Below, one piece after another: positions 1-64,000 of a stretch of 64,000 nucleotides of DNA. Source of the stretch: Candidatus Latescibacterota bacterium. GTDB taxonomy: Bacteria > Latescibacterota > UBA2968. Every line of letters begins with the position of its first letter. The stretch's first letter is position 1. Both the position numbers and the translations under genes were made by a program. The notes under the pieces are model-generated. The model was not told the origin of the DNA. It saw nothing but the letters and a program-made list of their open reading frames with translations, and ran no database searches. The DNA is taken from positions 4,384,001 through 4,448,000 of the forward strand of contig OZ242010.1 of the NCBI GenBank assembly GCA_965204745.1, read 5' to 3'.

Positions 1-234
1 TGTGATGAGGGGGTTGTAAGGGATCTGGTGCGCGCTCGGGGTCGCGTCCCGACCATTGACGCCAAGTCTACCGGTCTTGTATATGCAGCCTCAAGGGGCT
101 TAGATACTCTTCGGCATAGACCCGGCGGTCGGGGGGCCTATCTTACCTACAAGGTCATCGCCTTCAAGAGGGGCCGGCCTTCCCCGAGCCGGGCATCAAG
201 ATGGCTTATCTCGATACGAGGGCGCAACTCCTAA
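1..234 (+). CDS. Possible 3' end of a gene entering from the left edge (unknown product)
   Basis: Frame 1 is open from base 1 to TAA at 232-234; YKVIAFKRGRPSPS faintly resembles an Fn3 terminal strand; followed by intergenic repeats. Confidence 0.3.
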   Translation, partial: CDEGVVRDLVRARGRVPTIDAKSTGLVYAASRGLDTLRHRPGGRGAYLTYKVIAFKRGRPSPSRASRWLISIRGRNS

Positions 235-249
235 TTAACCCTTACTTCC

Positions 250-379
250 AAGATACAAGAGGGGAGAAGGCCACCGCGCTGTTCCTCAAGTGGTCAGTGG
301 TCAGTCCGCCCCGCACAACCCCGTTCCGTTGATGTGCTTTTGAACTGGCTGTCGCCAGTTGTACCCCGCTCGTAGCGAA
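250..379. repeat. Composite intergenic repeat: AGATACAAGAGG..(GGTCAGT)n element plus a palindromic family-A copy (334-379)
   Basis: 250-311 matches 4129-4261; 334-379 is the reverse complement of 4000-4045 and 13671-13716, with hairpin AACTGGC-tgtc-GCCAGTT. Confidence 0.8.
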
Positions 380-416
380 ACTCGTCGTTCATCTCATTTT
401 TTTTCAGGATTTCATC

Positions 417-1418
417 ATGAACCGACCTCCCGAATCCTTTGTGCGCGTGCGTGAAGATCGGCTTTTGGATTTTGCCAAGGCTTGTTTTGAAAAGGCCGGG
501 CTTGACGCGGATCACGCGGGGATCATCGCACGCCTCCTCGTCAACAGCGATCTGCGCGGGGTTCGCAGCCACGGCACGCGAACCGTCAACGGGTATTGCA
601 AGAGTTTTGAAAACGGGCACGCCAACCCGCGGCCCAATGTGCGGGTGTTGCACGAGACCCCGACGTGTGCGGTCATCGATGGCGATGGCACGCTCGGGTA
701 TCTCCCAATGGTGCGCGCGGCAGAACACGCGATTCGCAAAGCCGAGGAACTCGGCATGGGCATGGGCTTGGCGCGGCACATCGGGCATATCGGATCCGCG
801 GGCCACTATGCGCGGATGTGTTCCGAGGCGGGATGTATTGGTTTTTGCGTTCAAGGCAAACAACACGGCAAGGCGGACAATGACAGCAGGGGGCGGCAAC
901 TCGGGTACTTTGGCAATCCGCCTATCTGCTTTGCCCTGCCCTCGGGCGACGAGCCGCCGGTGGTGCTCGACGCGGCGACCTGCATCTTGGCGGATTACCA
1001 GCGCGGGGCAACGTTCGACGCCCTGCTCGAAGTGATCCCGGCAGCGTTCTTCAAGAGCATCGGGTACACGGCGGTTGCGGCACTCATCGGCGGGGGATTG
1101 GCTGGCGTCAGTCTGCGGTCCTCCCGTGCCATCGAGGAGAAATGGCGCGCAACGGGCGCGGGGGGTTGCGTCATTGCCATCGATGTCGATGCAGTGATTC
1201 CGGGCGAGATCTTTCGTGAGGAATCGGACCGCATGGTTCGAGATGTCCGCAAGACGTACGACCCCATGCCGGGATATGACCGCGCGCTTTTGCCCGGTGC
1301 TATCGAAGAAGAACACCTGGCCCGGCACCGCGCCGAGGGCATCCGCTATGGCGAGATGGAGCAGGAAAACGCACGGGAAGTCAGCGTGCGATTGGGCGTG
1401 CCTCTGCCCTGGGATTGA
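417..1418 (+). CDS. Ldh_2 family (malate/L-lactate/ureidoglycolate-type) oxidoreductase
   Basis: 333 aa; DLRGVRSHG, IDGDGTLG, HIGSAGHYA, FGNPPICFA and LPG motifs typical of the family. Confidence 0.85.
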   Translation: MNRPPESFVRVREDRLLDFAKACFEKAGLDADHAGIIARLLVNSDLRGVRSHGTRTVNGYCKSFENGHANPRPNVRVLHETPTCAVIDGDGTLGYLPMVRAAEHAIRKAEELGMGMGLARHIGHIGSAGHYARMCSEAGCIGFCVQGKQHGKADNDSRGRQLGYFGNPPICFALPSGDEPPVVLDAATCILADYQRGATFDALLEVIPAAFFKSIGYTAVAALIGGGLAGVSLRSSRAIEEKWRATGAGGCVIAIDVDAVIPGEIFREESDRMVRDVRKTYDPMPGYDRALLPGAIEEEHLARHRAEGIRYGEMEQENAREVSVRLGVPLPWD

Positions 1419-1451
1419 TGCGAGTGAGACCGCTGAAAAAAAGAAACATCC

Positions 1452-1607
1452 ATGCAACCCAACATCATCATCTTCCTCGTTGACGACATGGGCACGGGCG
1501 ATACGAGTGCCTATCAGGATTGGACGGGCAACCGAGCCGACGAGCAACTCCACTTGACAATAAAAAAATGCGCCCACAGGGAATCGAACCCCGAACCTAC
1601 TGATTAA
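1452..1607 (+). pseudogene. Truncated sulfatase N-terminus
   Basis: MQPNIIIFLVDDMGTGDTSAY matches the sulfatase N-terminal signature; similarity stops at about 1553, before the usual TPxxDxLA and catalytic CxPxR motifs, and the frame runs into the antisense tRNA. Confidence 0.75.
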
Positions 1608-1641
1608 GAGTCAGTTGCTCTACCAGTTGAGCTATGGGCGC
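1569..1641 (-). tRNA. tRNA-Lys(CTT), CCA not encoded
   Basis: Reverse complement GCGCCCATAGCTCAACTGGTAGAGCAACTGACT-CTT-AATCAGTAGGTTCGGGGTTCGATTCCCTGTGGGCGCA folds as a cloverleaf with D and T loops. Confidence 0.97.
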
Positions 1642-1657
1642 ATACAATAGCGGTGAA

Positions 1658-1686
1658 AATGTAAAAAAGCCCAAGGGCAATGTCAA
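1658..1686 (-). promoter_or_regulatory. Sigma70-type promoter of tRNA-Lys
   Basis: TTGACA (1686-1681), 17-nt spacer, TACATT (1663-1658), just upstream of the tRNA. Confidence 0.75.
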
Positions 1687-1689
1687 GCC

Positions 1690-2169
1690 TCATCTTGAAT
1701 CTGATCTGCCGCGGACATAGGTGCCACTTTGCCCGCCGCTTTTGCTTAGCAGGCAGATGTCGCCGATGACCATGTTGCGGTCCGCGGCTTTGCACATGTC
1801 GTAAATCGTCAGCAGGGCCACGCTGACCGCGGTTAGGGCTTCCATCTCCACGCCCGTGCGCCCGGGCACGCGCACACATGCGGTCGCCGCAATGCCTGCA
1901 TCGTCCATCTCAAAGCGCAGATCGACGCCCGTAATGCCCAAGGGGTGACACATGGGAATGAGGTCAGATGCGCGCTTGGCGGCCATCACCCCGGCAATGC
2001 GCGCTGTTTCCAAGACATTGCCCTTGGGTGCTTGTCCGCCGGTGATGAGTTGCAGGGTCTCGGGTTGCATCGAGATCTTGCCCGCCGCCGTGGCCTCGCG
2101 GTCCGTCACTGTTTTATCCGTGACATCCACCATCTTCACATTGCCCTGTGGGTCGATATGCGTCAACAT
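1690..2169 (-). CDS. moaC: Cyclic pyranopterin monophosphate synthase MoaC
   Basis: [35 protein letters not shown] motifs. Confidence 0.97.
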
Positions 2170-2172
2170 GTT

Positions 2173-3972
2173 CTACTCCCATTCCACTGTGCCGGGGGGT
2201 TTGTGCGTGATGTCGTAACACACGGCAGCAATGCCCGGCAACTTCAGAATAGCGGCGGCTATCTCGCGCACCAAGTCGCGGGGCAAGGCGGCGAATCGCG
2301 CGGTCATAAAATCCGGCGTCGTAATCGGGCGCAAAATCGCGATCTCATCTCGTCCGTCTGTGGTGACAGGTGCCAACGCGGTCGGCATCTGCGATACAGA
2401 GGCCATGAGGCCCGCCTGTTCGAGGGCGCGCATGGCAATCGCGTCTGCCCGACGCAAGAGATCGAGGCGTTGCCGGGTTGTGAATGCGCGCTTGAGGCGC
2501 GTTTTGGGCGGCGCGTCTGGCGCGATGAGATACACCACGCGGTTGATGCTCGGAATGCTGTTGGTGATCCGCGTGGACACATCTTCGAGCACGGGCCAAT
2601 CCGCGGGGCCGGCCACGAGTGCGGGATGCGAGTACGTGCGAAAATCGCCTTGCACGCCCACGCTTTTGACGGGCAAAAGTTGCAGGTGCAAACCCGCCTC
2701 AGCCGCGATAGCGGACGCGGCCCGTTCTGCGACTTTGACCTCGTCCTTTGGCCCTCGTCCGTCCGAACACAAACAGCGCACGGCCAGGCCGGGGCCGGGA
2801 AACGGATGCCGCCAAATTAGGTGGTCGGGCAACCCCAACTCGCGGCCGAGTTCGCGCACCTCGTCTTTGTACAACTGCGCCAAGGGTTCCACGACCTTGC
2901 CCTGTGCGATCAATTCGTCGATCATGCCGATGCGGTTGTGGTGCGTCTTGATCAACGCGGCGTGCGTGCTACCTCCGGATTCGATGGTATCCGGATAGAG
3001 CGTGCCCTGCGCCAACACCCAGTCCTCTGCCTTGAGGTGCAATGTCGCCATGACGTCGTCTTTCACCGCCAAAAAGGTTCGCCCAATGGCCTCGCGCTTG
3101 GCTTCTGGATCGGTCAATCCCTCCACGCTCAGCAAAAAATCATCGCTGGCATCTTCGACCATCAAATTGTCAAACCCCTCTTTTTTCAGAAACGTTTTGA
3201 CCGCAGCGGTTTCGCGTGCGCGCATAAACCCGTTGTCGATGTGCAAGCCCAACACGCGATCCGCGCCGAGAGCCCTGTTGCACAGCACAAAAGCCACCGA
3301 CGAATCCACGCCGCCAGACACGAGCAAAAACACGTTGCGCTCGCCCACTTGTGCGCGCAGGTCTGCCATCAGTGTGTCTGCGTAATTGCCCATCGTCCAA
3401 GTGCGGGCCGCGTTGCAGATCGCCAAAAAATTGTCGAAAATATCCAACCCGCGTGGGGTGTGCGCCACTTCCGGGTGAAATTGCAAGCCGTAAATGTGAC
3501 GCTGGACATCGCCAATCGCAGCAGCGGGACAAGCCTCGGTCACGCCCAAAATTTCAAACCCGTCGGGCAATGTTGAGACGACGTCGCCGTGGCTCATCCA
3601 AACTTCCAGCGCGTCGCCAAGCCCGGCGAACAAGGCGGCTTCGCCCGCGACGTGCAATGTGGCAGACCCGTATTCTCGCACATCGCCGGGAACGACCTCG
3701 CCGCCCATCTGCACGCACAACAACTGATGCCCGTAACACAGGCCGAGGATGGGCACGGGCATGTCCAACACTTCGGCGTTGAACGCGGGCGGATCCGGAT
3801 CGTACACGCTCGCAGGGCCACCGGATAAGATCAAGCCGGAAACCCCGCGCAATGATGCGGGATCGACATGCGGCGGAAAAATTTCGGCATAGACCCGCAA
3901 CCTGCGAATCCGATTGGCGATCAGGTGGGCGTACTGCCCGCCAAAATCGAGGATGGCGATGCCGGTGGGCAT
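2173..3972 (-). CDS. guaA: Glutamine-hydrolysing GMP synthase (long form, 599 aa)
   Basis: LDFGGQY, LGLCYGHQ, QFHPEV, SGGVDSS, IKTHHN, HPFPGPGLAVR, KPPGTVEWE. Confidence 0.97.
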   Translation of the reverse strand: MPTGIAILDFGGQYAHLIANRIRRLRVYAEIFPPHVDPASLRGVSGLILSGGPASVYDPDPPAFNAEVLDMPVPILGLCYGHQLLCVQMGGEVVPGDVREYGSATLHVAGEAALFAGLGDALEVWMSHGDVVSTLPDGFEILGVTEACPAAAIGDVQRHIYGLQFHPEVAHTPRGLDIFDNFLAICNAARTWTMGNYADTLMADLRAQVGERNVFLLVSGGVDSSVAFVLCNRALGADRVLGLHIDNGFMRARETAAVKTFLKKEGFDNLMVEDASDDFLLSVEGLTDPEAKREAIGRTFLAVKDDVMATLHLKAEDWVLAQGTLYPDTIESGGSTHAALIKTHHNRIGMIDELIAQGKVVEPLAQLYKDEVRELGRELGLPDHLIWRHPFPGPGLAVRCLCSDGRGPKDEVKVAERAASAIAAEAGLHLQLLPVKSVGVQGDFRTYSHPALVAGPADWPVLEDVSTRITNSIPSINRVVYLIAPDAPPKTRLKRAFTTRQRLDLLRRADAIAMRALEQAGLMASVSQMPTALAPVTTDGRDEIAILRPITTPDFMTARFAALPRDLVREIAAAILKLPGIAAVCYDITHKPPGTVEWE

Positions 3973-3999
3973 GGGGACTCCGTAAGGTGAGAGGGAAGT

Positions 4000-4261
4000 T
4001 TAGCCACGAGCGGGGTAAAACTGGCGACAGCCAGTTCAAAGGCACAAAAGGCACAAAAGGGGTACAACTGGCGGTAGCCCGTTCAAAAGCGGGCAGTGTG
4101 TAGGGGCGATGCCCCTGTGCTCGCCCAAAGATACAAGAGGCAAGAGGGAAGAGGCAAGAGGGGAGAAGGCTACCGCGCTATCCCTCTCAAGTCGTCAGTT
4201 GTCAGTTGTCAGTTGTCAGTTGTCAGTTGTCAGTTGTCAGTTGTCAGTTGTCAGTCCGCCC
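4000..4261. repeat. Repeat mosaic: family-A palindromic unit (1.5 copies), GTAGGGGCG REP-like palindrome (4100-4126), (CAAGAGG)n and about 9 copies of GTCAGTT (4194-4255)
   Basis: Visible directly; units recur at 250-379, 13584-13767, 40467-40660 and 53094-53170. Confidence 0.9.
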
Positions 4262-4353
4262 AACCCCCAACACCTTCGGGGTTGGTACTCACAAGGGCCG
4301 ATGCAACAGGGAGCACAATACACCTTTTTTTACTTGGCGAGCCAAACTACTGA

Positions 4354-4725
4354 CTACTTGGTGGTCGGAGATTGAGTGGCATGCTCTCGCAACAAATATT
4401 CCACGAGCACCTTTCGCCGTGCGGGCGCGATTTCGACCTTGGGCATGGGCGTTGCATATTTTTTTGAGTAGGCTTGCAACCGCGCATTGTCTTTGGCGTA
4501 CGCGGGGGGATCGATCAGGAATGCCTCTAAGGATTCGGGCGTCCACTTGTCTTGCAAGTCCTCTAAGCGCGGGCCTTGCGCTGTGCCGGTGCCGGTGATG
4601 TCATGGCATCTCGCGCATCCGGATTCGACAAAGACCGCCTTGCCATCGGGCGGCGCGGCGCAGGTCAGCAGGAGGGTCAAGGCCCCGACAACACCACAGA
4701 GGGCAATGGCGAAGGATCGTTTCAT
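4354..4725 (-). CDS. Monoheme cytochrome c, exported or membrane-anchored
   Basis: Start trimmed to ATG 4725 (MKRSFAIALCG signal); GKAVF..SGCARCH haem motif, GPRL, distal Met in PMP. Confidence 0.85.
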   Translation of the reverse strand: MKRSFAIALCGVVGALTLLLTCAAPPDGKAVFVESGCARCHDITGTGTAQGPRLEDLQDKWTPESLEAFLIDPPAYAKDNARLQAYSKKYATPMPKVEIAPARRKVLVEYLLREHATQSPTTK

Positions 4726-4798
4726 AAAATAAATTTGTCCGATTCCCCGGTCGGGCCATATCTTGCGGTCTCTCAAAAACGCGACAGGAGGAAAGGTC

Positions 4799-5992
4799 AT
4801 GAAACCCATTTACATCACCGGTAGCAAGCGCACGGCCATTGGGGGATTTATGGGCGGATTTGCCGAGGTCTCCGCGCCTCAACTCGGCAGTGCGGTCACA
4901 GCGGCTTCGCTTGGGCAGGCGGGCGTATCGGGCGATGATGTCGATGAAGTGATCTTTGGCAATGTCCTCGGCGCGGGCCTAGGCCAAAACGTCGCGCGTC
5001 AAGTGGCGATAGGCGCGGGAATCGACGCTTCGGTGGGCGCGACAACGGTCAACAAGGTGTGCGGGTCGGGCCTCAAATCCGTGATGCTCGCGGCGCAGGC
5101 CATCCAGTGCGGAGACGCGGACTTGATCCTCGCGGGCGGCACGGAAAACATGAGCCGCGCACCCTATTTGCTCGAAAACGCACGCGCGGGTTACAGGCTT
5201 GGATCCGGTGAACTCGTGGACACCGTCATTCGCGACGGCTTGTGGGATGTGTACAACGACCTGCACATGGGCACTTGCGGCGACCGGTGTGCAAAACGCT
5301 GCGGGTTCTCGCGCGACGACCAAGATGCGTACGCCATCAACAGCTATCAAAAAGCACTTCGCGCCGACAAAGAAGGCGGCTTTCGCAACGAGATCGCGCC
5401 CGTACAAGTTCCATCGGGCGAGACGATTACGACCATAGACCGAGATGAAGAACCCCTGCGATTTGACGAAAACAAATTGCGCCACCTGCGGCCCTCGTTC
5501 TCAAAAGATGGCACTGTGACCCCCGGCAACGCGTCGAGCATCAACGATGGCGCGGCCGCTGTCGTCGTCCTGTCCGAACAAAAAGCAACACGACGCGGCA
5601 TCGCGCCCGAAGCCAAAATTTTGGGATATGCCACGCATGCACAGGCCCCCGAGTGGTTCACCCTCGCGCCCATCGGCGCCATTGCCAAACTATTGTCCAA
5701 ACTCTCTCTGCGCGTGTCGGACATCGATCTGTTTGAAATCAACGAAGCCTTTTCCTGCGTGCCCATGGCCGCGGCCCATGACCTGAACATCCCCGCGGAA
5801 AAACTCAATGTTCACGGCGGCGCGGTCGCGCTTGGGCATCCCATTGGCGCGAGCGGCACGCGCATTCTCGTCACCCTCATTCACGCGCTCAAGCGCAGAC
5901 GCAAGCGCGTGGGCATTGCCGCATTGTGCATCGGCGGCGGCGAGGCCGTGGCGATGGCGGTGGCGCGGATAGACGAATCGGCGAATCGATGA
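4799..5992 (+). CDS. atoB: Acetyl-CoA C-acetyltransferase (thiolase)
   Basis: AGGAGG RBS before ATG 4799; NKVCGSG, EINEAF, GHPIGASG, LCIGGG. Confidence 0.9.
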   Translation: MKPIYITGSKRTAIGGFMGGFAEVSAPQLGSAVTAASLGQAGVSGDDVDEVIFGNVLGAGLGQNVARQVAIGAGIDASVGATTVNKVCGSGLKSVMLAAQAIQCGDADLILAGGTENMSRAPYLLENARAGYRLGSGELVDTVIRDGLWDVYNDLHMGTCGDRCAKRCGFSRDDQDAYAINSYQKALRADKEGGFRNEIAPVQVPSGETITTIDRDEEPLRFDENKLRHLRPSFSKDGTVTPGNASSINDGAAAVVVLSEQKATRRGIAPEAKILGYATHAQAPEWFTLAPIGAIAKLLSKLSLRVSDIDLFEINEAFSCVPMAAAHDLNIPAEKLNVHGGAVALGHPIGASGTRILVTLIHALKRRRKRVGIAALCIGGGEAVAMAVARIDESANR

Positions 5993-6113
5993 ATCGCAGG
6001 GACAGGCCCCGTTACCTGTCCACATCAACGCCCCCGTCGTCCACGCCAAAAAACGCGACGCGAATCGCAGTGGCAGGTCCACCTGCCCGCCGATTCGCGG
6101 ATTTCCCAATTCA

Positions 6114-8570
6114 TCACAGACTCAAAAGATAGGAAAGTTTGACGAGAACCGAGCGGTTCTTTCGGGTGAGGCCCGCGTTCGTGTCGTACGCGCTGTCGAA
6201 AACCACGAAGATGTCGCTACCGGGGCGGTACCGGTAATTGAGGAGAAAATTCGCGCTGGCAAATGCCTTGTCGTTATTCCACTGCACGAACAACTTGACG
6301 AAAAAGTCTGTGGAAAACGAGTACTGAAGGCGGTTGCTGAGGGTGTGGAGGTTCAAATTGCCTTGGGGCAGGCGAATCCAATCGCCTTGATACTCCGCTT
6401 CAAAGGTCAAGCGTCCAGACGGGCGAAACGAACTCTCCGACCGCAGGGTGTAGCGTTTTCCCGTGTAATACGTTCCGGCTTCAAACGAGATGCCTGGGCG
6501 CAATTTTCGGGCGCGGCTAGGGCGCGGCCCCGTGGCAAATGACGTGAACGTATAGGTGCCGGGGGGAATGCCTAGGTCGTCCCGCCGGTCAGAGGGGTAA
6601 AATGTCTCATCCACCACATCGCGCGTCCGCGTCAGTTCAAACCGCCAGTAGTCGCCCGTGTTGAACATCGCAAATATCGAGAGTTCCGCGGTCCAATACT
6701 TCACATCGTTGTCCCGATCCGTAAAAACTTGCGCTTCAGGCCCCATCGAAATGTAGCGGATATTCCCGAAATTCGGCCGCGGGCGGTAACGCGCATAAAT
6801 GTCGTAACGCCTGAAACCGTCCAGTCCACTTCTGCGATTGATAAACCCCACTGCCGGTTCAAACCGATCCTCGACATCGAGAAATTTGAGACGCGCCCAA
6901 TACATAGTGCCGCGATAATTCATCGACGCGAATCGCGCGTCGTCTGCTACGCCGAGTTCCGAATCCCAGGTGCGCGCGGCAAAGGCTTGAAAATTCAGGT
7001 TTGGCGTGGGGGAATAATTGAAGTCGATGCCGCCCGCGCGATTGTATCGGTTCCATCCGCCTGCGAGATCATCGACCTGTTTGTTGACCGCGATAAAGCC
7101 CACATTTGACCGCGCAAACACATCGCGCCGCACCCTGATCACCGAGTAGTTGGTGCGGGGTACGCGCACGGTGTCGCCATCTTCATCCAAAAACGTTTTC
7201 GCATCCGTCAACGCATTCAGCGCGCCGATGCTCGTCCGCCCTTCTTTCCCCGCGATCTTCGTGCCCACGAGGATGGGGATTTTCGTTTTTTCTTCGAGGC
7301 CGATGCGCCGGGAGTAAAACAAGAGGGTGGGCGGGCGCGTGCCGCTGCCGCTGAGGCGCGCTTGTTCCCCGAATTGAAAGAGGTTCGCGCCTTCGAGGAA
7401 GAACTCGCGCTTCTCCGGAAAAAACAGGCGGAATTGCGTGAGGTTGGTCTGTTCCTGGTCCGCTTCGACCTGCGCGAAATCCGTGTTGTACGACAAATCG
7501 AGCGAGATGTTCGACGTGATGCCATAGCGCAAGTCAGAGCCGATTTCAAACGCGGCATTTTCCCCCGGGTCCGTGGCCTGATCGTCGATGGCCGTGCCCG
7601 GCAAGGCGTAGGGCTTGACGAGAATGGGACGGCGCGCGCGAATGTCTTTGAGGCCCTGAAGTTCTCCGATGTCCGCCATGCGATACCGCTCGGTGGAAGA
7701 CGAACTCCGTTGCCCCACCACGAGTTGGGCGGCCTGATTTTTGCGCGCATTGTAGCGCGACAGATTGATGCCCCAAGTGATGTCGTCCGATTGCTTAAAG
7801 CGCAGTTGGCTAAACGGGATTTCGACCTCCACGATCCAGCGGTCCGGATGGTGTTTGGTGCGCGCGGTCCAGTTGCAATCCCAATCCCGGTTGTACGTGC
7901 GTCCCTCGTTGGAGAGCATCAAATCGCTTTGCGCGCCCAAGGGGTTGACAAAAAAGAAAAAGCCGTTTTGCCGATCATTGTACGTGTCCAACAGGATTTG
8001 CACATTGTCATCGCCGTAAATTTCAGAGTCGCGGCGCATGTTGTTCGCGATGAACCGCGAGGAATCCGGGACGAAGCACTCAAACCCAAAGTAGATGCTC
8101 TTGTCCGTATAGACAATGCGCGCCACGGTTTGCTCCGCACTCGGCATCCAGTAGTTCGGATCGCGCTGGACAAATCCCGTGATCGGCCTCGCCCGCGCCC
8201 AGGCCGGGTCGTCCAAAACACCGTCCACCTCGGGCCGCTCGTCAACGCGCATCGCATGCACGACCCGCTTCGCCCGCCGCGCTGTGCCGCGTGTTCCAGA
8301 CACCACCACCACATCCCCGGGCTTCACCCCTGCGTTGTCCTCTGCGACGATACGCGCCACGACCAACTCGGGCAATTCCTTGATGACCTCGAGCCTCGCG
8401 CCCTCAACCCGGCCGTTTTGCACCGTGAGATTCGCCCACACAGGCGCCAACCCATTCAAACCCGCCACATAAGCGAGCTCGCCCGCAACGCGTTGTACGG
8501 TCCCCTCTCGCGCCACCCCCTCACTTGCACACAACAGGGAAAATACCAATGCGAAATGAATTTTTTTCAT
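6114..8570 (-). CDS. CBM9-like sugar-binding plus DUF5916 outer-membrane protein
   Basis: Signal-like MKKIHFALVFSLL at 8570; DGVLDDPAW, VEIPFSQLRF, NTDFAQVEAD, FFPEKREFFLEG, LFYSRRIG; C-terminal beta-strand VKLSYLL. Confidence 0.85.
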   Translation of the reverse strand: MKKIHFALVFSLLCASEGVAREGTVQRVAGELAYVAGLNGLAPVWANLTVQNGRVEGARLEVIKELPELVVARIVAEDNAGVKPGDVVVVSGTRGTARRAKRVVHAMRVDERPEVDGVLDDPAWARARPITGFVQRDPNYWMPSAEQTVARIVYTDKSIYFGFECFVPDSSRFIANNMRRDSEIYGDDNVQILLDTYNDRQNGFFFFVNPLGAQSDLMLSNEGRTYNRDWDCNWTARTKHHPDRWIVEVEIPFSQLRFKQSDDITWGINLSRYNARKNQAAQLVVGQRSSSSTERYRMADIGELQGLKDIRARRPILVKPYALPGTAIDDQATDPGENAAFEIGSDLRYGITSNISLDLSYNTDFAQVEADQEQTNLTQFRLFFPEKREFFLEGANLFQFGEQARLSGSGTRPPTLLFYSRRIGLEEKTKIPILVGTKIAGKEGRTSIGALNALTDAKTFLDEDGDTVRVPRTNYSVIRVRRDVFARSNVGFIAVNKQVDDLAGGWNRYNRAGGIDFNYSPTPNLNFQAFAARTWDSELGVADDARFASMNYRGTMYWARLKFLDVEDRFEPAVGFINRRSGLDGFRRYDIYARYRPRPNFGNIRYISMGPEAQVFTDRDNDVKYWTAELSIFAMFNTGDYWRFELTRTRDVVDETFYPSDRRDDLGIPPGTYTFTSFATGPRPSRARKLRPGISFEAGTYYTGKRYTLRSESSFRPSGRLTFEAEYQGDWIRLPQGNLNLHTLSNRLQYSFSTDFFVKLFVQWNNDKAFASANFLLNYRYRPGSDIFVVFDSAYDTNAGLTRKNRSVLVKLSYLLSL

Positions 8571-8572
8571 AG

Positions 8573-9853
8573 CTAAAAAAGTGCGAGTTGTCGATCCAAA
8601 GCACCGCAGACGTATTGCGGTGTGTGTTTTTGACTGCCGCTCCAAGTGGCGTAAACGCAGTATTCGAAAAGCTCTTTTTTGCGTTTTCGGATGACCTCGC
8701 TGCCTATGTTCGAGAATCCGAGGTTTTTCAGGGAATTTTCGAGCACCTTTTCCGTGTGAACCCGAACCCCGTAGAAACTGGAATTGCCGACAATATACGC
8801 GAGCGCGGTGCCTTTCTTCAGGCTTTTTCGCAAATTTTGAAGGTGCATGTGCATATCGTGAAAATATTTCCAGACGTAGTTTGCCATCAGCAAGGCGTTC
8901 TTTTGTTCGGTTTCCAAAATTTGACAAACGACTGATTTCAACGATTCTGGAAGGTCGAGGCCGTTTGATTTCCAATCGTGAAGCCGGCTGGTGGCAACCC
9001 CCCATGTCCCGCCAATTGCTTTCCAATCCAATTCACCCGCTGCTCTGGCTGAAGCGAGAAATTTTGTCCAATACATGTAAGGGCGAAGTTCCCGGATATA
9101 ACTGATGCGATTGGGATATGGCGGAGACGTGACAACATGGGAATATTGCACCCCATCAATTGAAACGGGTTGCCGCGAATCCTCGTCATGCACCGACGCG
9201 GAACCGGTCAGCTCTTCACCGGCACTTTTGACGATTGCGTTCAATATCTTTTGGTACAGGGATTCAATTTGGTCGATCTCATAAGTCGTTGCTTTGTCGT
9301 GAAAGGACATGGACACATGGTTGAATGCCGCTGAAGACGTTTCGATGACCAAGCGACAAAACGCTATCCACGCCAAGTTCGCAACGCGGTCCTCTTTGGG
9401 TTCTCCAACTCGGTTGACCAGGGCTTTGCGAAGTGCTGCGAGTGCCTTCAAGGTGTGTTTGCACCACCACCGCGTAATATTGTGGATTTGGGGCATCCAG
9501 TTGTCTCGATTCGCGATCTCCTTGCAATCCGCCAGAGCTTTATCGCTTTCCGTTTTCAGCCTTTCCAATTCGACCTGTGAGTAGTTGCGGCACTTGGCGT
9601 TTCCAAGCCAAACGAGAAATGGGTTTATGTCGAGACAATGTGCGGATAATCCCCGTTCTGCGGCGACCAACCCGCTCGTCCCCGTACCGGAAAAGGGATC
9701 GAGGATAAAGGCATCCTTTGGGACGCCATCCATCATCTCCTCAACCAACTTGACCGAATAGGCGGGGGTCAAACGCAACCACCCATGCCTGCCGAGTTGC
9801 GCGTTGTATTTGAAGGTGTAATCCGACCGCTGTGTTAGTTTCGCGTCCATCAC
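8573..9853 (-). CDS. Amino-DNA methyltransferase (probably N4-cytosine, alpha-type motif order), apparently orphan
   Basis: Motif I LDPFSGTGT near the N-terminus, motif IV TSPPY downstream, IVGNS; lower GC than its flanks. Confidence 0.85.
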   Translation of the reverse strand: MMDAKLTQRSDYTFKYNAQLGRHGWLRLTPAYSVKLVEEMMDGVPKDAFILDPFSGTGTSGLVAAERGLSAHCLDINPFLVWLGNAKCRNYSQVELERLKTESDKALADCKEIANRDNWMPQIHNITRWWCKHTLKALAALRKALVNRVGEPKEDRVANLAWIAFCRLVIETSSAAFNHVSMSFHDKATTYEIDQIESLYQKILNAIVKSAGEELTGSASVHDEDSRQPVSIDGVQYSHVVTSPPYPNRISYIRELRPYMYWTKFLASARAAGELDWKAIGGTWGVATSRLHDWKSNGLDLPESLKSVVCQILETEQKNALLMANYVWKYFHDMHMHLQNLRKSLKKGTALAYIVGNSSFYGVRVHTEKVLENSLKNLGFSNIGSEVIRKRKKELFEYCVYATWSGSQKHTPQYVCGALDRQLALF

Positions 9854-9884
9854 TCGGCACTCCGTAGTGTTTCAACTGGGGCAG

Positions 9885-10094
9885 TCATGCACTGATCGCG
9901 ACGGGCAATTTGTTGAGCGTGAGTTTTTTGAGTTCGACCTTCGCGCTGGCGTGATCGATGTCAATGCCGACCAGCTTGCCCTCTGCATCGTAGTCGAGGA
10001 TCACGCCTTCCGATATTTCCCGACTTTCAACGCTGGCTCGCTCAGATAGGTCGATGTACAGGGAATCCGTTTCCGGGTAGTAATTGAGTCTCAT
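9885..10094 (-). CDS. DUF2283 family protein (putative antitoxin)
   Basis: YYPETDSLYIDL...EISEGVILDYDAEGKLVGIDI; ATGA overlap with the upstream gene. Confidence 0.85.
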   Translation of the reverse strand: MRLNYYPETDSLYIDLSERASVESREISEGVILDYDAEGKLVGIDIDHASAKVELKKLTLNKLPVAISA

Positions 10095-11020
10095 GGCCTA
10101 AAACCTAGATACCAGGGATCAATTGACATCTTCGCAGGCTCGTCAAATGGTACAGGAAATAAATGCTCATAAAAAAAACGTCCAAGCATTAGTCCCGAAC
10201 AAATTATTTTTGTCGGATACTCGTCTTTAGATGTTTCTGGCGAATATCTATAGTACATACTGTCTTTGACCTGTTCTAACGCTGTCTGAAACCAATTTTT
10301 TTCAATTTTTGCTGGATCATGGCTATTCAAAATTGCCGTGTAATTGCTTTTCTCTATTCTATTGGCTATCCGCTCCCAATCTTGAATTTGTTGTTGCCTA
10401 TTTTTGTTTTTCAGTTCTTCTATATCTTTCTCAACTTGTGTTCTGAACTTGGAATACTCCTCGGCAAATATCTTGGATTCTGCTTCTATAGCAGCTTGAA
10501 GTTTTGGAGGCAACGACTGGTATATCTTTCTGAGATCATGCCCCGCATCAAATAAGAACTTTTCATTTTGCCGATATTCTGCATGTGTCTTGATCGCCTT
10601 TAAGCACAGTTCTATTGCTTGGGATATATTCGTCATCACAACTCTCTCGCGGTCTAATGTATTCTCCTGTGCAAATTTCCAGAGCTTCTCCATTTGCATG
10701 GAGTTGTGAAAAAAATAAAGTTGAAGGCGCGAGGAATGTGGTTTTTCATTATTTAGCAATATTGGTGCTACCATCCTTCTGTACTTTTGCCATATCGTGT
10801 CCAAGTGATACTCGTCTGCGAGTTTTCCTATCACGTAATAGACGTTACCTCGCTTCCAGAAATTATGATACTCAGCAGCTCGTGGCCCCGTAAACAGTTC
10901 GGGCTCAAACAGTTCATATTGCTTATTTTTTTTACTTACAACTTTGAAAGAATATGGCAACCTTTTCCGAAGGTCCTCGATCCAGTTATTCTCTTGTTGG
11001 AGGGCAAAATAATCTGACAT
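10091..11020 (-). CDS. AT-rich protein with HEPN-like C-terminal domain
   Basis: RBS GAAAGGGG before ATG 11020; SQAIELCLKA, GHDLRKIYQSL and YRY resemble HEPN motifs. Confidence 0.6.
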   Translation of the reverse strand: MSDYFALQQENNWIEDLRKRLPYSFKVVSKKNKQYELFEPELFTGPRAAEYHNFWKRGNVYYVIGKLADEYHLDTIWQKYRRMVAPILLNNEKPHSSRLQLYFFHNSMQMEKLWKFAQENTLDRERVVMTNISQAIELCLKAIKTHAEYRQNEKFLFDAGHDLRKIYQSLPPKLQAAIEAESKIFAEEYSKFRTQVEKDIEELKNKNRQQQIQDWERIANRIEKSNYTAILNSHDPAKIEKNWFQTALEQVKDSMYYRYSPETSKDEYPTKIICSGLMLGRFFYEHLFPVPFDEPAKMSIDPWYLGFRP

Positions 11021-11039
11021 AACTAAACCCCTTTCGTTT

Positions 11040-11138
11040 TTAGTGGATGCGCTCGTCGCGGTCTTCGCTTGTAATTTCGGCGTGGTCCTCGGCAATTGCT
11101 TGGTCAAAGTAAGTCTCGTTTAGTGTTGTTGTTGCCAT
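11040..11138 (-). pseudogene. 32-codon ORF with a good RBS; possible truncated gene start
   Basis: GAGGATTAAAC-ATG; MATTTLNETYFDQAIAEDHAEITSEDRDERIH*; ends where the AT-rich segment begins. Confidence 0.35.
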
Positions 11139-11177
11139 GTTTAATCCTCATAGAATCGCGTTGAAAGCCCCAATGCT

Positions 11178-12212
11178 TTAGAGCATGTGATCGACGCCGA
11201 GTTTGATGCCGGTTTCGGGGTGTGCGTTCATTTGCATGTAGGCTTCGGCGACGTGGGTGAATGGCACGATGGGATCGATCAGGCCCTCGGCGGTTAGGCG
11301 GCCTTCCACGAGCAGGTCAAAGGCTTCTTTGTTGCCGCGTGCTTTGTTCCAGCCGTAATCCAGCCAGGGTTCGCTGTCGGAGCGCACGGAAATGATGCTG
11401 ATCCGATTGCGATGCCATTCGCCGGTCAAATGCAGGTTTTGCATGGGCGCGTTGTAATAGGCGGTGGAGACCACCGTGCCCTGATAGCGCGTTGCGCGCA
11501 GCGCGTCTGTCATCGCGGCGGAAGACCCGCTGGTTTCCATAGCGACATCCACGCCGAGTTTTTCAGTGGCCCGTTTGATCGCCATGCCCACATCGGCCTC
11601 GCGTGGGTCCAACGCGATATCCGCGCCGTACGCCTCGGCAATCAGGCATCGCTTTTCAATGGGGTCGATAGCGGCAACCCAGCGCGCGCCTGCGACGCGG
11701 GCGAGTTGCACGGTCATCAACCCAATCGCGCCCAGGCCAAAAACCGCGACGCGATCCCCAATGCGAATGTGGGCATCGCGCACCCCACACAGAGCAACGC
11801 CCGTGGGATCGGTCGCCATCAGGCTTTGCCACGAAACGCCATCCGGCGCGCACTCAATGCGGGCAACGGAAAGGGTATGGGTCTCTCGCACAGAGGCATG
11901 ACCAAAAATGCGATCCCCCACGCGAACTGTTGACACCTCCGCTCCCACTTCCATCACCTCGGCCACAAACATATTGCCCAACCGCTTTGGAAACGCGGCT
12001 TTCTGCTTTTGCCCGCGCAAATGCAGGCGCCATTCCCAACTAAACACATCGGACGCGTCGAGCGTATTGGCTTGAAACCCCCGAAACTCCGTGCCGTGTT
12101 TCACCGCGGAAAACAGCGTTCTCGCACGCACTTGCTCGCGCTTGAGGGGTTCTTCATCGTATTCGCGCAGGGTCGCGTGACCCGGGCGGTCTGCAATGAG
12201 TTCGCGTGGCAT
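11178..12212 (-). CDS. MDR-superfamily (zinc-binding type) alcohol/sugar dehydrogenase
   Basis: SAVKHGTE, VAVFGLGAIG Rossmann motif, GVDVAMETSG; AAGGAG RBS. Confidence 0.85.
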   Translation of the reverse strand: MPRELIADRPGHATLREYDEEPLKREQVRARTLFSAVKHGTEFRGFQANTLDASDVFSWEWRLHLRGQKQKAAFPKRLGNMFVAEVMEVGAEVSTVRVGDRIFGHASVRETHTLSVARIECAPDGVSWQSLMATDPTGVALCGVRDAHIRIGDRVAVFGLGAIGLMTVQLARVAGARWVAAIDPIEKRCLIAEAYGADIALDPREADVGMAIKRATEKLGVDVAMETSGSSAAMTDALRATRYQGTVVSTAYYNAPMQNLHLTGEWHRNRISIISVRSDSEPWLDYGWNKARGNKEAFDLLVEGRLTAEGLIDPIVPFTHVAEAYMQMNAHPETGIKLGVDHML

Positions 12213-12379
12213 AAGTTCTCCTTTTTAAGTGCAGAGTTACAGGACGCGACAAATAGCGTGCAAAAAAATAAAAAAAGAAAAGTGGCGTGGCAAGCAGAAT
12301 AGGCGGAATTTGGCACTTGTGTTGGGATGAGAAATTCGTTTATTGAAAGCCACGCACCGGGAAATGATGGGGAGGCGAG

Positions 12380-13585
12380 ATGTCCAAAAATACCGAAGCC
12401 CTGTTGAAGCGTTATGGCGAGGTGCTCGTGCGCGGGTACATGCCCCACAAGAACATTTTTGGCATGGCGGGCCTGGGCTATCCCGCGTTTGTCCAACGCG
12501 CTGCGGGGGCGCGGTTTTGGGATGTGGATGGCAAGGCGTACTTGGATTACATCTTGGGATTTGGCCCCATTGTCTTGGGCTATGACGACCCGGCCGTGTG
12601 TCGGGCGATTGCGGAACAGATGGCACGCGGCGCGGTGTACGGTTTGGCGCATCCCAAAGAGTTGGAGGTCGCAGACTTGCTCATCGAAGTGATTCCCCAT
12701 GCCGAGATGGTGGGGTTTTTCCTCGGCGGCAGCGCGGCGACTTCTGCGGCTGTGCGCCTGTCCCGTGCCCATACCGGGCGCGACAAAGTGATCAGGTGCG
12801 GGTATCACGGTTGGCACGACTGGGCGCGGCCCGGGGACGTAGGCGTTCCGCAAACCGTCAGCGCGTTGACCCTCACTGTGCCCTACGGGGACTTGGATGC
12901 CCTCGAAAATTGCTTGAAACGGCATGGCGATCAGGTGGCCTGTGTGGTGATGGAGACGATTCAAGCGGACGGCCCGCCGGATGGATTTTTGCAGGGATGC
13001 GTGGATGTGACACGCACGCACGGCGCGGTCTGCGTATTTGACGAAACAAAGGTGGGATTTCGCATGGCGATGGGCGGCGCGGGCGACTACTACGGGGTGA
13101 TACCCGATATTGCGACTTATGGCAAGGCGTGTTGCAATGGGTATGCCGGGAGTTTTATCGCTGGCAAGCGCGACATTTTGGGGTCAAAAGCGTGCCGTGC
13201 CGCGTGGATGACCGCAACCGCACACGCGGACCCGCTCAGTTTGACGGCCATCTCGGTCGTGGTGCGCGAACTCCAGCAGCGCGGCGGCATTGCGTATCAA
13301 TGGAAAATCGGCAACAGACTCATGGAAGGAGTCAACGCGGCGTGCAAGGCGGCCGGGCTGAGTTATCGCCTCATCGGCGTTGGCCCGATGCCGCGTCCCG
13401 CAATCGCAGATGACGACCGCTCGCGCTGTCTCGACATGCTGCGCGGATGCCTCGCCCGCGGCCATTACTTGCATCCGTCCCATCCGATGTTCCTCTCGCT
13501 CGCCCACACAGAGGCAGATATCGAAGCCACTATCGCGGCGGTGGCAGAGGCCGTGGAGAGCATAGGTGAAAAGCGGGAGAGGTAA
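12380..13585 (+). CDS. Class III PLP aminotransferase (glutamate-1-semialdehyde aminomutase-like)
   Basis: WDVDGKAYLDY, GYHGWHD, FDETKVGFR, PDIATYGKA (PLP lysine). Confidence 0.88.
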   Translation: MSKNTEALLKRYGEVLVRGYMPHKNIFGMAGLGYPAFVQRAAGARFWDVDGKAYLDYILGFGPIVLGYDDPAVCRAIAEQMARGAVYGLAHPKELEVADLLIEVIPHAEMVGFFLGGSAATSAAVRLSRAHTGRDKVIRCGYHGWHDWARPGDVGVPQTVSALTLTVPYGDLDALENCLKRHGDQVACVVMETIQADGPPDGFLQGCVDVTRTHGAVCVFDETKVGFRMAMGGAGDYYGVIPDIATYGKACCNGYAGSFIAGKRDILGSKACRAAWMTATAHADPLSLTAISVVVRELQQRGGIAYQWKIGNRLMEGVNAACKAAGLSYRLIGVGPMPRPAIADDDRSRCLDMLRGCLARGHYLHPSHPMFLSLAHTEADIEATIAAVAEAVESIGEKRER

Positions 13586-13767
13586 GAGGCAAGAGGCAAG
13601 AGGCAAGAGGCAAGAGGCAAGAGGCAAGAGGTAAGAGGCAAGATACAAGACATGAGATGGGAGAGGGATTTTAGCCACGAGCGGGGTACAACTGGCGATA
13701 GCCTGTTCAAAGGCACAAAAACACAAAAGACGATCTGTATGTAGGGGCGATGCCCCCATGCCCGCCC
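13584..13767. repeat. About 10 AAGAGGC heptamers, family-A unit (13671-13716) and GTAGGGGCG REP-like palindrome (13741-13767)
   Basis: Visible directly; same units as at 4000-4261. Confidence 0.9.
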
Positions 13768-13783
13768 AAAGAGAGGAGCAACC

Positions 13784-14755
13784 ATGAATCAACTCATCCA
13801 TCAAGACGGTCGCGCCATGCCCCTCGCGTCTGTGGCAGTGTGGGAGGAAAAGCGCGAGCGCGTTCTCGAGGCCGCGCAAGAAATTATGGGGCCTTTTCCG
13901 GGCGACGAGAAGCGGTGTCCGCTCGCTGTGGAAGTGGCCGAGGAAGTCGATTGCGGGAGCTATGTGCGGCGGTTGATCGCGTATGCGTCTGAACCCGGCA
14001 ACCGGGCGCGGGCGTATTTGCTCATCCCAAAACGCGCTTTGGATGGGCAGGCGTGTTCGGCTGTCCTGTGTTTGCATCCCACGCACGCGGTGTTGGGATC
14101 TAAAACGGTGGTGGGATTGGGCGACCGTCCGAATCGCAACTATGCCAGCGAATTGGCAGCGCGCGGTTTTGTCACCCTCGCGCCATCCTATCCGATGCTG
14201 GCAGACTATTGGCCCGATGTGTTTGGGTTGGGGTACGAAAGCGGCACGATGAAGGCGATTTGGGATAATGTGCGCGCGATTGATCTGCTGGAAACCCTAC
14301 CTTATGTCAAGCGCGGCCCCGTCGGCGCGATAGGGCATTCGCTGGGCGGGCACAATGCGGTTTATACCGCTGTTTTCGAGCCGCGCATCGGCGTTGTGGT
14401 GTCGAGTTGCGGGTTGGATTCATACCTGGATTACAAAGACGGCGATCTCGCGGGCTGGACGCAGGATCGGTATATGCCCAAGTTGCGGGCGTACGCCCAC
14501 CGGCTGTGGGAGATTCCCTTTGATTTTCACGACTTGATCGCGGCCTTGGCCCCGCGGCCGTGTTTTCTTGCCGCGCCCTTGCGCGATAGCAATTTTAAGT
14601 GGCAAAGCGTGGATGCCGTTGCCTGTGCCGCGGCCCGCGTGTACGCGCTTTATGGCGCCTCGGAAAATCTGATGGTGGCACACCCCGATTGCGAACACGA
14701 TTTTCCCAATGCGATGCGCGAACAGGCGTATTGCTCGGTTGAAAAACACCTTTGA
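13784..14755 (+). CDS. Alpha/beta hydrolase (dienelactone hydrolase/acetyl-xylan esterase-like)
   Basis: GHSLGG nucleophile elbow, ELAARGFVTLAP, LAPRP, HDFP; GAGGAG RBS. Confidence 0.85.
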   Translation: MNQLIHQDGRAMPLASVAVWEEKRERVLEAAQEIMGPFPGDEKRCPLAVEVAEEVDCGSYVRRLIAYASEPGNRARAYLLIPKRALDGQACSAVLCLHPTHAVLGSKTVVGLGDRPNRNYASELAARGFVTLAPSYPMLADYWPDVFGLGYESGTMKAIWDNVRAIDLLETLPYVKRGPVGAIGHSLGGHNAVYTAVFEPRIGVVVSSCGLDSYLDYKDGDLAGWTQDRYMPKLRAYAHRLWEIPFDFHDLIAALAPRPCFLAAPLRDSNFKWQSVDAVACAAARVYALYGASENLMVAHPDCEHDFPNAMREQAYCSVEKHL

Positions 14756-14774
14756 GTCATCGATAGGAGACCCC

Positions 14775-16046
14775 ATGCAAAGCAAAGTCGCCGTTCTCCG
14801 CACTGCGCCGCGGACGGTTTTTGAAGATTATTATCGCCTGCTCAATCTGGCGGATTATCGACAGGTGATTGCCAAAGATGTGGAAACCGCGCTCAAGATC
14901 AACATCTCTTGGCACTTCTTCTACCCCGGCAGTTCCACGACGCCGTGGCAACTCGACGGGGTTATCCGCGCCATGAAACGGGATGGCTACAATCGAGACC
15001 TGATGCACGCCTGCCACAACCGCACCGTGGTCATTGACGCGCATTTGGGCGAGCGGGAAAACAAACACCTGCCGGTTGTCGAAGCGCACGGCTTAAAAAA
15101 CATCCATCTCTACGAGGGCGAAGACTGGATCAATGTGCGCGATGCCGTGGGCGATTTGACCGAAAAATTTCTCTGTCTCAACGAGGTCTATCCCAAGGGC
15201 TTTCAGATTCCCAAACGCTTTCTCGGGGAAAACATCATCCATTTTCCCACGGTAAAAACCCACGTTTTTACCACCACCACAGGCGCGATGAAAAACGCCT
15301 TTGGCGGCTTGCTCAACGAGCGGCGGCACTGGACGCATCCCGTCATTCACGAGACCCTGGTCGATTTGCTGATGATCCAACAAAAAATCCACCGCGGCGT
15401 CTTTGCCGTGATGGATGGCACGTTTGCAGGCGACGGGCCGGGGCCGCGCTGTATGATTCCGCACGCGAAAAACGTCATCCTCGCCAGCGCGGATCAGGTC
15501 GCGATAGACGCGGTCGCGGCCAAAATGATGGGCTTTGATCCGCTGTCGATCAAATACATCCGCCTCGCGCACGACCTCGGCCTCGGTTGCGGGGACCCCG
15601 CGCAAATCGAAATTGCGGGCGACGCAGACGCCGCAGAAGAAAATTGGCACTTTGTCGGGCCGTACAACAAAATGACCTTTGCCTCAAAAATGCAGCACAA
15701 GATCTATTGGGGCCCCCTCAACAAGCCCATCGAATGGTCGCTCAAAACCGTCCTCGCGCCGTGGGCCTATCTGGCTTCGGTGCTCTACCACGACAGTTTT
15801 TGGTATCCCTTTCGCGCCAAGGCCAAAATGCGGGATGTGCTCAACAGCGATTGGGGCCGCCTTTTCCGCAACTGGGAACACCTCACCCCAGACGCGCAGG
15901 GCTTTCCCCATGTGGGCGATACCGCGTCCGAACTCAAAAAAACGGGCCTGCGCGCTTTTTGGGATTCACTCGGCATCTTGGGCACTTGCATCACCGAAGC
16001 CCCCGAGTTCCTCCGCGCGCGCAGAAAAGCCGCGCATCGCGGCTAA
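14775..16046 (+). CDS. DUF362 domain protein
   Basis: AGGAG RBS before ATG 14775; LKIN, STTPWQL, PTVKTH, TGAMKNAFG, SADQVAIDAVAA. Confidence 0.8.
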   Translation: MQSKVAVLRTAPRTVFEDYYRLLNLADYRQVIAKDVETALKINISWHFFYPGSSTTPWQLDGVIRAMKRDGYNRDLMHACHNRTVVIDAHLGERENKHLPVVEAHGLKNIHLYEGEDWINVRDAVGDLTEKFLCLNEVYPKGFQIPKRFLGENIIHFPTVKTHVFTTTTGAMKNAFGGLLNERRHWTHPVIHETLVDLLMIQQKIHRGVFAVMDGTFAGDGPGPRCMIPHAKNVILASADQVAIDAVAAKMMGFDPLSIKYIRLAHDLGLGCGDPAQIEIAGDADAAEENWHFVGPYNKMTFASKMQHKIYWGPLNKPIEWSLKTVLAPWAYLASVLYHDSFWYPFRAKAKMRDVLNSDWGRLFRNWEHLTPDAQGFPHVGDTASELKKTGLRAFWDSLGILGTCITEAPEFLRARRKAAHRG

Positions 16047-16069
16047 AGAGAACAGAGGCGCGCAAACAC

Positions 16070-16104
16070 AATAGGCGGATGATCGCGAGGATCATCCGCC
16101 TATT
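16070..16104. terminator. Perfect 15-bp hairpin between convergent genes
   Basis: AATAGGCGGATGATC-gcgag-GATCATCCGCCTATT. Confidence 0.75.
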
Positions 16105-16124
16105 CTATTTCGCACGGGGAACGG

Positions 16125-17036
16125 TCACATGACGAGGCTTTGGCGCGCCAAGTGCCAGTCTTCGATGTGGTTGAGCACGACCGCAGAGCGCAGGTCGTTG
16201 ACGAGGTTGCCGTGGATACTCTGCGATTCCCGTCCCAGAGTGGCGCGAATCTTTGTGCGTTTGGCGTCGTTGTGGATGCGGTTGCACAAGTAGTCATTCC
16301 ATTCCGCAACGGCCTGCGCCGGGATTTGCCCGCCGCATTGTTCGCGCACCCAGGCTTCAAAATCGAGATAGGACGGCATCTCCTTGAAGATGTAAGCTAT
16401 TGTGGCGTCGATGTCGAGGTTCAAAGCGCGAAGCACGCGCGGGTCCAAGCCATTGTCCGTCATGTGGGGGTAGTCCGGATGCAGTATGCCCTTTGCCTTG
16501 AGGATGATTTTGTACCAGGTGCGGGGCAGTTGGCGCACGCCCAAGGGGCCAAAGTCGATGGTGGCGACGAGCGGCACGACCGATCCGGCGAGTGCGGGAA
16601 GGTCGCGCTTGTAAAACAACTGCCAGTCCTGAAGGCTGTTGAGCACGGTTGCAGACGTGATGCCCGCATCTTGTGGCAGGCCCGTATCCGCGTAAGTTTC
16701 CTCTATTTTTGCCTCGCGGTGGCGGCGCGCACGGACGGACGCATTCCAGCGCACGATGGCGTCTCGTTGGTCAAAGCCCCAAAACGCATCGCCCTTTTGA
16801 TCGAGAATCCACGCTTCAAAATCCAAGTATGACGGCATCTCGCCGCGCAAATAGGCGAATGTGGCCTCGCGGTCCAAGCCGAGCACCTCGAAAACTCGGC
16901 GGTCGAGGCCATCGCTGAAGTCGGGATAGGCGGCGTCCAAAACGCCTGCCGTGCGCGTGAGCACCTTCCACCATGTGCGGGGCAGTTGACACGCGCCGAG
17001 CGGGCCGTAAGCGAGGCTACTGATCAAGGGGATCAT
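16125..17036 (-). CDS. Protein of two tandem DUF5069-like domains
   Basis: AAGGAG RBS before ATG 17036; GPLGxxQLPRTWxK...GLD...EMPSYLDFEAW occurs twice. Confidence 0.7.
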   Translation of the reverse strand: MIPLISSLAYGPLGACQLPRTWWKVLTRTAGVLDAAYPDFSDGLDRRVFEVLGLDREATFAYLRGEMPSYLDFEAWILDQKGDAFWGFDQRDAIVRWNASVRARRHREAKIEETYADTGLPQDAGITSATVLNSLQDWQLFYKRDLPALAGSVVPLVATIDFGPLGVRQLPRTWYKIILKAKGILHPDYPHMTDNGLDPRVLRALNLDIDATIAYIFKEMPSYLDFEAWVREQCGGQIPAQAVAEWNDYLCNRIHNDAKRTKIRATLGRESQSIHGNLVNDLRSAVVLNHIEDWHLARQSLVM

Positions 17037-17204
17037 GGATATGCTCCTTTTGGTTTTTTGGTGATATGCGACATTGTTGCGACTCCGCAAATACACGCGC
17101 AGGTGCGAGCACAGGGAGTCGGATGTTGGGAAAGACGGGATCCCTGTGCCTGTCCCCGCATCCAATCTCGCCATCTTCATCTGTGGCGGTCAAGGAACAG
17201 GCTT

Positions 17205-20200
17205 TCATTGGAAGTGGGAGTCGGGATAGAGGCTTCGGATGAAGGGTTCAATTTGTTGAGCGGTCGTGCGCGTAGCCTGTTGCTCGATGACGTTCCCTCT
17301 GAGGAGGGCCTCGTTCCGGAAGAAGAGGACGTATCGAATGATCAGGATTATATCCGAGAACAGCCTCACATCGCCATCGCCATCCACATCGAGAATGTTC
17401 TGATTGACCAATATGTCGAGGTAGGGTTCAATTTCTTGAGCAGTCGTACGCGTAGCCTGTTGCTCGATGACGTTCCCTCTGAGGAGGGCCTCTTCCCGGA
17501 AGAAGAGGACGTATCGAATGACCAGGATTATATCCGAGAACAGTCTCACCCGGCCATCGCCATCCACATCCAAGTTGGCACTCGGGGTTTCGTCATCGGT
17601 AATGGTCAGGGTCACGTCCGAGGGATCGTTGATGCCTTGGGTGTTGTTTGCGGTTGCAGACACCGTGACCGTCTTCTCGTCTGCCCGGGCGTCGTTGTCC
17701 ACGGCGGTGATCGTCACGGTGCCCGTGCTCGTCGTCTCACTCGCCGCGATGATCAGCGTGTCTGCACTCGATAGCGTGAAGTCGCTCGCAGTTGCAGGCG
17801 ACACAGCCTCCGCTGAAACAGTGATCGTCGTAACCGCGCTCGATGGATGCGATAGGGTCGCGCTCACCGTTGAAACCCCGCCGTTTTCCGAGATGGACGA
17901 GGGCATCAGCACCAACGTCACGGTCGGCGCGACCTCATCGTCTGTGATCGTCAATGTCACGACAGACGATAGCGACGCCATATTGCCACCCGCCACCGTC
18001 GCAGACACGGTCACGCGCTTGTCCGGCGCATCGGTCGTATCGTTCACTGCGGTGATCGTCACGCTGCCCGTGCTCGTCGTCACATTCGCCGCGATAGTCA
18101 GCGTGGTCGCACCCGATAGCGTGAAGTCACTCGCCTCCGCAGGCGACACAGCCTCCGCTGAAACAGTGATCGTCGTCGCCTCGGTCACGGTGCGATCCAG
18201 CGTCGCTGTGATCGTCGAAACCGCACCATTTTCAGAAATCGACGCCGGAGACAAAACCAACGTCACCTGCGGCACTTCGTCATCGATAATCGTCAGCGTC
18301 GCATCAGTGACCGATCCCGCGCCCACGCTGTTGCCCACCGTGCTCGACACGGTCACCGTCTTGTTCCCCGAAGTCACGGCGTTATCCACCGTCGTGATCG
18401 TCACGGTGCCCGTGCTCGTCGTTTGCCCCGCCGCAACGAGCAGCGTGTCCGCCGTGCTCAGCGTGTAATCGCCTGCAACAGCAGGTTGCACAGGCGTCAC
18501 GGAAACCGTGATCGTCGTCGCCGCGCTCGACGGGTGAGACAGGGTCGCCGTCACGGTCGAAATCGCGCCGTTCTCCAAAATCGACGCAGGTGCCACCGCC
18601 ATCGTCACTGTCGGCGCAGGGTCGTCGTCCGTGATCGTCAAAGTCGCACTGGTCACGCCCACGCCTTGGTCGTTGCTCATTACACCGGACACGGTCACAC
18701 GCTTGTCCGGCGCATCGGTTGTATCGTTCACCGCTGTGATCGTCACGATGCCCGTGCTCGTCGTCACACTCGCCGCGATAGTCAGCGTGTTCGCGCTCGA
18801 TAGCGTGAAGTCGCCTGCCACCGCGTCCGCGACCGTGATCGTCACCGCCGCGTTCAACGCTTTATTCAATGTTGCTGTCACAGTCGTCTGATTGGTTGGG
18901 CCACTCTCGTTGATCGTCGAGGGCGTGAGCACCAATTTCACCGCAGTCTGTGCGGCAAATTGCGCGGTGGTGTCCATACCGGAATACTTCAAGACCGGAT
19001 ACTGACTCGACGTGCCAAAGGTCCACGGATCGTCGTCGCCCGGTTGCCCGTCCAGGTTCTGGTTCCAATTCATGTAGATGTCGGTGTAGCCGGTGGGGGT
19101 TTGCAATACGCTGGTGGTCTTGCCCTCCGGCGCGGCATCGCCGGCGTCGTCGGCAATGCCGGTGCTTGCGGTGTTCCAATAGCTGTCGGTCACAATGGCG
19201 GCGGCAGATTTCGCCACAATAAACCCGGTGTTTGTGGTGGCGTCGCCGGTGGCTGTGACGTTGCCGATGGCGTAGGTGGCGTTTATTGAACTTACGTTTG
19301 TGCTGTTGCTGGCGAATGCGCCTATCAGTGCGCCTGCATACGCTCTGCTACTTGTGCCGGTGGCGGAGGAAGATACGTTACCTATGGCGTAGGCTGAGTT
19401 AATCGCGCTGGCTGCGCTGGCCGGGGTGGAAGTGGCAGCTATGAAGCCCACCAGTCCGCCGGTGTAACTTATGGAATTTGCGCCGGTGGAGGAGCCAGTA
19501 ACGGTGCCGGTGGCGTAGCCGCCATTTAGCGTCGCGCTTAGCATGTACCCCAGCAACCCGCCACCCATGACCCTGTTGCTATTGGGGCCGGATCCCGTGA
19601 CATTGCCGGTGGCATAGCTCGAGGTGACCGTGCCATTTCTTATTAGTTCTCCCACCAGTCCACCGAAGTAAATTCTGTAGTCGGCGGTGCCGACGACGTT
19701 GCCGGTGGCGTGGCTTGAGGTAATGCCTGCCTCTGCTCGCCCTACCAAGCCGCCAATTCTCAAGGATATTTCATCAGAACCGGTGGTGGCATTGACATTG
19801 CCGGTGGCGCGGCTTGAATTTATCCCACTTTGGGATCTTCCCACCAGACCGCCAACCATCGCCTGGGCATCGTCGGCGGTAACGGTGACGGTGCCGGTGG
19901 CGTAGCTTGAGGTAACGGTGCCCTTGTTCCGCCCCATCAAGCCGCCGATCTGTACAGTATTAGATTGCGGTGGTGAACCAACATAGGAGTCGGCGAGATT
20001 AACGCTGACGTCGCCGGTGGCGTAGCTTGAGGTAACGGTGGCACTTTGCCCCATCAAGCCGCCGACAGATATGTCTGCCCTTGCATGCGGAGCAGTGCCG
20101 GGGACTGTGGAATGAACGGATACGGTCACGCTGGCGTAGCTTGAGGTAACGGAGTCGACGGCGCCGACTAAGTCCGCCCCGATTAGACCGCCGGTGTAGT

Positions 20201-20891
20201 GCTGTCCACCGGCACCGGCGCCCGTGGGATAGTGGAAGGTGGATGAGACGGTGCCGGTGACGTGGCATCCGCTCACTCTGATGCCTTGCCCGCCCCCCAC
20301 CAGCGCGCCTACATAAGCTTTGTAGGCCGTGCCCGATATATCTACATTGGTCAGCCCCACATTCCGAATAGTTGCGCCCCTTACATACCCGAACAGCCCT
20401 ACGGGCATGTAAGGGGTATCTGTTGTGGTGCGGTTGATATACAGGGCGTTGATAGTGTAGTTGTTGCCCTCAAATATGGCGGTGAAGTTCAAATGGGAGA
20501 AAATGTAGGTAGCGCGAGCGATAGGCGTCCAGCCTGCGCCGCCGTTGTAGTAGTGGTCGCCGCTGTCTTTGCCATCGTCGTCGCCGTTGGCGTCGAAGTT
20601 CAGATTGTTCATCAGTTCGTAGCCGTTACAGCCAGTGGCCGGGCAACCCATGTTCGAGGTGGGGTTGGAGAAGGCGGCGACGTAGGCCGTGGAGTCGGTT
20701 GCCGAGGCGCTTGTATCCACCACGCCATCGCCGTTGAGGTCCCAGCGAATGGCATTCAGTTGCGCCAAGGTGGTGATGTCAATCAGGCGGTCGTTGTCCG
20801 AATCGTAGTCGGTTTGGGCAAAAGCCGGCCCCGATGCCACCAGCATGACCAGCGCGACCAGGGCCAACAAGTGAGCGTAGCGGGATGTCAT
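17205..20891 (-). CDS. Secreted adhesin-like protein G1 (1228 aa): GLUG-like beta-solenoid, four Ig/Calx-like repeats, twin dockerin-like C-terminus
   Basis: GAGAGGAGG RBS; signal peptide ending AFA-Q; GGLVG..SYATGxV repeats; ISENGGVSTV repeats; LDVDGDGxVRLFSDIILxIRY twice. Confidence 0.9.
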   Translation of the reverse strand: MTSRYAHLLALVALVMLVASGPAFAQTDYDSDNDRLIDITTLAQLNAIRWDLNGDGVVDTSASATDSTAYVAAFSNPTSNMGCPATGCNGYELMNNLNFDANGDDDGKDSGDHYYNGGAGWTPIARATYIFSHLNFTAIFEGNNYTINALYINRTTTDTPYMPVGLFGYVRGATIRNVGLTNVDISGTAYKAYVGALVGGGQGIRVSGCHVTGTVSSTFHYPTGAGAGGQHYTGGLIGADLVGAVDSVTSSYASVTVSVHSTVPGTAPHARADISVGGLMGQSATVTSSYATGDVSVNLADSYVGSPPQSNTVQIGGLMGRNKGTVTSSYATGTVTVTADDAQAMVGGLVGRSQSGINSSRATGNVNATTGSDEISLRIGGLVGRAEAGITSSHATGNVVGTADYRIYFGGLVGELIRNGTVTSSYATGNVTGSGPNSNRVMGGGLLGYMLSATLNGGYATGTVTGSSTGANSISYTGGLVGFIAATSTPASAASAINSAYAIGNVSSSATGTSSRAYAGALIGAFASNSTNVSSINATYAIGNVTATGDATTNTGFIVAKSAAAIVTDSYWNTASTGIADDAGDAAPEGKTTSVLQTPTGYTDIYMNWNQNLDGQPGDDDPWTFGTSSQYPVLKYSGMDTTAQFAAQTAVKLVLTPSTINESGPTNQTTVTATLNKALNAAVTITVADAVAGDFTLSSANTLTIAASVTTSTGIVTITAVNDTTDAPDKRVTVSGVMSNDQGVGVTSATLTITDDDPAPTVTMAVAPASILENGAISTVTATLSHPSSAATTITVSVTPVQPAVAGDYTLSTADTLLVAAGQTTSTGTVTITTVDNAVTSGNKTVTVSSTVGNSVGAGSVTDATLTIIDDEVPQVTLVLSPASISENGAVSTITATLDRTVTEATTITVSAEAVSPAEASDFTLSGATTLTIAANVTTSTGSVTITAVNDTTDAPDKRVTVSATVAGGNMASLSSVVTLTITDDEVAPTVTLVLMPSSISENGGVSTVSATLSHPSSAVTTITVSAEAVSPATASDFTLSSADTLIIAASETTSTGTVTITAVDNDARADEKTVTVSATANNTQGINDPSDVTLTITDDETPSANLDVDGDGRVRLFSDIILVIRYVLFFREEALLRGNVIEQQATRTTAQEIEPYLDILVNQNILDVDGDGDVRLFSDIILIIRYVLFFRNEALLRGNVIEQQATRTTAQQIEPFIRSLYPDSHFQ

Positions 20892-20999
20892 TTCAGCCTC
20901 CTCTCGGGGGGATACACTGTACCGATCATCCTAATGGATTGTGCGGAAAAAGCAACCACGGATTGATATGGTTCAACGCTTAATTCGCATGACTTGCAG

Positions 21000-21040
21000 A
21001 AAAGCCCGGAGTCATTAGCGACCCCGGGCTTTTGTTTTTT
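21000..21040. terminator. Rho-independent terminator-like hairpin between G2 and G1
   Basis: AAAAGCCCGGAGTC-attagc-GACCCCGGGCTTTT flanked by A/T runs. Confidence 0.75.
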
Positions 21041-21235
21041 GCGCCGTGTGCGTGCCCATCTGCTCCGCCTATCCGCCGTGCGGCCTCACCCCGCCACCCG
21101 TGCATTCCACTCCTGTCCCCATCCCGCCGTGTGCGTGACCCCCGACCTCGCGCCCCAAGGGGCCAGCGATCAGTTCAGTTCCACCTACCCTCCATCACCC
21201 GCCATCTTCATCTGTGGCGGTCAAGGAACAGGCTT

Positions 21236-24200
21236 TCATTCGAAGTGAGAGTCGGGATAGAGGCTTCGGATGAAGGGTTCAATTTCTTGAGCGGTCGTGC
21301 GCGTAGCCTGTTGCTCGATGACGTTCCCTCTGACGAGGGCATCTTCCCGGAAGAAGAGGACGTATCGAATAATCAGGATTATATCCGAGAACAGTCTCAC
21401 ATCGCCATCGCCATCCACATCGAGAATGTTCTGATTGACCAATATGTCGAGGTAGGGTTCAATTTGTTGAGCAGTCGTACGCGTAGCCTGTTGCTCGATG
21501 ACGTTCCCTCTGAGGAGGGCCTCTTCCCGGAAGAAGAGGACATATCGAATGACCAGGATTATATCCGAGAACAGTCTCACCCGGCCATCGCCATCCACAT
21601 CCAAGTTGGCACTCGGGGTTTCGTCATCGGTAATGGTCAGGGTCACGGGTGCGGGTGCGGTGATGCCTTGGGTGTTGTTTGCGGTTGCAGACACCGTGAC
21701 CGTCTTCTCGTCTGCCCGGGCGTCGTTGTCCGCTGCGGTGATCGTCACGGTGCCCGTGCTCGTCGTCTCACTCGCCGCGATGATCAGCGTGTCTGCACTC
21801 GATAGCGTGAAGTCGCTCGCAGTCGCAGGCGACACAGCCTCCGCTGAAACAGTGATCGTCGTGATCGCGCTCGACGGATGCGACAGCGTCGCGCTCACCG
21901 TGGAAACCTCGGCGTTTTCCGAGATGGACGAGGGGGTGAGCACCAACGTCACGTCCGGCGCTTGGTCATCGTCCGTGATCGTCAGGGTCTCGGAAGATGA
22001 TAGCACCGCCATATTGCCACCCGCCACCGTCGCAGACACGGTCACGCGCTTGTCCGGTGCATCGGTCGTATTATTCACCGCTGTGATCGTCACGGTGCCC
22101 GTGCTCGTCGCCACATTCGCCGCGATAGTCAGCGTGGTCGCACCCGATAGCGTGAAGTCACTCGCCTCCGCAGGCGACACAGCCTCCGCTGAAACAGTGA
22201 TCGTCGTCGCCACGGCTACGGTGCGATCCAGCGTCGCTGTGATCGTCGAAACCTCGGCATTTTCAGAAATCGACGACGGAGACAAAACCAACGTCACCTG
22301 CGCCGCTTCGTCATCGATAATCGTCAGCGTCGCATCAGTGACCGATCCCGCGCCCACGCTGTTGCCCACCGTGCTCGACACGGTCACCGTCTTGTTCCCC
22401 GAAGTCACGGCGTTGTCCACCGTCGTGATCGTCACAGTGCCCGTGCTCGTCGTTTGCCCCGCCGCGACGATCAGCGTGTCCGCCGTGCTCAGCGTGTAAT
22501 CGCCTGCAACAGCAGGTTGCACAGGCGTCACGGAAACCGTGATCGTCGTCGCCGCGCTCGATGGATGCGACAGGGTCGCCGTCACGGTCGAAATCGCGCC
22601 GTTCTCCAAAATCGACGCAGGTGCCACCGCCATCGTCACGGTCGGCGCGGCGTCATCGTCCGTCAGCGTCAAATCAGCCCCGGTCACACTGCCCACGCCT
22701 TGGTCGTTGCGCGCCATACCAGACACGGTCACGCTACGATCAAGTTCGTCTTGGGCGTTGTCCACCGCAGTGATGACCACCGTGTCCGACGCGTTCGCCA
22801 TTTGCCCGGCTGCAATGGCAATCGTCGAATCCGCCCCCACCGCGTAAGCACCAGCCACAGGGCGCACCGTGATCGTCGTCGCCGCGCTCGATGGGTATGC
22901 CAGCGTCGCTGTCACGGTGCTCACACCGCCGTTCTCCGAAATCGACACGGGCATCAGTGCCAACGTCACTACCGCGGGTTGTAGCGTAAATTGCGCGGTG
23001 GCGTCCAGACCGGCATACTTCAACACGGGATACTGATTCGTCGCGCCAAAGTTCCACGGATCGTCGTTGCCCGCTTGTCCGTCCAGATTCAGGTTCCAGT
23101 CGGCATAGATGCTACCGACGGTATAGCCGGTGATGCTTTGGAGGGCACTGGTGGTTTGAGCGCCAGTGGTGCTGCTACTGGTGCCAGCGGTGGTGGTCTG
23201 CCCGGTGGTTTGGGTGTCCCAGTAGCTGTTGGTCATCGGCGTGGCTGAACCACCCTGTTCTCCCGCCAGGCCGCCGGTGGCTGTGGTGCCGGTGCTGGTG
23301 TTGGAAACAGCGCCGATAGCATAGACGGCGGTTATCGAGTTGGCGTCATTGACCTGCACGCGGCCTGTCAGACCGCCCGCTTTGACGCCGGTGCCGCTAC
23401 CAGAAACGTTCCCGGTTGCGTAGCTGGCGCGCAGGTATTCGCCACCATCGAGATTTATCTCCCCCATCAGGCCGCCCACTTTGAGGCTTTGGATGGTGGT
23501 GGCACCGGTGCCGGTGCCACTACCGGAAACGTTCCCGGTCGCGTAGTTGGCGAAGCTGGAACCTCCCATTCTCCCTATCAGGCCGCCCACTCTACCTCGG
23601 CCGGTGGCTGTGACATTCCCGGTCGCGTAGCTGACGCTGACCCGGACAGTGGAATAACCGATCAGGCCACCGGCGGTGACGACGTCGCTCCCGGGCCCGG
23701 AGCTGGTGACCGTCCCAGTGGCGTAGGTGGAGTCGACGCTACCGCTCACATCGGATTCCCCGATCAGGCCGCCGAGGTTAAGCACATTGTTGTTCGTTCC
23801 GACCACATTGCAGGTGGCGTAGCTATCGCTGATGGTCCCATTGGAGTAGCCCAACAGACAGCCGATATAGCCGAAACTGCCACTGCCGGTGGTGTGGGTT
23901 ACGGAGCCGCCGGCAATGTAGCTCCCACGCACCGTGCCGCCGGCACTGAGTTTCCCCGCCAGAGCACCGGTTCGGCCAAAGTTAGTGCCGGTGGCAGTGC
24001 GGGTGTTGGTGATATTCACGTCCAACAAGCCCACATCTCTAATCGTGCCGCTGACATCGCCGAACAGACCGACGAAACTGCCGCCGGTGGCGGTGCTGGT
24101 GCTAGAATTGATAAACAAGTTGGAAATGGTGTTGTCATTGCCGTCAAAGATGGCAGAGAAGACGGTTGCAGCACCGCTGGCGTCAACACCGATGGCCGTC

Positions 24201-27200
24201 CAGTTGGGGTAGTCGTCGCCGGCATCTACGCTCCCGCTACCATTGGAGTCAAAGTCCAAGTTGTTCATCAACTCGTAGCCGGTGCAGGTGGCCGGGCAAC
24301 CCATGCCCGTGGCGGCGTTGGGGAATGCGGTGGTGTAGTTCGTCCAGTCGCTGGCACTGACGCTGCCTTGTGCGCCATCGCCATCGAGGTCATAGCGAAT
24401 GGCATTCAGTTGTGCCAAGGTGGTGATGTCAATCAAGTTATCGTTGTCCGTATCGTAGCCGGACCCGTCATCATCGGTGATCGTCCCGGTGCCGGTGAGG
24501 GTCGTGACCTCGCCGGTGAGGGTCGCATTGACAGGATTGCTCAACTCGACGACCACGGTCTCATTTAGCTCGATGGCGTCGTCACCGCGGACAGTCACGG
24601 CAATGGTATCGCTCGTCACGCCAGCCGCTAAGGTCAGCGTACCAGCAGTGATTGCTGTGTAGTCCGTGCCCGAAGTCGCGGTCCCGCTACCCGCGTCCTC
24701 ATAGCCCACCGTCACTTGCTGACCACTGACCGCGCTCAACGTCACGATGAACTCAAGAGACGCCGTCTCCGTATCGTCGCCCTCGGCCACACTCGGAGAA
24801 CTAATACTCAGCGTCGGCGCGCCATCATCGTCCATCAGCGTCAAATCAGCCCCGGTCACACTGCCCACGCCTTGGTCGTTGATCGCCACACCAGACACGG
24901 TCACGCTACGATCAGCCTCGTCTTGGGCGTTGTCCACCGCAGTGATGACCACCGTGTCCGACGCGTTCGCCGTTTGACCGGCTGCGATGGCAATCGTCGA
25001 ATCCGCCCCCACCGTGTAAGCACCAGCCACAGGGCGCACCGTGATCGTCGTCGCCTCGCTCGATGGGTGTGCCAGCGTCGCCGTCACCGTCGAAACACCG
25101 CCGTTCTCCGAGATCGACGCGGGCATCAGTGCCAACGTCACTATCGCGGGTTGTAGCGTAAATTGCGCGGTGGTGTCCAGGCCGGCATACTTCAACACGG
25201 GGTACTGATTCGTCGCGCCAAAGTACCACGGATCGTCGTTGCCCGCTTGCCCGTCCAGATTCAGGTTCCAGTCGGCATAGATGCTACCGGCGGTATAGTC
25301 GGTGATGCTTTGGAGGGCACTGGTGGTTTGAGCGCCAGTGGTGCTACTGCTGGTTCCAGCGGTGGTGGTCTGCCCGGTGGTTTGGGTGTCCCAGTAGCTG
25401 TTGGTCATCGGCGTGGCTGAACCATCCTGTACTCCCGCCAGGCCGCCGGTGTCTGTGATGCCGGTGCTGGTGCTGGAAACAGCGCCGATAGCATAGACAG
25501 CACTTATCGAGTTGGCGTCATTGACCATCACGCGGCCTATCAGACCGCCCGCTTTGACGCCGGTGCCACTACCAGAAACGTTCCCGGTCGCGTAGCTGGC
25601 GCGCAGGTATTCGCCACTATCAATCTCTATATATCCTGTCAGGCCGCCCATGTTGAGGCTTTGGACGTCGGTGGCACCGGTGCCGGTGCCACTACCGGAA
25701 ACATTCCCGGTCGCGTAGTTGGCGAAGCTGGGACCAGCCATTTTCCCTGTCAGGCCGCCCACGACGCCTCTACTGTCCCCGGAAACGTTCCCAGTCGCGT
25801 AGCTGACGCTGATCTGACCTTCGTTCCTACCGATCAGGCCGCCGACGGCAATCAGGCCGATACCGGTACCGGTACTGGTGACCGTCCCAGTGGCGTAGGT
25901 GGTATCGACAGTACCGCCAGCATCGGATTTCCCGATCAGGCCGCCGATATTAAGCGAATAGTTGTTCGTTCCGGCCAAATTGCAGGTGGCGTAGCTGTCG
26001 CGGACGGTGCCATCGGAGTAGCCCAACAGACAGCCGATATGGCTGGTACTGGTACTGCTGGTAGTGTGGGTTACAGAGCCGCCGGCAACGTGGCTCCCGC
26101 GCACCGTGCCGCCGCTACTGAGGCGCCCCGCCAGAGCACCGGTTCGACCATCGCTCGCACCGGTGCGGGTGTTGGTGATATTCACGTCCTCCAAGCCCAC
26201 ATCTCTAATCGTGCCGGTGACATTGCCGAACAGACCGACGAAACCGCCGCCGGTGGCGGTGCTGGTGCTCAAATTGATAAACAAGTTGGAAATGGTGTTG
26301 TCATTGCCATCAAAGATGGCAGAGAAGACGGTTGCAGCACCGCTGGCGTCAACACCGATGGCCGTCCAGCCGGCACCGCTGTTCCAGTAGGCGCCGCCGT
26401 GGTCGTTGGCGTCCACGGTACCGCTGTTGTCGCTGTCGAAGTCCAAGTTGTTCATCAGTTCGTAGCCGGTGCAGGTGGCCGGGCAACCCATGCCCGAGGC
26501 GGCGGCGGGAAAGGCGGCGTTGTAGTTCATCGTATCACTATCGGCTACGGCGCCATCGCCATTGAGGTCATAGCGAATGGCATTCAGTTGCGCCAAGGAG
26601 GTGACATCAATCAGGTTGTCGTTGTCCGTGTCGTAGTCAATTTGGTCATCATCTCTAATCGTTCCGGTGCCGGTGAGGGTTGTGGCCCCGCCGCTGAGGG
26701 TCGCATTGCTCGGACTGCTCAGCGTCACGATCACGGTCTCATTCGGCTCATTGGCGTCGTCACCGGTGACGGACACGGCAAGGGTATCGCTCGTCACGCC
26801 CGCCGCTAAGGTCAGCGTGCCGGCAGTGATTGCCGTGTAGTCCGTGCCCGAAGTCGCGGTCCCGGTGCCCGCGTCCTCATAGCCCACCGTCACTACCTTC
26901 GTACTCGCCGCACTCAACGAGACGATGAACTCAAGCGACGCCGTCTCCGTATCGTCGCTCTCATCCACACTCGCATCAGCAATACTCAACGTCGGCTCGT
27001 CGTCATCATCGGTGATCGTTCCGGTGCCGGTGAGGGTTGAACCACCGCCGGTGAAGGTCGCATTGCTCGGAGTGCTCAGCGTCACGATCACGGTCTCATC
27101 ATCCTCATCAAGGGCATCGCCAAGGACGGACACGGCAAGGGTATCACTCGTCACGCCAGCCGCAATCGTCAACGTACCGGAAGTAATTTCGGTGTAGTCC

Positions 27201-30200
27201 GTGCCCGAAGTCGCGGTCCCGCTAGTCGCGTCTGCATAGGCCACCGTCACTTGCCGACCACTGACCGCGCTCAACGAGACGATGAACTCAAGCGACGGCG
27301 TGGCGCCAGTGGTACCCTCGTCCACACTCGCATCAGCAATACTCAGCGTCGGCGTCGCGTCATCATCGGTAATCGTTCCGGTGCCGGACGCCGTGCTTAT
27401 CGCCGCATTGCTCGCACTGCTCAGCGTCACGATCACGGTCTCATCATCCTCATCAAGGGCATCGCCGAGGACAGTCACGGCAAGGGTATCGCTCGTCACG
27501 CCAGCCGCTAAGGTCAGCGTGCCAGCAGTGATTGCGGTGTAGTCATCTCCCGAAGTCGCGGTCCCGCTACCCGCGTCCTCATAGTCCACCGTGACTTGCT
27601 GACCACTCGCCTCGTTCAACGTCACGATGAACTCAAGGGATGAGGAACCGCTCCCCTCGGTCACAGTCGGAGAACTAATACTCAGCCTCGGCACGCCGTC
27701 ATCATTGGTGATCGTTCCGGTGCCGGTGAGGGTCGTGCCCCCGCCGCTGAAGGTCGCATTGCCCGCACTGCTCAACTCAACGACCACGGTCTCATCCGGC
27801 TCGTTGGCATCGTCACCGGTGACGGACACGGCAAGGGTATCGCTCGTCACGCCAGCCGCTAACGTCAGCGTGCCGGAAGTGATTGCCGTGTAGTCCGTGC
27901 CCGAAGTCGCGGTCCCGCTAGTCGCGTCCGCATAGCCCACCGTTACTACCTTCCCACTCGCCGCGCTCAACGAGACGATGAACTCAAGCGACGGCGTCTC
28001 CCCAGCGTCACCCTCGGTCACACTCGCATCAGCAATACTCAACGTCGGCTCGTCGTCATCATCGGTGATCGTTCCGGTGCCGGTGAGGGTTGCGTTCCCG
28101 CCGCTGAAGGTCGCATTGCTCGCACTGCTCAACTCGACGATCACGGTCTCATTCTCCTCATCGAGGACATCGCCAAGGACAGACACGGCAAGGGTATCAC
28201 TCGTCACACCAGCCGCAATCGTCAACGTACCGGAAGTAATTTCGGTGTAGTCTGTGCCCGAAGTCGCGGTCCCGCTAGTCGCGTCCGCATAATCCACCGT
28301 CACTTGCCGACCACTGACCGCGCTCAACGAGACGATGAACTCAAGCGACGGCGTGGCGCCAGTGGTGCCCTCGGCCACACTCGGAGAATCAATACTCAGC
28401 GTCGGCGTCGCGTCATCATCGGTGATCGTTCCGGTGCCGGTCGCCGTGCTTATCACCGCATTGACCGCATTGCTCAACTCGACGATCACGGTCTCATTAT
28501 CCTCATCGAGGGCATCGGCGAGGACTGATACGGCAAGGGTATCGCTCGTCACGCCAGCCGCAATCGTCAGCGTGCCAGACGCAAGGGCAGTGTAGTCCGC
28601 TCCCGGCGTCGCGGTCCGACCCGTAGCGGTTTCCGCATAGTCCACCGTAACTTGCAGACCACTCGCCGCGTTCAACGTCACGACGAACTCAAGGGATGAG
28701 GAACCGCTCCCCTCGGCCACAGTCGGAGAACTAATACTCAGCCTCGGCACGCCGTCATCATTGGTGATCGTTCCGGTGCCGGTAAGGGTCGTGGCCCCGC
28801 CGGTGAAGGTCGCATTGCTCGGATTGCTCAGCGTCACGACCACAGTCTCATCCGGCTCGTTGGCGTCGTCACCGGTGACGGACACGGCAAGGGTATCGCT
28901 CGTCACGCCAGCCGCTAAGGTCAGCGTGCCGGCAGTGATTGCCGTGTAGTCCGTGCCCGAAGACGCGGTCCCGCTAGTCGCATCCACATAATCCACCGTC
29001 ACTACCTTCCCACTCGCCGCGCTCAACGAGACGATGAACTCAAGCGACGGCGTCTCCCCAGCGTCACCCTCGGTCACACTCGCATCAGCAATACTCACCA
29101 CCGGCGGGTCGTCATCATCGGTGATCGTTCCGGTACCGGTGAGGGTTGCGTTCCCGCCGCTGAAGGTCGCATTGCTCGCACTACTCAGCGTCACGATCAC
29201 GGTCTCATCATCCTCATCGAGGACATCGCCAAGGACAGTCACGGCAAGGGTATCGCGCGTCACGCCAGCCGCTAAGGTCAGCGTGCCGGAAGTGATTGCC
29301 GTGTAGTCCGTGCCCGAAGACGCGGTCCCGCTAGTCGCGTCCGCATAATCCACCGTCACTTGCCGACCACTGACCGCGCTCAACGAGACGATGAACTCAA
29401 GCGACGGCGTGGCGCCAGTGGTGCCCTCGGCCACACTCGCAGAAGCAATACTCAGCGTCGGCGTCGCGTCATCATCGGTGATCGTTCCGGTGCCGGTCGC
29501 CGTGCTGATCGTCGCATTGACCGCATTGCTCAACTCGACGACCACGGTCTCATTCTCCTCATCGAGGGCATCGGCGAGGACTGATACGGCAAGGGTATCG
29601 CGCGTCACGCCAGCCGCAAACGTCAGCGTGCCGCCAGTGATTGCCGTGTAGTCCGCTCCCGGCGTCGCGGTCCGACCCGTAGCGGTTTCCGCATAGTCCA
29701 CCGTGACTTGCTGACCACTCGCCGCGCTCAACGTCACGATGAACTCGAGGGATGAGGAACCGCTCCCCTCGGTCACAGTCGGAGAACTAATACTCAGCGT
29801 CGGCACGCCATCATCATTGGTGATCGTTCCGGTGCCGGTCGCCGTGCTTATCGTCGCATTGCTCGGATTGCTCAGCGTCACGATCACAGTCTCATTCGGC
29901 TCGTTGGCGTCGTCACCGGTGACGGATACGGCAATGGTATCGCTCGTCACACCCGCAGCAAACGTCAATGTGCCAGAATCAAGGGCAGTGTAGTCCACCC
30001 CCGGCGTCGCGGTCCGACCCGTAGCGGTTTCCGCATAGTCCACCGTCACTTGCCGACCACTGACCGCGCTCAACGTGACGATGAACTCAAGCGACGCTGT
30101 CTCCGTCGCGTCGCTCTCATCCACACTCGGAGAACCAATACTCAGCGTCGGCGGGTCATCATCATCGGTTAGCGTCAAATTCGCGTAGGGCAAACCGCCC

Positions 30201-33200
30201 ACGCCTTGGTCGTTGACCGCCCAATGGGACACGAGCACGATGCGATTAGGCTCGTCGTCTTGGGCGTTGTCCACCGCCGTGATGACCACCGTGTCCGACG
30301 CGTTCGTCGTGTCCCCGGCTACAATGACAATCGTCGAATCAGCCGCCACCGTGTAGGTGTTGCCCAAGAGGGGACGCACCGTGATCGTTGTCGCCGCGCT
30401 CGACGGACGCGACAGCGTCGCGCTCACCGTGCTCACGCCGCCGTTTTCCGAAATCGACGCGGGTGACAGCGACAGCCTCACGTCCGGCGCGGCGTCATCG
30501 TCTGTGATCGTCAGGGTCCTGGAAGCCAGCGATGCCACATCGTCGCCTGCCACCGTTCCAGACACGCCTAAGCGCTTGGCCGGTGCATCGGTCGTGTTGT
30601 TCACCGCCGTGATGACCACCGTGTCCGACGCGTTCGTCGTGTCCCCGGCCGCAATGGTGATCGTCGAATCCGACCCCACCGTGTAAGCACCGGTCACCGG
30701 GCGCACCGTGATTGTTGTCGCATCACTCGATGGATGCGACAGCGTCGCGCTCACCGTCGAAACACTACCAGCCTCAGAAATCGACATGGGCGACAGTGCC
30801 AATGTCACCGTCGGTTTATCCAGCGCGAGGCCATAGGGCGTAGTCAATCCTGTGGTGATGAGGTCTTCGACATTGGAGCCATTGAGGTCGGCACGCTGAA
30901 TCTTATCTGTGCCACTGTCCGTCCAGTACATCTTTCCGCCCCCCACATCCAGCGCGATGGCCTCTATCCCACTCAATCCTGTGGTGATGAGGTCTTCGAC
31001 ATTGGAGCCATCGAGGTCGGCACGCTGAATCTTAGCCGGGATCTGGTCCATCCAGTACATCTTTCCGCCCCCCACATCCAGCGCGAGGCCCCATGGCCTA
31101 TCCAATCCTGTGGTGATGAGGTCTTCGACATTGGAGCCATCGAGGTCGGCACGCTGAATCTTATTCGTGCCACTGTCCGTCCAGTACATCTTTCCGCCCC
31201 CCACATCCAGCGCGATGGCCCATGGCGTTCTCAATCCTGTGGTGATGAGGTTTTCGAAATTGGAGCCATTGAGGTCGGCACGCTGAATCCTACTCGTGCG
31301 ACTGTCCGTCCAGTACATCTTGCCGCCCCCCACATCCAGCGCGATGCCATATGGCCTACTCAATCCGCTGATGAGGTCTTCGACATTGGAGCCATCGAGG
31401 TCGGCACGCTGAATCTTATTCGTGCCATAGTCCGTCCAGTACATCTTGCCGCCCCCCACATCCAGCGCGATGCCAAATGGATTATTCAATCCTGTGGTGA
31501 TGAGGTCTTCGACATTGGAGCCATCAAGGTCGGCACGCTGAATCTTATTCGTGCCATAGTCCGCCCAGTACATCTTGGGCGCGTCATCGTCTTCCAGCGT
31601 CAAAGCCGCACCGATCACACTGCCCAGGCCATGGTCGTTGCGTGCCACACCGGACACGGTCACGGCGCGATTAACCTCGTATTGACCGTTGTCCACCGCC
31701 GTGATCGCTACCGTGTCCGACGCGTTCGTCGTGTCCCCGGCCGCGATGGTGATCGTCGAATCCTGTCCCACCGTGTAGGCATTGGCTAAGGGACGCACCG
31801 TGATCGTTGTCGCCGCGCTCGACGGATGCGACAGCTTCGCGCTCACCGTGCTCACGCCGCCGTTTTCCGAAATCGACGCGGGTGACAGCGACAGCGTCAC
31901 GACCAGCGTGGCGTCATCATTGGTGATCGTCCCGGTACCGGTCGCCGTGCTTATCGTCGCATTGACCGCATTGCTCAACTCAACGACCACGGTCTCATTT
32001 TGCTCGTTGGTATCGTCGCCGGTGACGGATACGGCAATGGTATCGCGCGTCACGCCAGCCGCTAAGGTCAGCGTGCCGGCAGCGATTGCGGTGTAGTCCG
32101 TGCCCGGCGTCGCTGTCCGACCCGAGGCGGTTTCCGCATAATCCACCGTCACCACCTTCCCACTCGCCGCGCTCAACGTCACGATGAACTCAAGCGACGG
32201 CGTGGTGCCAGTGGCGCCCTCGGCCACACTCGGAGAACTAATACTCAGCGACGGCTCGTCGTCATCATCGTTGATCGTTCCGGTGCCGGACGCCGTGCTT
32301 ATCGTCGCATTGGTCGGACTGCTCAACTCGACGACCACGGTCTCATTCTCCTCATCAAGGGCATCGCCGCGGACAGTCACCGCAATGGTATCGCGCGTCA
32401 CGCCAGCCGCTAAGGTCAACGTGCCGCCAGTGATTGCCGTGTAGTCCGTGCCCGGCGTCGCTGTCCGACCCGTAGCGGTTTCCGCATAGACCACCGTCAC
32501 TACCTTCCCACTCGCCGCGCTCAACGAGACGATGAACTCAAGCGACGCCGTGGCGCCAGTGGCGCCCTCGGCCACACTCGCATCAGCAATACTCAGCGTC
32601 GGCTCGTCGTCATCATCGTTGATCGTACCGGTGCCGGTCGCCGTGCTTATCATCGCATTGACCGCATTGCTCAACTCAACGACCACGGTCTCATTCGCCT
32701 CATCGAGGGCATCGGCGGTGACGGACACGGCAAGGGTATCGCGCGTCACACCAGCCGCAATCGTCAGCGTGCCAGACGCAAGGGCAGTGTAGTCCACCCC
32801 CGGCGTTGCGGTACGACCCGTAGCGGTTTCCGCATAGTCCACCGTGACTTGCTGACCACTCGCCGGGTTCAACGTCACGACGAACTCAAGGGATGAGGAA
32901 CCGCTCCCCTCGGCCACACTCGGAGAACTAATACTCAGACTCGGCACGCCGTCATCATTGGTGATCGTTCCGGTACCGGTGAGGGTCGCGCCATCGCCGC
33001 TGAGGGTCGCATTGCTCGGATTGCTCAGCCTCACGATCACGGTCTCATTTGGCTCGTTGGTGCCATCACCGGTGACGGACACGGCAAGGGTATCGCTCGT
33101 CACACCGGCCGCGAACGTCAGCGTGCCGGCAGCGATTGTTGTGTAGTCCGTGCCCGAAGTCGCGCTCCCGGTGCCCGCATCCGCATAATCCACCGTCACT

Positions 33201-36200
33201 TGCCGACCACTGACCGCGCTCAACGAGACGATGAACTCAAGCGATGGCGTGGTGCCAGTGGCGCCCTCGGCCACACTCGCATCAGCAATACTCACCACAG
33301 GCGGGTCGTCATCATCGGTGATCGTACCGGTGCCGGACGCCGTGCTTATCGTCGCATTGGTCGGACTGCTCAGCGTCACGACCACGGTCTCATTCTCCTC
33401 ATCGAGGGCATCGCCGGTGACAGTCACGGCAATGGTATCGCGCGTCACGCCAGCCGCTAAGGTCAGCGTGCCGCCAGTGATTGTTGTGTAGTCCGTGCCC
33501 GAAGTCGCGGTCCCGGTACCCGCATCTGTATAGCCCACCGTCACTACCTTCCCACTCGCCGCGCTCAACGTCACGATGAACTCAAGCGACGCCGTCTCCG
33601 TATCGTCGCTCTCGTCCACACTCGGAGAACCAATACTCAGCGTCGGCGGGTCGTCATCATCGGTGATCGTACCGGTGCCGGATGCCGTGCTGATCGTCGC
33701 ATTGCTCGCATTGCTCAGCGTCACGATCACGGTCTCATCATCCTCGTCAAGAGCATCGGCGAGGACAGGCACGGCAATGGTATCGCGCGTCACGCCAGCC
33801 GCTAAGGTCAGCGTGCCGTCAGTGATTGCCGTGTAGTCCGTGCCCGAAGTCGCGGTCCCGGTAGTCGCGTCCGCATAGTCCACCGTGACTTGTTGACTAC
33901 TTGCTATGCTCAACGTGACGATGAACTCAAGGGACGAGGAACCGCTCCCCTCGACCACACTCGGAGAACCAATACTCAACGCCGGCTCGTCATCATCGTT
34001 CACCGTCACCGACACGCTGGCGATAGACATACCAATCCTATAGGATCCCGAAGCGGTGGTAACGCGGTGAGTCACACTCGCGGTGTCGTTCAAGCCATCG
34101 GTATCAGGATTTGCGGTCACGGTCACCGTCTGTGGGCTGTCCCAATTCCCATTTGTGAAGGTCAGCGACGTAGAGGACAAGATGACATCGGTGTTGTTAC
34201 TACTGACGCCAATCACGACGTTGCTGGAGGGTTGGATATCCAGCACGACCGTATAGGTGCCTTGGTTGGCGTTGGAACCCCCGGGATCCTCATTTAACGT
34301 CAGACTGCTCTCGCTGATCGAGACCCCTGCCACCTTGATGGTGAACGACAGACTGGCGCGATCAGTAGGTGTCCTGTCGTCATCCGCATCCACCGCATAG
34401 ATGTTGACGGGGAAAGTACCCCCCGCAGTAGGCGTGCCGCAGATGCTACGCGCCAGCGAGCCGGTACAACTCCCACTACCATCGGCATCAAAGGTCAAAC
34501 CCGCAGGCAAACCGGACGCTTCATAAGTAAGAGCACCATCGCCGTCAGTCGCCGCAGGCACTCGAAACCCCGAAATGCCCTCGCCAGAGGTGAAGGTCAT
34601 GTCAGACACTGAACCAGCACCAAAGGACGGAACCGAGTTCCCACGCGACAAGGTCACAGTGTAGGCCGTGGATTGCGAGCTTTCAGTGACCGAGACCGAG
34701 ACGGTGTTGGCACCGCGATTCAGGGAACTGATGACATGTGTGTCACCGCTGTCGACCGTGTTCGCGGCCCCCCCATTGATGCTGACGCTGATAGTGGCCG
34801 TGCCCAAACTAGCCGTGGGCGTGATATGGAGGGAATCGGTGATGGAGGGGAGGTTCCCAGTGTAGTTGACTATGGACGAGGCGAAGGACGGCATCAGCGT
34901 GACCGACTCGGAAATGGGAATGGATATCCACGCTGTCATGACAGTGGCTGTACTCCCCTCATCATAAATGTGCCACATAACCCCGCCAGAGTCAACTTCG
35001 GCTTGGGTAAGCGTGATCGATGTGGGATGAGTAAGGATTGAGATTTGACGACATCCCGTCCTGCCAGTAGGGTCGCCCTGTCGCGTATCCCTATTCGCAC
35101 AAACATGGTGAAAATACTCATTGGTAGCATCAGAAGCGGGGCCAGTAATCGTTACCGGTTGTGCAGTCGTTTGCGGCAAGAGGGTGCTGAAGCCAATCGA
35201 GAAGGTGGCATAGACTGTAGCTGGATTTTTATACGAGGCGTTAGCCGGCGGATTTTTTGTCGTGGTCACAGCCAGTGCCAGGCCGGACAGCGTCGGTTTG
35301 GGCGTGCCAGTCGCCTCGCTGGAGGCTTCACTGTCGTCTGCATGCGTGCGCGTGGCAATCACCTGAACCGTGTAAGCCGTGCCGCCAGTCAGACCGGGAA
35401 TTTTATGACTCACGCCGGTCACACTGGTCTGACGGTCAGTCGTGTTGTATGCCTGACTCCCAGACTTCCATTGCACCTTGTAACCCGTCGCACCGGTCAC
35501 AGCGTCCCAACTCACCTCGAGGCTATCCACCAAAGCCGTCACCTGCACATTCGTCGGCGCGTCAGGCTGGGGGGCCTTGGGAACGCCGGTCGCACTGTCG
35601 GAGGCTTCACTGTCCTCGAAAGTCGCACGGGTGGCGATCACCCGAACCGTATAAGTCGTTCCAGCGGTCAGATCGGGAATCTTATGACTCACGCCGGTCA
35701 CACTGGCCTGACGATCAGTCGTGTTGTATACCTCGCTCCCAGACTTCCACTGCACCTTGTAACCCGTCGCACCGGTCACAGCGTCCCAACTCACCGATAG
35801 GGTATCCACCAAGGCCGTCACCTGCACATTCGTCGGCCTGACCAGCATGTCGTCATCGTTCACCGTTACCGTCACGCTGGCGATAGACAGACTAGTCGTA
35901 TAGTCTCCCGAAGCGGTGGTAACGCTGTGACTCACTGTCGCGGTGTCGTCCTGGTCATCGGTATCCTGCCCTGCGGTCACGGTCACCGTCTGTGCCGTGT
36001 TCCAATTCCCATTTGTGAAGGTCAGCGACGTAGAGGACAAGGTGACATCGCTGTTGTTACTACTGACGCCAATCACGACGTTGTTGGCGGGTTGGGCATC
36101 CAGCACGACCGTATAGGTGCCGCGGTTGGCGTTGGCCCCCCCGGGAGCCTCCTCTAACGTCAGACTGCTCCTGCTGACGGTCACACCCGCAGATGGCGAA

Positions 36201-39200
36201 ACCGTCACTGTGCTCGTGGTCAGAACACTATTCGCATTACTCCCCGCTGCCAACACCCTCACCGCCAAGGTCTGGGCAGTGGTAAAGTTGCCACTGAAGG
36301 ACAGCGTCAGAACCGCACTAGTCGTACCACCCGCACCTGCTCCCAACGAAGTGATGGACACACTCGGGATAGCCGTCACCAACTCGAAGTGAGAGGCACT
36401 TACACCACTGCTGAACAGGGCATGTTGCAACGTCAGCGTGACCGTCGCGCTGTTCAGATTGGACTCGGTCAACGAAGCGGGATTAGTCGAAGAGATCGAG
36501 ACCCCTCTCACATTGATGGTGAACGACAGACTGCCGCGATCAGCAGGGGTCCTGTCGTTATCCGCATCCACCGCATAGATGGTGACAGAGGAAGTACCCC
36601 CCGCAGTAGGCGTGCCGCAGATGGTACGCGCCCCCGTACAACTCCCACTGCCATCGGCATCAAAGGTCAAACCCGCAGGCAAGCCAGTCGCTTCATAAGT
36701 AAGGACACCATCGCCGCCAGTCGCCGCAGGCACTTGAAACTCCGAGCTCACGCCAGCGGTGAAGGTCTGTGTAGTCACTGGGGTATCAAAGGACGGAACC
36801 GAGTTCCCACGCGACAAGGTCACAGTGTAGGGCAGGGAGCCCGATCTTTCAGTGACCGTGACCGAGACGGTGTTGGCACCGCTACTCAGGGAACTGAGGG
36901 TGTGTGTGCTCGCGCTGGCGACCGTGGTCGCGGCCCCCGCATTGAGGCTGACGCTGATCGTGCTCGCGGCCGAACTGGCAGTAGGTGTAACCCGCAGACT
37001 GTTGCGATTCTGGGCAATCGCCCCTGTGTATGCGGTAGTCCCCGCGCTGAAGGTAGGCGTCAGCGTGACCGCCGCGTCGGAAACGGGAATGGGTATCCAC
37101 TCTCTTATGACAGTGACTTCACCCTCCCCCTCCCAAACGTGCCACATGACCCCGCCAAAGTCAACCTCGGCTCGGGTGAGCGTGATCGATGTGGGATGAT
37201 TAAGTCTTCCGATTTGACGACATCCCGTCCTGCCATCAGGGTTGACCTGTCGCGTATCCTTATCCGCACAAACATAGTGAAAATAAGAAGAATTCCCATC
37301 AGAAGGGGGGCCATTATTAATCGTTACCAATTGCGAAGTCGTTTGCGGCATGAGGGAGGTGAAGCCAAGCGAGAAGGATGTATAGGTTGTAGCTGGATTT
37401 TTATACGAGGCGTTAGCCGGCGGAGCGACTATCTTGGCCGCAACCAGTGTCAAGCCGGACAGCGTCGGCGAGGCGTCATTATCGTTGATCGTTCCGGTGC
37501 CGGTCGTCGTGCTTATCGTCGCATTGGTCGCATTTCTCAGCGTCACGATCACGGTCTCATTTGGCTCGTTGGCATCGTCACCGGTGACAGTCACGGCAAG
37601 GGTATCGCTCGTCACACCAGCCGCGAACGTCAGCGTGCCATCAGTGATTGCAGTGTAGTCCGTGCTCGAAGACGCGGTCCCGGTGCCCGCATCCGTATAG
37701 CCCACCGTCACTTGCCGACCACTGACCGCGCTCAACGTGACGATGAACTCAAGCGACGCCGTGTCCCCATCGTCGACCTCGGTCACACTCGCATCAGCAA
37801 TACTCAGCGACGGCTCTTCGTCATTATCTCTAATCGTCCCGGTGCCGGTGAGGGTTGAACGACCGCCGGCGAAGACCGCATTGATCGGACTTCTCAGCGT
37901 CATGATCACGGTCTCATCATCCTCATCGAGGGCATCGTTAGTGACGGACACGGTAATGGTACGGCTCGTCACACCTACCGCGAACGTCAACGTGCCATCA
38001 GTGATTGCGGTATAGTCCGTGCCCGAAGTCGCGGTCCCGGTAGTCGCGTCTGTATAGCCCACCGTGACTTGCTGACCACCGGCCGCACTCAACGAGACGA
38101 TGAACTCAAGGGATGAACCGCTCCCTTCAGCCACACTCGGAGAACTAATACTCACCATCGGAAGACTGACGCCAGCGTCCTGTAGCGTCAAAGAGGCCCC
38201 GGTCACACTGCCCGCGCCATGGTCGTTACTCGCCACACCGGTCACGGTCACGACGCGATTACTAGCATCAATTTGGCCGTTATTCACCGCCGTGATCACT
38301 ACCGTGTCCGACGCGTTCGTCGTGTTCCCGGCGGCAATGGCAATCGTCGCATCCGACCCCACCGTGTAACCACCAGTCACCGGGCTCACCGTGATAGTCG
38401 TCGCCTCACTCGATGGATGTGCCAGCGTCGCCGTCACCGTGCTCACGCCGCCATTTTCCGAGATTGACGAGGGCGACAGCGTCAGCTGCACGCTCGGCGC
38501 GTCATCATCGTCTGTGATAGTCAATGTCACGGCAGACGGGGCCAACGCCCCATTGCCACCCGCCACCGTTGCAGACACGGTCACGCGCTTGTCCGGTGCA
38601 TCGGTCGTGTTGTTCACCGCTGTGATCGTCACAGTGCCCGTGCTCGTCGTCGCATTCGCCGCGATAGTCAGCGTGGCCGTGCTCGATAGCGTGAAGTCGC
38701 CCGCAACCGCAGGCGACACAGCCTGTGCTGAGACCGTGATCGTCGTCGCCGCGTTCGACGGATGTGCCAGCGTCGCGCTCACCGTGCTCACACCGCCGTC
38801 TTCCGAAATCGACGCGGGCGTCAGTGCCAACGTCACACTCGCGGGTTGGAGCCGAAATTGCACGGTGGTGTCCAGGCCGGCATACTTCAACACGGGATAC
38901 TGATCCGTCGCGCCAAAGTACCACGGCTCGTCGTTGCCCGTTTGCCCGTCCAGATTCAGGTTCCAGTTGGTGGCATAGATGCCGGTATAGCCGGTGGGGC
39001 TTTGGAGTGCGCTGGTGGCCTGGGGGATACCTTTTCCGGTGTCGTTTTGTCCAGTGGTGGTACTATCGTAGTAGCTGTGGCTACTTGAGCTACCAAATGC
39101 TTGGGTACCAACCAGGCCACCAACCGATGACGGGGTAGCACCACTGACCGGGCCGATGGCATAGCTACCGGTTATCGTGCTCTGATCGAAGTTGGCACCG

Positions 39201-44074: not shown

Positions 44075-45187
44075 CTACACATAGCGCCGAGGGAGGCGCG
44101 TGCCGAGTTGGGCGATGACTTCGTGGGAAATGCAGTTTGCCCAGTGCGCGAGGTCGTCCACTGTGATTTTGCGGTCGCCCTGTGGTCCGAGCAGAACGAC
44201 TTCTTCGCCCACGCGAACGGATGGTAGGTCCGTGACGTCGATGAGGATCATGTCCATGCAAACCGCGCCGACTACCGGGCAGGGGGTGCCGCGGATGAGG
44301 ACATGGGCGTTGTTGGACAGGCCGCGGCTGTATCCATCGGCATAGCCCAACGGTACGAGGGCGATGCGAGAGGGGCGCGCAACCGCGTACGTGCCGCCAT
44401 AGCTGAGGGTTTGACCGGGCGCGAAATCTCGCACCTGCGCGATGCGTGCTTTGAGGGACAGCGCGGGCAAAAGCGCGAGGTTTCCCGCACCTCGAGAAGG
44501 GGGAACGCCATACGCGAGCAGCCCCACGCGCACGAGGTCAAAATGCGATTCGGGCAGGTGAACGGTCATCGCGCTGTTGGCGGCGTGCCGCCATCGGATC
44601 GACAGGTGGGCGAGTTTGGATGTGCAGGCGACGAAGGTTTTGATCTGATGCCGCGCTTTGTCCATATCTTCTGCGCGTTCCCACGCCACATGCGTTGCGA
44701 TGCCCTCAAAAAACAAGTGGGGATCTGTAGCGATTTTTTTTGCGAGACCGAGGGCGTCGTCAGGGGACAGGCCGACGCGCCCCATGCCGGTATCGACTTT
44801 GAGATGAACCCGCGCTCTCGTGTTGCGGCGGTTGGCAGCGGTTGCTAGGGCGCGAATCGCATCGCCGCCGCCGATGGTTTGCGACAGGTTGTGGGCGATG
44901 AGGCATTCGGCCTGTTCGGGCAAAGCCGGGGCGAGCACGACAACCGGTGCGCGAATCCCGGCCTTGCGAAGGGCAATCCCCTCTTGCAACAGGGCAACGC
45001 CCAAAGCAGACGCGCCACCTTTGAGGGCCGCTTTGGCAACGGGTATCAGGCCATGCCCATACGCATTGGCTTTGACGACGGTCAGGACCTCGGTCGCTGG
45101 CGAGACGTACTGCCGCACAGCAGAGATATTGGCGACAATGGCCGACAGATCGACTTCGATCCAGGCGGGACGGTGGGGTTGGAGCAT
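44075..45187 (-). CDS. alr: Alanine racemase
   Basis: VVKANAYGHG, HLKVDTGMGRVG, ANSA, GYADG, VCMDM. Confidence 0.97.
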   Translation of the reverse strand: MLQPHRPAWIEVDLSAIVANISAVRQYVSPATEVLTVVKANAYGHGLIPVAKAALKGGASALGVALLQEGIALRKAGIRAPVVVLAPALPEQAECLIAHNLSQTIGGGDAIRALATAANRRNTRARVHLKVDTGMGRVGLSPDDALGLAKKIATDPHLFFEGIATHVAWERAEDMDKARHQIKTFVACTSKLAHLSIRWRHAANSAMTVHLPESHFDLVRVGLLAYGVPPSRGAGNLALLPALSLKARIAQVRDFAPGQTLSYGGTYAVARPSRIALVPLGYADGYSRGLSNNAHVLIRGTPCPVVGAVCMDMILIDVTDLPSVRVGEEVVLLGPQGDRKITVDDLAHWANCISHEVIAQLGTRLPRRYV

Positions 45188-45256
45188 TTAGAACACCTAA
45201 AAATAAAGTTGGGAACTCGCCACAATGCAAAGTTAATAACCTTGCCGAAACCGATA

Positions 45257-48200
45257 CTATCCCAGCCGCTCAGCAAGGGCTTTAAGTGGAAATCCATCGT
45301 TTTCCCATACGAAACTGGCAACGCGAATCCGCGCTGTGCCCGATAAGACGACTTCCAATTGAACGCCCGAGGACTCAGCGGCTGTAATTTCGTCCCGTAA
45401 TTCCTCAAATCCGTCGAGATCATCGCACAACTGATCTACGCGGCCCCCGATATTTTCTACGAACCACATATTGTCCCGGACAGTATCCAAGTCTGGCTTA
45501 ACATCTTCTACCGGGACGACGCAGAGTAAAAATCTGTCTCTCTGTTCCACAGCTTTTCTCGCCTGAGTAGCTGTCATTCGGACTTCTTGGCCTCGCGTAG
45601 CCTTTACCTCAACCAGCCAGCTTTGATTTTCTCGCTCCACTTTGATACCCATTTCCTTCTCGTTTTCAACCGAATCGTGCTCAATCTCGAAGTCCGATCC
45701 AATCGGCTCTCGCTTTACGGCGAAACCCTCATTTTCGAGACTCTCCCGCACCAACTTTTCTACGAGTTTTCCTAAGCACTGGTTATCCTGTCCTCTTTTC
45801 TTTTTTCTTTCGCGAGCTTTGATATCCTCGCGTACCTGGTTGAGGTAATTTATATCCCCGCCAGCCGTAGCAAGTATATCGTTGAATGCGTTCTCCAATT
45901 CTTGGCGATTTTCAGAATTTTCCGCGACAAATTCTAGTGTCAAATTAAACGGTGCCACACCGATTGCTTTTAACAATTTGATAGCTCTTTTGCTCAGAGA
46001 GCTAGCTTCCCATCCATTGTCCCGAAGCAGATCAGCAAGAGACTCGGCTGTCGCACCAGTGCGTGCGTCGTTCTTTAACCGAATCCAAGGGTTTTCTCGC
46101 AATGGCTTAAGCCACAAAGCTTGGTAATATCTATGTTCATCCTCACACTCACATTCAGCCATCTTGAGATCTAGACATCCAATATCTTTTTTGATAACCC
46201 ACTTGGTAAGAAAGCACCAAAATAGGAAAGCGCGGTCTCGACTGTCTCGAACTCGATTCATGATTTCCCCGCGATACACAATATCTTTCACGAGAACAGG
46301 ATCAACAGTTCTATGCTCTCCATCAACTAAAGGCTCGTCTAGAAGGAACTCGTTGAAATTCATTGACGCTGTGTTGGTGGTTATCACATCCGTTCTAATA
46401 AAACCGTGCTCATTAAGCATCTGCCATGTGTCTGGGCTAGGCACTTGCTCAAAGAAAGCGTCTGACAAGATGCGAGTCGGCGGAAAAAGATCGGAGAATT
46501 CCTGAAGGGCTTGTGACCAGGCCCTAACAGGGGCCAATAGACGGTCATTATCTTGGGCATCTCGCGGAAGATAAAGGACTTTCAGGCTACCAGAACCGTC
46601 TTCTTTTTTGAACACAGGAAACCCACGCAAACGGTTCCAATCTTCTTGACCGACAATCCACTTAAAAAGACGCACACTTGCTTGCACGAATTTGTCATCT
46701 GGATCATCCTCATCGCGTTCATTGATCTTTGAAATTATATTTTGAACGACATATTCGTCATTCCAATCTCCCTTACCTACTTCATTGTCAAGAAAAGAAA
46801 GTCGCGTGTCGCGAAGTTTCTGTCGAACTTTCCAGCCGAGCAACTCCGCAATATCTTTCAATTCTTCATCTATACCTTGATCGCAGTGCAGGTTAGATAG
46901 CTTGTCAAGAAAGCCATCTTGATCGAGGACAATGTGATATTCACTTACCTCCTCACGCAAGCCATCTTTGTTCAAAAAGTCGTGTAATCGATTCAGCCAT
47001 TCAACTGCTTCAATATCCTCATCCTCTCGTAGCAGATTCCGCAGGTCTTCAATCTTGCCGCAGTTTCCATTTTTATGCGTCTTTTCCTCAATATTTGACA
47101 CCAATTTTTTGCCATCCATTGCCTCACCGAACAAAGACATCGGCTTACCATCCTGCACAACCGCCCAACTTTTGAGGGCATCCCACCACCCGATAGCCTC
47201 GCTCTCTCTCGGTAACTTTTGTCGATATTCTTCCAGTTCGCCTAACAAGTCCCAAAGAGCCTTCACATCTGTGCCTTGTTCAGCGAAGGGCAAGATCGAT
47301 TCCTTCGGAGTTATTGGATCGAGTTCGCAAAGAACCGCAGGCGTTTGGCGAACCTTTCCAATGAACTGATCTTCAAGGGTTCCTTGAAGCCATTCTCTGT
47401 TTAGCCAGTCCGGTTCAGGGATGGCAGGAACATTCGCCAACTCGTACACATTTCGATAGCCCGATTCCGCCGCGAATTGGACCAGTTCAACGAGTAACCC
47501 ACAGGCTTCTTTGATAACCGCCTCGTTTTCACGATTCGCCTCGTTTTCAGCCTGTCCAAGAAACACGCCATCGCGGTGTTCCGTTGGGGTAAATTCAAAA
47601 CTGTTGATGACAGCGGGGAAGCTAAAATTCTCAGTGCCTATCAGGGGAAAACCCAAGAAAAGCCTTGGCGTGTTGTTGATAGGCATAAGTGTCTTGCTAC
47701 CGTCGCTCTTTGGTTCCAGGGCAACAGCGACAGATGTCTTCTCACCCTTTGATAGGAGGTACACCTTATCCTCCTGATTTCCATTTCTATTCTTGGACAC
47801 CGTGATTTCTTGCAAGCCATCTCGCGATAGCGATGCGCGCTCAGTCACTTCAAAACTCGTAGTTTCGTCAGGCGATTTGAGGTCTTTGAGGTCAATGCGC
47901 GAAAATTCCTCGTTAAAAGCAACTACGAATGGAGCGCATTTTTTGAGCATTGCGATGCCTTTCGCGACCACATCATCGGCGCGATCCTCGATAGGATATC
48001 GAAACCGGGTAGGCAATTTGTCCGAAGTTGGTGCAGACCACGACTCGTTGAAATCAGCCCATGCTCGATTCATTGACTCGCTGAGTGCTTCAACTGAACC
48101 GACTTCTCGCGTCAGGGCAAATTTGAAAGATTGTTCATTGTCGAGTTGACCCGATATATCAATTGTCGGCGACAGCAGGTGCGTCGTGAGAAAGCCGCTA

Positions 48201-48511
48201 CCGTACCGTCCAAGCGTCCCCTCATCCTCAATTTTTGTCGATCCGTGGTAGATGAGATGGGCTACATCGTCCATTTTGAACTCGTCCCCATTGTGCTGAA
48301 AAGTAATTTCTCCAGGGCCGAACTCAATAGAGACAGAGGTAGCTTTAGTATCCCGTGCGTTTTGCAAGAGTTCCCAAATCCACCGAGTACGCATACGTGC
48401 GCGATGCGATTCCTGTGTCTTGAGGTTATTGAGAACTCCCTGCGCCGTGTTTTCGGTGAGTACCCGATTCTTGATTGCGTCGGGTTCTTCAATGTGGTTT
48501 TCCTGAGTCAT
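45257..48511 (-). CDS. GHKL (sacsin/NOV-like) ATPase fused to a C-terminal DUF3883-like PD-(D/E)XK nuclease; putative defence protein
   Basis: WELLQNARD, HNG, GRYGSGF at the N-terminus; GSDFEI...VEVKAT...MTATQ at the C-terminus; lower GC than its neighbours. Confidence 0.8.
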   Translation of the reverse strand: MTQENHIEEPDAIKNRVLTENTAQGVLNNLKTQESHRARMRTRWIWELLQNARDTKATSVSIEFGPGEITFQHNGDEFKMDDVAHLIYHGSTKIEDEGTLGRYGSGFLTTHLLSPTIDISGQLDNEQSFKFALTREVGSVEALSESMNRAWADFNESWSAPTSDKLPTRFRYPIEDRADDVVAKGIAMLKKCAPFVVAFNEEFSRIDLKDLKSPDETTSFEVTERASLSRDGLQEITVSKNRNGNQEDKVYLLSKGEKTSVAVALEPKSDGSKTLMPINNTPRLFLGFPLIGTENFSFPAVINSFEFTPTEHRDGVFLGQAENEANRENEAVIKEACGLLVELVQFAAESGYRNVYELANVPAIPEPDWLNREWLQGTLEDQFIGKVRQTPAVLCELDPITPKESILPFAEQGTDVKALWDLLGELEEYRQKLPRESEAIGWWDALKSWAVVQDGKPMSLFGEAMDGKKLVSNIEEKTHKNGNCGKIEDLRNLLREDEDIEAVEWLNRLHDFLNKDGLREEVSEYHIVLDQDGFLDKLSNLHCDQGIDEELKDIAELLGWKVRQKLRDTRLSFLDNEVGKGDWNDEYVVQNIISKINERDEDDPDDKFVQASVRLFKWIVGQEDWNRLRGFPVFKKEDGSGSLKVLYLPRDAQDNDRLLAPVRAWSQALQEFSDLFPPTRILSDAFFEQVPSPDTWQMLNEHGFIRTDVITTNTASMNFNEFLLDEPLVDGEHRTVDPVLVKDIVYRGEIMNRVRDSRDRAFLFWCFLTKWVIKKDIGCLDLKMAECECEDEHRYYQALWLKPLRENPWIRLKNDARTGATAESLADLLRDNGWEASSLSKRAIKLLKAIGVAPFNLTLEFVAENSENRQELENAFNDILATAGGDINYLNQVREDIKARERKKKRGQDNQCLGKLVEKLVRESLENEGFAVKREPIGSDFEIEHDSVENEKEMGIKVERENQSWLVEVKATRGQEVRMTATQARKAVEQRDRFLLCVVPVEDVKPDLDTVRDNMWFVENIGGRVDQLCDDLDGFEELRDEITAAESSGVQLEVVLSGTARIRVASFVWENDGFPLKALAERLG

Positions 48512-48651
48512 AATTGCTCCTCAATGCAGGGGTTGGGAGTGAATGTGGTTCCAAGGTTGAACAGGGCCGGCGTTCTGAAGTCAACATTGTATTGACGAGC
48601 CAGTTCGGTTTTGGCGTGTTGAATTTCGCCATTTACCGTTCCGCGCAGATA
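48508..48651 (-). pseudogene. Start-less C-terminal remnant of a former upstream partner gene
   Basis: YLRGTVNGEIQHAKTELARQYNVDFRTPALFNLGTTFTPNPCIEEQL*; its TGA overlaps the ATG of the GHKL gene and it begins at the sbcC stop. Confidence 0.4.
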
Positions 48652-48653
48652 AA

Positions 48654-51600
48654 CTAGTAGAGCACCTCAAAGCGCGACCCCTGATCCGGATATTTGGTGA
48701 CTTCGATCCGCACGGGAAATGCCTGTTTGAGCGATTCGACGTGGGTGATGATCAGGATTTTTTCAAAATCGCTGCTGATGGCCTGAATGGCTTCTACGAG
48801 GTGGTCGAGACCTTCGGCGTCTTGCGTGCCAAATCCCTCGTCGATGACCAGCGTACGCAGGCGCGTGCCCGTGCGGCGAGCCAAGAGTTTGGACAGGGCA
48901 ATGCGAATGGAAAAGTCGATGCGAAAGGCTTCCCCGCCCGAATAGAGCTCGTAATTGCGTTCCCCGAGTTCGTCGCTGATTTTGATGTCCAGGGTTTCGC
49001 TCGTGCCCCCGGTTTTGAGGTCGCGCAGGGATTCGAGGGCGATTTGCGTGCGGTTATCCGTGAGCCGGGCGAGAATGCGATTGGCTTCTTCCTCGAGTTC
49101 CGGAATGGCCTGTTCGATGATGAGTGCTTGAATGCCGTCTTTGCCAAATGCCGTGATCAGTTCTCGGTAGATGCGAATGTCGCGGTTGCTCGAGTTGATT
49201 TCTTTCTTCACCGCGTCCTGTTCTGCGCGCAGGGAATCGCAGTGTTCGATCTGCGATTGCAGGGCCGCGTGTCGCTGGAGCAGGTGATCGCGTTTGGCCC
49301 CCAACGCCGCGATGGTTTTCTCTATCGCGTCGGCTTCTTTGAGGGCGGCTTCGGCGCGGGTGATGGCTTCGGCGAGTTCTGCCAAACGCCGTTGGGTCTG
49401 CCCGTGGCGGGCCGTGAGATGCGTCAGGCGGTCCGCGGCCGCGGCGAGGCGCGCTTGGGCGTTTTCACAATCGCGTTGCGCGCTTTGAAGGCGTTCGTAC
49501 TGCGCGGGCGCGTCGCCCAAGTCCGCGAGTTGCTGCGCGAGTTGTCGGTGGTGTTCGGCGTCGTAATTCAGGGCGCGGATGCGACTTTGCACTTGTTCGC
49601 GCTCTTGTTGTTCGTTGGGCGCGTATTTTTTGTCTGTGAGCCACTGCTGTGCGAGGTCGCGTTTTTGGCGGGACTCGGGCAGTTCCGCGAGGATTTTTTC
49701 CCGGCGTTCTCGGGCCACTTGGAGTTGGGCATTGCGCCCTTCAACCGATTCGAGGGCTTTGAGTTTTTCGCGCAGGGTGCGGTGTTCGGCCGGGTCGTAG
49801 GCGAGGTTTTCCAACGCGCTTCGGGCATCGGACAGGGCGCGCGCTTCCGCGCTGTTTTCGGTTTGCTCGCGCAACTGGGCTTTGAGGTCGGCAAGGCGCG
49901 CGGTCAGGGTCTCGCGGGTTTGCGCGGCGCGTTCCGCTTCTTTGACCGCGGCTTCGGCTTGGGCCAAGGGTTGGGCCGCGTCTTCGGTTTGGGCGAGTTG
50001 GTTTTTGAGGTCTTGATAGTCGCGCCGATATCGCTCGCGTTGGGCTTCGGCTTTTTGAATCGTCGATTCCAACCGCGCGATTTGTGCGTGCTGGTCGCGC
50101 AACTGGTTCGAGAGTTTTGCCGATGCTTCTGCGCGGTGGGCCTGGTCGAGGTCGCTGCCGCACAACGGGCAGGACGCATCCCGAACACTTTGCAGGGTTT
50201 GCCGCTGTTGGGCGATGTCCGCATGGGTTTGGCGCAGGGTTTCGAGGCGGTCCGAATCGGTTTTGAGCTGGATGTTGAGGGCATTGCCCTGGTTGCGAAT
50301 CTCGGTGCATCGGGCTTCGAGGGCTTGGATGTGCTCGGCGCGTGCGCTGAGTTTTTGTCGCGTTTCCCTGCGGGCCTCCAGGTCGGATGCGACCGCGTCT
50401 GTCTGTTGCAACTGTTGCGCGCAGGTGTTGATGGACACTTGCAGGTCTGCACGGGTGCTTTCGAGTTGCCGCTCGAGGTCGCGAATGCTGCGCTCGGCGT
50501 GCGCTCGGTTTTCGCGCAGGGCTTCCCAGTCGCGGTCCTGTTTTCGGGCGCGGTGCAATGCCTCGACCTGCGCTTGGATGGTCTGGCGATCTGCCAACAG
50601 GGTTTCGGTTTCGCGCAACTCGGTTTCGGCGCGCTCAACGCGCACTTCCCATTCGCCCAAGCGGCGTTCCACCTCGTGACGCTGGTCCGCGATTTTTTGA
50701 TCGAGTTCTGTTGCGCGGTGTTCGAGTGGGCGCAAGGCGTGGAATTTTTTCTGCAAGTCCGCGTCTTCTCGTTGCACCGCGCGGTGGTTTTCGACTGCGC
50801 TCGTGATCGCGTCTCGCTCGTCGAGGATGGCGCGGTAGGTCGCCACGTCTTTTTCCACGGTTTCGCGCTCGGCACGGGTTTCCCGCATGTCGGCTTCAAG
50901 GCGCGATGCGTCCGCTTGCAGGGCGTCGCGCTCGGCGCGATGGCGTTCGCGCTGCGTGCGTATTTCTCGCAGGGCGTCGCTACGTTCTGCCGCGCTTGCC
51001 AGGTCGCGTTCCACTTCGCTGCGTCGGGTTTCGATCTCGTCGCGCCGCGCCACAAATTCGCCGCGCTTTTCAACCGTCTGCGCGATGGCGTCCGCCTTGG
51101 CTTGGGCCGTGGCGCGTGCGATATCGCGTTCTCGCATGCGTTCTCGCGCTCGGGCAACCAGGGCGTCATAGTGCGACAAGCCCAAGATATCCGAGAGCAG
51201 GGCCTTGCGCTGGCTCGCTTTGCAGCGCGTAAATTCGTCTGCGCGGCCCTGAAGCAGGAACGCCGAGTTGATGAAGGTCGGATAGGTCATGCACAACAGG
51301 GCATCGATCCGCGCTTGGGTTTTGCGAACCGCATCTCCTTCCGAGAGCGCTTTGTACCCGCCGATTTCCGGAGAGAAAATTTGCAACTCGAGGCGCGTGG
51401 TCGCGCTTTTCCCGGTCTTGCGAAAACTGCGGGTGACGCGATACCGGTCGTCTTCGAGGCGAAATTCAAAATCGACCCGCATTTCCGTGGCGCCAATTCG
51501 CAACAAGCCGTCGTTGGGGAAGCGGTCGCGCCCGGCTTTGCGGGCTTCGCCCCACAGCGCCCATGTGATCGCGTCGAGCAAGGCGGATTTGCCGTGCCCA

Positions 51601-51704
51601 TTGCGCCCGGAGATGCAGGCGACGTGAAAGCCCGAAAAATCCAAGGGGGGCACGTTTTCGCCATAGCTGAGGAAGTTTTGGAGGGAAAGGCCGATGGGAA
51701 TCAT
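48654..51704 (-). CDS. sbcC: SbcC/Rad50-like SMC ATPase
   Basis: LQNFLSY, Walker A GRNGHGKS, zinc hook CPLCG, YSGGE, IDEGFG, IITH; ATGA overlap with sbcD. Confidence 0.93.
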   Translation of the reverse strand: MIPIGLSLQNFLSYGENVPPLDFSGFHVACISGRNGHGKSALLDAITWALWGEARKAGRDRFPNDGLLRIGATEMRVDFEFRLEDDRYRVTRSFRKTGKSATTRLELQIFSPEIGGYKALSEGDAVRKTQARIDALLCMTYPTFINSAFLLQGRADEFTRCKASQRKALLSDILGLSHYDALVARARERMRERDIARATAQAKADAIAQTVEKRGEFVARRDEIETRRSEVERDLASAAERSDALREIRTQRERHRAERDALQADASRLEADMRETRAERETVEKDVATYRAILDERDAITSAVENHRAVQREDADLQKKFHALRPLEHRATELDQKIADQRHEVERRLGEWEVRVERAETELRETETLLADRQTIQAQVEALHRARKQDRDWEALRENRAHAERSIRDLERQLESTRADLQVSINTCAQQLQQTDAVASDLEARRETRQKLSARAEHIQALEARCTEIRNQGNALNIQLKTDSDRLETLRQTHADIAQQRQTLQSVRDASCPLCGSDLDQAHRAEASAKLSNQLRDQHAQIARLESTIQKAEAQRERYRRDYQDLKNQLAQTEDAAQPLAQAEAAVKEAERAAQTRETLTARLADLKAQLREQTENSAEARALSDARSALENLAYDPAEHRTLREKLKALESVEGRNAQLQVARERREKILAELPESRQKRDLAQQWLTDKKYAPNEQQEREQVQSRIRALNYDAEHHRQLAQQLADLGDAPAQYERLQSAQRDCENAQARLAAAADRLTHLTARHGQTQRRLAELAEAITRAEAALKEADAIEKTIAALGAKRDHLLQRHAALQSQIEHCDSLRAEQDAVKKEINSSNRDIRIYRELITAFGKDGIQALIIEQAIPELEEEANRILARLTDNRTQIALESLRDLKTGGTSETLDIKISDELGERNYELYSGGEAFRIDFSIRIALSKLLARRTGTRLRTLVIDEGFGTQDAEGLDHLVEAIQAISSDFEKILIITHVESLKQAFPVRIEVTKYPDQGSRFEVLY

Positions 51705-52969
51705 TCGCCACCTCTCAATTCGGCTTCGAGTTGCGCGCCGTAATGCCGAAGGTCTTTTTCGATGTCCGCGAGTTCCGGGCGGTTTTCCAAGTACGCCCGC
51801 AGCGCGTCTTGAACGCCCATATTTTCCGAAATGCCGGCCCTGCGCTGGATTTTTTGGACATGGGGCTTGGGCGCGATGCTGGCGATCATAAACGCGCCTT
51901 CGAGTGCTCTTTTTACGGCGTTGAGATCGACCGTATCCGCGTGGTTGTCCCCCAGATCGTAGATCACGCGCACGATGGCGTCGGTCAAGGTGTGTTCGCC
52001 AATGGCGTCGAGAATGGCCGTCGTCGGGTCTTGGTCCGGCGCGACTTTGACGGCTACCGTGCAAAACGGGCGCGCGGGCGTGCGTACGAATTTGTAAGAC
52101 GTTTCGCGCTTGGGCAGGTGCGCGTCTGCCTCGCTGTCGCGGTCTTCAATGGTGGCGATGACCACGCCCTTGGTCTCTTTTTCCTCGCCAAAGTCGATGC
52201 GGTCAATGCTACCCGAATACACCACGGGGGGACGGGCATTGGCGTTGAGGTCTTGAAATTTGTGGATGTGGCCCAAAGCCACGTAGTCAAAAGCGGGGTT
52301 GGCGAGGGTGCTGGTGAGAAAGACCGGGTCGCGCCCGATGATTGCGGTTTGTTCCGAGCCGGAAAAGGCCGCGTTCGCAGCGGACAGATGGCCCACGAGC
52401 ACTGCGGGAATATCGGGGCGTTCCCGCACGCGGTCTGCTAGGTCTTCGATGATTTGCGCGCCCATGTCTTGCAGTTCTTTGACGATTTCCTCTTGCGACA
52501 AGTTGTGGTAGGGGCCTTTGGCGAGCAGGCGACTGCGGTGCAACCAGGGCAAGCAGGCAATTTGGATGGGACCCGATTTTGTGGAAATGTTGACGATGCG
52601 GTTTTCAGACGCGATGTGAACGCCTTTGATGCCCAAGGTGCCAAAAATATCGACCGATGAGGCTTTGCCATAAGCCACCGGGCTGTCGTGGTTGCCCGTG
52701 ACCATGACCACGGGGATTTCCCGCGCACTGAGCATGCGAATGAGGGATGCAAATTCGCGCTGATGCGTGGGCGTGGGATCGCACGAGCGATAGGCGTCCC
52801 CTGCGAAAATCACGAGATCGACCTCTTCTTTGATCGCTTCTTCAAACGCAAAACGCAGGCTTTTGATAAAGTCCTGCAAGCGCGTGTGAAGCCCGGTGCC
52901 CGAATCGAGCCGACCGTAATTTTCGACGCCGACATGCGTGTCGGCAACGTGCAGAAATTTGATGGACAT
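51701..52969 (-). CDS. sbcD: SbcD/Mre11-like nuclease
   Basis: ADTHVG, AGDAY, GNHD, ALGHIH, YSGS..DFGE. Confidence 0.93.
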   Translation of the reverse strand: MSIKFLHVADTHVGVENYGRLDSGTGLHTRLQDFIKSLRFAFEEAIKEEVDLVIFAGDAYRSCDPTPTHQREFASLIRMLSAREIPVVMVTGNHDSPVAYGKASSVDIFGTLGIKGVHIASENRIVNISTKSGPIQIACLPWLHRSRLLAKGPYHNLSQEEIVKELQDMGAQIIEDLADRVRERPDIPAVLVGHLSAANAAFSGSEQTAIIGRDPVFLTSTLANPAFDYVALGHIHKFQDLNANARPPVVYSGSIDRIDFGEEKETKGVVIATIEDRDSEADAHLPKRETSYKFVRTPARPFCTVAVKVAPDQDPTTAILDAIGEHTLTDAIVRVIYDLGDNHADTVDLNAVKRALEGAFMIASIAPKPHVQKIQRRAGISENMGVQDALRAYLENRPELADIEKDLRHYGAQLEAELRGGE

Positions 52970-53063
52970 AGCGAGAAATCACAAGGTGGAAAAGCGACGA
53001 CTATGGCTGTGGGGAATTTAAGGAAGAACGCGCAAAGTGCAAAGTGAAAATCAGCTATTAGGG

Positions 53064-53650
53064 GTCAGTCCCCACTTGACCCCACCGCCCAAGTAGTCAG
53101 TGGTCAGTCCCCGCCTCGCCGCCCAAAACCGAGACGTGAGACCGTAGGGGCGATGCCCTCGTGCTCGCCCATCCGCCCCGCCGTGTCTGAATCGCGGATT
53201 AAACGGATTAGGGGATTGCGCGGATTACCCCACACCACCCTACCGCAAGCCCTATCCCCCCGGGCCCCGTTATTCGCTTCGCTCATTGTAGGCTACGCCT
53301 GTGCCTACAAGGAAAGGGGGAGCGCATGGCTTTCTTGAAGGGTTGTATCCCTGGCTATTCTGATGGCTTTGGGCGAATGGATCGCGCCATGAAAATGCGA
53401 CCTATCCCCCCGGCCCCCTTTCCTACGAGGAAAGGGGGAGCGCGTGGCTTTCTTGAAGGGTTGTATCCAGGGCTGTTTTGATGGCTTTGGGCGAATGGAT
53501 CACGCCATAGAACCCCAAACCCCCCTCGCGCAATCCTTCGCACAACCTTTCGCCATTCCCCCTTCCTCTTAGGAAGGGGGCCAGGGGGTAGGTCCCCCTC
53601 GCATCCCCCGCCCCATCATCCGTAGGGACAGGCCCCTGTGCCTGTCCTAA
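53064..53650. repeat. Intergenic repeat mosaic: GTCAGT heptamers, GTAGGGGCG and GTAGGGACAGG palindromes, CGGATT repeats and 1.5 copies of the 42734-type element
   Basis: 53399-53602 aligns with 42741-42914; 53251-53395 is a partial tandem copy. Confidence 0.8.
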
Positions 53651-53689
53651 TCGCTTGGCTGACCACCGATCCCATCGTCATTTTACCGC

Positions 53690-53734
53690 TTGACAAACAA
53701 TAGCGCGATACTTTATTTTTTTCATTCACCATTG
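53690..53734 (+). promoter_or_regulatory. Promoter for leader plus G3, with conserved TTCACCATTG box
   Basis: TTGACAAACAA at 53690, AT-rich -10 near 53714, TTCACCATTG at 53725; same elements upstream of G2. Confidence 0.6.
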
Positions 53735-53800
53735 CGATTTTGAACGCGGAGAAAAAGCCGCGCCCGGTCTGTGCGACAGCTTTTGCAAAGGAGGATTCAG

Positions 53801-53971
53801 ATGATCACCGCCATTTTTAGCCGCTGTTTGAACCTCATTTGGCTCGATGTTCCCTCCGCGAAAAGTGGTGTTCATATCGCCCATCCTCGTCTTGGGACGT
53901 GGTTCTATTTTATTGCAAAACAGCCTGTTAGGATGATCAGTACATGCCCCTCGAGAGGGGGAACAAAATGA
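53801..53971 (+). CDS. Leader peptide of G3 (56 aa), translationally coupled by ATGA overlap
   Basis: AAGGAGG RBS; MITAIFSRCLNL...RLGTWFYFIAKQPVRMIST; TGA 53969-53971 overlaps ATG 53968. Confidence 0.75.
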   Translation: MITAIFSRCLNLIWLDVPSAKSGVHIAHPRLGTWFYFIAKQPVRMISTCPSRGGTK

Positions 53972-56900
53972 CGCCACGCTACGCTCACTTGTTGGCCCTG
54001 ATCGTGCTGGTCATGCTGGTGGCATCGGGGCCGGCTTTTGCCCAAAGCACCGTCGACTACGACTTGGACAATGATGGCTACATTGATGTAGCCAACCTCG
54101 CACAACTCAACGCCATTCGCCACGACCTCAACGGCAACGGCGACGCCACGCACGCCGACTACCTCGCCGCATTCCCCAGCCGCGACACTACAACCACAGG
54201 GCGCATGGGTTGCCTGTCCGGGACATGCACGGGCTACGAACTCACCGCAAGCCTAGACTTCGACAGCGACAGAGATGGCGATGTTGACGCCAACGACCAT
54301 GGCGGTGCTTACTGGAACAACGGCGCGGGCTGGGTGCCCATCGGCTCTAATTCAAGCAGATACTCAGGCGATTTCAAGGGCAACGGATACACTATCAACA
54401 ATCTGTTCATCAGCCGCGGCGGCACCAACTACATCGGGCTTTTCGGTGTCAGTGCCAGCGGCGCCCGCCTCGAAACCTTAGGCATAACCAACGCCAATGT
54501 TAGAGGACAGCAGTTAGTCGGCATTTTGGTCGGCAGAAATTACGGCACAATTGTCGCCTGTTACACCACCGGCAAGGCGCAAGGCGACGCTTTTATAGGT
54601 GGAATAGTAGGCACCAGCAGCGCGACTATATCCACTAGCTACTCTACTGCCTATGTCAGCGGAACTAACTCTCTCGGCGGCCTAGTGGCTTATTCGTATG
54701 GCGGCACTGTAGAAAACTCCTACTCCACCGGCAGGGTCAGTGGTAGCTACAGCGTCGGCGGGTTAATGGGATTTATATATTATCTCAATAGCCCCCGCGT
54801 TACCGCCAGCTACTGGGACACCCAGACCAGCAATCAGAGCAATAGTGTTGCCGGCACAGGCCAGACCACCACCGCCCTCCAAGGTCCCACCGGCTACACC
54901 GGCATCTACGCCAACTGGAACGCCAACCTCGACGGACAAACCGGCAACGACAATCCGTGGACCTTTGGCAAGACAGATCAATATCCCGTGTTGAAATATG
55001 CCGGCATGGACACCACCGTGCAGTATAACTTGCAACCGCCGGGCATTCCGACAAGTGTGACCGTGACGCCACAAAGGGACACCTTGGACGTGCGTTGGCG
55101 TGCGGCGAGTTATGCGACGGGGTACAAGGTGCAGTGGAAAGCCGGCATGCAGAGCTACGCCGCCTCGCGTCAGGCGACCGTCGCGGATACGCTCCACCAG
55201 ATCCCCAACTTGATCGGCGGGACGACCTACACAGTGCGGGTCATTGCCACCAAGACCGGTGCCCGCGATGGCATGCCCTCGGCAGAGCAGACCGGCGTTC
55301 CCGCCGCGCTGGGCAGTCCGACTGTGATGGTGGCGGCGAAGGTGGACACGCTGACCGTGACTTGGAATGCGGTGCCCAACGCAGCCGGATATAAGGTGCA
55401 GTGGAAATCCGGGTCAGCGACTTATCCCACCTCCGATAGGGCGTTGGCCACGCATGGGCAAGCCACTATCGCTGGTGGGAGCACCACGATCCACAAAATT
55501 TCTGGGCTGACCGTAGGGACGACCTACACGGTTCAAGTCATCGCCACGAGTACCAATACCAATGTAGCCGACAGTACCCCCTCAGAGGAAGTGATCGTCC
55601 TTCTCGCGCTGGGTAGCCCGACGGGTGTGGAGGTGAGTGCGAAGGTGGACACGTCGACCGTGACTTGGAATGCGGTGCCCCTCGCAACCGGGTATAAGGT
55701 GCAGTGGAAATCCGGGGCAGAGACTTATCCCACCGCCGATGAGGAGTCCGCCACGCGCGGGCAAGCCACTATCGCTGGCGGGGGCACCACGATCCACAAA
55801 ATTTCTGGGCTGACCGCAGGGACGACCTACACGGTTCAAGTCATCGCCACGCACACCACAACGGCCGGCAACAGTGCCCCTTCGCAGGAAGTCATGGTGA
55901 CTGCGGCGACAACCAAACCCACCAATGTGCGCGTGACGCCGGGGCCGGGCCAACTCATTGTGGCTTGGACCGAGGCAACCGGCGCGACGGGCTACAAGGT
56001 GCAGTGGAAGTCCGGGCAACAGACCTACAACACATCTGATCGCCAGACGACGGTCTCTGGGATGAGCACCACGACCTACACGATAGAGAACCTGACTTTT
56101 GGCACGACCTACACCGTGCGCGTCACTGCTACCATGGCAGGTGGGACCGATAGTGATCCCTCGGACGAGGTCATAGGCACGCCCCAAAGGATCAATTACG
56201 ACAGGGATGGCGATGGCCTCATCGACATTAAGACGCTGGCACAACTGCATGCCATCCGCTGGGATCTCAACGGCGATGGGGTCGTCGCCGATAATGATAC
56301 CATGAACTACAACGCCGCCTTTCCCAGCCGCGACATCACCAGCAATGTCCGGATGGGTTGCCCTTCCGGAACCTGCACAGGCTACGAACTGCTCAACAAC
56401 CTCAACTTTGACGAGAATGGCGACGACCAAATCACCTCAGCAGACGCCACCTACTGGAACAACGGCGACGGCTGGTTGCCCATCGGCACAAACGCCGCCA
56501 GATACACCGGCGATTTCAAGGGCAACGGCTACACTATCGACAACCTGACCATCAACCGCCCCTCCCTCACTGAAGTGGGATTATTCGGCAATGCCGACAC
56601 CGCCTCCCGCATCGAGTCCGTCGGCGTAACCAACGCCAGTGTTGCGGGAGGCGAATATGCCGCCGCTCTGGTCGGCGCCCTGCGCGGCACAGTCGTCGCC
56701 TGCTACTCCACCGGCAACGTTTCGGCGACGACTAGGGTCGCCGGTGGACTGGTCGGATGGACGCCCAACGCCATTACCTCAAGCTACTCCACCGCATCCG
56801 TCAGCGGCCCCGAGCACGTCGGCGGACTGCTGGGAGCAAGCCAAGGCGGCTCCGTAACGAACTCCTACTCCACCGGCACGGTTACCGGCACCGGCAGTTC

Positions 56901-59900
56901 TCCACTCGTCGGCGGGTTGATAGGCTCCGGCACGGGCGGCACCGCAAGCTACTGGGACACCCAAACCAGCGGCTGTACATCCGGCGGCAACAACGGTTGC
57001 ACAACCAGCGCCGGCGGTGGCGGCGTTACCGGACTGACGACCAGCGAGCTCATAAGCCCCACCACCTACGGTGCCACCAGCAACGACACCTACTACGGCT
57101 GGAACGCCAACCTCGACGGACAACCCGGCAACGACGATCCGTGGACCTTTGGCGCGACAGATCAGTATCCGGTCTTGAAATATGCCGGCATGGACACCAC
57201 CGCGCAATTTCAGCTCCAACCCGCGAGAGTGATGTTGACCCTGATGCCCTCGTCGATCTCGGAAAGCGGCGGGATGAGCACCGTGACCGCGACGCTGGCA
57301 CACCCGTTGAGCGCGGCCACGACGATCACGGTGCGCCCGGTGGCGGATGCTTACACGGTGGGGTCGGATTCGACGATCACCATCGCGACCGGGAGCACGG
57401 CGAACGCGTCGGACACGGTGGTCATCACAGCGGTGGACAACACCCAAGACGCGCCTAATCGCGACGTGGACATGTCCGTTGTGGCGGGCAACGCCCAAGG
57501 CGCGGGCAGTGTGACCGAGGCGACTTTGACGTTGGAGGACGACGACCCTGCACCGACAGCGACGTTGGCGGCGTCACCGGCGTCAATTTCGGAGAACGGC
57601 GCGGTTTCGACGATCACGGCGTCGCTATCGCGTCCATCGAGCGCGGCCACGACGATCACGGTGCGCCCGGTGGCGGGTGCTTACACGGTGGGTTCGGATA
57701 CGACGATCACCATCGCGGCCGGGGACACGATTAACGCGTCGGATACGGTGGTCATCACATCGGTGGACAATCCCCAAGACGCGCCTAATCGCGACGTGAC
57801 CGTGTCCGGTGTGATGAGCAACACCCAAGGCGCGGGCAGTGTGACCGGGGCGGCTTTGACTCTGACAGACGACGACGCTGCGCCGGACGTGACGCTGGCA
57901 CTGATGCCCTCGTCCATCTCGGAAAACAGTGGGGTTTCGACGGTGACGGCAACGCTGTCGCATTCGTCGAGCGCGGCCACGACGATCACGGTGCGCCCGG
58001 TGGCGGGTGCTTACACGGTGGCGGCGACGGATTCGACGATCACCATCGCGGCTGGGCAAACCGCGAACGCGTCGGACACGGTGGTCATTACAGCGGTGAA
58101 CAACGACATAGACGCAATGGACAACGAGGTGATGGTGCAGGCCGATGTGGAGAACGACCACGGCGCGGGCACCGTGCAGGCTGTGACGCTGACGATCACA
58201 GACGATATGGGCACGCCCCAAGCGATCAATTACGACAGCGATGGCGATGGCCTCATCGACATTAAGACGCTGGCACAACTGCATGCCATCCGCTGGGATC
58301 TCAACGGCGATGGGGTCGTCGCCGATAGTGATACCACGAACTACAACGCCGCCTTTCCCGGTCGCGACACCACCAGTAGCGGCCGGATGGGTTGCCCTTC
58401 AGGAACCTGTACCGGCTACGAACTGATGAACAACCTCAACTTTGATGAGAATGGCGACGGCGAAATCACCTCAGCAGACGCCACCTACTGGAATAGCAAC
58501 GCGGGTTGGCTCCCTATTGGGACTTACACTGGTACGTTCAAAGGCAATAACAAGACCATCTCCAACCTGTACATCAACCGTGGCGGTACCGTCTCCAACC
58601 TGGGAATCGTCAGTGGCGGTCAGGATGATGTTGGGCTGTTCGGTCGTGTCAGCGGCAACATTTCCGGTCTGGGGCTGAAAAATGTCAATGTAAGAGGCAA
58701 AAACCGAGTGGGTGGGCTGGTCGGCGAACAGGTGGGAGGCCGCATCCTGGGCTGTTATGTCACGGGTCGCGTTGAGGGTACTGGTCACCATGTGGGCGGT
58801 TTGGTGGGTAATTCAAGCGGCAATAATACCATCATCGCGGCCAGCTATGCCGATGCTGAGGTCTCCGGAGGGCTTATTCACGAAGGGGTAGGCGGTTTGG
58901 TGGGCAAACTATATGCTACGGTGATAGCGTCCTACGCCATCGGGCCGGTGACTGGAAGGTCGAGGGTCGGCGGTTTGGTGGGGCTCTTGGTCATTTCTCC
59001 TAGTTCGGTTAGTACCAGCTATGCCACGGGGACAGTCACTGGGCAAGTATCCAGCCTTCTAGGCGGATTGATCGGGAGGGCACAATCACAATCAGTGTCC
59101 CATAGTTACTGGGATAGGGAAAGTAGCGGTCTTTCATCCAGTGCTCGCGGCACGGGCCAGACCACCAGCGCGTTGCAGTCGGAAACGGATTACGACGGCA
59201 TCTACGCCAACTGGAATGTGGATGTCGATGGCAGGTCTGGCAATGACGATCCGTGGACCTTTGGCGCGGCGGATCAGTATCCGGTCTTGAAATATGCTGG
59301 CATGGATACCACCGCACAATTTGCAATGCAACCGCCGGGCATTCCGACAAGTGTGACCGTGACGGGGCAAACGGACACCTTGGACATGCGCTGGACTGCG
59401 GCGAGTTATGCGACGGGGTACAAAGTGCAGTGGAAATCCGGCATGCAGAGCTACGACGCCTCGCGTCAGGCCACCACCACAGAGACGCGCCACAAGATTT
59501 CCAACTTGACGGCGGGGACGACCTACACAGTGCGTGTCATTGCCACCAAGACCGGTGCCCGCGATGGCCGGCCCTCGGCAGAGCAGACCGGCGTTCCCAC
59601 CACCACGCTGGGCAGTCCGACTGTGATGGTGGCGGCGACGGTGGACACGTTGACCGTGACTTGGAATGTGGTGCCCAACGCAACTGGGTATAAGGTGCAG
59701 TGGAAATCCGGGTCAGAAACTTATCCCAACGCCGATCTGGAGACCTCCGCCACGCGCGGGCAAGCCACCATCGCTGGCGGGAACACCGCGATCCACAAAA
59801 TTTCTGGGCTGACCGCAGGGACGACCTACACGGTTCGCGTCATCGCCACGAGTACCAATATCCATGTAGTCGACAGTGCCCCTTCGGCAGAGCAGACCGG

Positions 59901-62900
59901 CATTTCCGTGCTGGGTAGCCCGACGGGTGTGGAGGTGAGTGCGACGGCGGACACGCTGACCGTGACTTGGAATGCGGTGTCCAACGCAACCGGGTATAAG
60001 GTGCAGTGGAAATCCGGGTCAGAGACTTATCCCAACGCCGATCTGGCGTCTGCCTTGCGCGGGCAAGCCACTATCGCTGACGGGCGCACCGCGACCTACG
60101 ATATTTCTGGGCTGACCACAGGGACGACTTACACGATTCGCGTCATCGCCACGCGTACCAATGTAGCCGACAGTGCCCCCTCGGAGGAAGTGACCGGCGT
60201 TCCCGTGCTGGGTAGCCCGACGGGTGTGGAGGTGAGTGCGAAAGTGGACACGCTGACCGTGACTTGGAATGTGGTGCCCAACGCCACCGGGTATAAGGTG
60301 CAGTGGAAATCCGGGTCAGAGACTTATCCCAACGCCGATCTGGCGTCTGCCTTGCGCGGGCAAGCCACTATCGCTGACGGGAGTGCCACGACCCACAAAA
60401 TTTCTGGGCTGACCGCAGGGACGACCTACACGATTCGCGTCATCGCCACACGTACCAATGTAGCCGACAGTGCCCCTTCGGAGGAAGTCATGGTGACCTC
60501 GGCGACAAACAAACCCACCAATGTGCGCGTGACGCCGGGGATAGCCCAACTCATTGTGCGTTGGACCGAGGCAACCGGCGCGACGGGCTACAAGGTGCAG
60601 TGGAAGTCCGGTGGACAAAGCTACAACACATCTGATCGCCAGGAGACGGTCTCTGGAGGCAGCACCACGACCTACACGATAGAGAACCTGACGATAGGCA
60701 CGACCTACACCGTGCGCGTCCTTGCCACCCTGGCAGGTGGGACCGATAGCACGCCCTCGGACGAGGTCATGGGCACGCCCCCGGGGATCAATTACGACAG
60801 CGATGGCGATGGCCTCATCGACATTAAGACGCTGGCACAACTGCATGCCATCCGCTGGGATCTCAACGGCGATGGGGCCATAGATGCAAGTGTCTCGACC
60901 AGCGATACGACCGCCTACAACGCCGCCTTTCCCAACCGCGATACTACCAGCAATGTCCGAATGGGCTGCCCTTCCGGGACCTGCACAGGCTACGAACTGA
61001 TGGCGAATCTCAACTTTGATGAGAACGACGACGGCGAAATCACCTCAGCAGACGCCACCTACTGGAATGGCAACGCGGGTTGGCAACCCATTGGGACTTA
61101 CACCGGTACGTTCAAGGGCAATAACAAGACCATCTTCAACCTGTACATCAACCGCGGCGGTACCGTCTCCAACCTGGGAATCAGTGGCGGTCAGGATGAT
61201 GTTGGGCTGTTCGGTCGTGTCAGCGGCAACATTTCCGGTCTGGGGCTGAAAAATGTCAATGTAAGAGGCAAAAACCGAGTGGGTGGGCTGGTCGGCGAAC
61301 AGGTGGGAGGCCGCATCCTGGGCTGTTATGTCACGGGTCGCGTTGAGGGTACTGGTCACCATGTGGGCGGTTTGGTGGGTCATTCAAGCGGCAATAATAC
61401 CATCATCGCGGCCAGCTATGCCAATGCTGATGTCTCCGGAGGGCTTTTGCATGAAGGGGTCGGCGGTTTGGTGGGCAGACTATATGCTACGGTGATAGCG
61501 TCCTACGCCATCGGGCCGGTGACTGGAAGGTCGAGGGTCGGCGGTTTGGTGGGGAGGTTGGACATTTCTCATAGTTCGGTTAGTACCAGCTATGCCACGG
61601 GGACAGTCACTGGGAACAACCAAACATCCACCTTTCTAGGCGGATTGATCGGGAGGGCACAATCACAATCAGTGTCCCATAGTTACTGGGATAGGCAAAG
61701 TAGCGGTCTCTCATCCAGTGCTCGTGGCACGGGCCAGACCACCAGCGCGTTGCAGTCGGAAACGGATTACAACGGCATCTACGCCAATTGGAATGTGGAT
61801 GTCGATGGCAGGTCTGGCAATGACGAGCCGTGGACCTTTGGCGCGGCGGATCAATATCCCGTGTTGAAATATGCCGGCATGGACACCGCCGCACAATTTG
61901 CAATGCAACCGCCGGGCATTCCGACAAGTGTGACCGTGACGCCACAACCGAGTGCCTTGGACGTGCGCTGGACCGCGGCGAGTTATGCGACGGGGTACAA
62001 GGTGCAGTGGAAAGCCGGCGGGCAGAACTACGACGCCTCGCGTCAGGCCACCACCACAGAGACGCGCCGCAAGATCTCCAACTTGGCGGTTGGGACGACC
62101 TACACAGTGCGCGTCATTGCCACCAAGACAGGTGCGAGCGATGGCCGGCCCTCGTCAGAGGTCGCGGGCACCATAACGATTATGAATTACGATAGCGATG
62201 GCGATGGCCTCATCGACATTAAGACGCTGGCGCAACTGCATGCCATCCGCCACGACCTCAACGGCGATGGGGTCGTCGCCGATAGTGATACCATGACCTA
62301 CAACGCCGCCTTTCCTGAGCGCAACACCACCAGCAATGGCCGGATGGGTTGCCCGTCCGGCATATGCACGGGCTACGAACTCGTCGCAAGTCTTGACTTT
62401 GACAGCGACAGCGACGGCGATGTTGACGCCAATGACCACGCCGGTGCCTACTGGAACAGCGGCACCGGCTGGTCCCCAATCGGCAATAATTCTGTCAGAT
62501 ACACAAGCGATTTCAAGGGCAACGGTCACACTATCAACCACCTGTTCATCAGCCGTAGCAACACCGACAATGTCGGGCTGTTCGGTGGTATTCACAGCAC
62601 ATCTCGCATCGAGACGCTGGGCATAATCAACGCCAATGTCACAGGAAGGGGATATAGCGGCATTCTGGCAGGCAGAAGCTACGGCACAGTCGTCGCCTGT
62701 TATACCACCGGCGCAGTGCAAGGCGGAGATAGCGTTGGTGGATTAGTTGGCTACCAAAACCAAAACTCAGCAGTTATCAACTCCAGCTACTCTACTGCAT
62801 CCGTCAGCGGTGCCTCCTATGTCGGCGGACTGGTCGGGCGCAAGTTTGGCAATGTAACAAACTCATACTCCACAGGCAGGGTCAGCGGAACCGGAGGCAA

Positions 62901-64000
62901 CATCGGCGGGCTAATCGGATCCTCTACTACAGGTAGCACAACCAATAGTTACTGGGACACCTCCACCAGCACCCGTGCCACCAGCGGGGGCGGCGGCACG
63001 GGCAAGACCACCAGTGAGCTCCAGAGCCAGACCACCTACGGTGCCACCAGCGACGACACCTACTACAACTGGAACGCCAACCTCGACGGACAAGCCGGCA
63101 ACGACGATCCGTGGACCTTTGGCAAGACGGATCAGTATCCGGTGTTGAAGTATGCCGGCATGGATACCACCGTGCAATTTCAGCTCCAACCCGCGGTAGT
63201 GATGTTGACCCTGATGCCCTCGACGATCTCGGAAAACAGTGGGGTTTCGACGGTGACCGCGACGCTGGCACACCCATTGAGCGCGGCAACGACGATCACA
63301 GTGCGTCCGGTGGCGGATGCCTACACGGTGGGGTCGGATTCGACGATCACCATCGCGGCCGGGAGCACGGCGAACGCGACGGATACCGTGGTCATTACAG
63401 CGGTGAACAACACCCAAGACGCGCCTAATCGCGACGTGACCGTGTCCGTTGTGGCACGCAACGCCCAAGGCGTGGGCAGTGTGACCGAGGCGACCTTGAC
63501 GCTGGAGGACGATGACGCCGCGCCGGACGTGACACTAATGCTGTCGCCCGCGTCCATCTCGGAGAACGGCGGTGTCTCGACGGTGACTGCGACGCTGTCT
63601 CATGCGTCAAGCGCGGCGACAACGATCACGGTGCGCCCGGTGGCGAATGCTTATACCGTAGGGTCGGATTCGACGATCACCATCGCGGCCGGGGATACGA
63701 CGAACGCGGCGGACACAGTAGAGATCACGGCGGTGGACAACACCCAAGACGCGCCTAATCGCAATGTGACCGTGTCCGGTGTAGCGAACAACGACCAAGG
63801 CGCGGGCAGTGTGACCGGCGCGGCTTTGACGATCACAGACGATGACGCGGCCCCGGACGTGACGATGATGGTGGCACCGGCGTTGATTTCTGAAGCTGGC
63901 GCGGTTTCGACCGTGACAGCGACCCTCTCGCACCCATCGAGCGCGGCGACGACGATCACGGTTTCAGCGTCGGCTGTGTCGCCTGCGGTTCCTGGCGATT
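53968..64000 (+). CDS. Giant secreted adhesin-like protein G3, 3'-partial (>3340 aa): 5 GLUG-like modules, 10 Fn3 repeats, Ig/Calx-like repeats
   Basis: Frame 1 translates MTPRYAHLLALIVLVMLVASGPAFAQ and stays in frame at the points checked up to the last base; absence from the ORF track fits a missing stop; ATGYKVQWKSG Fn3 repeats. Confidence 0.9.
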   Translation, partial: MTPRYAHLLALIVLVMLVASGPAFAQSTVDYDLDNDGYIDVANLAQLNAIRHDLNGNGDATHADYLAAFPSRDTTTTGRMGCLSGTCTGYELTASLDFDSDRDGDVDANDHGGAYWNNGAGWVPIGSNSSRYSGDFKGNGYTINNLFISRGGTNYIGLFGVSASGARLETLGITNANVRGQQLVGILVGRNYGTIVACYTTGKAQGDAFIGGIVGTSSATISTSYSTAYVSGTNSLGGLVAYSYGGTVENSYSTGRVSGSYSVGGLMGFIYYLNSPRVTASYWDTQTSNQSNSVAGTGQTTTALQGPTGYTGIYANWNANLDGQTGNDNPWTFGKTDQYPVLKYAGMDTTVQYNLQPPGIPTSVTVTPQRDTLDVRWRAASYATGYKVQWKAGMQSYAASRQATVADTLHQIPNLIGGTTYTVRVIATKTGARDGMPSAEQTGVPAALGSPTVMVAAKVDTLTVTWNAVPNAAGYKVQWKSGSATYPTSDRALATHGQATIAGGSTTIHKISGLTVGTTYTVQVIATSTNTNVADSTPSEEVIVLLALGSPTGVEVSAKVDTSTVTWNAVPLATGYKVQWKSGAETYPTADEESATRGQATIAGGGTTIHKISGLTAGTTYTVQVIATHTTTAGNSAPSQEVMVTAATTKPTNVRVTPGPGQLIVAWTEATGATGYKVQWKSGQQTYNTSDRQTTVSGMSTTTYTIENLTFGTTYTVRVTATMAGGTDSDPSDEVIGTPQRINYDRDGDGLIDIKTLAQLHAIRWDLNGDGVVADNDTMNYNAAFPSRDITSNVRMGCPSGTCTGYELLNNLNFDENGDDQITSADATYWNNGDGWLPIGTNAARYTGDFKGNGYTIDNLTINRPSLTEVGLFGNADTASRIESVGVTNASVAGGEYAAALVGALRGTVVACYSTGNVSATTRVAGGLVGWTPNAITSSYSTASVSGPEHVGGLLGASQGGSVTNSYSTGTVTGTGSSPLVGGLIGSGTGGTASYWDTQTSGCTSGGNNGCTTSAGGGGVTGLTTSELISPTTYGATSNDTYYGWNANLDGQPGNDDPWTFGATDQYPVLKYAGMDTTAQFQLQPARVMLTLMPSSISESGGMSTVTATLAHPLSAATTITVRPVADAYTVGSDSTITIATGSTANASDTVVITAVDNTQDAPNRDVDMSVVAGNAQGAGSVTEATLTLEDDDPAPTATLAASPASISENGAVSTITASLSRPSSAATTITVRPVAGAYTVGSDTTITIAAGDTINASDTVVITSVDNPQDAPNRDVTVSGVMSNTQGAGSVTGAALTLTDDDAAPDVTLALMPSSISENSGVSTVTATLSHSSSAATTITVRPVAGAYTVAATDSTITIAAGQTANASDTVVITAVNNDIDAMDNEVMVQADVENDHGAGTVQAVTLTITDDMGTPQAINYDSDGDGLIDIKTLAQLHAIRWDLNGDGVVADSDTTNYNAAFPGRDTTSSGRMGCPSGTCTGYELMNNLNFDENGDGEITSADATYWNSNAGWLPIGTYTGTFKGNNKTISNLYINRGGTVSNLGIVSGGQDDVGLFGRVSGNISGLGLKNVNVRGKNRVGGLVGEQVGGRILGCYVTGRVEGTGHHVGGLVGNSSGNNTIIAASYADAEVSGGLIHEGVGGLVGKLYATVIASYAIGPVTGRSRVGGLVGLLVISPSSVSTSYATGTVTGQVSSLLGGLIGRAQSQSVSHSYWDRESSGLSSSARGTGQTTSALQSETDYDGIYANWNVDVDGRSGNDDPWTFGAADQYPVLKYAGMDTTAQFAMQPPGIPTSVTVTGQTDTLDMRWTAASYATGYKVQWKSGMQSYDASRQATTTETRHKISNLTAGTTYTVRVIATKTGARDGRPSAEQTGVPTTTLGSPTVMVAATVDTLTVTWNVVPNATGYKVQWKSGSETYPNADLETSATRGQATIAGGNTAIHKISGLTAGTTYTVRVIATSTNIHVVDSAPSAEQTGISVLGSPTGVEVSATADTLTVTWNAVSNATGYKVQWKSGSETYPNADLASALRGQATIADGRTATYDISGLTTGTTYTIRVIATRTNVADSAPSEEVTGVPVLGSPTGVEVSAKVDTLTVTWNVVPNATGYKVQWKSGSETYPNADLASALRGQATIADGSATTHKISGLTAGTTYTIRVIATRTNVADSAPSEEVMVTSATNKPTNVRVTPGIAQLIVRWTEATGATGYKVQWKSGGQSYNTSDRQETVSGGSTTTYTIENLTIGTTYTVRVLATLAGGTDSTPSDEVMGTPPGINYDSDGDGLIDIKTLAQLHAIRWDLNGDGAIDASVSTSDTTAYNAAFPNRDTTSNVRMGCPSGTCTGYELMANLNFDENDDGEITSADATYWNGNAGWQPIGTYTGTFKGNNKTIFNLYINRGGTVSNLGISGGQDDVGLFGRVSGNISGLGLKNVNVRGKNRVGGLVGEQVGGRILGCYVTGRVEGTGHHVGGLVGHSSGNNTIIAASYANADVSGGLLHEGVGGLVGRLYATVIASYAIGPVTGRSRVGGLVGRLDISHSSVSTSYATGTVTGNNQTSTFLGGLIGRAQSQSVSHSYWDRQSSGLSSSARGTGQTTSALQSETDYNGIYANWNVDVDGRSGNDEPWTFGAADQYPVLKYAGMDTAAQFAMQPPGIPTSVTVTPQPSALDVRWTAASYATGYKVQWKAGGQNYDASRQATTTETRRKISNLAVGTTYTVRVIATKTGASDGRPSSEVAGTITIMNYDSDGDGLIDIKTLAQLHAIRHDLNGDGVVADSDTMTYNAAFPERNTTSNGRMGCPSGICTGYELVASLDFDSDSDGDVDANDHAGAYWNSGTGWSPIGNNSVRYTSDFKGNGHTINHLFISRSNTDNVGLFGGIHSTSRIETLGIINANVTGRGYSGILAGRSYGTVVACYTTGAVQGGDSVGGLVGYQNQNSAVINSSYSTASVSGASYVGGLVGRKFGNVTNSYSTGRVSGTGGNIGGLIGSSTTGSTTNSYWDTSTSTRATSGGGGTGKTTSELQSQTTYGATSDDTYYNWNANLDGQAGNDDPWTFGKTDQYPVLKYAGMDTTVQFQLQPAVVMLTLMPSTISENSGVSTVTATLAHPLSAATTITVRPVADAYTVGSDSTITIAAGSTANATDTVVITAVNNTQDAPNRDVTVSVVARNAQGVGSVTEATLTLEDDDAAPDVTLMLSPASISENGGVSTVTATLSHASSAATTITVRPVANAYTVGSDSTITIAAGDTTNAADTVEITAVDNTQDAPNRNVTVSGVANNDQGAGSVTGAALTITDDDAAPDVTMMVAPALISEAGAVSTVTATLSHPSSAATTITVSASAVSPAVPGD

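What the first reader, a model, noticed from the sequence alone, without database searches (positions are those of the whole stretch)
53801..53971. The leader ORF shows protein-level conservation
Manual codon alignment of the G3 and G2 leaders gives 29/48 identical residues with no gaps. Nine of these use different synonymous codons (ACT/ACC, GCT/GCC, TCC/AGC, CGT/CGC, CTG/CTC, GGG/GGT, GGT/GGG, TTT/TTC, CAA/CAG). Both have a GGAGG RBS. This favours a real microprotein (TAIFSRC..AKxGVH..RLG..FYF.AKQ.VR.IST) over conserved UTR. It could be an arrest peptide, export helper or regulator.
Basis: seen in the sequence. Interest (0 to 1): 0.8.

Follow-up and report, generated by a model that had tools for sequence, protein, structure and literature searches.

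The report
Translated leader ORF with poly-C switch
A short reading frame in front of giant secreted-protein genes of a sponge-associated bacterium is very probably translated; it runs into an unstable run of C's just before the main gene's start, so it looks like a built-in expression switch rather than a free-standing small protein.

Summary

The ORF is one of 37 copies in this genome. A congener has 14 matches (12 loci) and another has 1. It always lies 5' of giant secreted fn3/GLUG/Calx-beta proteins.

Evidence for translation:
- No stop codon in 31 copies x 48 codons, against 84 and 38 in the other two frames.
- A synonymous excess equal to that of the real signal-peptide codons (omega 0.72 against 0.70).
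- Mostly in-frame indels and a conserved GGAGG+ATG.
- Nine paralogs that use the leader ATG as their own start.

Constraint on the peptide is patchy. Between species, dN/dS is 0.17 for codons 1-12, 1.29 for 13-33 and 0.81 for 34-48.

The ORF runs into a poly-C tract of 4-31 nt, read as polyproline, directly before the main gene's RBS. These tracts make up 24 of the genome's 30 C/G runs of 12 nt or more. G3's tract has decayed to CCCC, and its stop overlaps the main ATG (ATGA).

Best reading: a cis-acting translated leader with a hypermutable switch, not a free microprotein. Translation is likely. The switch itself is inferred.

The parts
53690..53719 (+). Sigma-70-like promoter of the G3 cassette (TTGACA, 18 nt, TATTTT).
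   Evidence: 10 of 12 matches, against 0.4 expected in shuffles. TTGACA recurs at the same place in the paralogs and in the congener. A consensus match only; no transcript data.
53726..53800 (+). Inferred 5' UTR, with the leader's Shine-Dalgarno GGAGG at 53790-53794, 6 nt before the ATG.
   Evidence: GGAGG, GGAGA or GGGAGG precedes the ATG in most of the 36 listed copies, also where the rest of the UTR is unrelated; a few are weaker (such as AGAGAG, CGAGAC, GGCGGG); distal UTR identity between species is 0.35, the SD region 0.56.
53801..53971 (+). Leader ORF G3 (the finding): 56 codons, MITAIFSRCLNLIW...FYFIAKQPVRMISTCPSRGGTK. Its stop overlaps the main ATG.
   Evidence: Coding tests.
53947..53950 (+). 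Decayed remnant (CCCC) of the poly-C tract, which is 12-25 nt long in 24 paralogs.
   Evidence: This copy is fixed in the frame where the leader stops at ATGA.
53953..53961 (+). Shine-Dalgarno of the main gene (GAGAGGGGG), 6 nt before its ATG.
   Evidence: Conserved as GAGAGG(G/A)G in paralogs and in G018/G016.
53968..64000 (+). Giant secreted protein G3 (signal peptide MTPRYAHLLALIVLVMLVASGPAFAQ; fn3 and GLUG domains). It runs off the window; 3765 aa in the genome.
40374..40401 (-). Sigma-70-like promoter of the G2 cassette (TTGACA, 16 nt, TACATT).
40154..40297 (-). Leader ORF G2, conserved 48 codons (MLTAIFSRCSNLFGD...FYFLAKQSVRVIST). SD GGGAGGG lies at 40309-40303.
40129..40148 (-). Poly-C tract of G2: 20 C on the coding strand, read as six prolines. 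In this assembly it puts the leader in frame with the main ORF.
   Evidence: (genome 4424129-4424148).
40109..40128 (-). SD (GAGAGGAG, 40128-40121) and ATGATG start (40114-40109) of the G2 main gene.
21236..40114 (-). Giant secreted protein G2 (6292 aa from its own ATG; Calx-beta and GLUG domains).
20892..20950 (-). G1: only the last ~50 nt of the leader (ATTAGGATGATCGGTACAGTGTATCCCCCC) plus the SD remain, before the main ATG at 20891. Upstream lies a hairpin followed by T's (read by eye, not run through the terminator scan) and the end of G2.

Best explanation
The leader is a genuinely translated upstream ORF that acts in cis. It belongs to a roughly 330-nt 5' cassette built in this order: TTGACA promoter, UTR, GGAGG, ATG, about 48 codons, the palindrome GTACAnTGTAC, a poly-C tract, a second SD, and the ATG of a giant secreted adhesin-like protein.

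Ribosomes that start at the leader ATG read through the poly-C tract as polyproline. They arrive within 3-10 nt of the main gene's SD.

The length of the tract decides where they stop. There are three outcomes: a stop at or just before the main ATG (ATGA overlap, termination-reinitiation coupling); an in-frame fusion with the preprotein; or an out-of-frame run of about 35-40 codons over the main start.

Because a 15-30-nt homopolymer slips readily at replication, each of about 24 loci in this genome would switch state heritably and reversibly. That is phase variation of surface proteins.

The G3 copy of the finding has lost its tract (CCCC) and is fixed in the ATGA-coupled state.

What is shown: the anatomy, the copy number, the open frame, the codon-level constraint, use of the leader ATG as a start in derived paralogs, and tract lengths that differ between the closest paralogs.

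What is inferred: translation in vivo, slippage within populations, and the effect of each frame on expression of the main gene.
For: Copies:
- 37 profile matches in G000, 14 matches in G018 (12 distinct loci) and 1 in G016.
- All those examined lie directly 5' of ORFs of 838-6292 aa with a Sec-type signal peptide. Two exceptions have short ORFs of 59 and 128 aa.

Open frame:
- 0 stops in frame 0 in 31 copies x 48 codons, against 84 and 38 in frames 1 and 2, and 12, 90 and 151 on the reverse strand.
- 8.3 stop-creating changes were expected among 254 parsimony changes; no leaf carries one.
- Of the 36 G000 copies located by motif, only 1 is broken: c1080087+ stops after 35 aa.

Codon-level constraint:
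- Pairwise dN/dS is 0.47 in frame 0, against 0.86 and 1.25.
- On the tree there are 87 synonymous changes against 67 expected (p = 0.004). Omega is 0.72, against 1.17 and 1.36 in the other frames, and equals the 0.70 of the bona fide signal-peptide codons of 22 of the paralogs.
- G32 uses all four GGN codons (12 synonymous, 3 non-synonymous). A39 is 4:0, Q41 5:0, F37 7:1.
- Between species, codons 1-12 have dN/dS 0.17, against 0.68 and 0.96 in the other frames.

Indels:
- +12 nt (6 copies), +33, +9 and -57 are all in frame.

The leader ATG works as a start:
- Four deletion derivatives without a tract fuse the leader in frame to the main ORF (c4580234+, c1650946-, c183382-, c2402600-).
- A five-member subfamily reads MITALFRSRLLALVALGMLVASGPAFAQT from the leader's SD and ATG.

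Strain-level differences in G2:
- Contigs from three runs of different studies carry three differences in the leader: two synonymous and one Leu to Ile. The classing is my own reading of the places listed.
- Single-base indels occur only upstream of the ATG.

The tract:
- 24 of 30 C/G runs of 12 nt or more in the genome (24 of 40 runs of 9 nt or more) sit at this spot, always with C on the sense strand.
- Tracts are 9-31 nt in the 13 G018/G016 loci.
- All 15 most similar paralog pairs listed differ in tract length, including a pair whose upstream 150 nt are 99% identical (17 against 19).

Precedent:
- A repeat tract inside a leader-peptide gene drives pilus phase variation in Streptococcus gallolyticus (PMC3894217, abstract read).
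Against: - There are no expression or ribosome data. No RNA run holding the locus was available.
- There is no within-population tract-length data. The runs were only available as short-read contigs, which end near the tract.
- Frame relations are uniform: 9/8/6 for the 23 long tracts in G000 and 4/5/4 in G018/G016. No state stands out as 'on'. The same pattern would arise if the frame were irrelevant, or from +/-1 errors in assembling long homopolymers.
- Copies with decayed tracts, plus the in-frame tract-less derivative c2402600-, are fixed in all states: 4 fused, 2 stopping at ATGA, 2 stopping 8 nt upstream and 1 overrunning. Their main ORFs are still long.
- Peptide constraint is weak. 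The tree-based omega is 0.72. Whole-ORF dN/dS between species is 0.71, no better than the other frames (0.86, 0.72). Within G018 it is 1.07.
- Codons 43-48 show no synonymous change in G000, so a nucleotide-level constraint coexists with the coding one.
- Two G018 copies carry frameshifts inside the leader yet stay open (L043 compensated, L045 +2).
Confidence: 0.5

Rival explanations
1. Polyproline-arrest or attenuation leader without phase variation. The conserved roughly 17 residues before the tract (Y.IAKQ.VR.I.T.Y) lie in the exit tunnel while the ribosome stalls on five or more prolines. The stalled ribosome covers the C-rich RNA, which would be an ideal Rho loading site. It either exposes or occludes the main SD, so expression of the giant gene depends on translation capacity (EF-P, prolyl-tRNA). 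Tract-length variation is then only a mutational by-product.
For: If translated, any tract of 15 nt or more gives at least 5 consecutive prolines in every frame. The segment just before the tract is among the two best-conserved parts of the cassette between species (identity 0.73). Y36, I38, Q41 and T48 are invariant or nearly so. Long tracts persist in three species. Rho and EF-P genes are present. That frame relations are uniform is expected under this model.
Against: Eight G000 copies, G3 among them, have only 4-6 C's and no polyproline, yet keep long main ORFs. Stalling, Rho loading and SD exposure cannot be tested with these tools. The predicted CCCCC/GGGGG hairpin over the SD folds no better than shuffled sequence (z = -0.04 and +0.93).
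Confidence: 0.2
2. The 'leader' is the true N-terminus of the preprotein, that is, a long extension of the signal peptide's n-region. The poly-C tract is then an ordinary intragenic phase-variation tract: in frame means on, out of frame means off. The second SD/ATG is a back-up start.
For: In frame in 9 of 23 long-tract copies in G000, and in 4 of 13 loci in G018/G016. 8 of 24 cluster representatives in the 1.84-billion-protein library are leader-giant fusions, and the match starts at residue 1-5 in all 24. Nine paralogs use the leader's N-terminus directly as the start of the preprotein. By eye, leader codons 8-12 (CGC TGT TTG AAC CTC) resemble the signal peptide's CGC TTG TTG GCC CTG, which suggests a common origin.
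Against: The main ORF keeps its own strong SD and ATG at canonical spacing in all species. A Sec signal peptide placed about 65 residues from the N-terminus is atypical. The share of in-frame copies is what chance gives (one third). There is no match to the extended-signal-peptide family or to any other Pfam family, even at E up to 10.
Confidence: 0.12
3. A free-standing, trans-acting microprotein (export helper, chaperone or regulator).
For: The frame is open and the ends are conserved at the amino-acid level. Gene callers have predicted it as a separate 55-73-aa protein in several assemblies.
Against: dN/dS is 1.29 for codons 13-33 between species, and this part takes indels of -19 to +11 codons. 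Within G018 dN/dS is 1.07. The C-terminus differs from copy to copy with tract length. The AlphaFold2 model has mean pLDDT 58 and pTM 0.29. No Pfam family and no Atlas look-alike were found. The ORF was never found apart from a giant gene. Thirty-seven diverging copies are hard to reconcile with a single trans-acting function.
Confidence: 0.1
4. An untranslated conserved 5' UTR: an RNA structure, a protein-binding DNA site, or homogenisation by gene conversion. The open frame would be incidental.
For: Codons 43-48 and the palindrome GTACAnTGTAC are conserved at all three codon positions. Leader types are shuffled among different main-gene types, which shows recombination at or near the tract. 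The tree-based omega is only 0.72.
Against: No Rfam match near any family threshold. RNAalifold finds no consensus structure in 39 sequences. Folding z-scores are +0.75, -0.04 and +0.93. The synonymous excess and the absence of stops are confined to frame 0. Synonymous divergence in codons 1-12 between species is high (pS 0.55) while the residues are kept. Nine paralogs start at the leader ATG.
Confidence: 0.06

Closest known systems
Leader-peptide phase variation of the pil1 pilus operon, Streptococcus gallolyticus (PMC3894217; outline and abstract read)
   Same: A hypermutable repeat tract lies inside a short leader-peptide gene upstream of a surface-structure gene. A change in tract length changes where the leader's translation ends, and so how strongly the downstream gene is expressed.
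   Different: There the repeat is GCAGA, at a single locus, and the read-out is ribosome-dependent destabilisation of a transcription terminator. Here the repeat is a 12-31-nt poly-C tract read as polyproline. No terminator-like site lies between the leader and the main gene. The tract abuts the main SD. The cassette heads about 37 genes.
Homopolymeric G/C contingency loci of host-associated bacteria such as Campylobacter and Neisseria (PMC8355987 and PMC5084427 seen as search listings with the start of the abstract; the rest is recalled)
   Same: G/C homopolymers at the 5' end of surface-protein genes, at many loci per genome, in a host-associated organism.
   Different: Known tracts lie in the main ORF or in the promoter and are typically about 8-15 nt long (recalled). 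Here they lie in a separate conserved upstream ORF and are 12-31 nt long. Switching has not been observed.
Translated leader ORFs that control a downstream gene by stalling or coupling: SecM-secA, MifM-yidC2, TnaC with Rho, mgtL/mgtP (recalled); mgtQ-mgtB (PMC8092293, outline and abstract read); MifM (PMC4423224, search listing)
   Same: A short ORF with its own SD ends next to the main gene's ribosome-binding site. The conserved residues lie just before a potential stall site.
   Different: No stall has been shown. The SD-masking hairpin is no better than chance. The middle of the peptide is unconstrained. No known arrest motif was matched by any tool.

Membership tests
Simple-sequence-repeat contingency locus (phase variation) | A hypermutable repeat tract (homopolymer of about 8 nt or more) | tested here: met
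   Tracts of 12-25 C in 24 G000 loci and 9-31 C in the 13 G018/G016 loci. Not met for G3 itself, which has CCCC.
Simple-sequence-repeat contingency locus (phase variation) | Tract length differs between cells or strains at the same locus | not testable with these tools
   Only short-read contigs were available and they end near the tract. Indirect evidence: all 15 closest paralog pairs listed differ in tract length.
Simple-sequence-repeat contingency locus (phase variation) | A change in tract length alters expression of the gene | not testable with these tools
   The three frame outcomes were deduced from sequence only.
Leader-peptide phase variation with attenuation (pil1 type) | Repeat tract inside a translated leader ORF | tested here: met
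   The tract follows about 50 open codons that have their own SD and ATG. Translation itself is inferred.
Leader-peptide phase variation with attenuation (pil1 type) | Intrinsic terminator between the leader and the structural gene | tested here: not met
   0 terminator-like sites at 53500-54100 and at 40000-40600.
Ribosome-arrest or proline-codon leader peptides | Conserved residues directly N-terminal of a stall site | tested here: met
   Y.IAKQ.VR.I.T(V/M)Y before the prolines. Identity between species is 0.73. Nearly invariant columns are listed.
Ribosome-arrest or proline-codon leader peptides | The ribosome actually stalls, and an mRNA structure couples the stall to the downstream gene | tested here: inconclusive
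   Stalling cannot be tested here. A CCCCC(U)-loop-(A)GGGGG hairpin over the SD is predicted in many copies but is no more stable than shuffled sequence.
Structured cis-regulatory RNA (Rfam families) | Match to a covariance model, or a conserved and covarying structure | tested here: not met
   The best Rfam hits score 11-20 bits against thresholds of 33-95. RNAalifold gives an empty consensus. The z-score of the 260-nt leader is +0.75.
Extended signal peptide region or any other Pfam family | Profile match | tested here: not met
   0 families for the G3 peptide. Among 23 members, only scattered unrelated hits at E >= 0.03.
Free-standing functional microprotein | Purifying selection along its whole length, and occurrence independent of one neighbour | tested here: not met
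   dN/dS is 1.29 for codons 13-33 between species and 1.07 within G018. The ORF is always 5' of, or fused to, a giant gene. pLDDT is 58.

The most novel reading that the evidence does not exclude
A heritable 'rheostat' for giant adhesin genes. A hypermutable poly-C tract encodes a polyproline arrest module of variable length at the end of a conserved leader peptide. The ribosome paused on it both shields the C-rich RNA from Rho and, depending on tract length, exposes or covers the main gene's ribosome-binding site. Expression of about 24-37 surface proteins in a candidate-phylum sponge symbiont would then be set jointly by replication slippage and by the cell's translation capacity (EF-P).
Probability: 0.12. 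Interest if true: 0.85.

Novelty: new variant of a known kind. Interest (0 to 1): 0.62.

Why it matters
If the cassette is a switch, one uncultured sponge symbiont carries about two dozen independently switchable giant surface or secreted proteins. Relatives in the same genus are titled Latescibacteria/Latescibacterota MAGs. The main ORFs counted add up to 76,721 aa, about 4% of the genome.

That would extend contingency-locus biology from pathogens to a mutualistic or commensal animal symbiosis. It would also add a design in which the repeat lies in a conserved upstream ORF and is read as polyproline.

For annotation, it explains why gene callers report these genes inconsistently: as separate 55-100-aa proteins, as N-terminally extended giants, or as frameshifted genes.

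For small-protein discovery it is a caution. Codon-level conservation shows translation, but not a functional free peptide.

Tried and rejected
RNA-structure explanation: rejected.
- The Rfam scan at E up to 10 gave only sub-threshold chance hits.
- RNAalifold on 39 aligned cassettes gave no consensus pairs.
- Folding energies of the 260-nt leader and of both tract/SD regions are no better than shuffles.

SD sequestration by the C run: a hairpin is predicted in many copies but is not beyond chance. It is kept only as a minor element of a rival.

Antisense gene: the 83-aa minus-strand ORF at 53726-53977 is not conserved. There are 12, 90 and 151 stops in the three reverse frames of the 31 copies.

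Extended-signal-peptide idea (recalled resemblance of MxxIFRRxxN): no Pfam match at E up to 10.

Folded microprotein: the AlphaFold2 model has pLDDT 58 and shows two low-confidence helices. The ESM Atlas gave no usable hit.

Searches that found nothing:
- Phage collection: no match.
- Metagenome contigs: 45 pattern matches, none confirmed.
- Genome contigs: only the two congeners already found.

Expression: no RNA holder was listed among the sequencing runs, so nothing can be said about transcription.

Within-population tract length: all four runs laid were contigs, and the parts without cover around the tract say nothing.

Literature: searches listed no paper on phase variation or poly-C leaders in sponge symbionts or Latescibacteria. 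That covers those four searches of the held library only. Supplementary files were not opened and no claim here rests on them.

Known slips in my own work:
- In one search the row for c3823270- was mapped to the locus of c2402600- because they share an identical 5' key. That row is not used. c4852810- was missed by my motif but was found by the profile and by the tract scan.
- My notebook says 25 leader tracts. The recount gives 24.
- The two 'stop' changes are artefacts of ordering multiple hits within a codon. No sequence carries a stop.

Full report
**1. What is at the coordinates**

The ORF occupies 53801-53971 on the + strand. It has 56 codons and reads MITAIFSRCLNLIWLDVPSAKSGVHIAHPRLGTWFYFIAKQPVRMISTCPSRGGTK. 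GGAGG at 53790-53794 lies 6 nt before the ATG. A promoter-like TTGACA-18-TATTTT sits at 53690-53719.

Its TGA (53969-53971) overlaps the ATG (53968) of a giant ORF that runs off the window. That ORF is 3765 aa long in the genome. It starts with a Sec-type signal peptide and carries fn3 and GLUG domains.

The G2 copy is on the minus strand. Its ATG is at 40297, its promoter-like site at 40401-40374, and its SD is GGGAGGG.

- 29 of 48 residues are identical, without a gap.
- The nine listed synonymous codon pairs are all present.
- The 41 nucleotide differences fall 17/6/18 on codon positions 1/2/3.
- P(>=29 identical residues) = 0.0027 when the differences are placed at random.

G1 (main ATG at 20891) keeps only the last ~50 nt of the leader.

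**2. The ORF is a multi-copy element**

The window is G000:C1:4384001-4448000, from a genome of 5.48 Mb in a single contig.
- blastn with 53640-54060 gives 52 segments in the genome. 37 of them span the ORF.
- A profile of the peptide finds 37 places in G000, 14 matches in G018 (12 distinct loci) and 1 in G016. Nothing convincing turned up in the other 28 genomes of the family that were searched: 18 further species of the genus have no match, and one weak match (E = 0.002, with a stop) lies in G041.
- Relatives in the genus are titled Latescibacteria/Latescibacterota MAGs. Runs that hold the locus include sponge metagenomes.
- In 1.84 billion cluster representatives only 24 match. In all 24 the match starts at residue 1-5, and 8 of the 24 are fused to proteins of 306-2446 aa.
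- Eighteen unnamed predicted proteins of 55-89 aa match in the 5.8-billion collection.
- Pfam, Rfam and the ESM Atlas do not recognise it.

**3. Is it translated?**

Evidence for translation, from the 31 G000 copies that have both anchors (25 of 144 nt and 6 of 156 nt):
- Frame 0 has no stop. Frames 1 and 2 have 84 and 38, and the reverse frames have 12, 90 and 151.
- Pairwise dN/dS is 0.47 in frame 0, against 0.86 and 1.25.
- On a tree, 254 parsimony changes split 80/73/101 over codon positions.
- Synonymous changes number 87 against 67 expected (p = 0.004). Omega is about 0.72 in frame 0, against 1.17 and 1.36.
- About 8.3 stop-creating changes were expected, yet no sequence has a stop.
- As a positive control, the first 27 codons of the real signal peptides of 22 of the paralogs give omega 0.70.
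- Single codons show the classical pattern. G32 uses all four GGN codons (12 synonymous, 3 non-synonymous). A39 is 4:0, Q41 5:0, F37 7:1 and F6 2:0.
- Indels are mostly in frame: +12 nt in six copies, and +33, +9 and -57 nt in the congeners.
- Between species the distal UTR is unrelated (identity 0.35). The SD region (0.56), codons 1-12 (0.74) and codons 34-48 (0.73) are kept.
- In codons 1-12, synonymous sites have diverged (pS 0.55) while residues are kept. dN/dS is 0.17, against 0.68 and 0.96 in the other frames.
- Contigs of three runs from different studies differ from G2's leader at three places. By my own reading of the places listed, two changes are synonymous (CTT to CTG, TTT to TTC) and one is Leu to Ile. 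Single-base indels occur only upstream of the ATG.

The leader ATG is demonstrably used as a gene start in derived paralogs:
- Four copies that have lost the tract by deletion fuse the leader in frame to the main ORF (c4580234+, c1650946-, c183382-, c2402600-).
- A five-member subfamily reads M/V-I-T-A-L-F-R-S-R-L-L-A-L-V-A-L-G-M-L-V-A-S-G-P-A-F-A-Q straight from the leader's SD and start codon.

Evidence against strong peptide constraint:
- Omega is only about 0.7 on the tree.
- The whole-ORF dN/dS between species (0.71) is no better than in the other frames (0.86, 0.72).
- Codons 13-33 give 1.29 and codons 34-48 give 0.81.
- Within G018 it is 1.07, although frame 0 still has 0 stops against 24 and 12.
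- One G000 copy is broken by an out-of-frame deletion (c1080087+).
- In G018, L045 carries a +2 shift and L043 a compensated double shift. Both stay open.
- Three of the 24 library representatives look like frameshifted copies (P0037, P0039, P0040).

My reading is that selection keeps ribosomes running from the ATG to the end of the ORF and keeps the two ends of the peptide. It does not keep the middle.

**4.

In most copies the conserved ...ISTVY is followed by a run of C's, then (T)CGAGAGG(G/A)G, 5-8 nt, and the main ATG.
- Tract lengths are 12-25 nt in 24 G000 loci and 4-6 nt, or interrupted, in eight others.
- They are 9-31 nt in the 13 G018/G016 loci.
- These 24 tracts are 24 of the 30 C/G runs of 12 nt or more in the whole genome (24 of 40 runs of 9 nt or more). 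C is always on the sense strand.
- If translated, the tract is polyproline in every frame.
- A palindrome, GTACAnTGTAC, directly precedes the tract in both species.
- Among the 15 most similar paralog pairs listed, all differ in tract length. One pair is 99% identical over the 150 nt upstream (17 against 19 C) but heads two different gene families, which shows recombination at the tract.

Tract length fixes where the leader frame ends:
- at the ATGA overlap, or a few nt before the main ATG;
- in frame with the main ORF;
- or about 35-40 codons inside the main ORF, out of frame.

The 23 long-tract G000 copies split 9/8/6 over these relations, and the 13 G018/G016 loci split 4/5/4. G3's tract has decayed to CCCC (53947-53950), so this copy is fixed in the ATGA state. 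In this assembly G2 (20 C, 40148-40129) is in frame.

**5. Mechanism**

The best-supported reading is a cis-acting translated leader whose end point is set by a hypermutable homopolymer. That amounts to a contingency-locus design placed in an upstream ORF.

The closest precedent is the S. gallolyticus pil1 leader peptide with GCAGA repeats (PMC3894217, abstract). It differs because no terminator-like site lies between the leader and the main gene here.

The uniform frame distribution fits stochastic switching. It equally fits the frame being irrelevant, or +/-1 errors in assembling 20-nt homopolymers. Which state is 'on' is unknown. Copies with decayed tracts exist in every state and still have long main ORFs.

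The main rival keeps translation but places the function in polyproline pausing. The conserved roughly 17 residues before the tract are where an arrest peptide would carry its specificity. A ribosome paused on the tract would cover an ideal C-rich Rho loading site next to the main SD. Rho and EF-P genes are present. This cannot be tested here.

A second rival treats the leader as the true N-terminus, with an ordinary intragenic tract. The nine paralogs that start at the leader ATG, and a by-eye resemblance between leader codons 8-12 and the signal peptide's RLLAL codons, suggest that the leader arose from the gene's own 5' end. However, the second SD+ATG is conserved everywhere.

A free microprotein and an untranslated element are the least likely readings, for the reasons given under the rivals.

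**6. Novelty and verdict**

No family or paper that the tools could reach describes this cassette. This rests and on literature searches of the held library only.

It is a new variant of a known kind: a repeat-controlled leader ORF, or contingency locus. Four things are unusual about it:
- the tract sits in a conserved upstream ORF;
- it is read as polyproline;
- it directly abuts the main ribosome-binding site;
- there are many loci, in a candidate-phylum animal symbiont.

The 'microprotein' label probably overstates what the peptide is.

Confidence: about 0.85 for translation, about 0.7 for cis action rather than a free product, and about 0.5 for the phase-variable switch as the purpose of the tract.

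Noticed in passing
G000:C1 about 3152180 (+), 3793124 (+), 2620009 (-), 3988398 (-), 5088386 (-): Five paralogs of the giant-protein family start with the leader's own SD, ATG and first six or seven codons, joined directly to the signal peptide (MITALFRSRLLALVALGMLVASGPAFAQT). This is either the ancestral form or a deletion derivative. Leader codons 8-12 resemble the signal peptide's RLLAL codons, which hints that the leader arose from the gene's own 5' end.
   Followed up: partly
G000:C1 5306537-5306714 (-) against 3550311-3550490 (+): These two cassettes are 99% identical over the 150 nt upstream of the tract. Downstream they head different gene families (MMPRYAH... against MVLFIF...). Recombination therefore shuffles leader cassettes among genes, with the junction at or near the poly-C tract.
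   Followed up: partly
window 53940-53946; 40160-40149 (-); G018 loci: The palindrome GTACAnTGTAC directly precedes the tract. A GATC lies a few bases upstream and is conserved between species even where the codons changed. Codons 43-48 show no synonymous change in G000. Possibly a protein-binding or methylation site, or a small hairpin.
   Followed up: no
window 53304-53508 and surroundings (53100-53650): Two copies of an 87-nt repeat lie 118 nt apart and are 92% identical, among C/G-rich palindromic units. Summed contig depth there is one to two orders of magnitude higher than over neighbouring single-copy genes in the four runs laid, so this is a high-copy intergenic repeat family. The same holds for 40424-40897 and 42320-42793.
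   Followed up: partly
window 45187-48655: A contig of run X7 joins 45187 to 48655, skipping 3467 nt. Runs X3, X7 and X9 have almost no cover of 45638-46585, while X1 covers it. The 1084-aa ORF at 45257-48511 (-) may therefore be present in some strains only.
   Followed up: no
G000:C1 732472, 1578675, 1833000, 4540232, 3250395, 4295687: Six further C/G homopolymers of 13-21 nt lie outside the leader cassette. Two of them have identical flanks. They could be additional hypermutable sites.
   Followed up: no
window 40575-40660 (-): Short tandem units (GTAAGAG/GGTAAGA-type and TCAGTAG-type) lie upstream of the G2 promoter. Contigs of several runs show length differences here (joints at 40546-40612).
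   Followed up: no
G000:C1 276048 (+) and 4491778 (+): Two cassettes are followed by main ORFs of only 59 and 128 aa. These are probably frameshifted or decaying members of the giant-gene family, or assembly errors.
   Followed up: no
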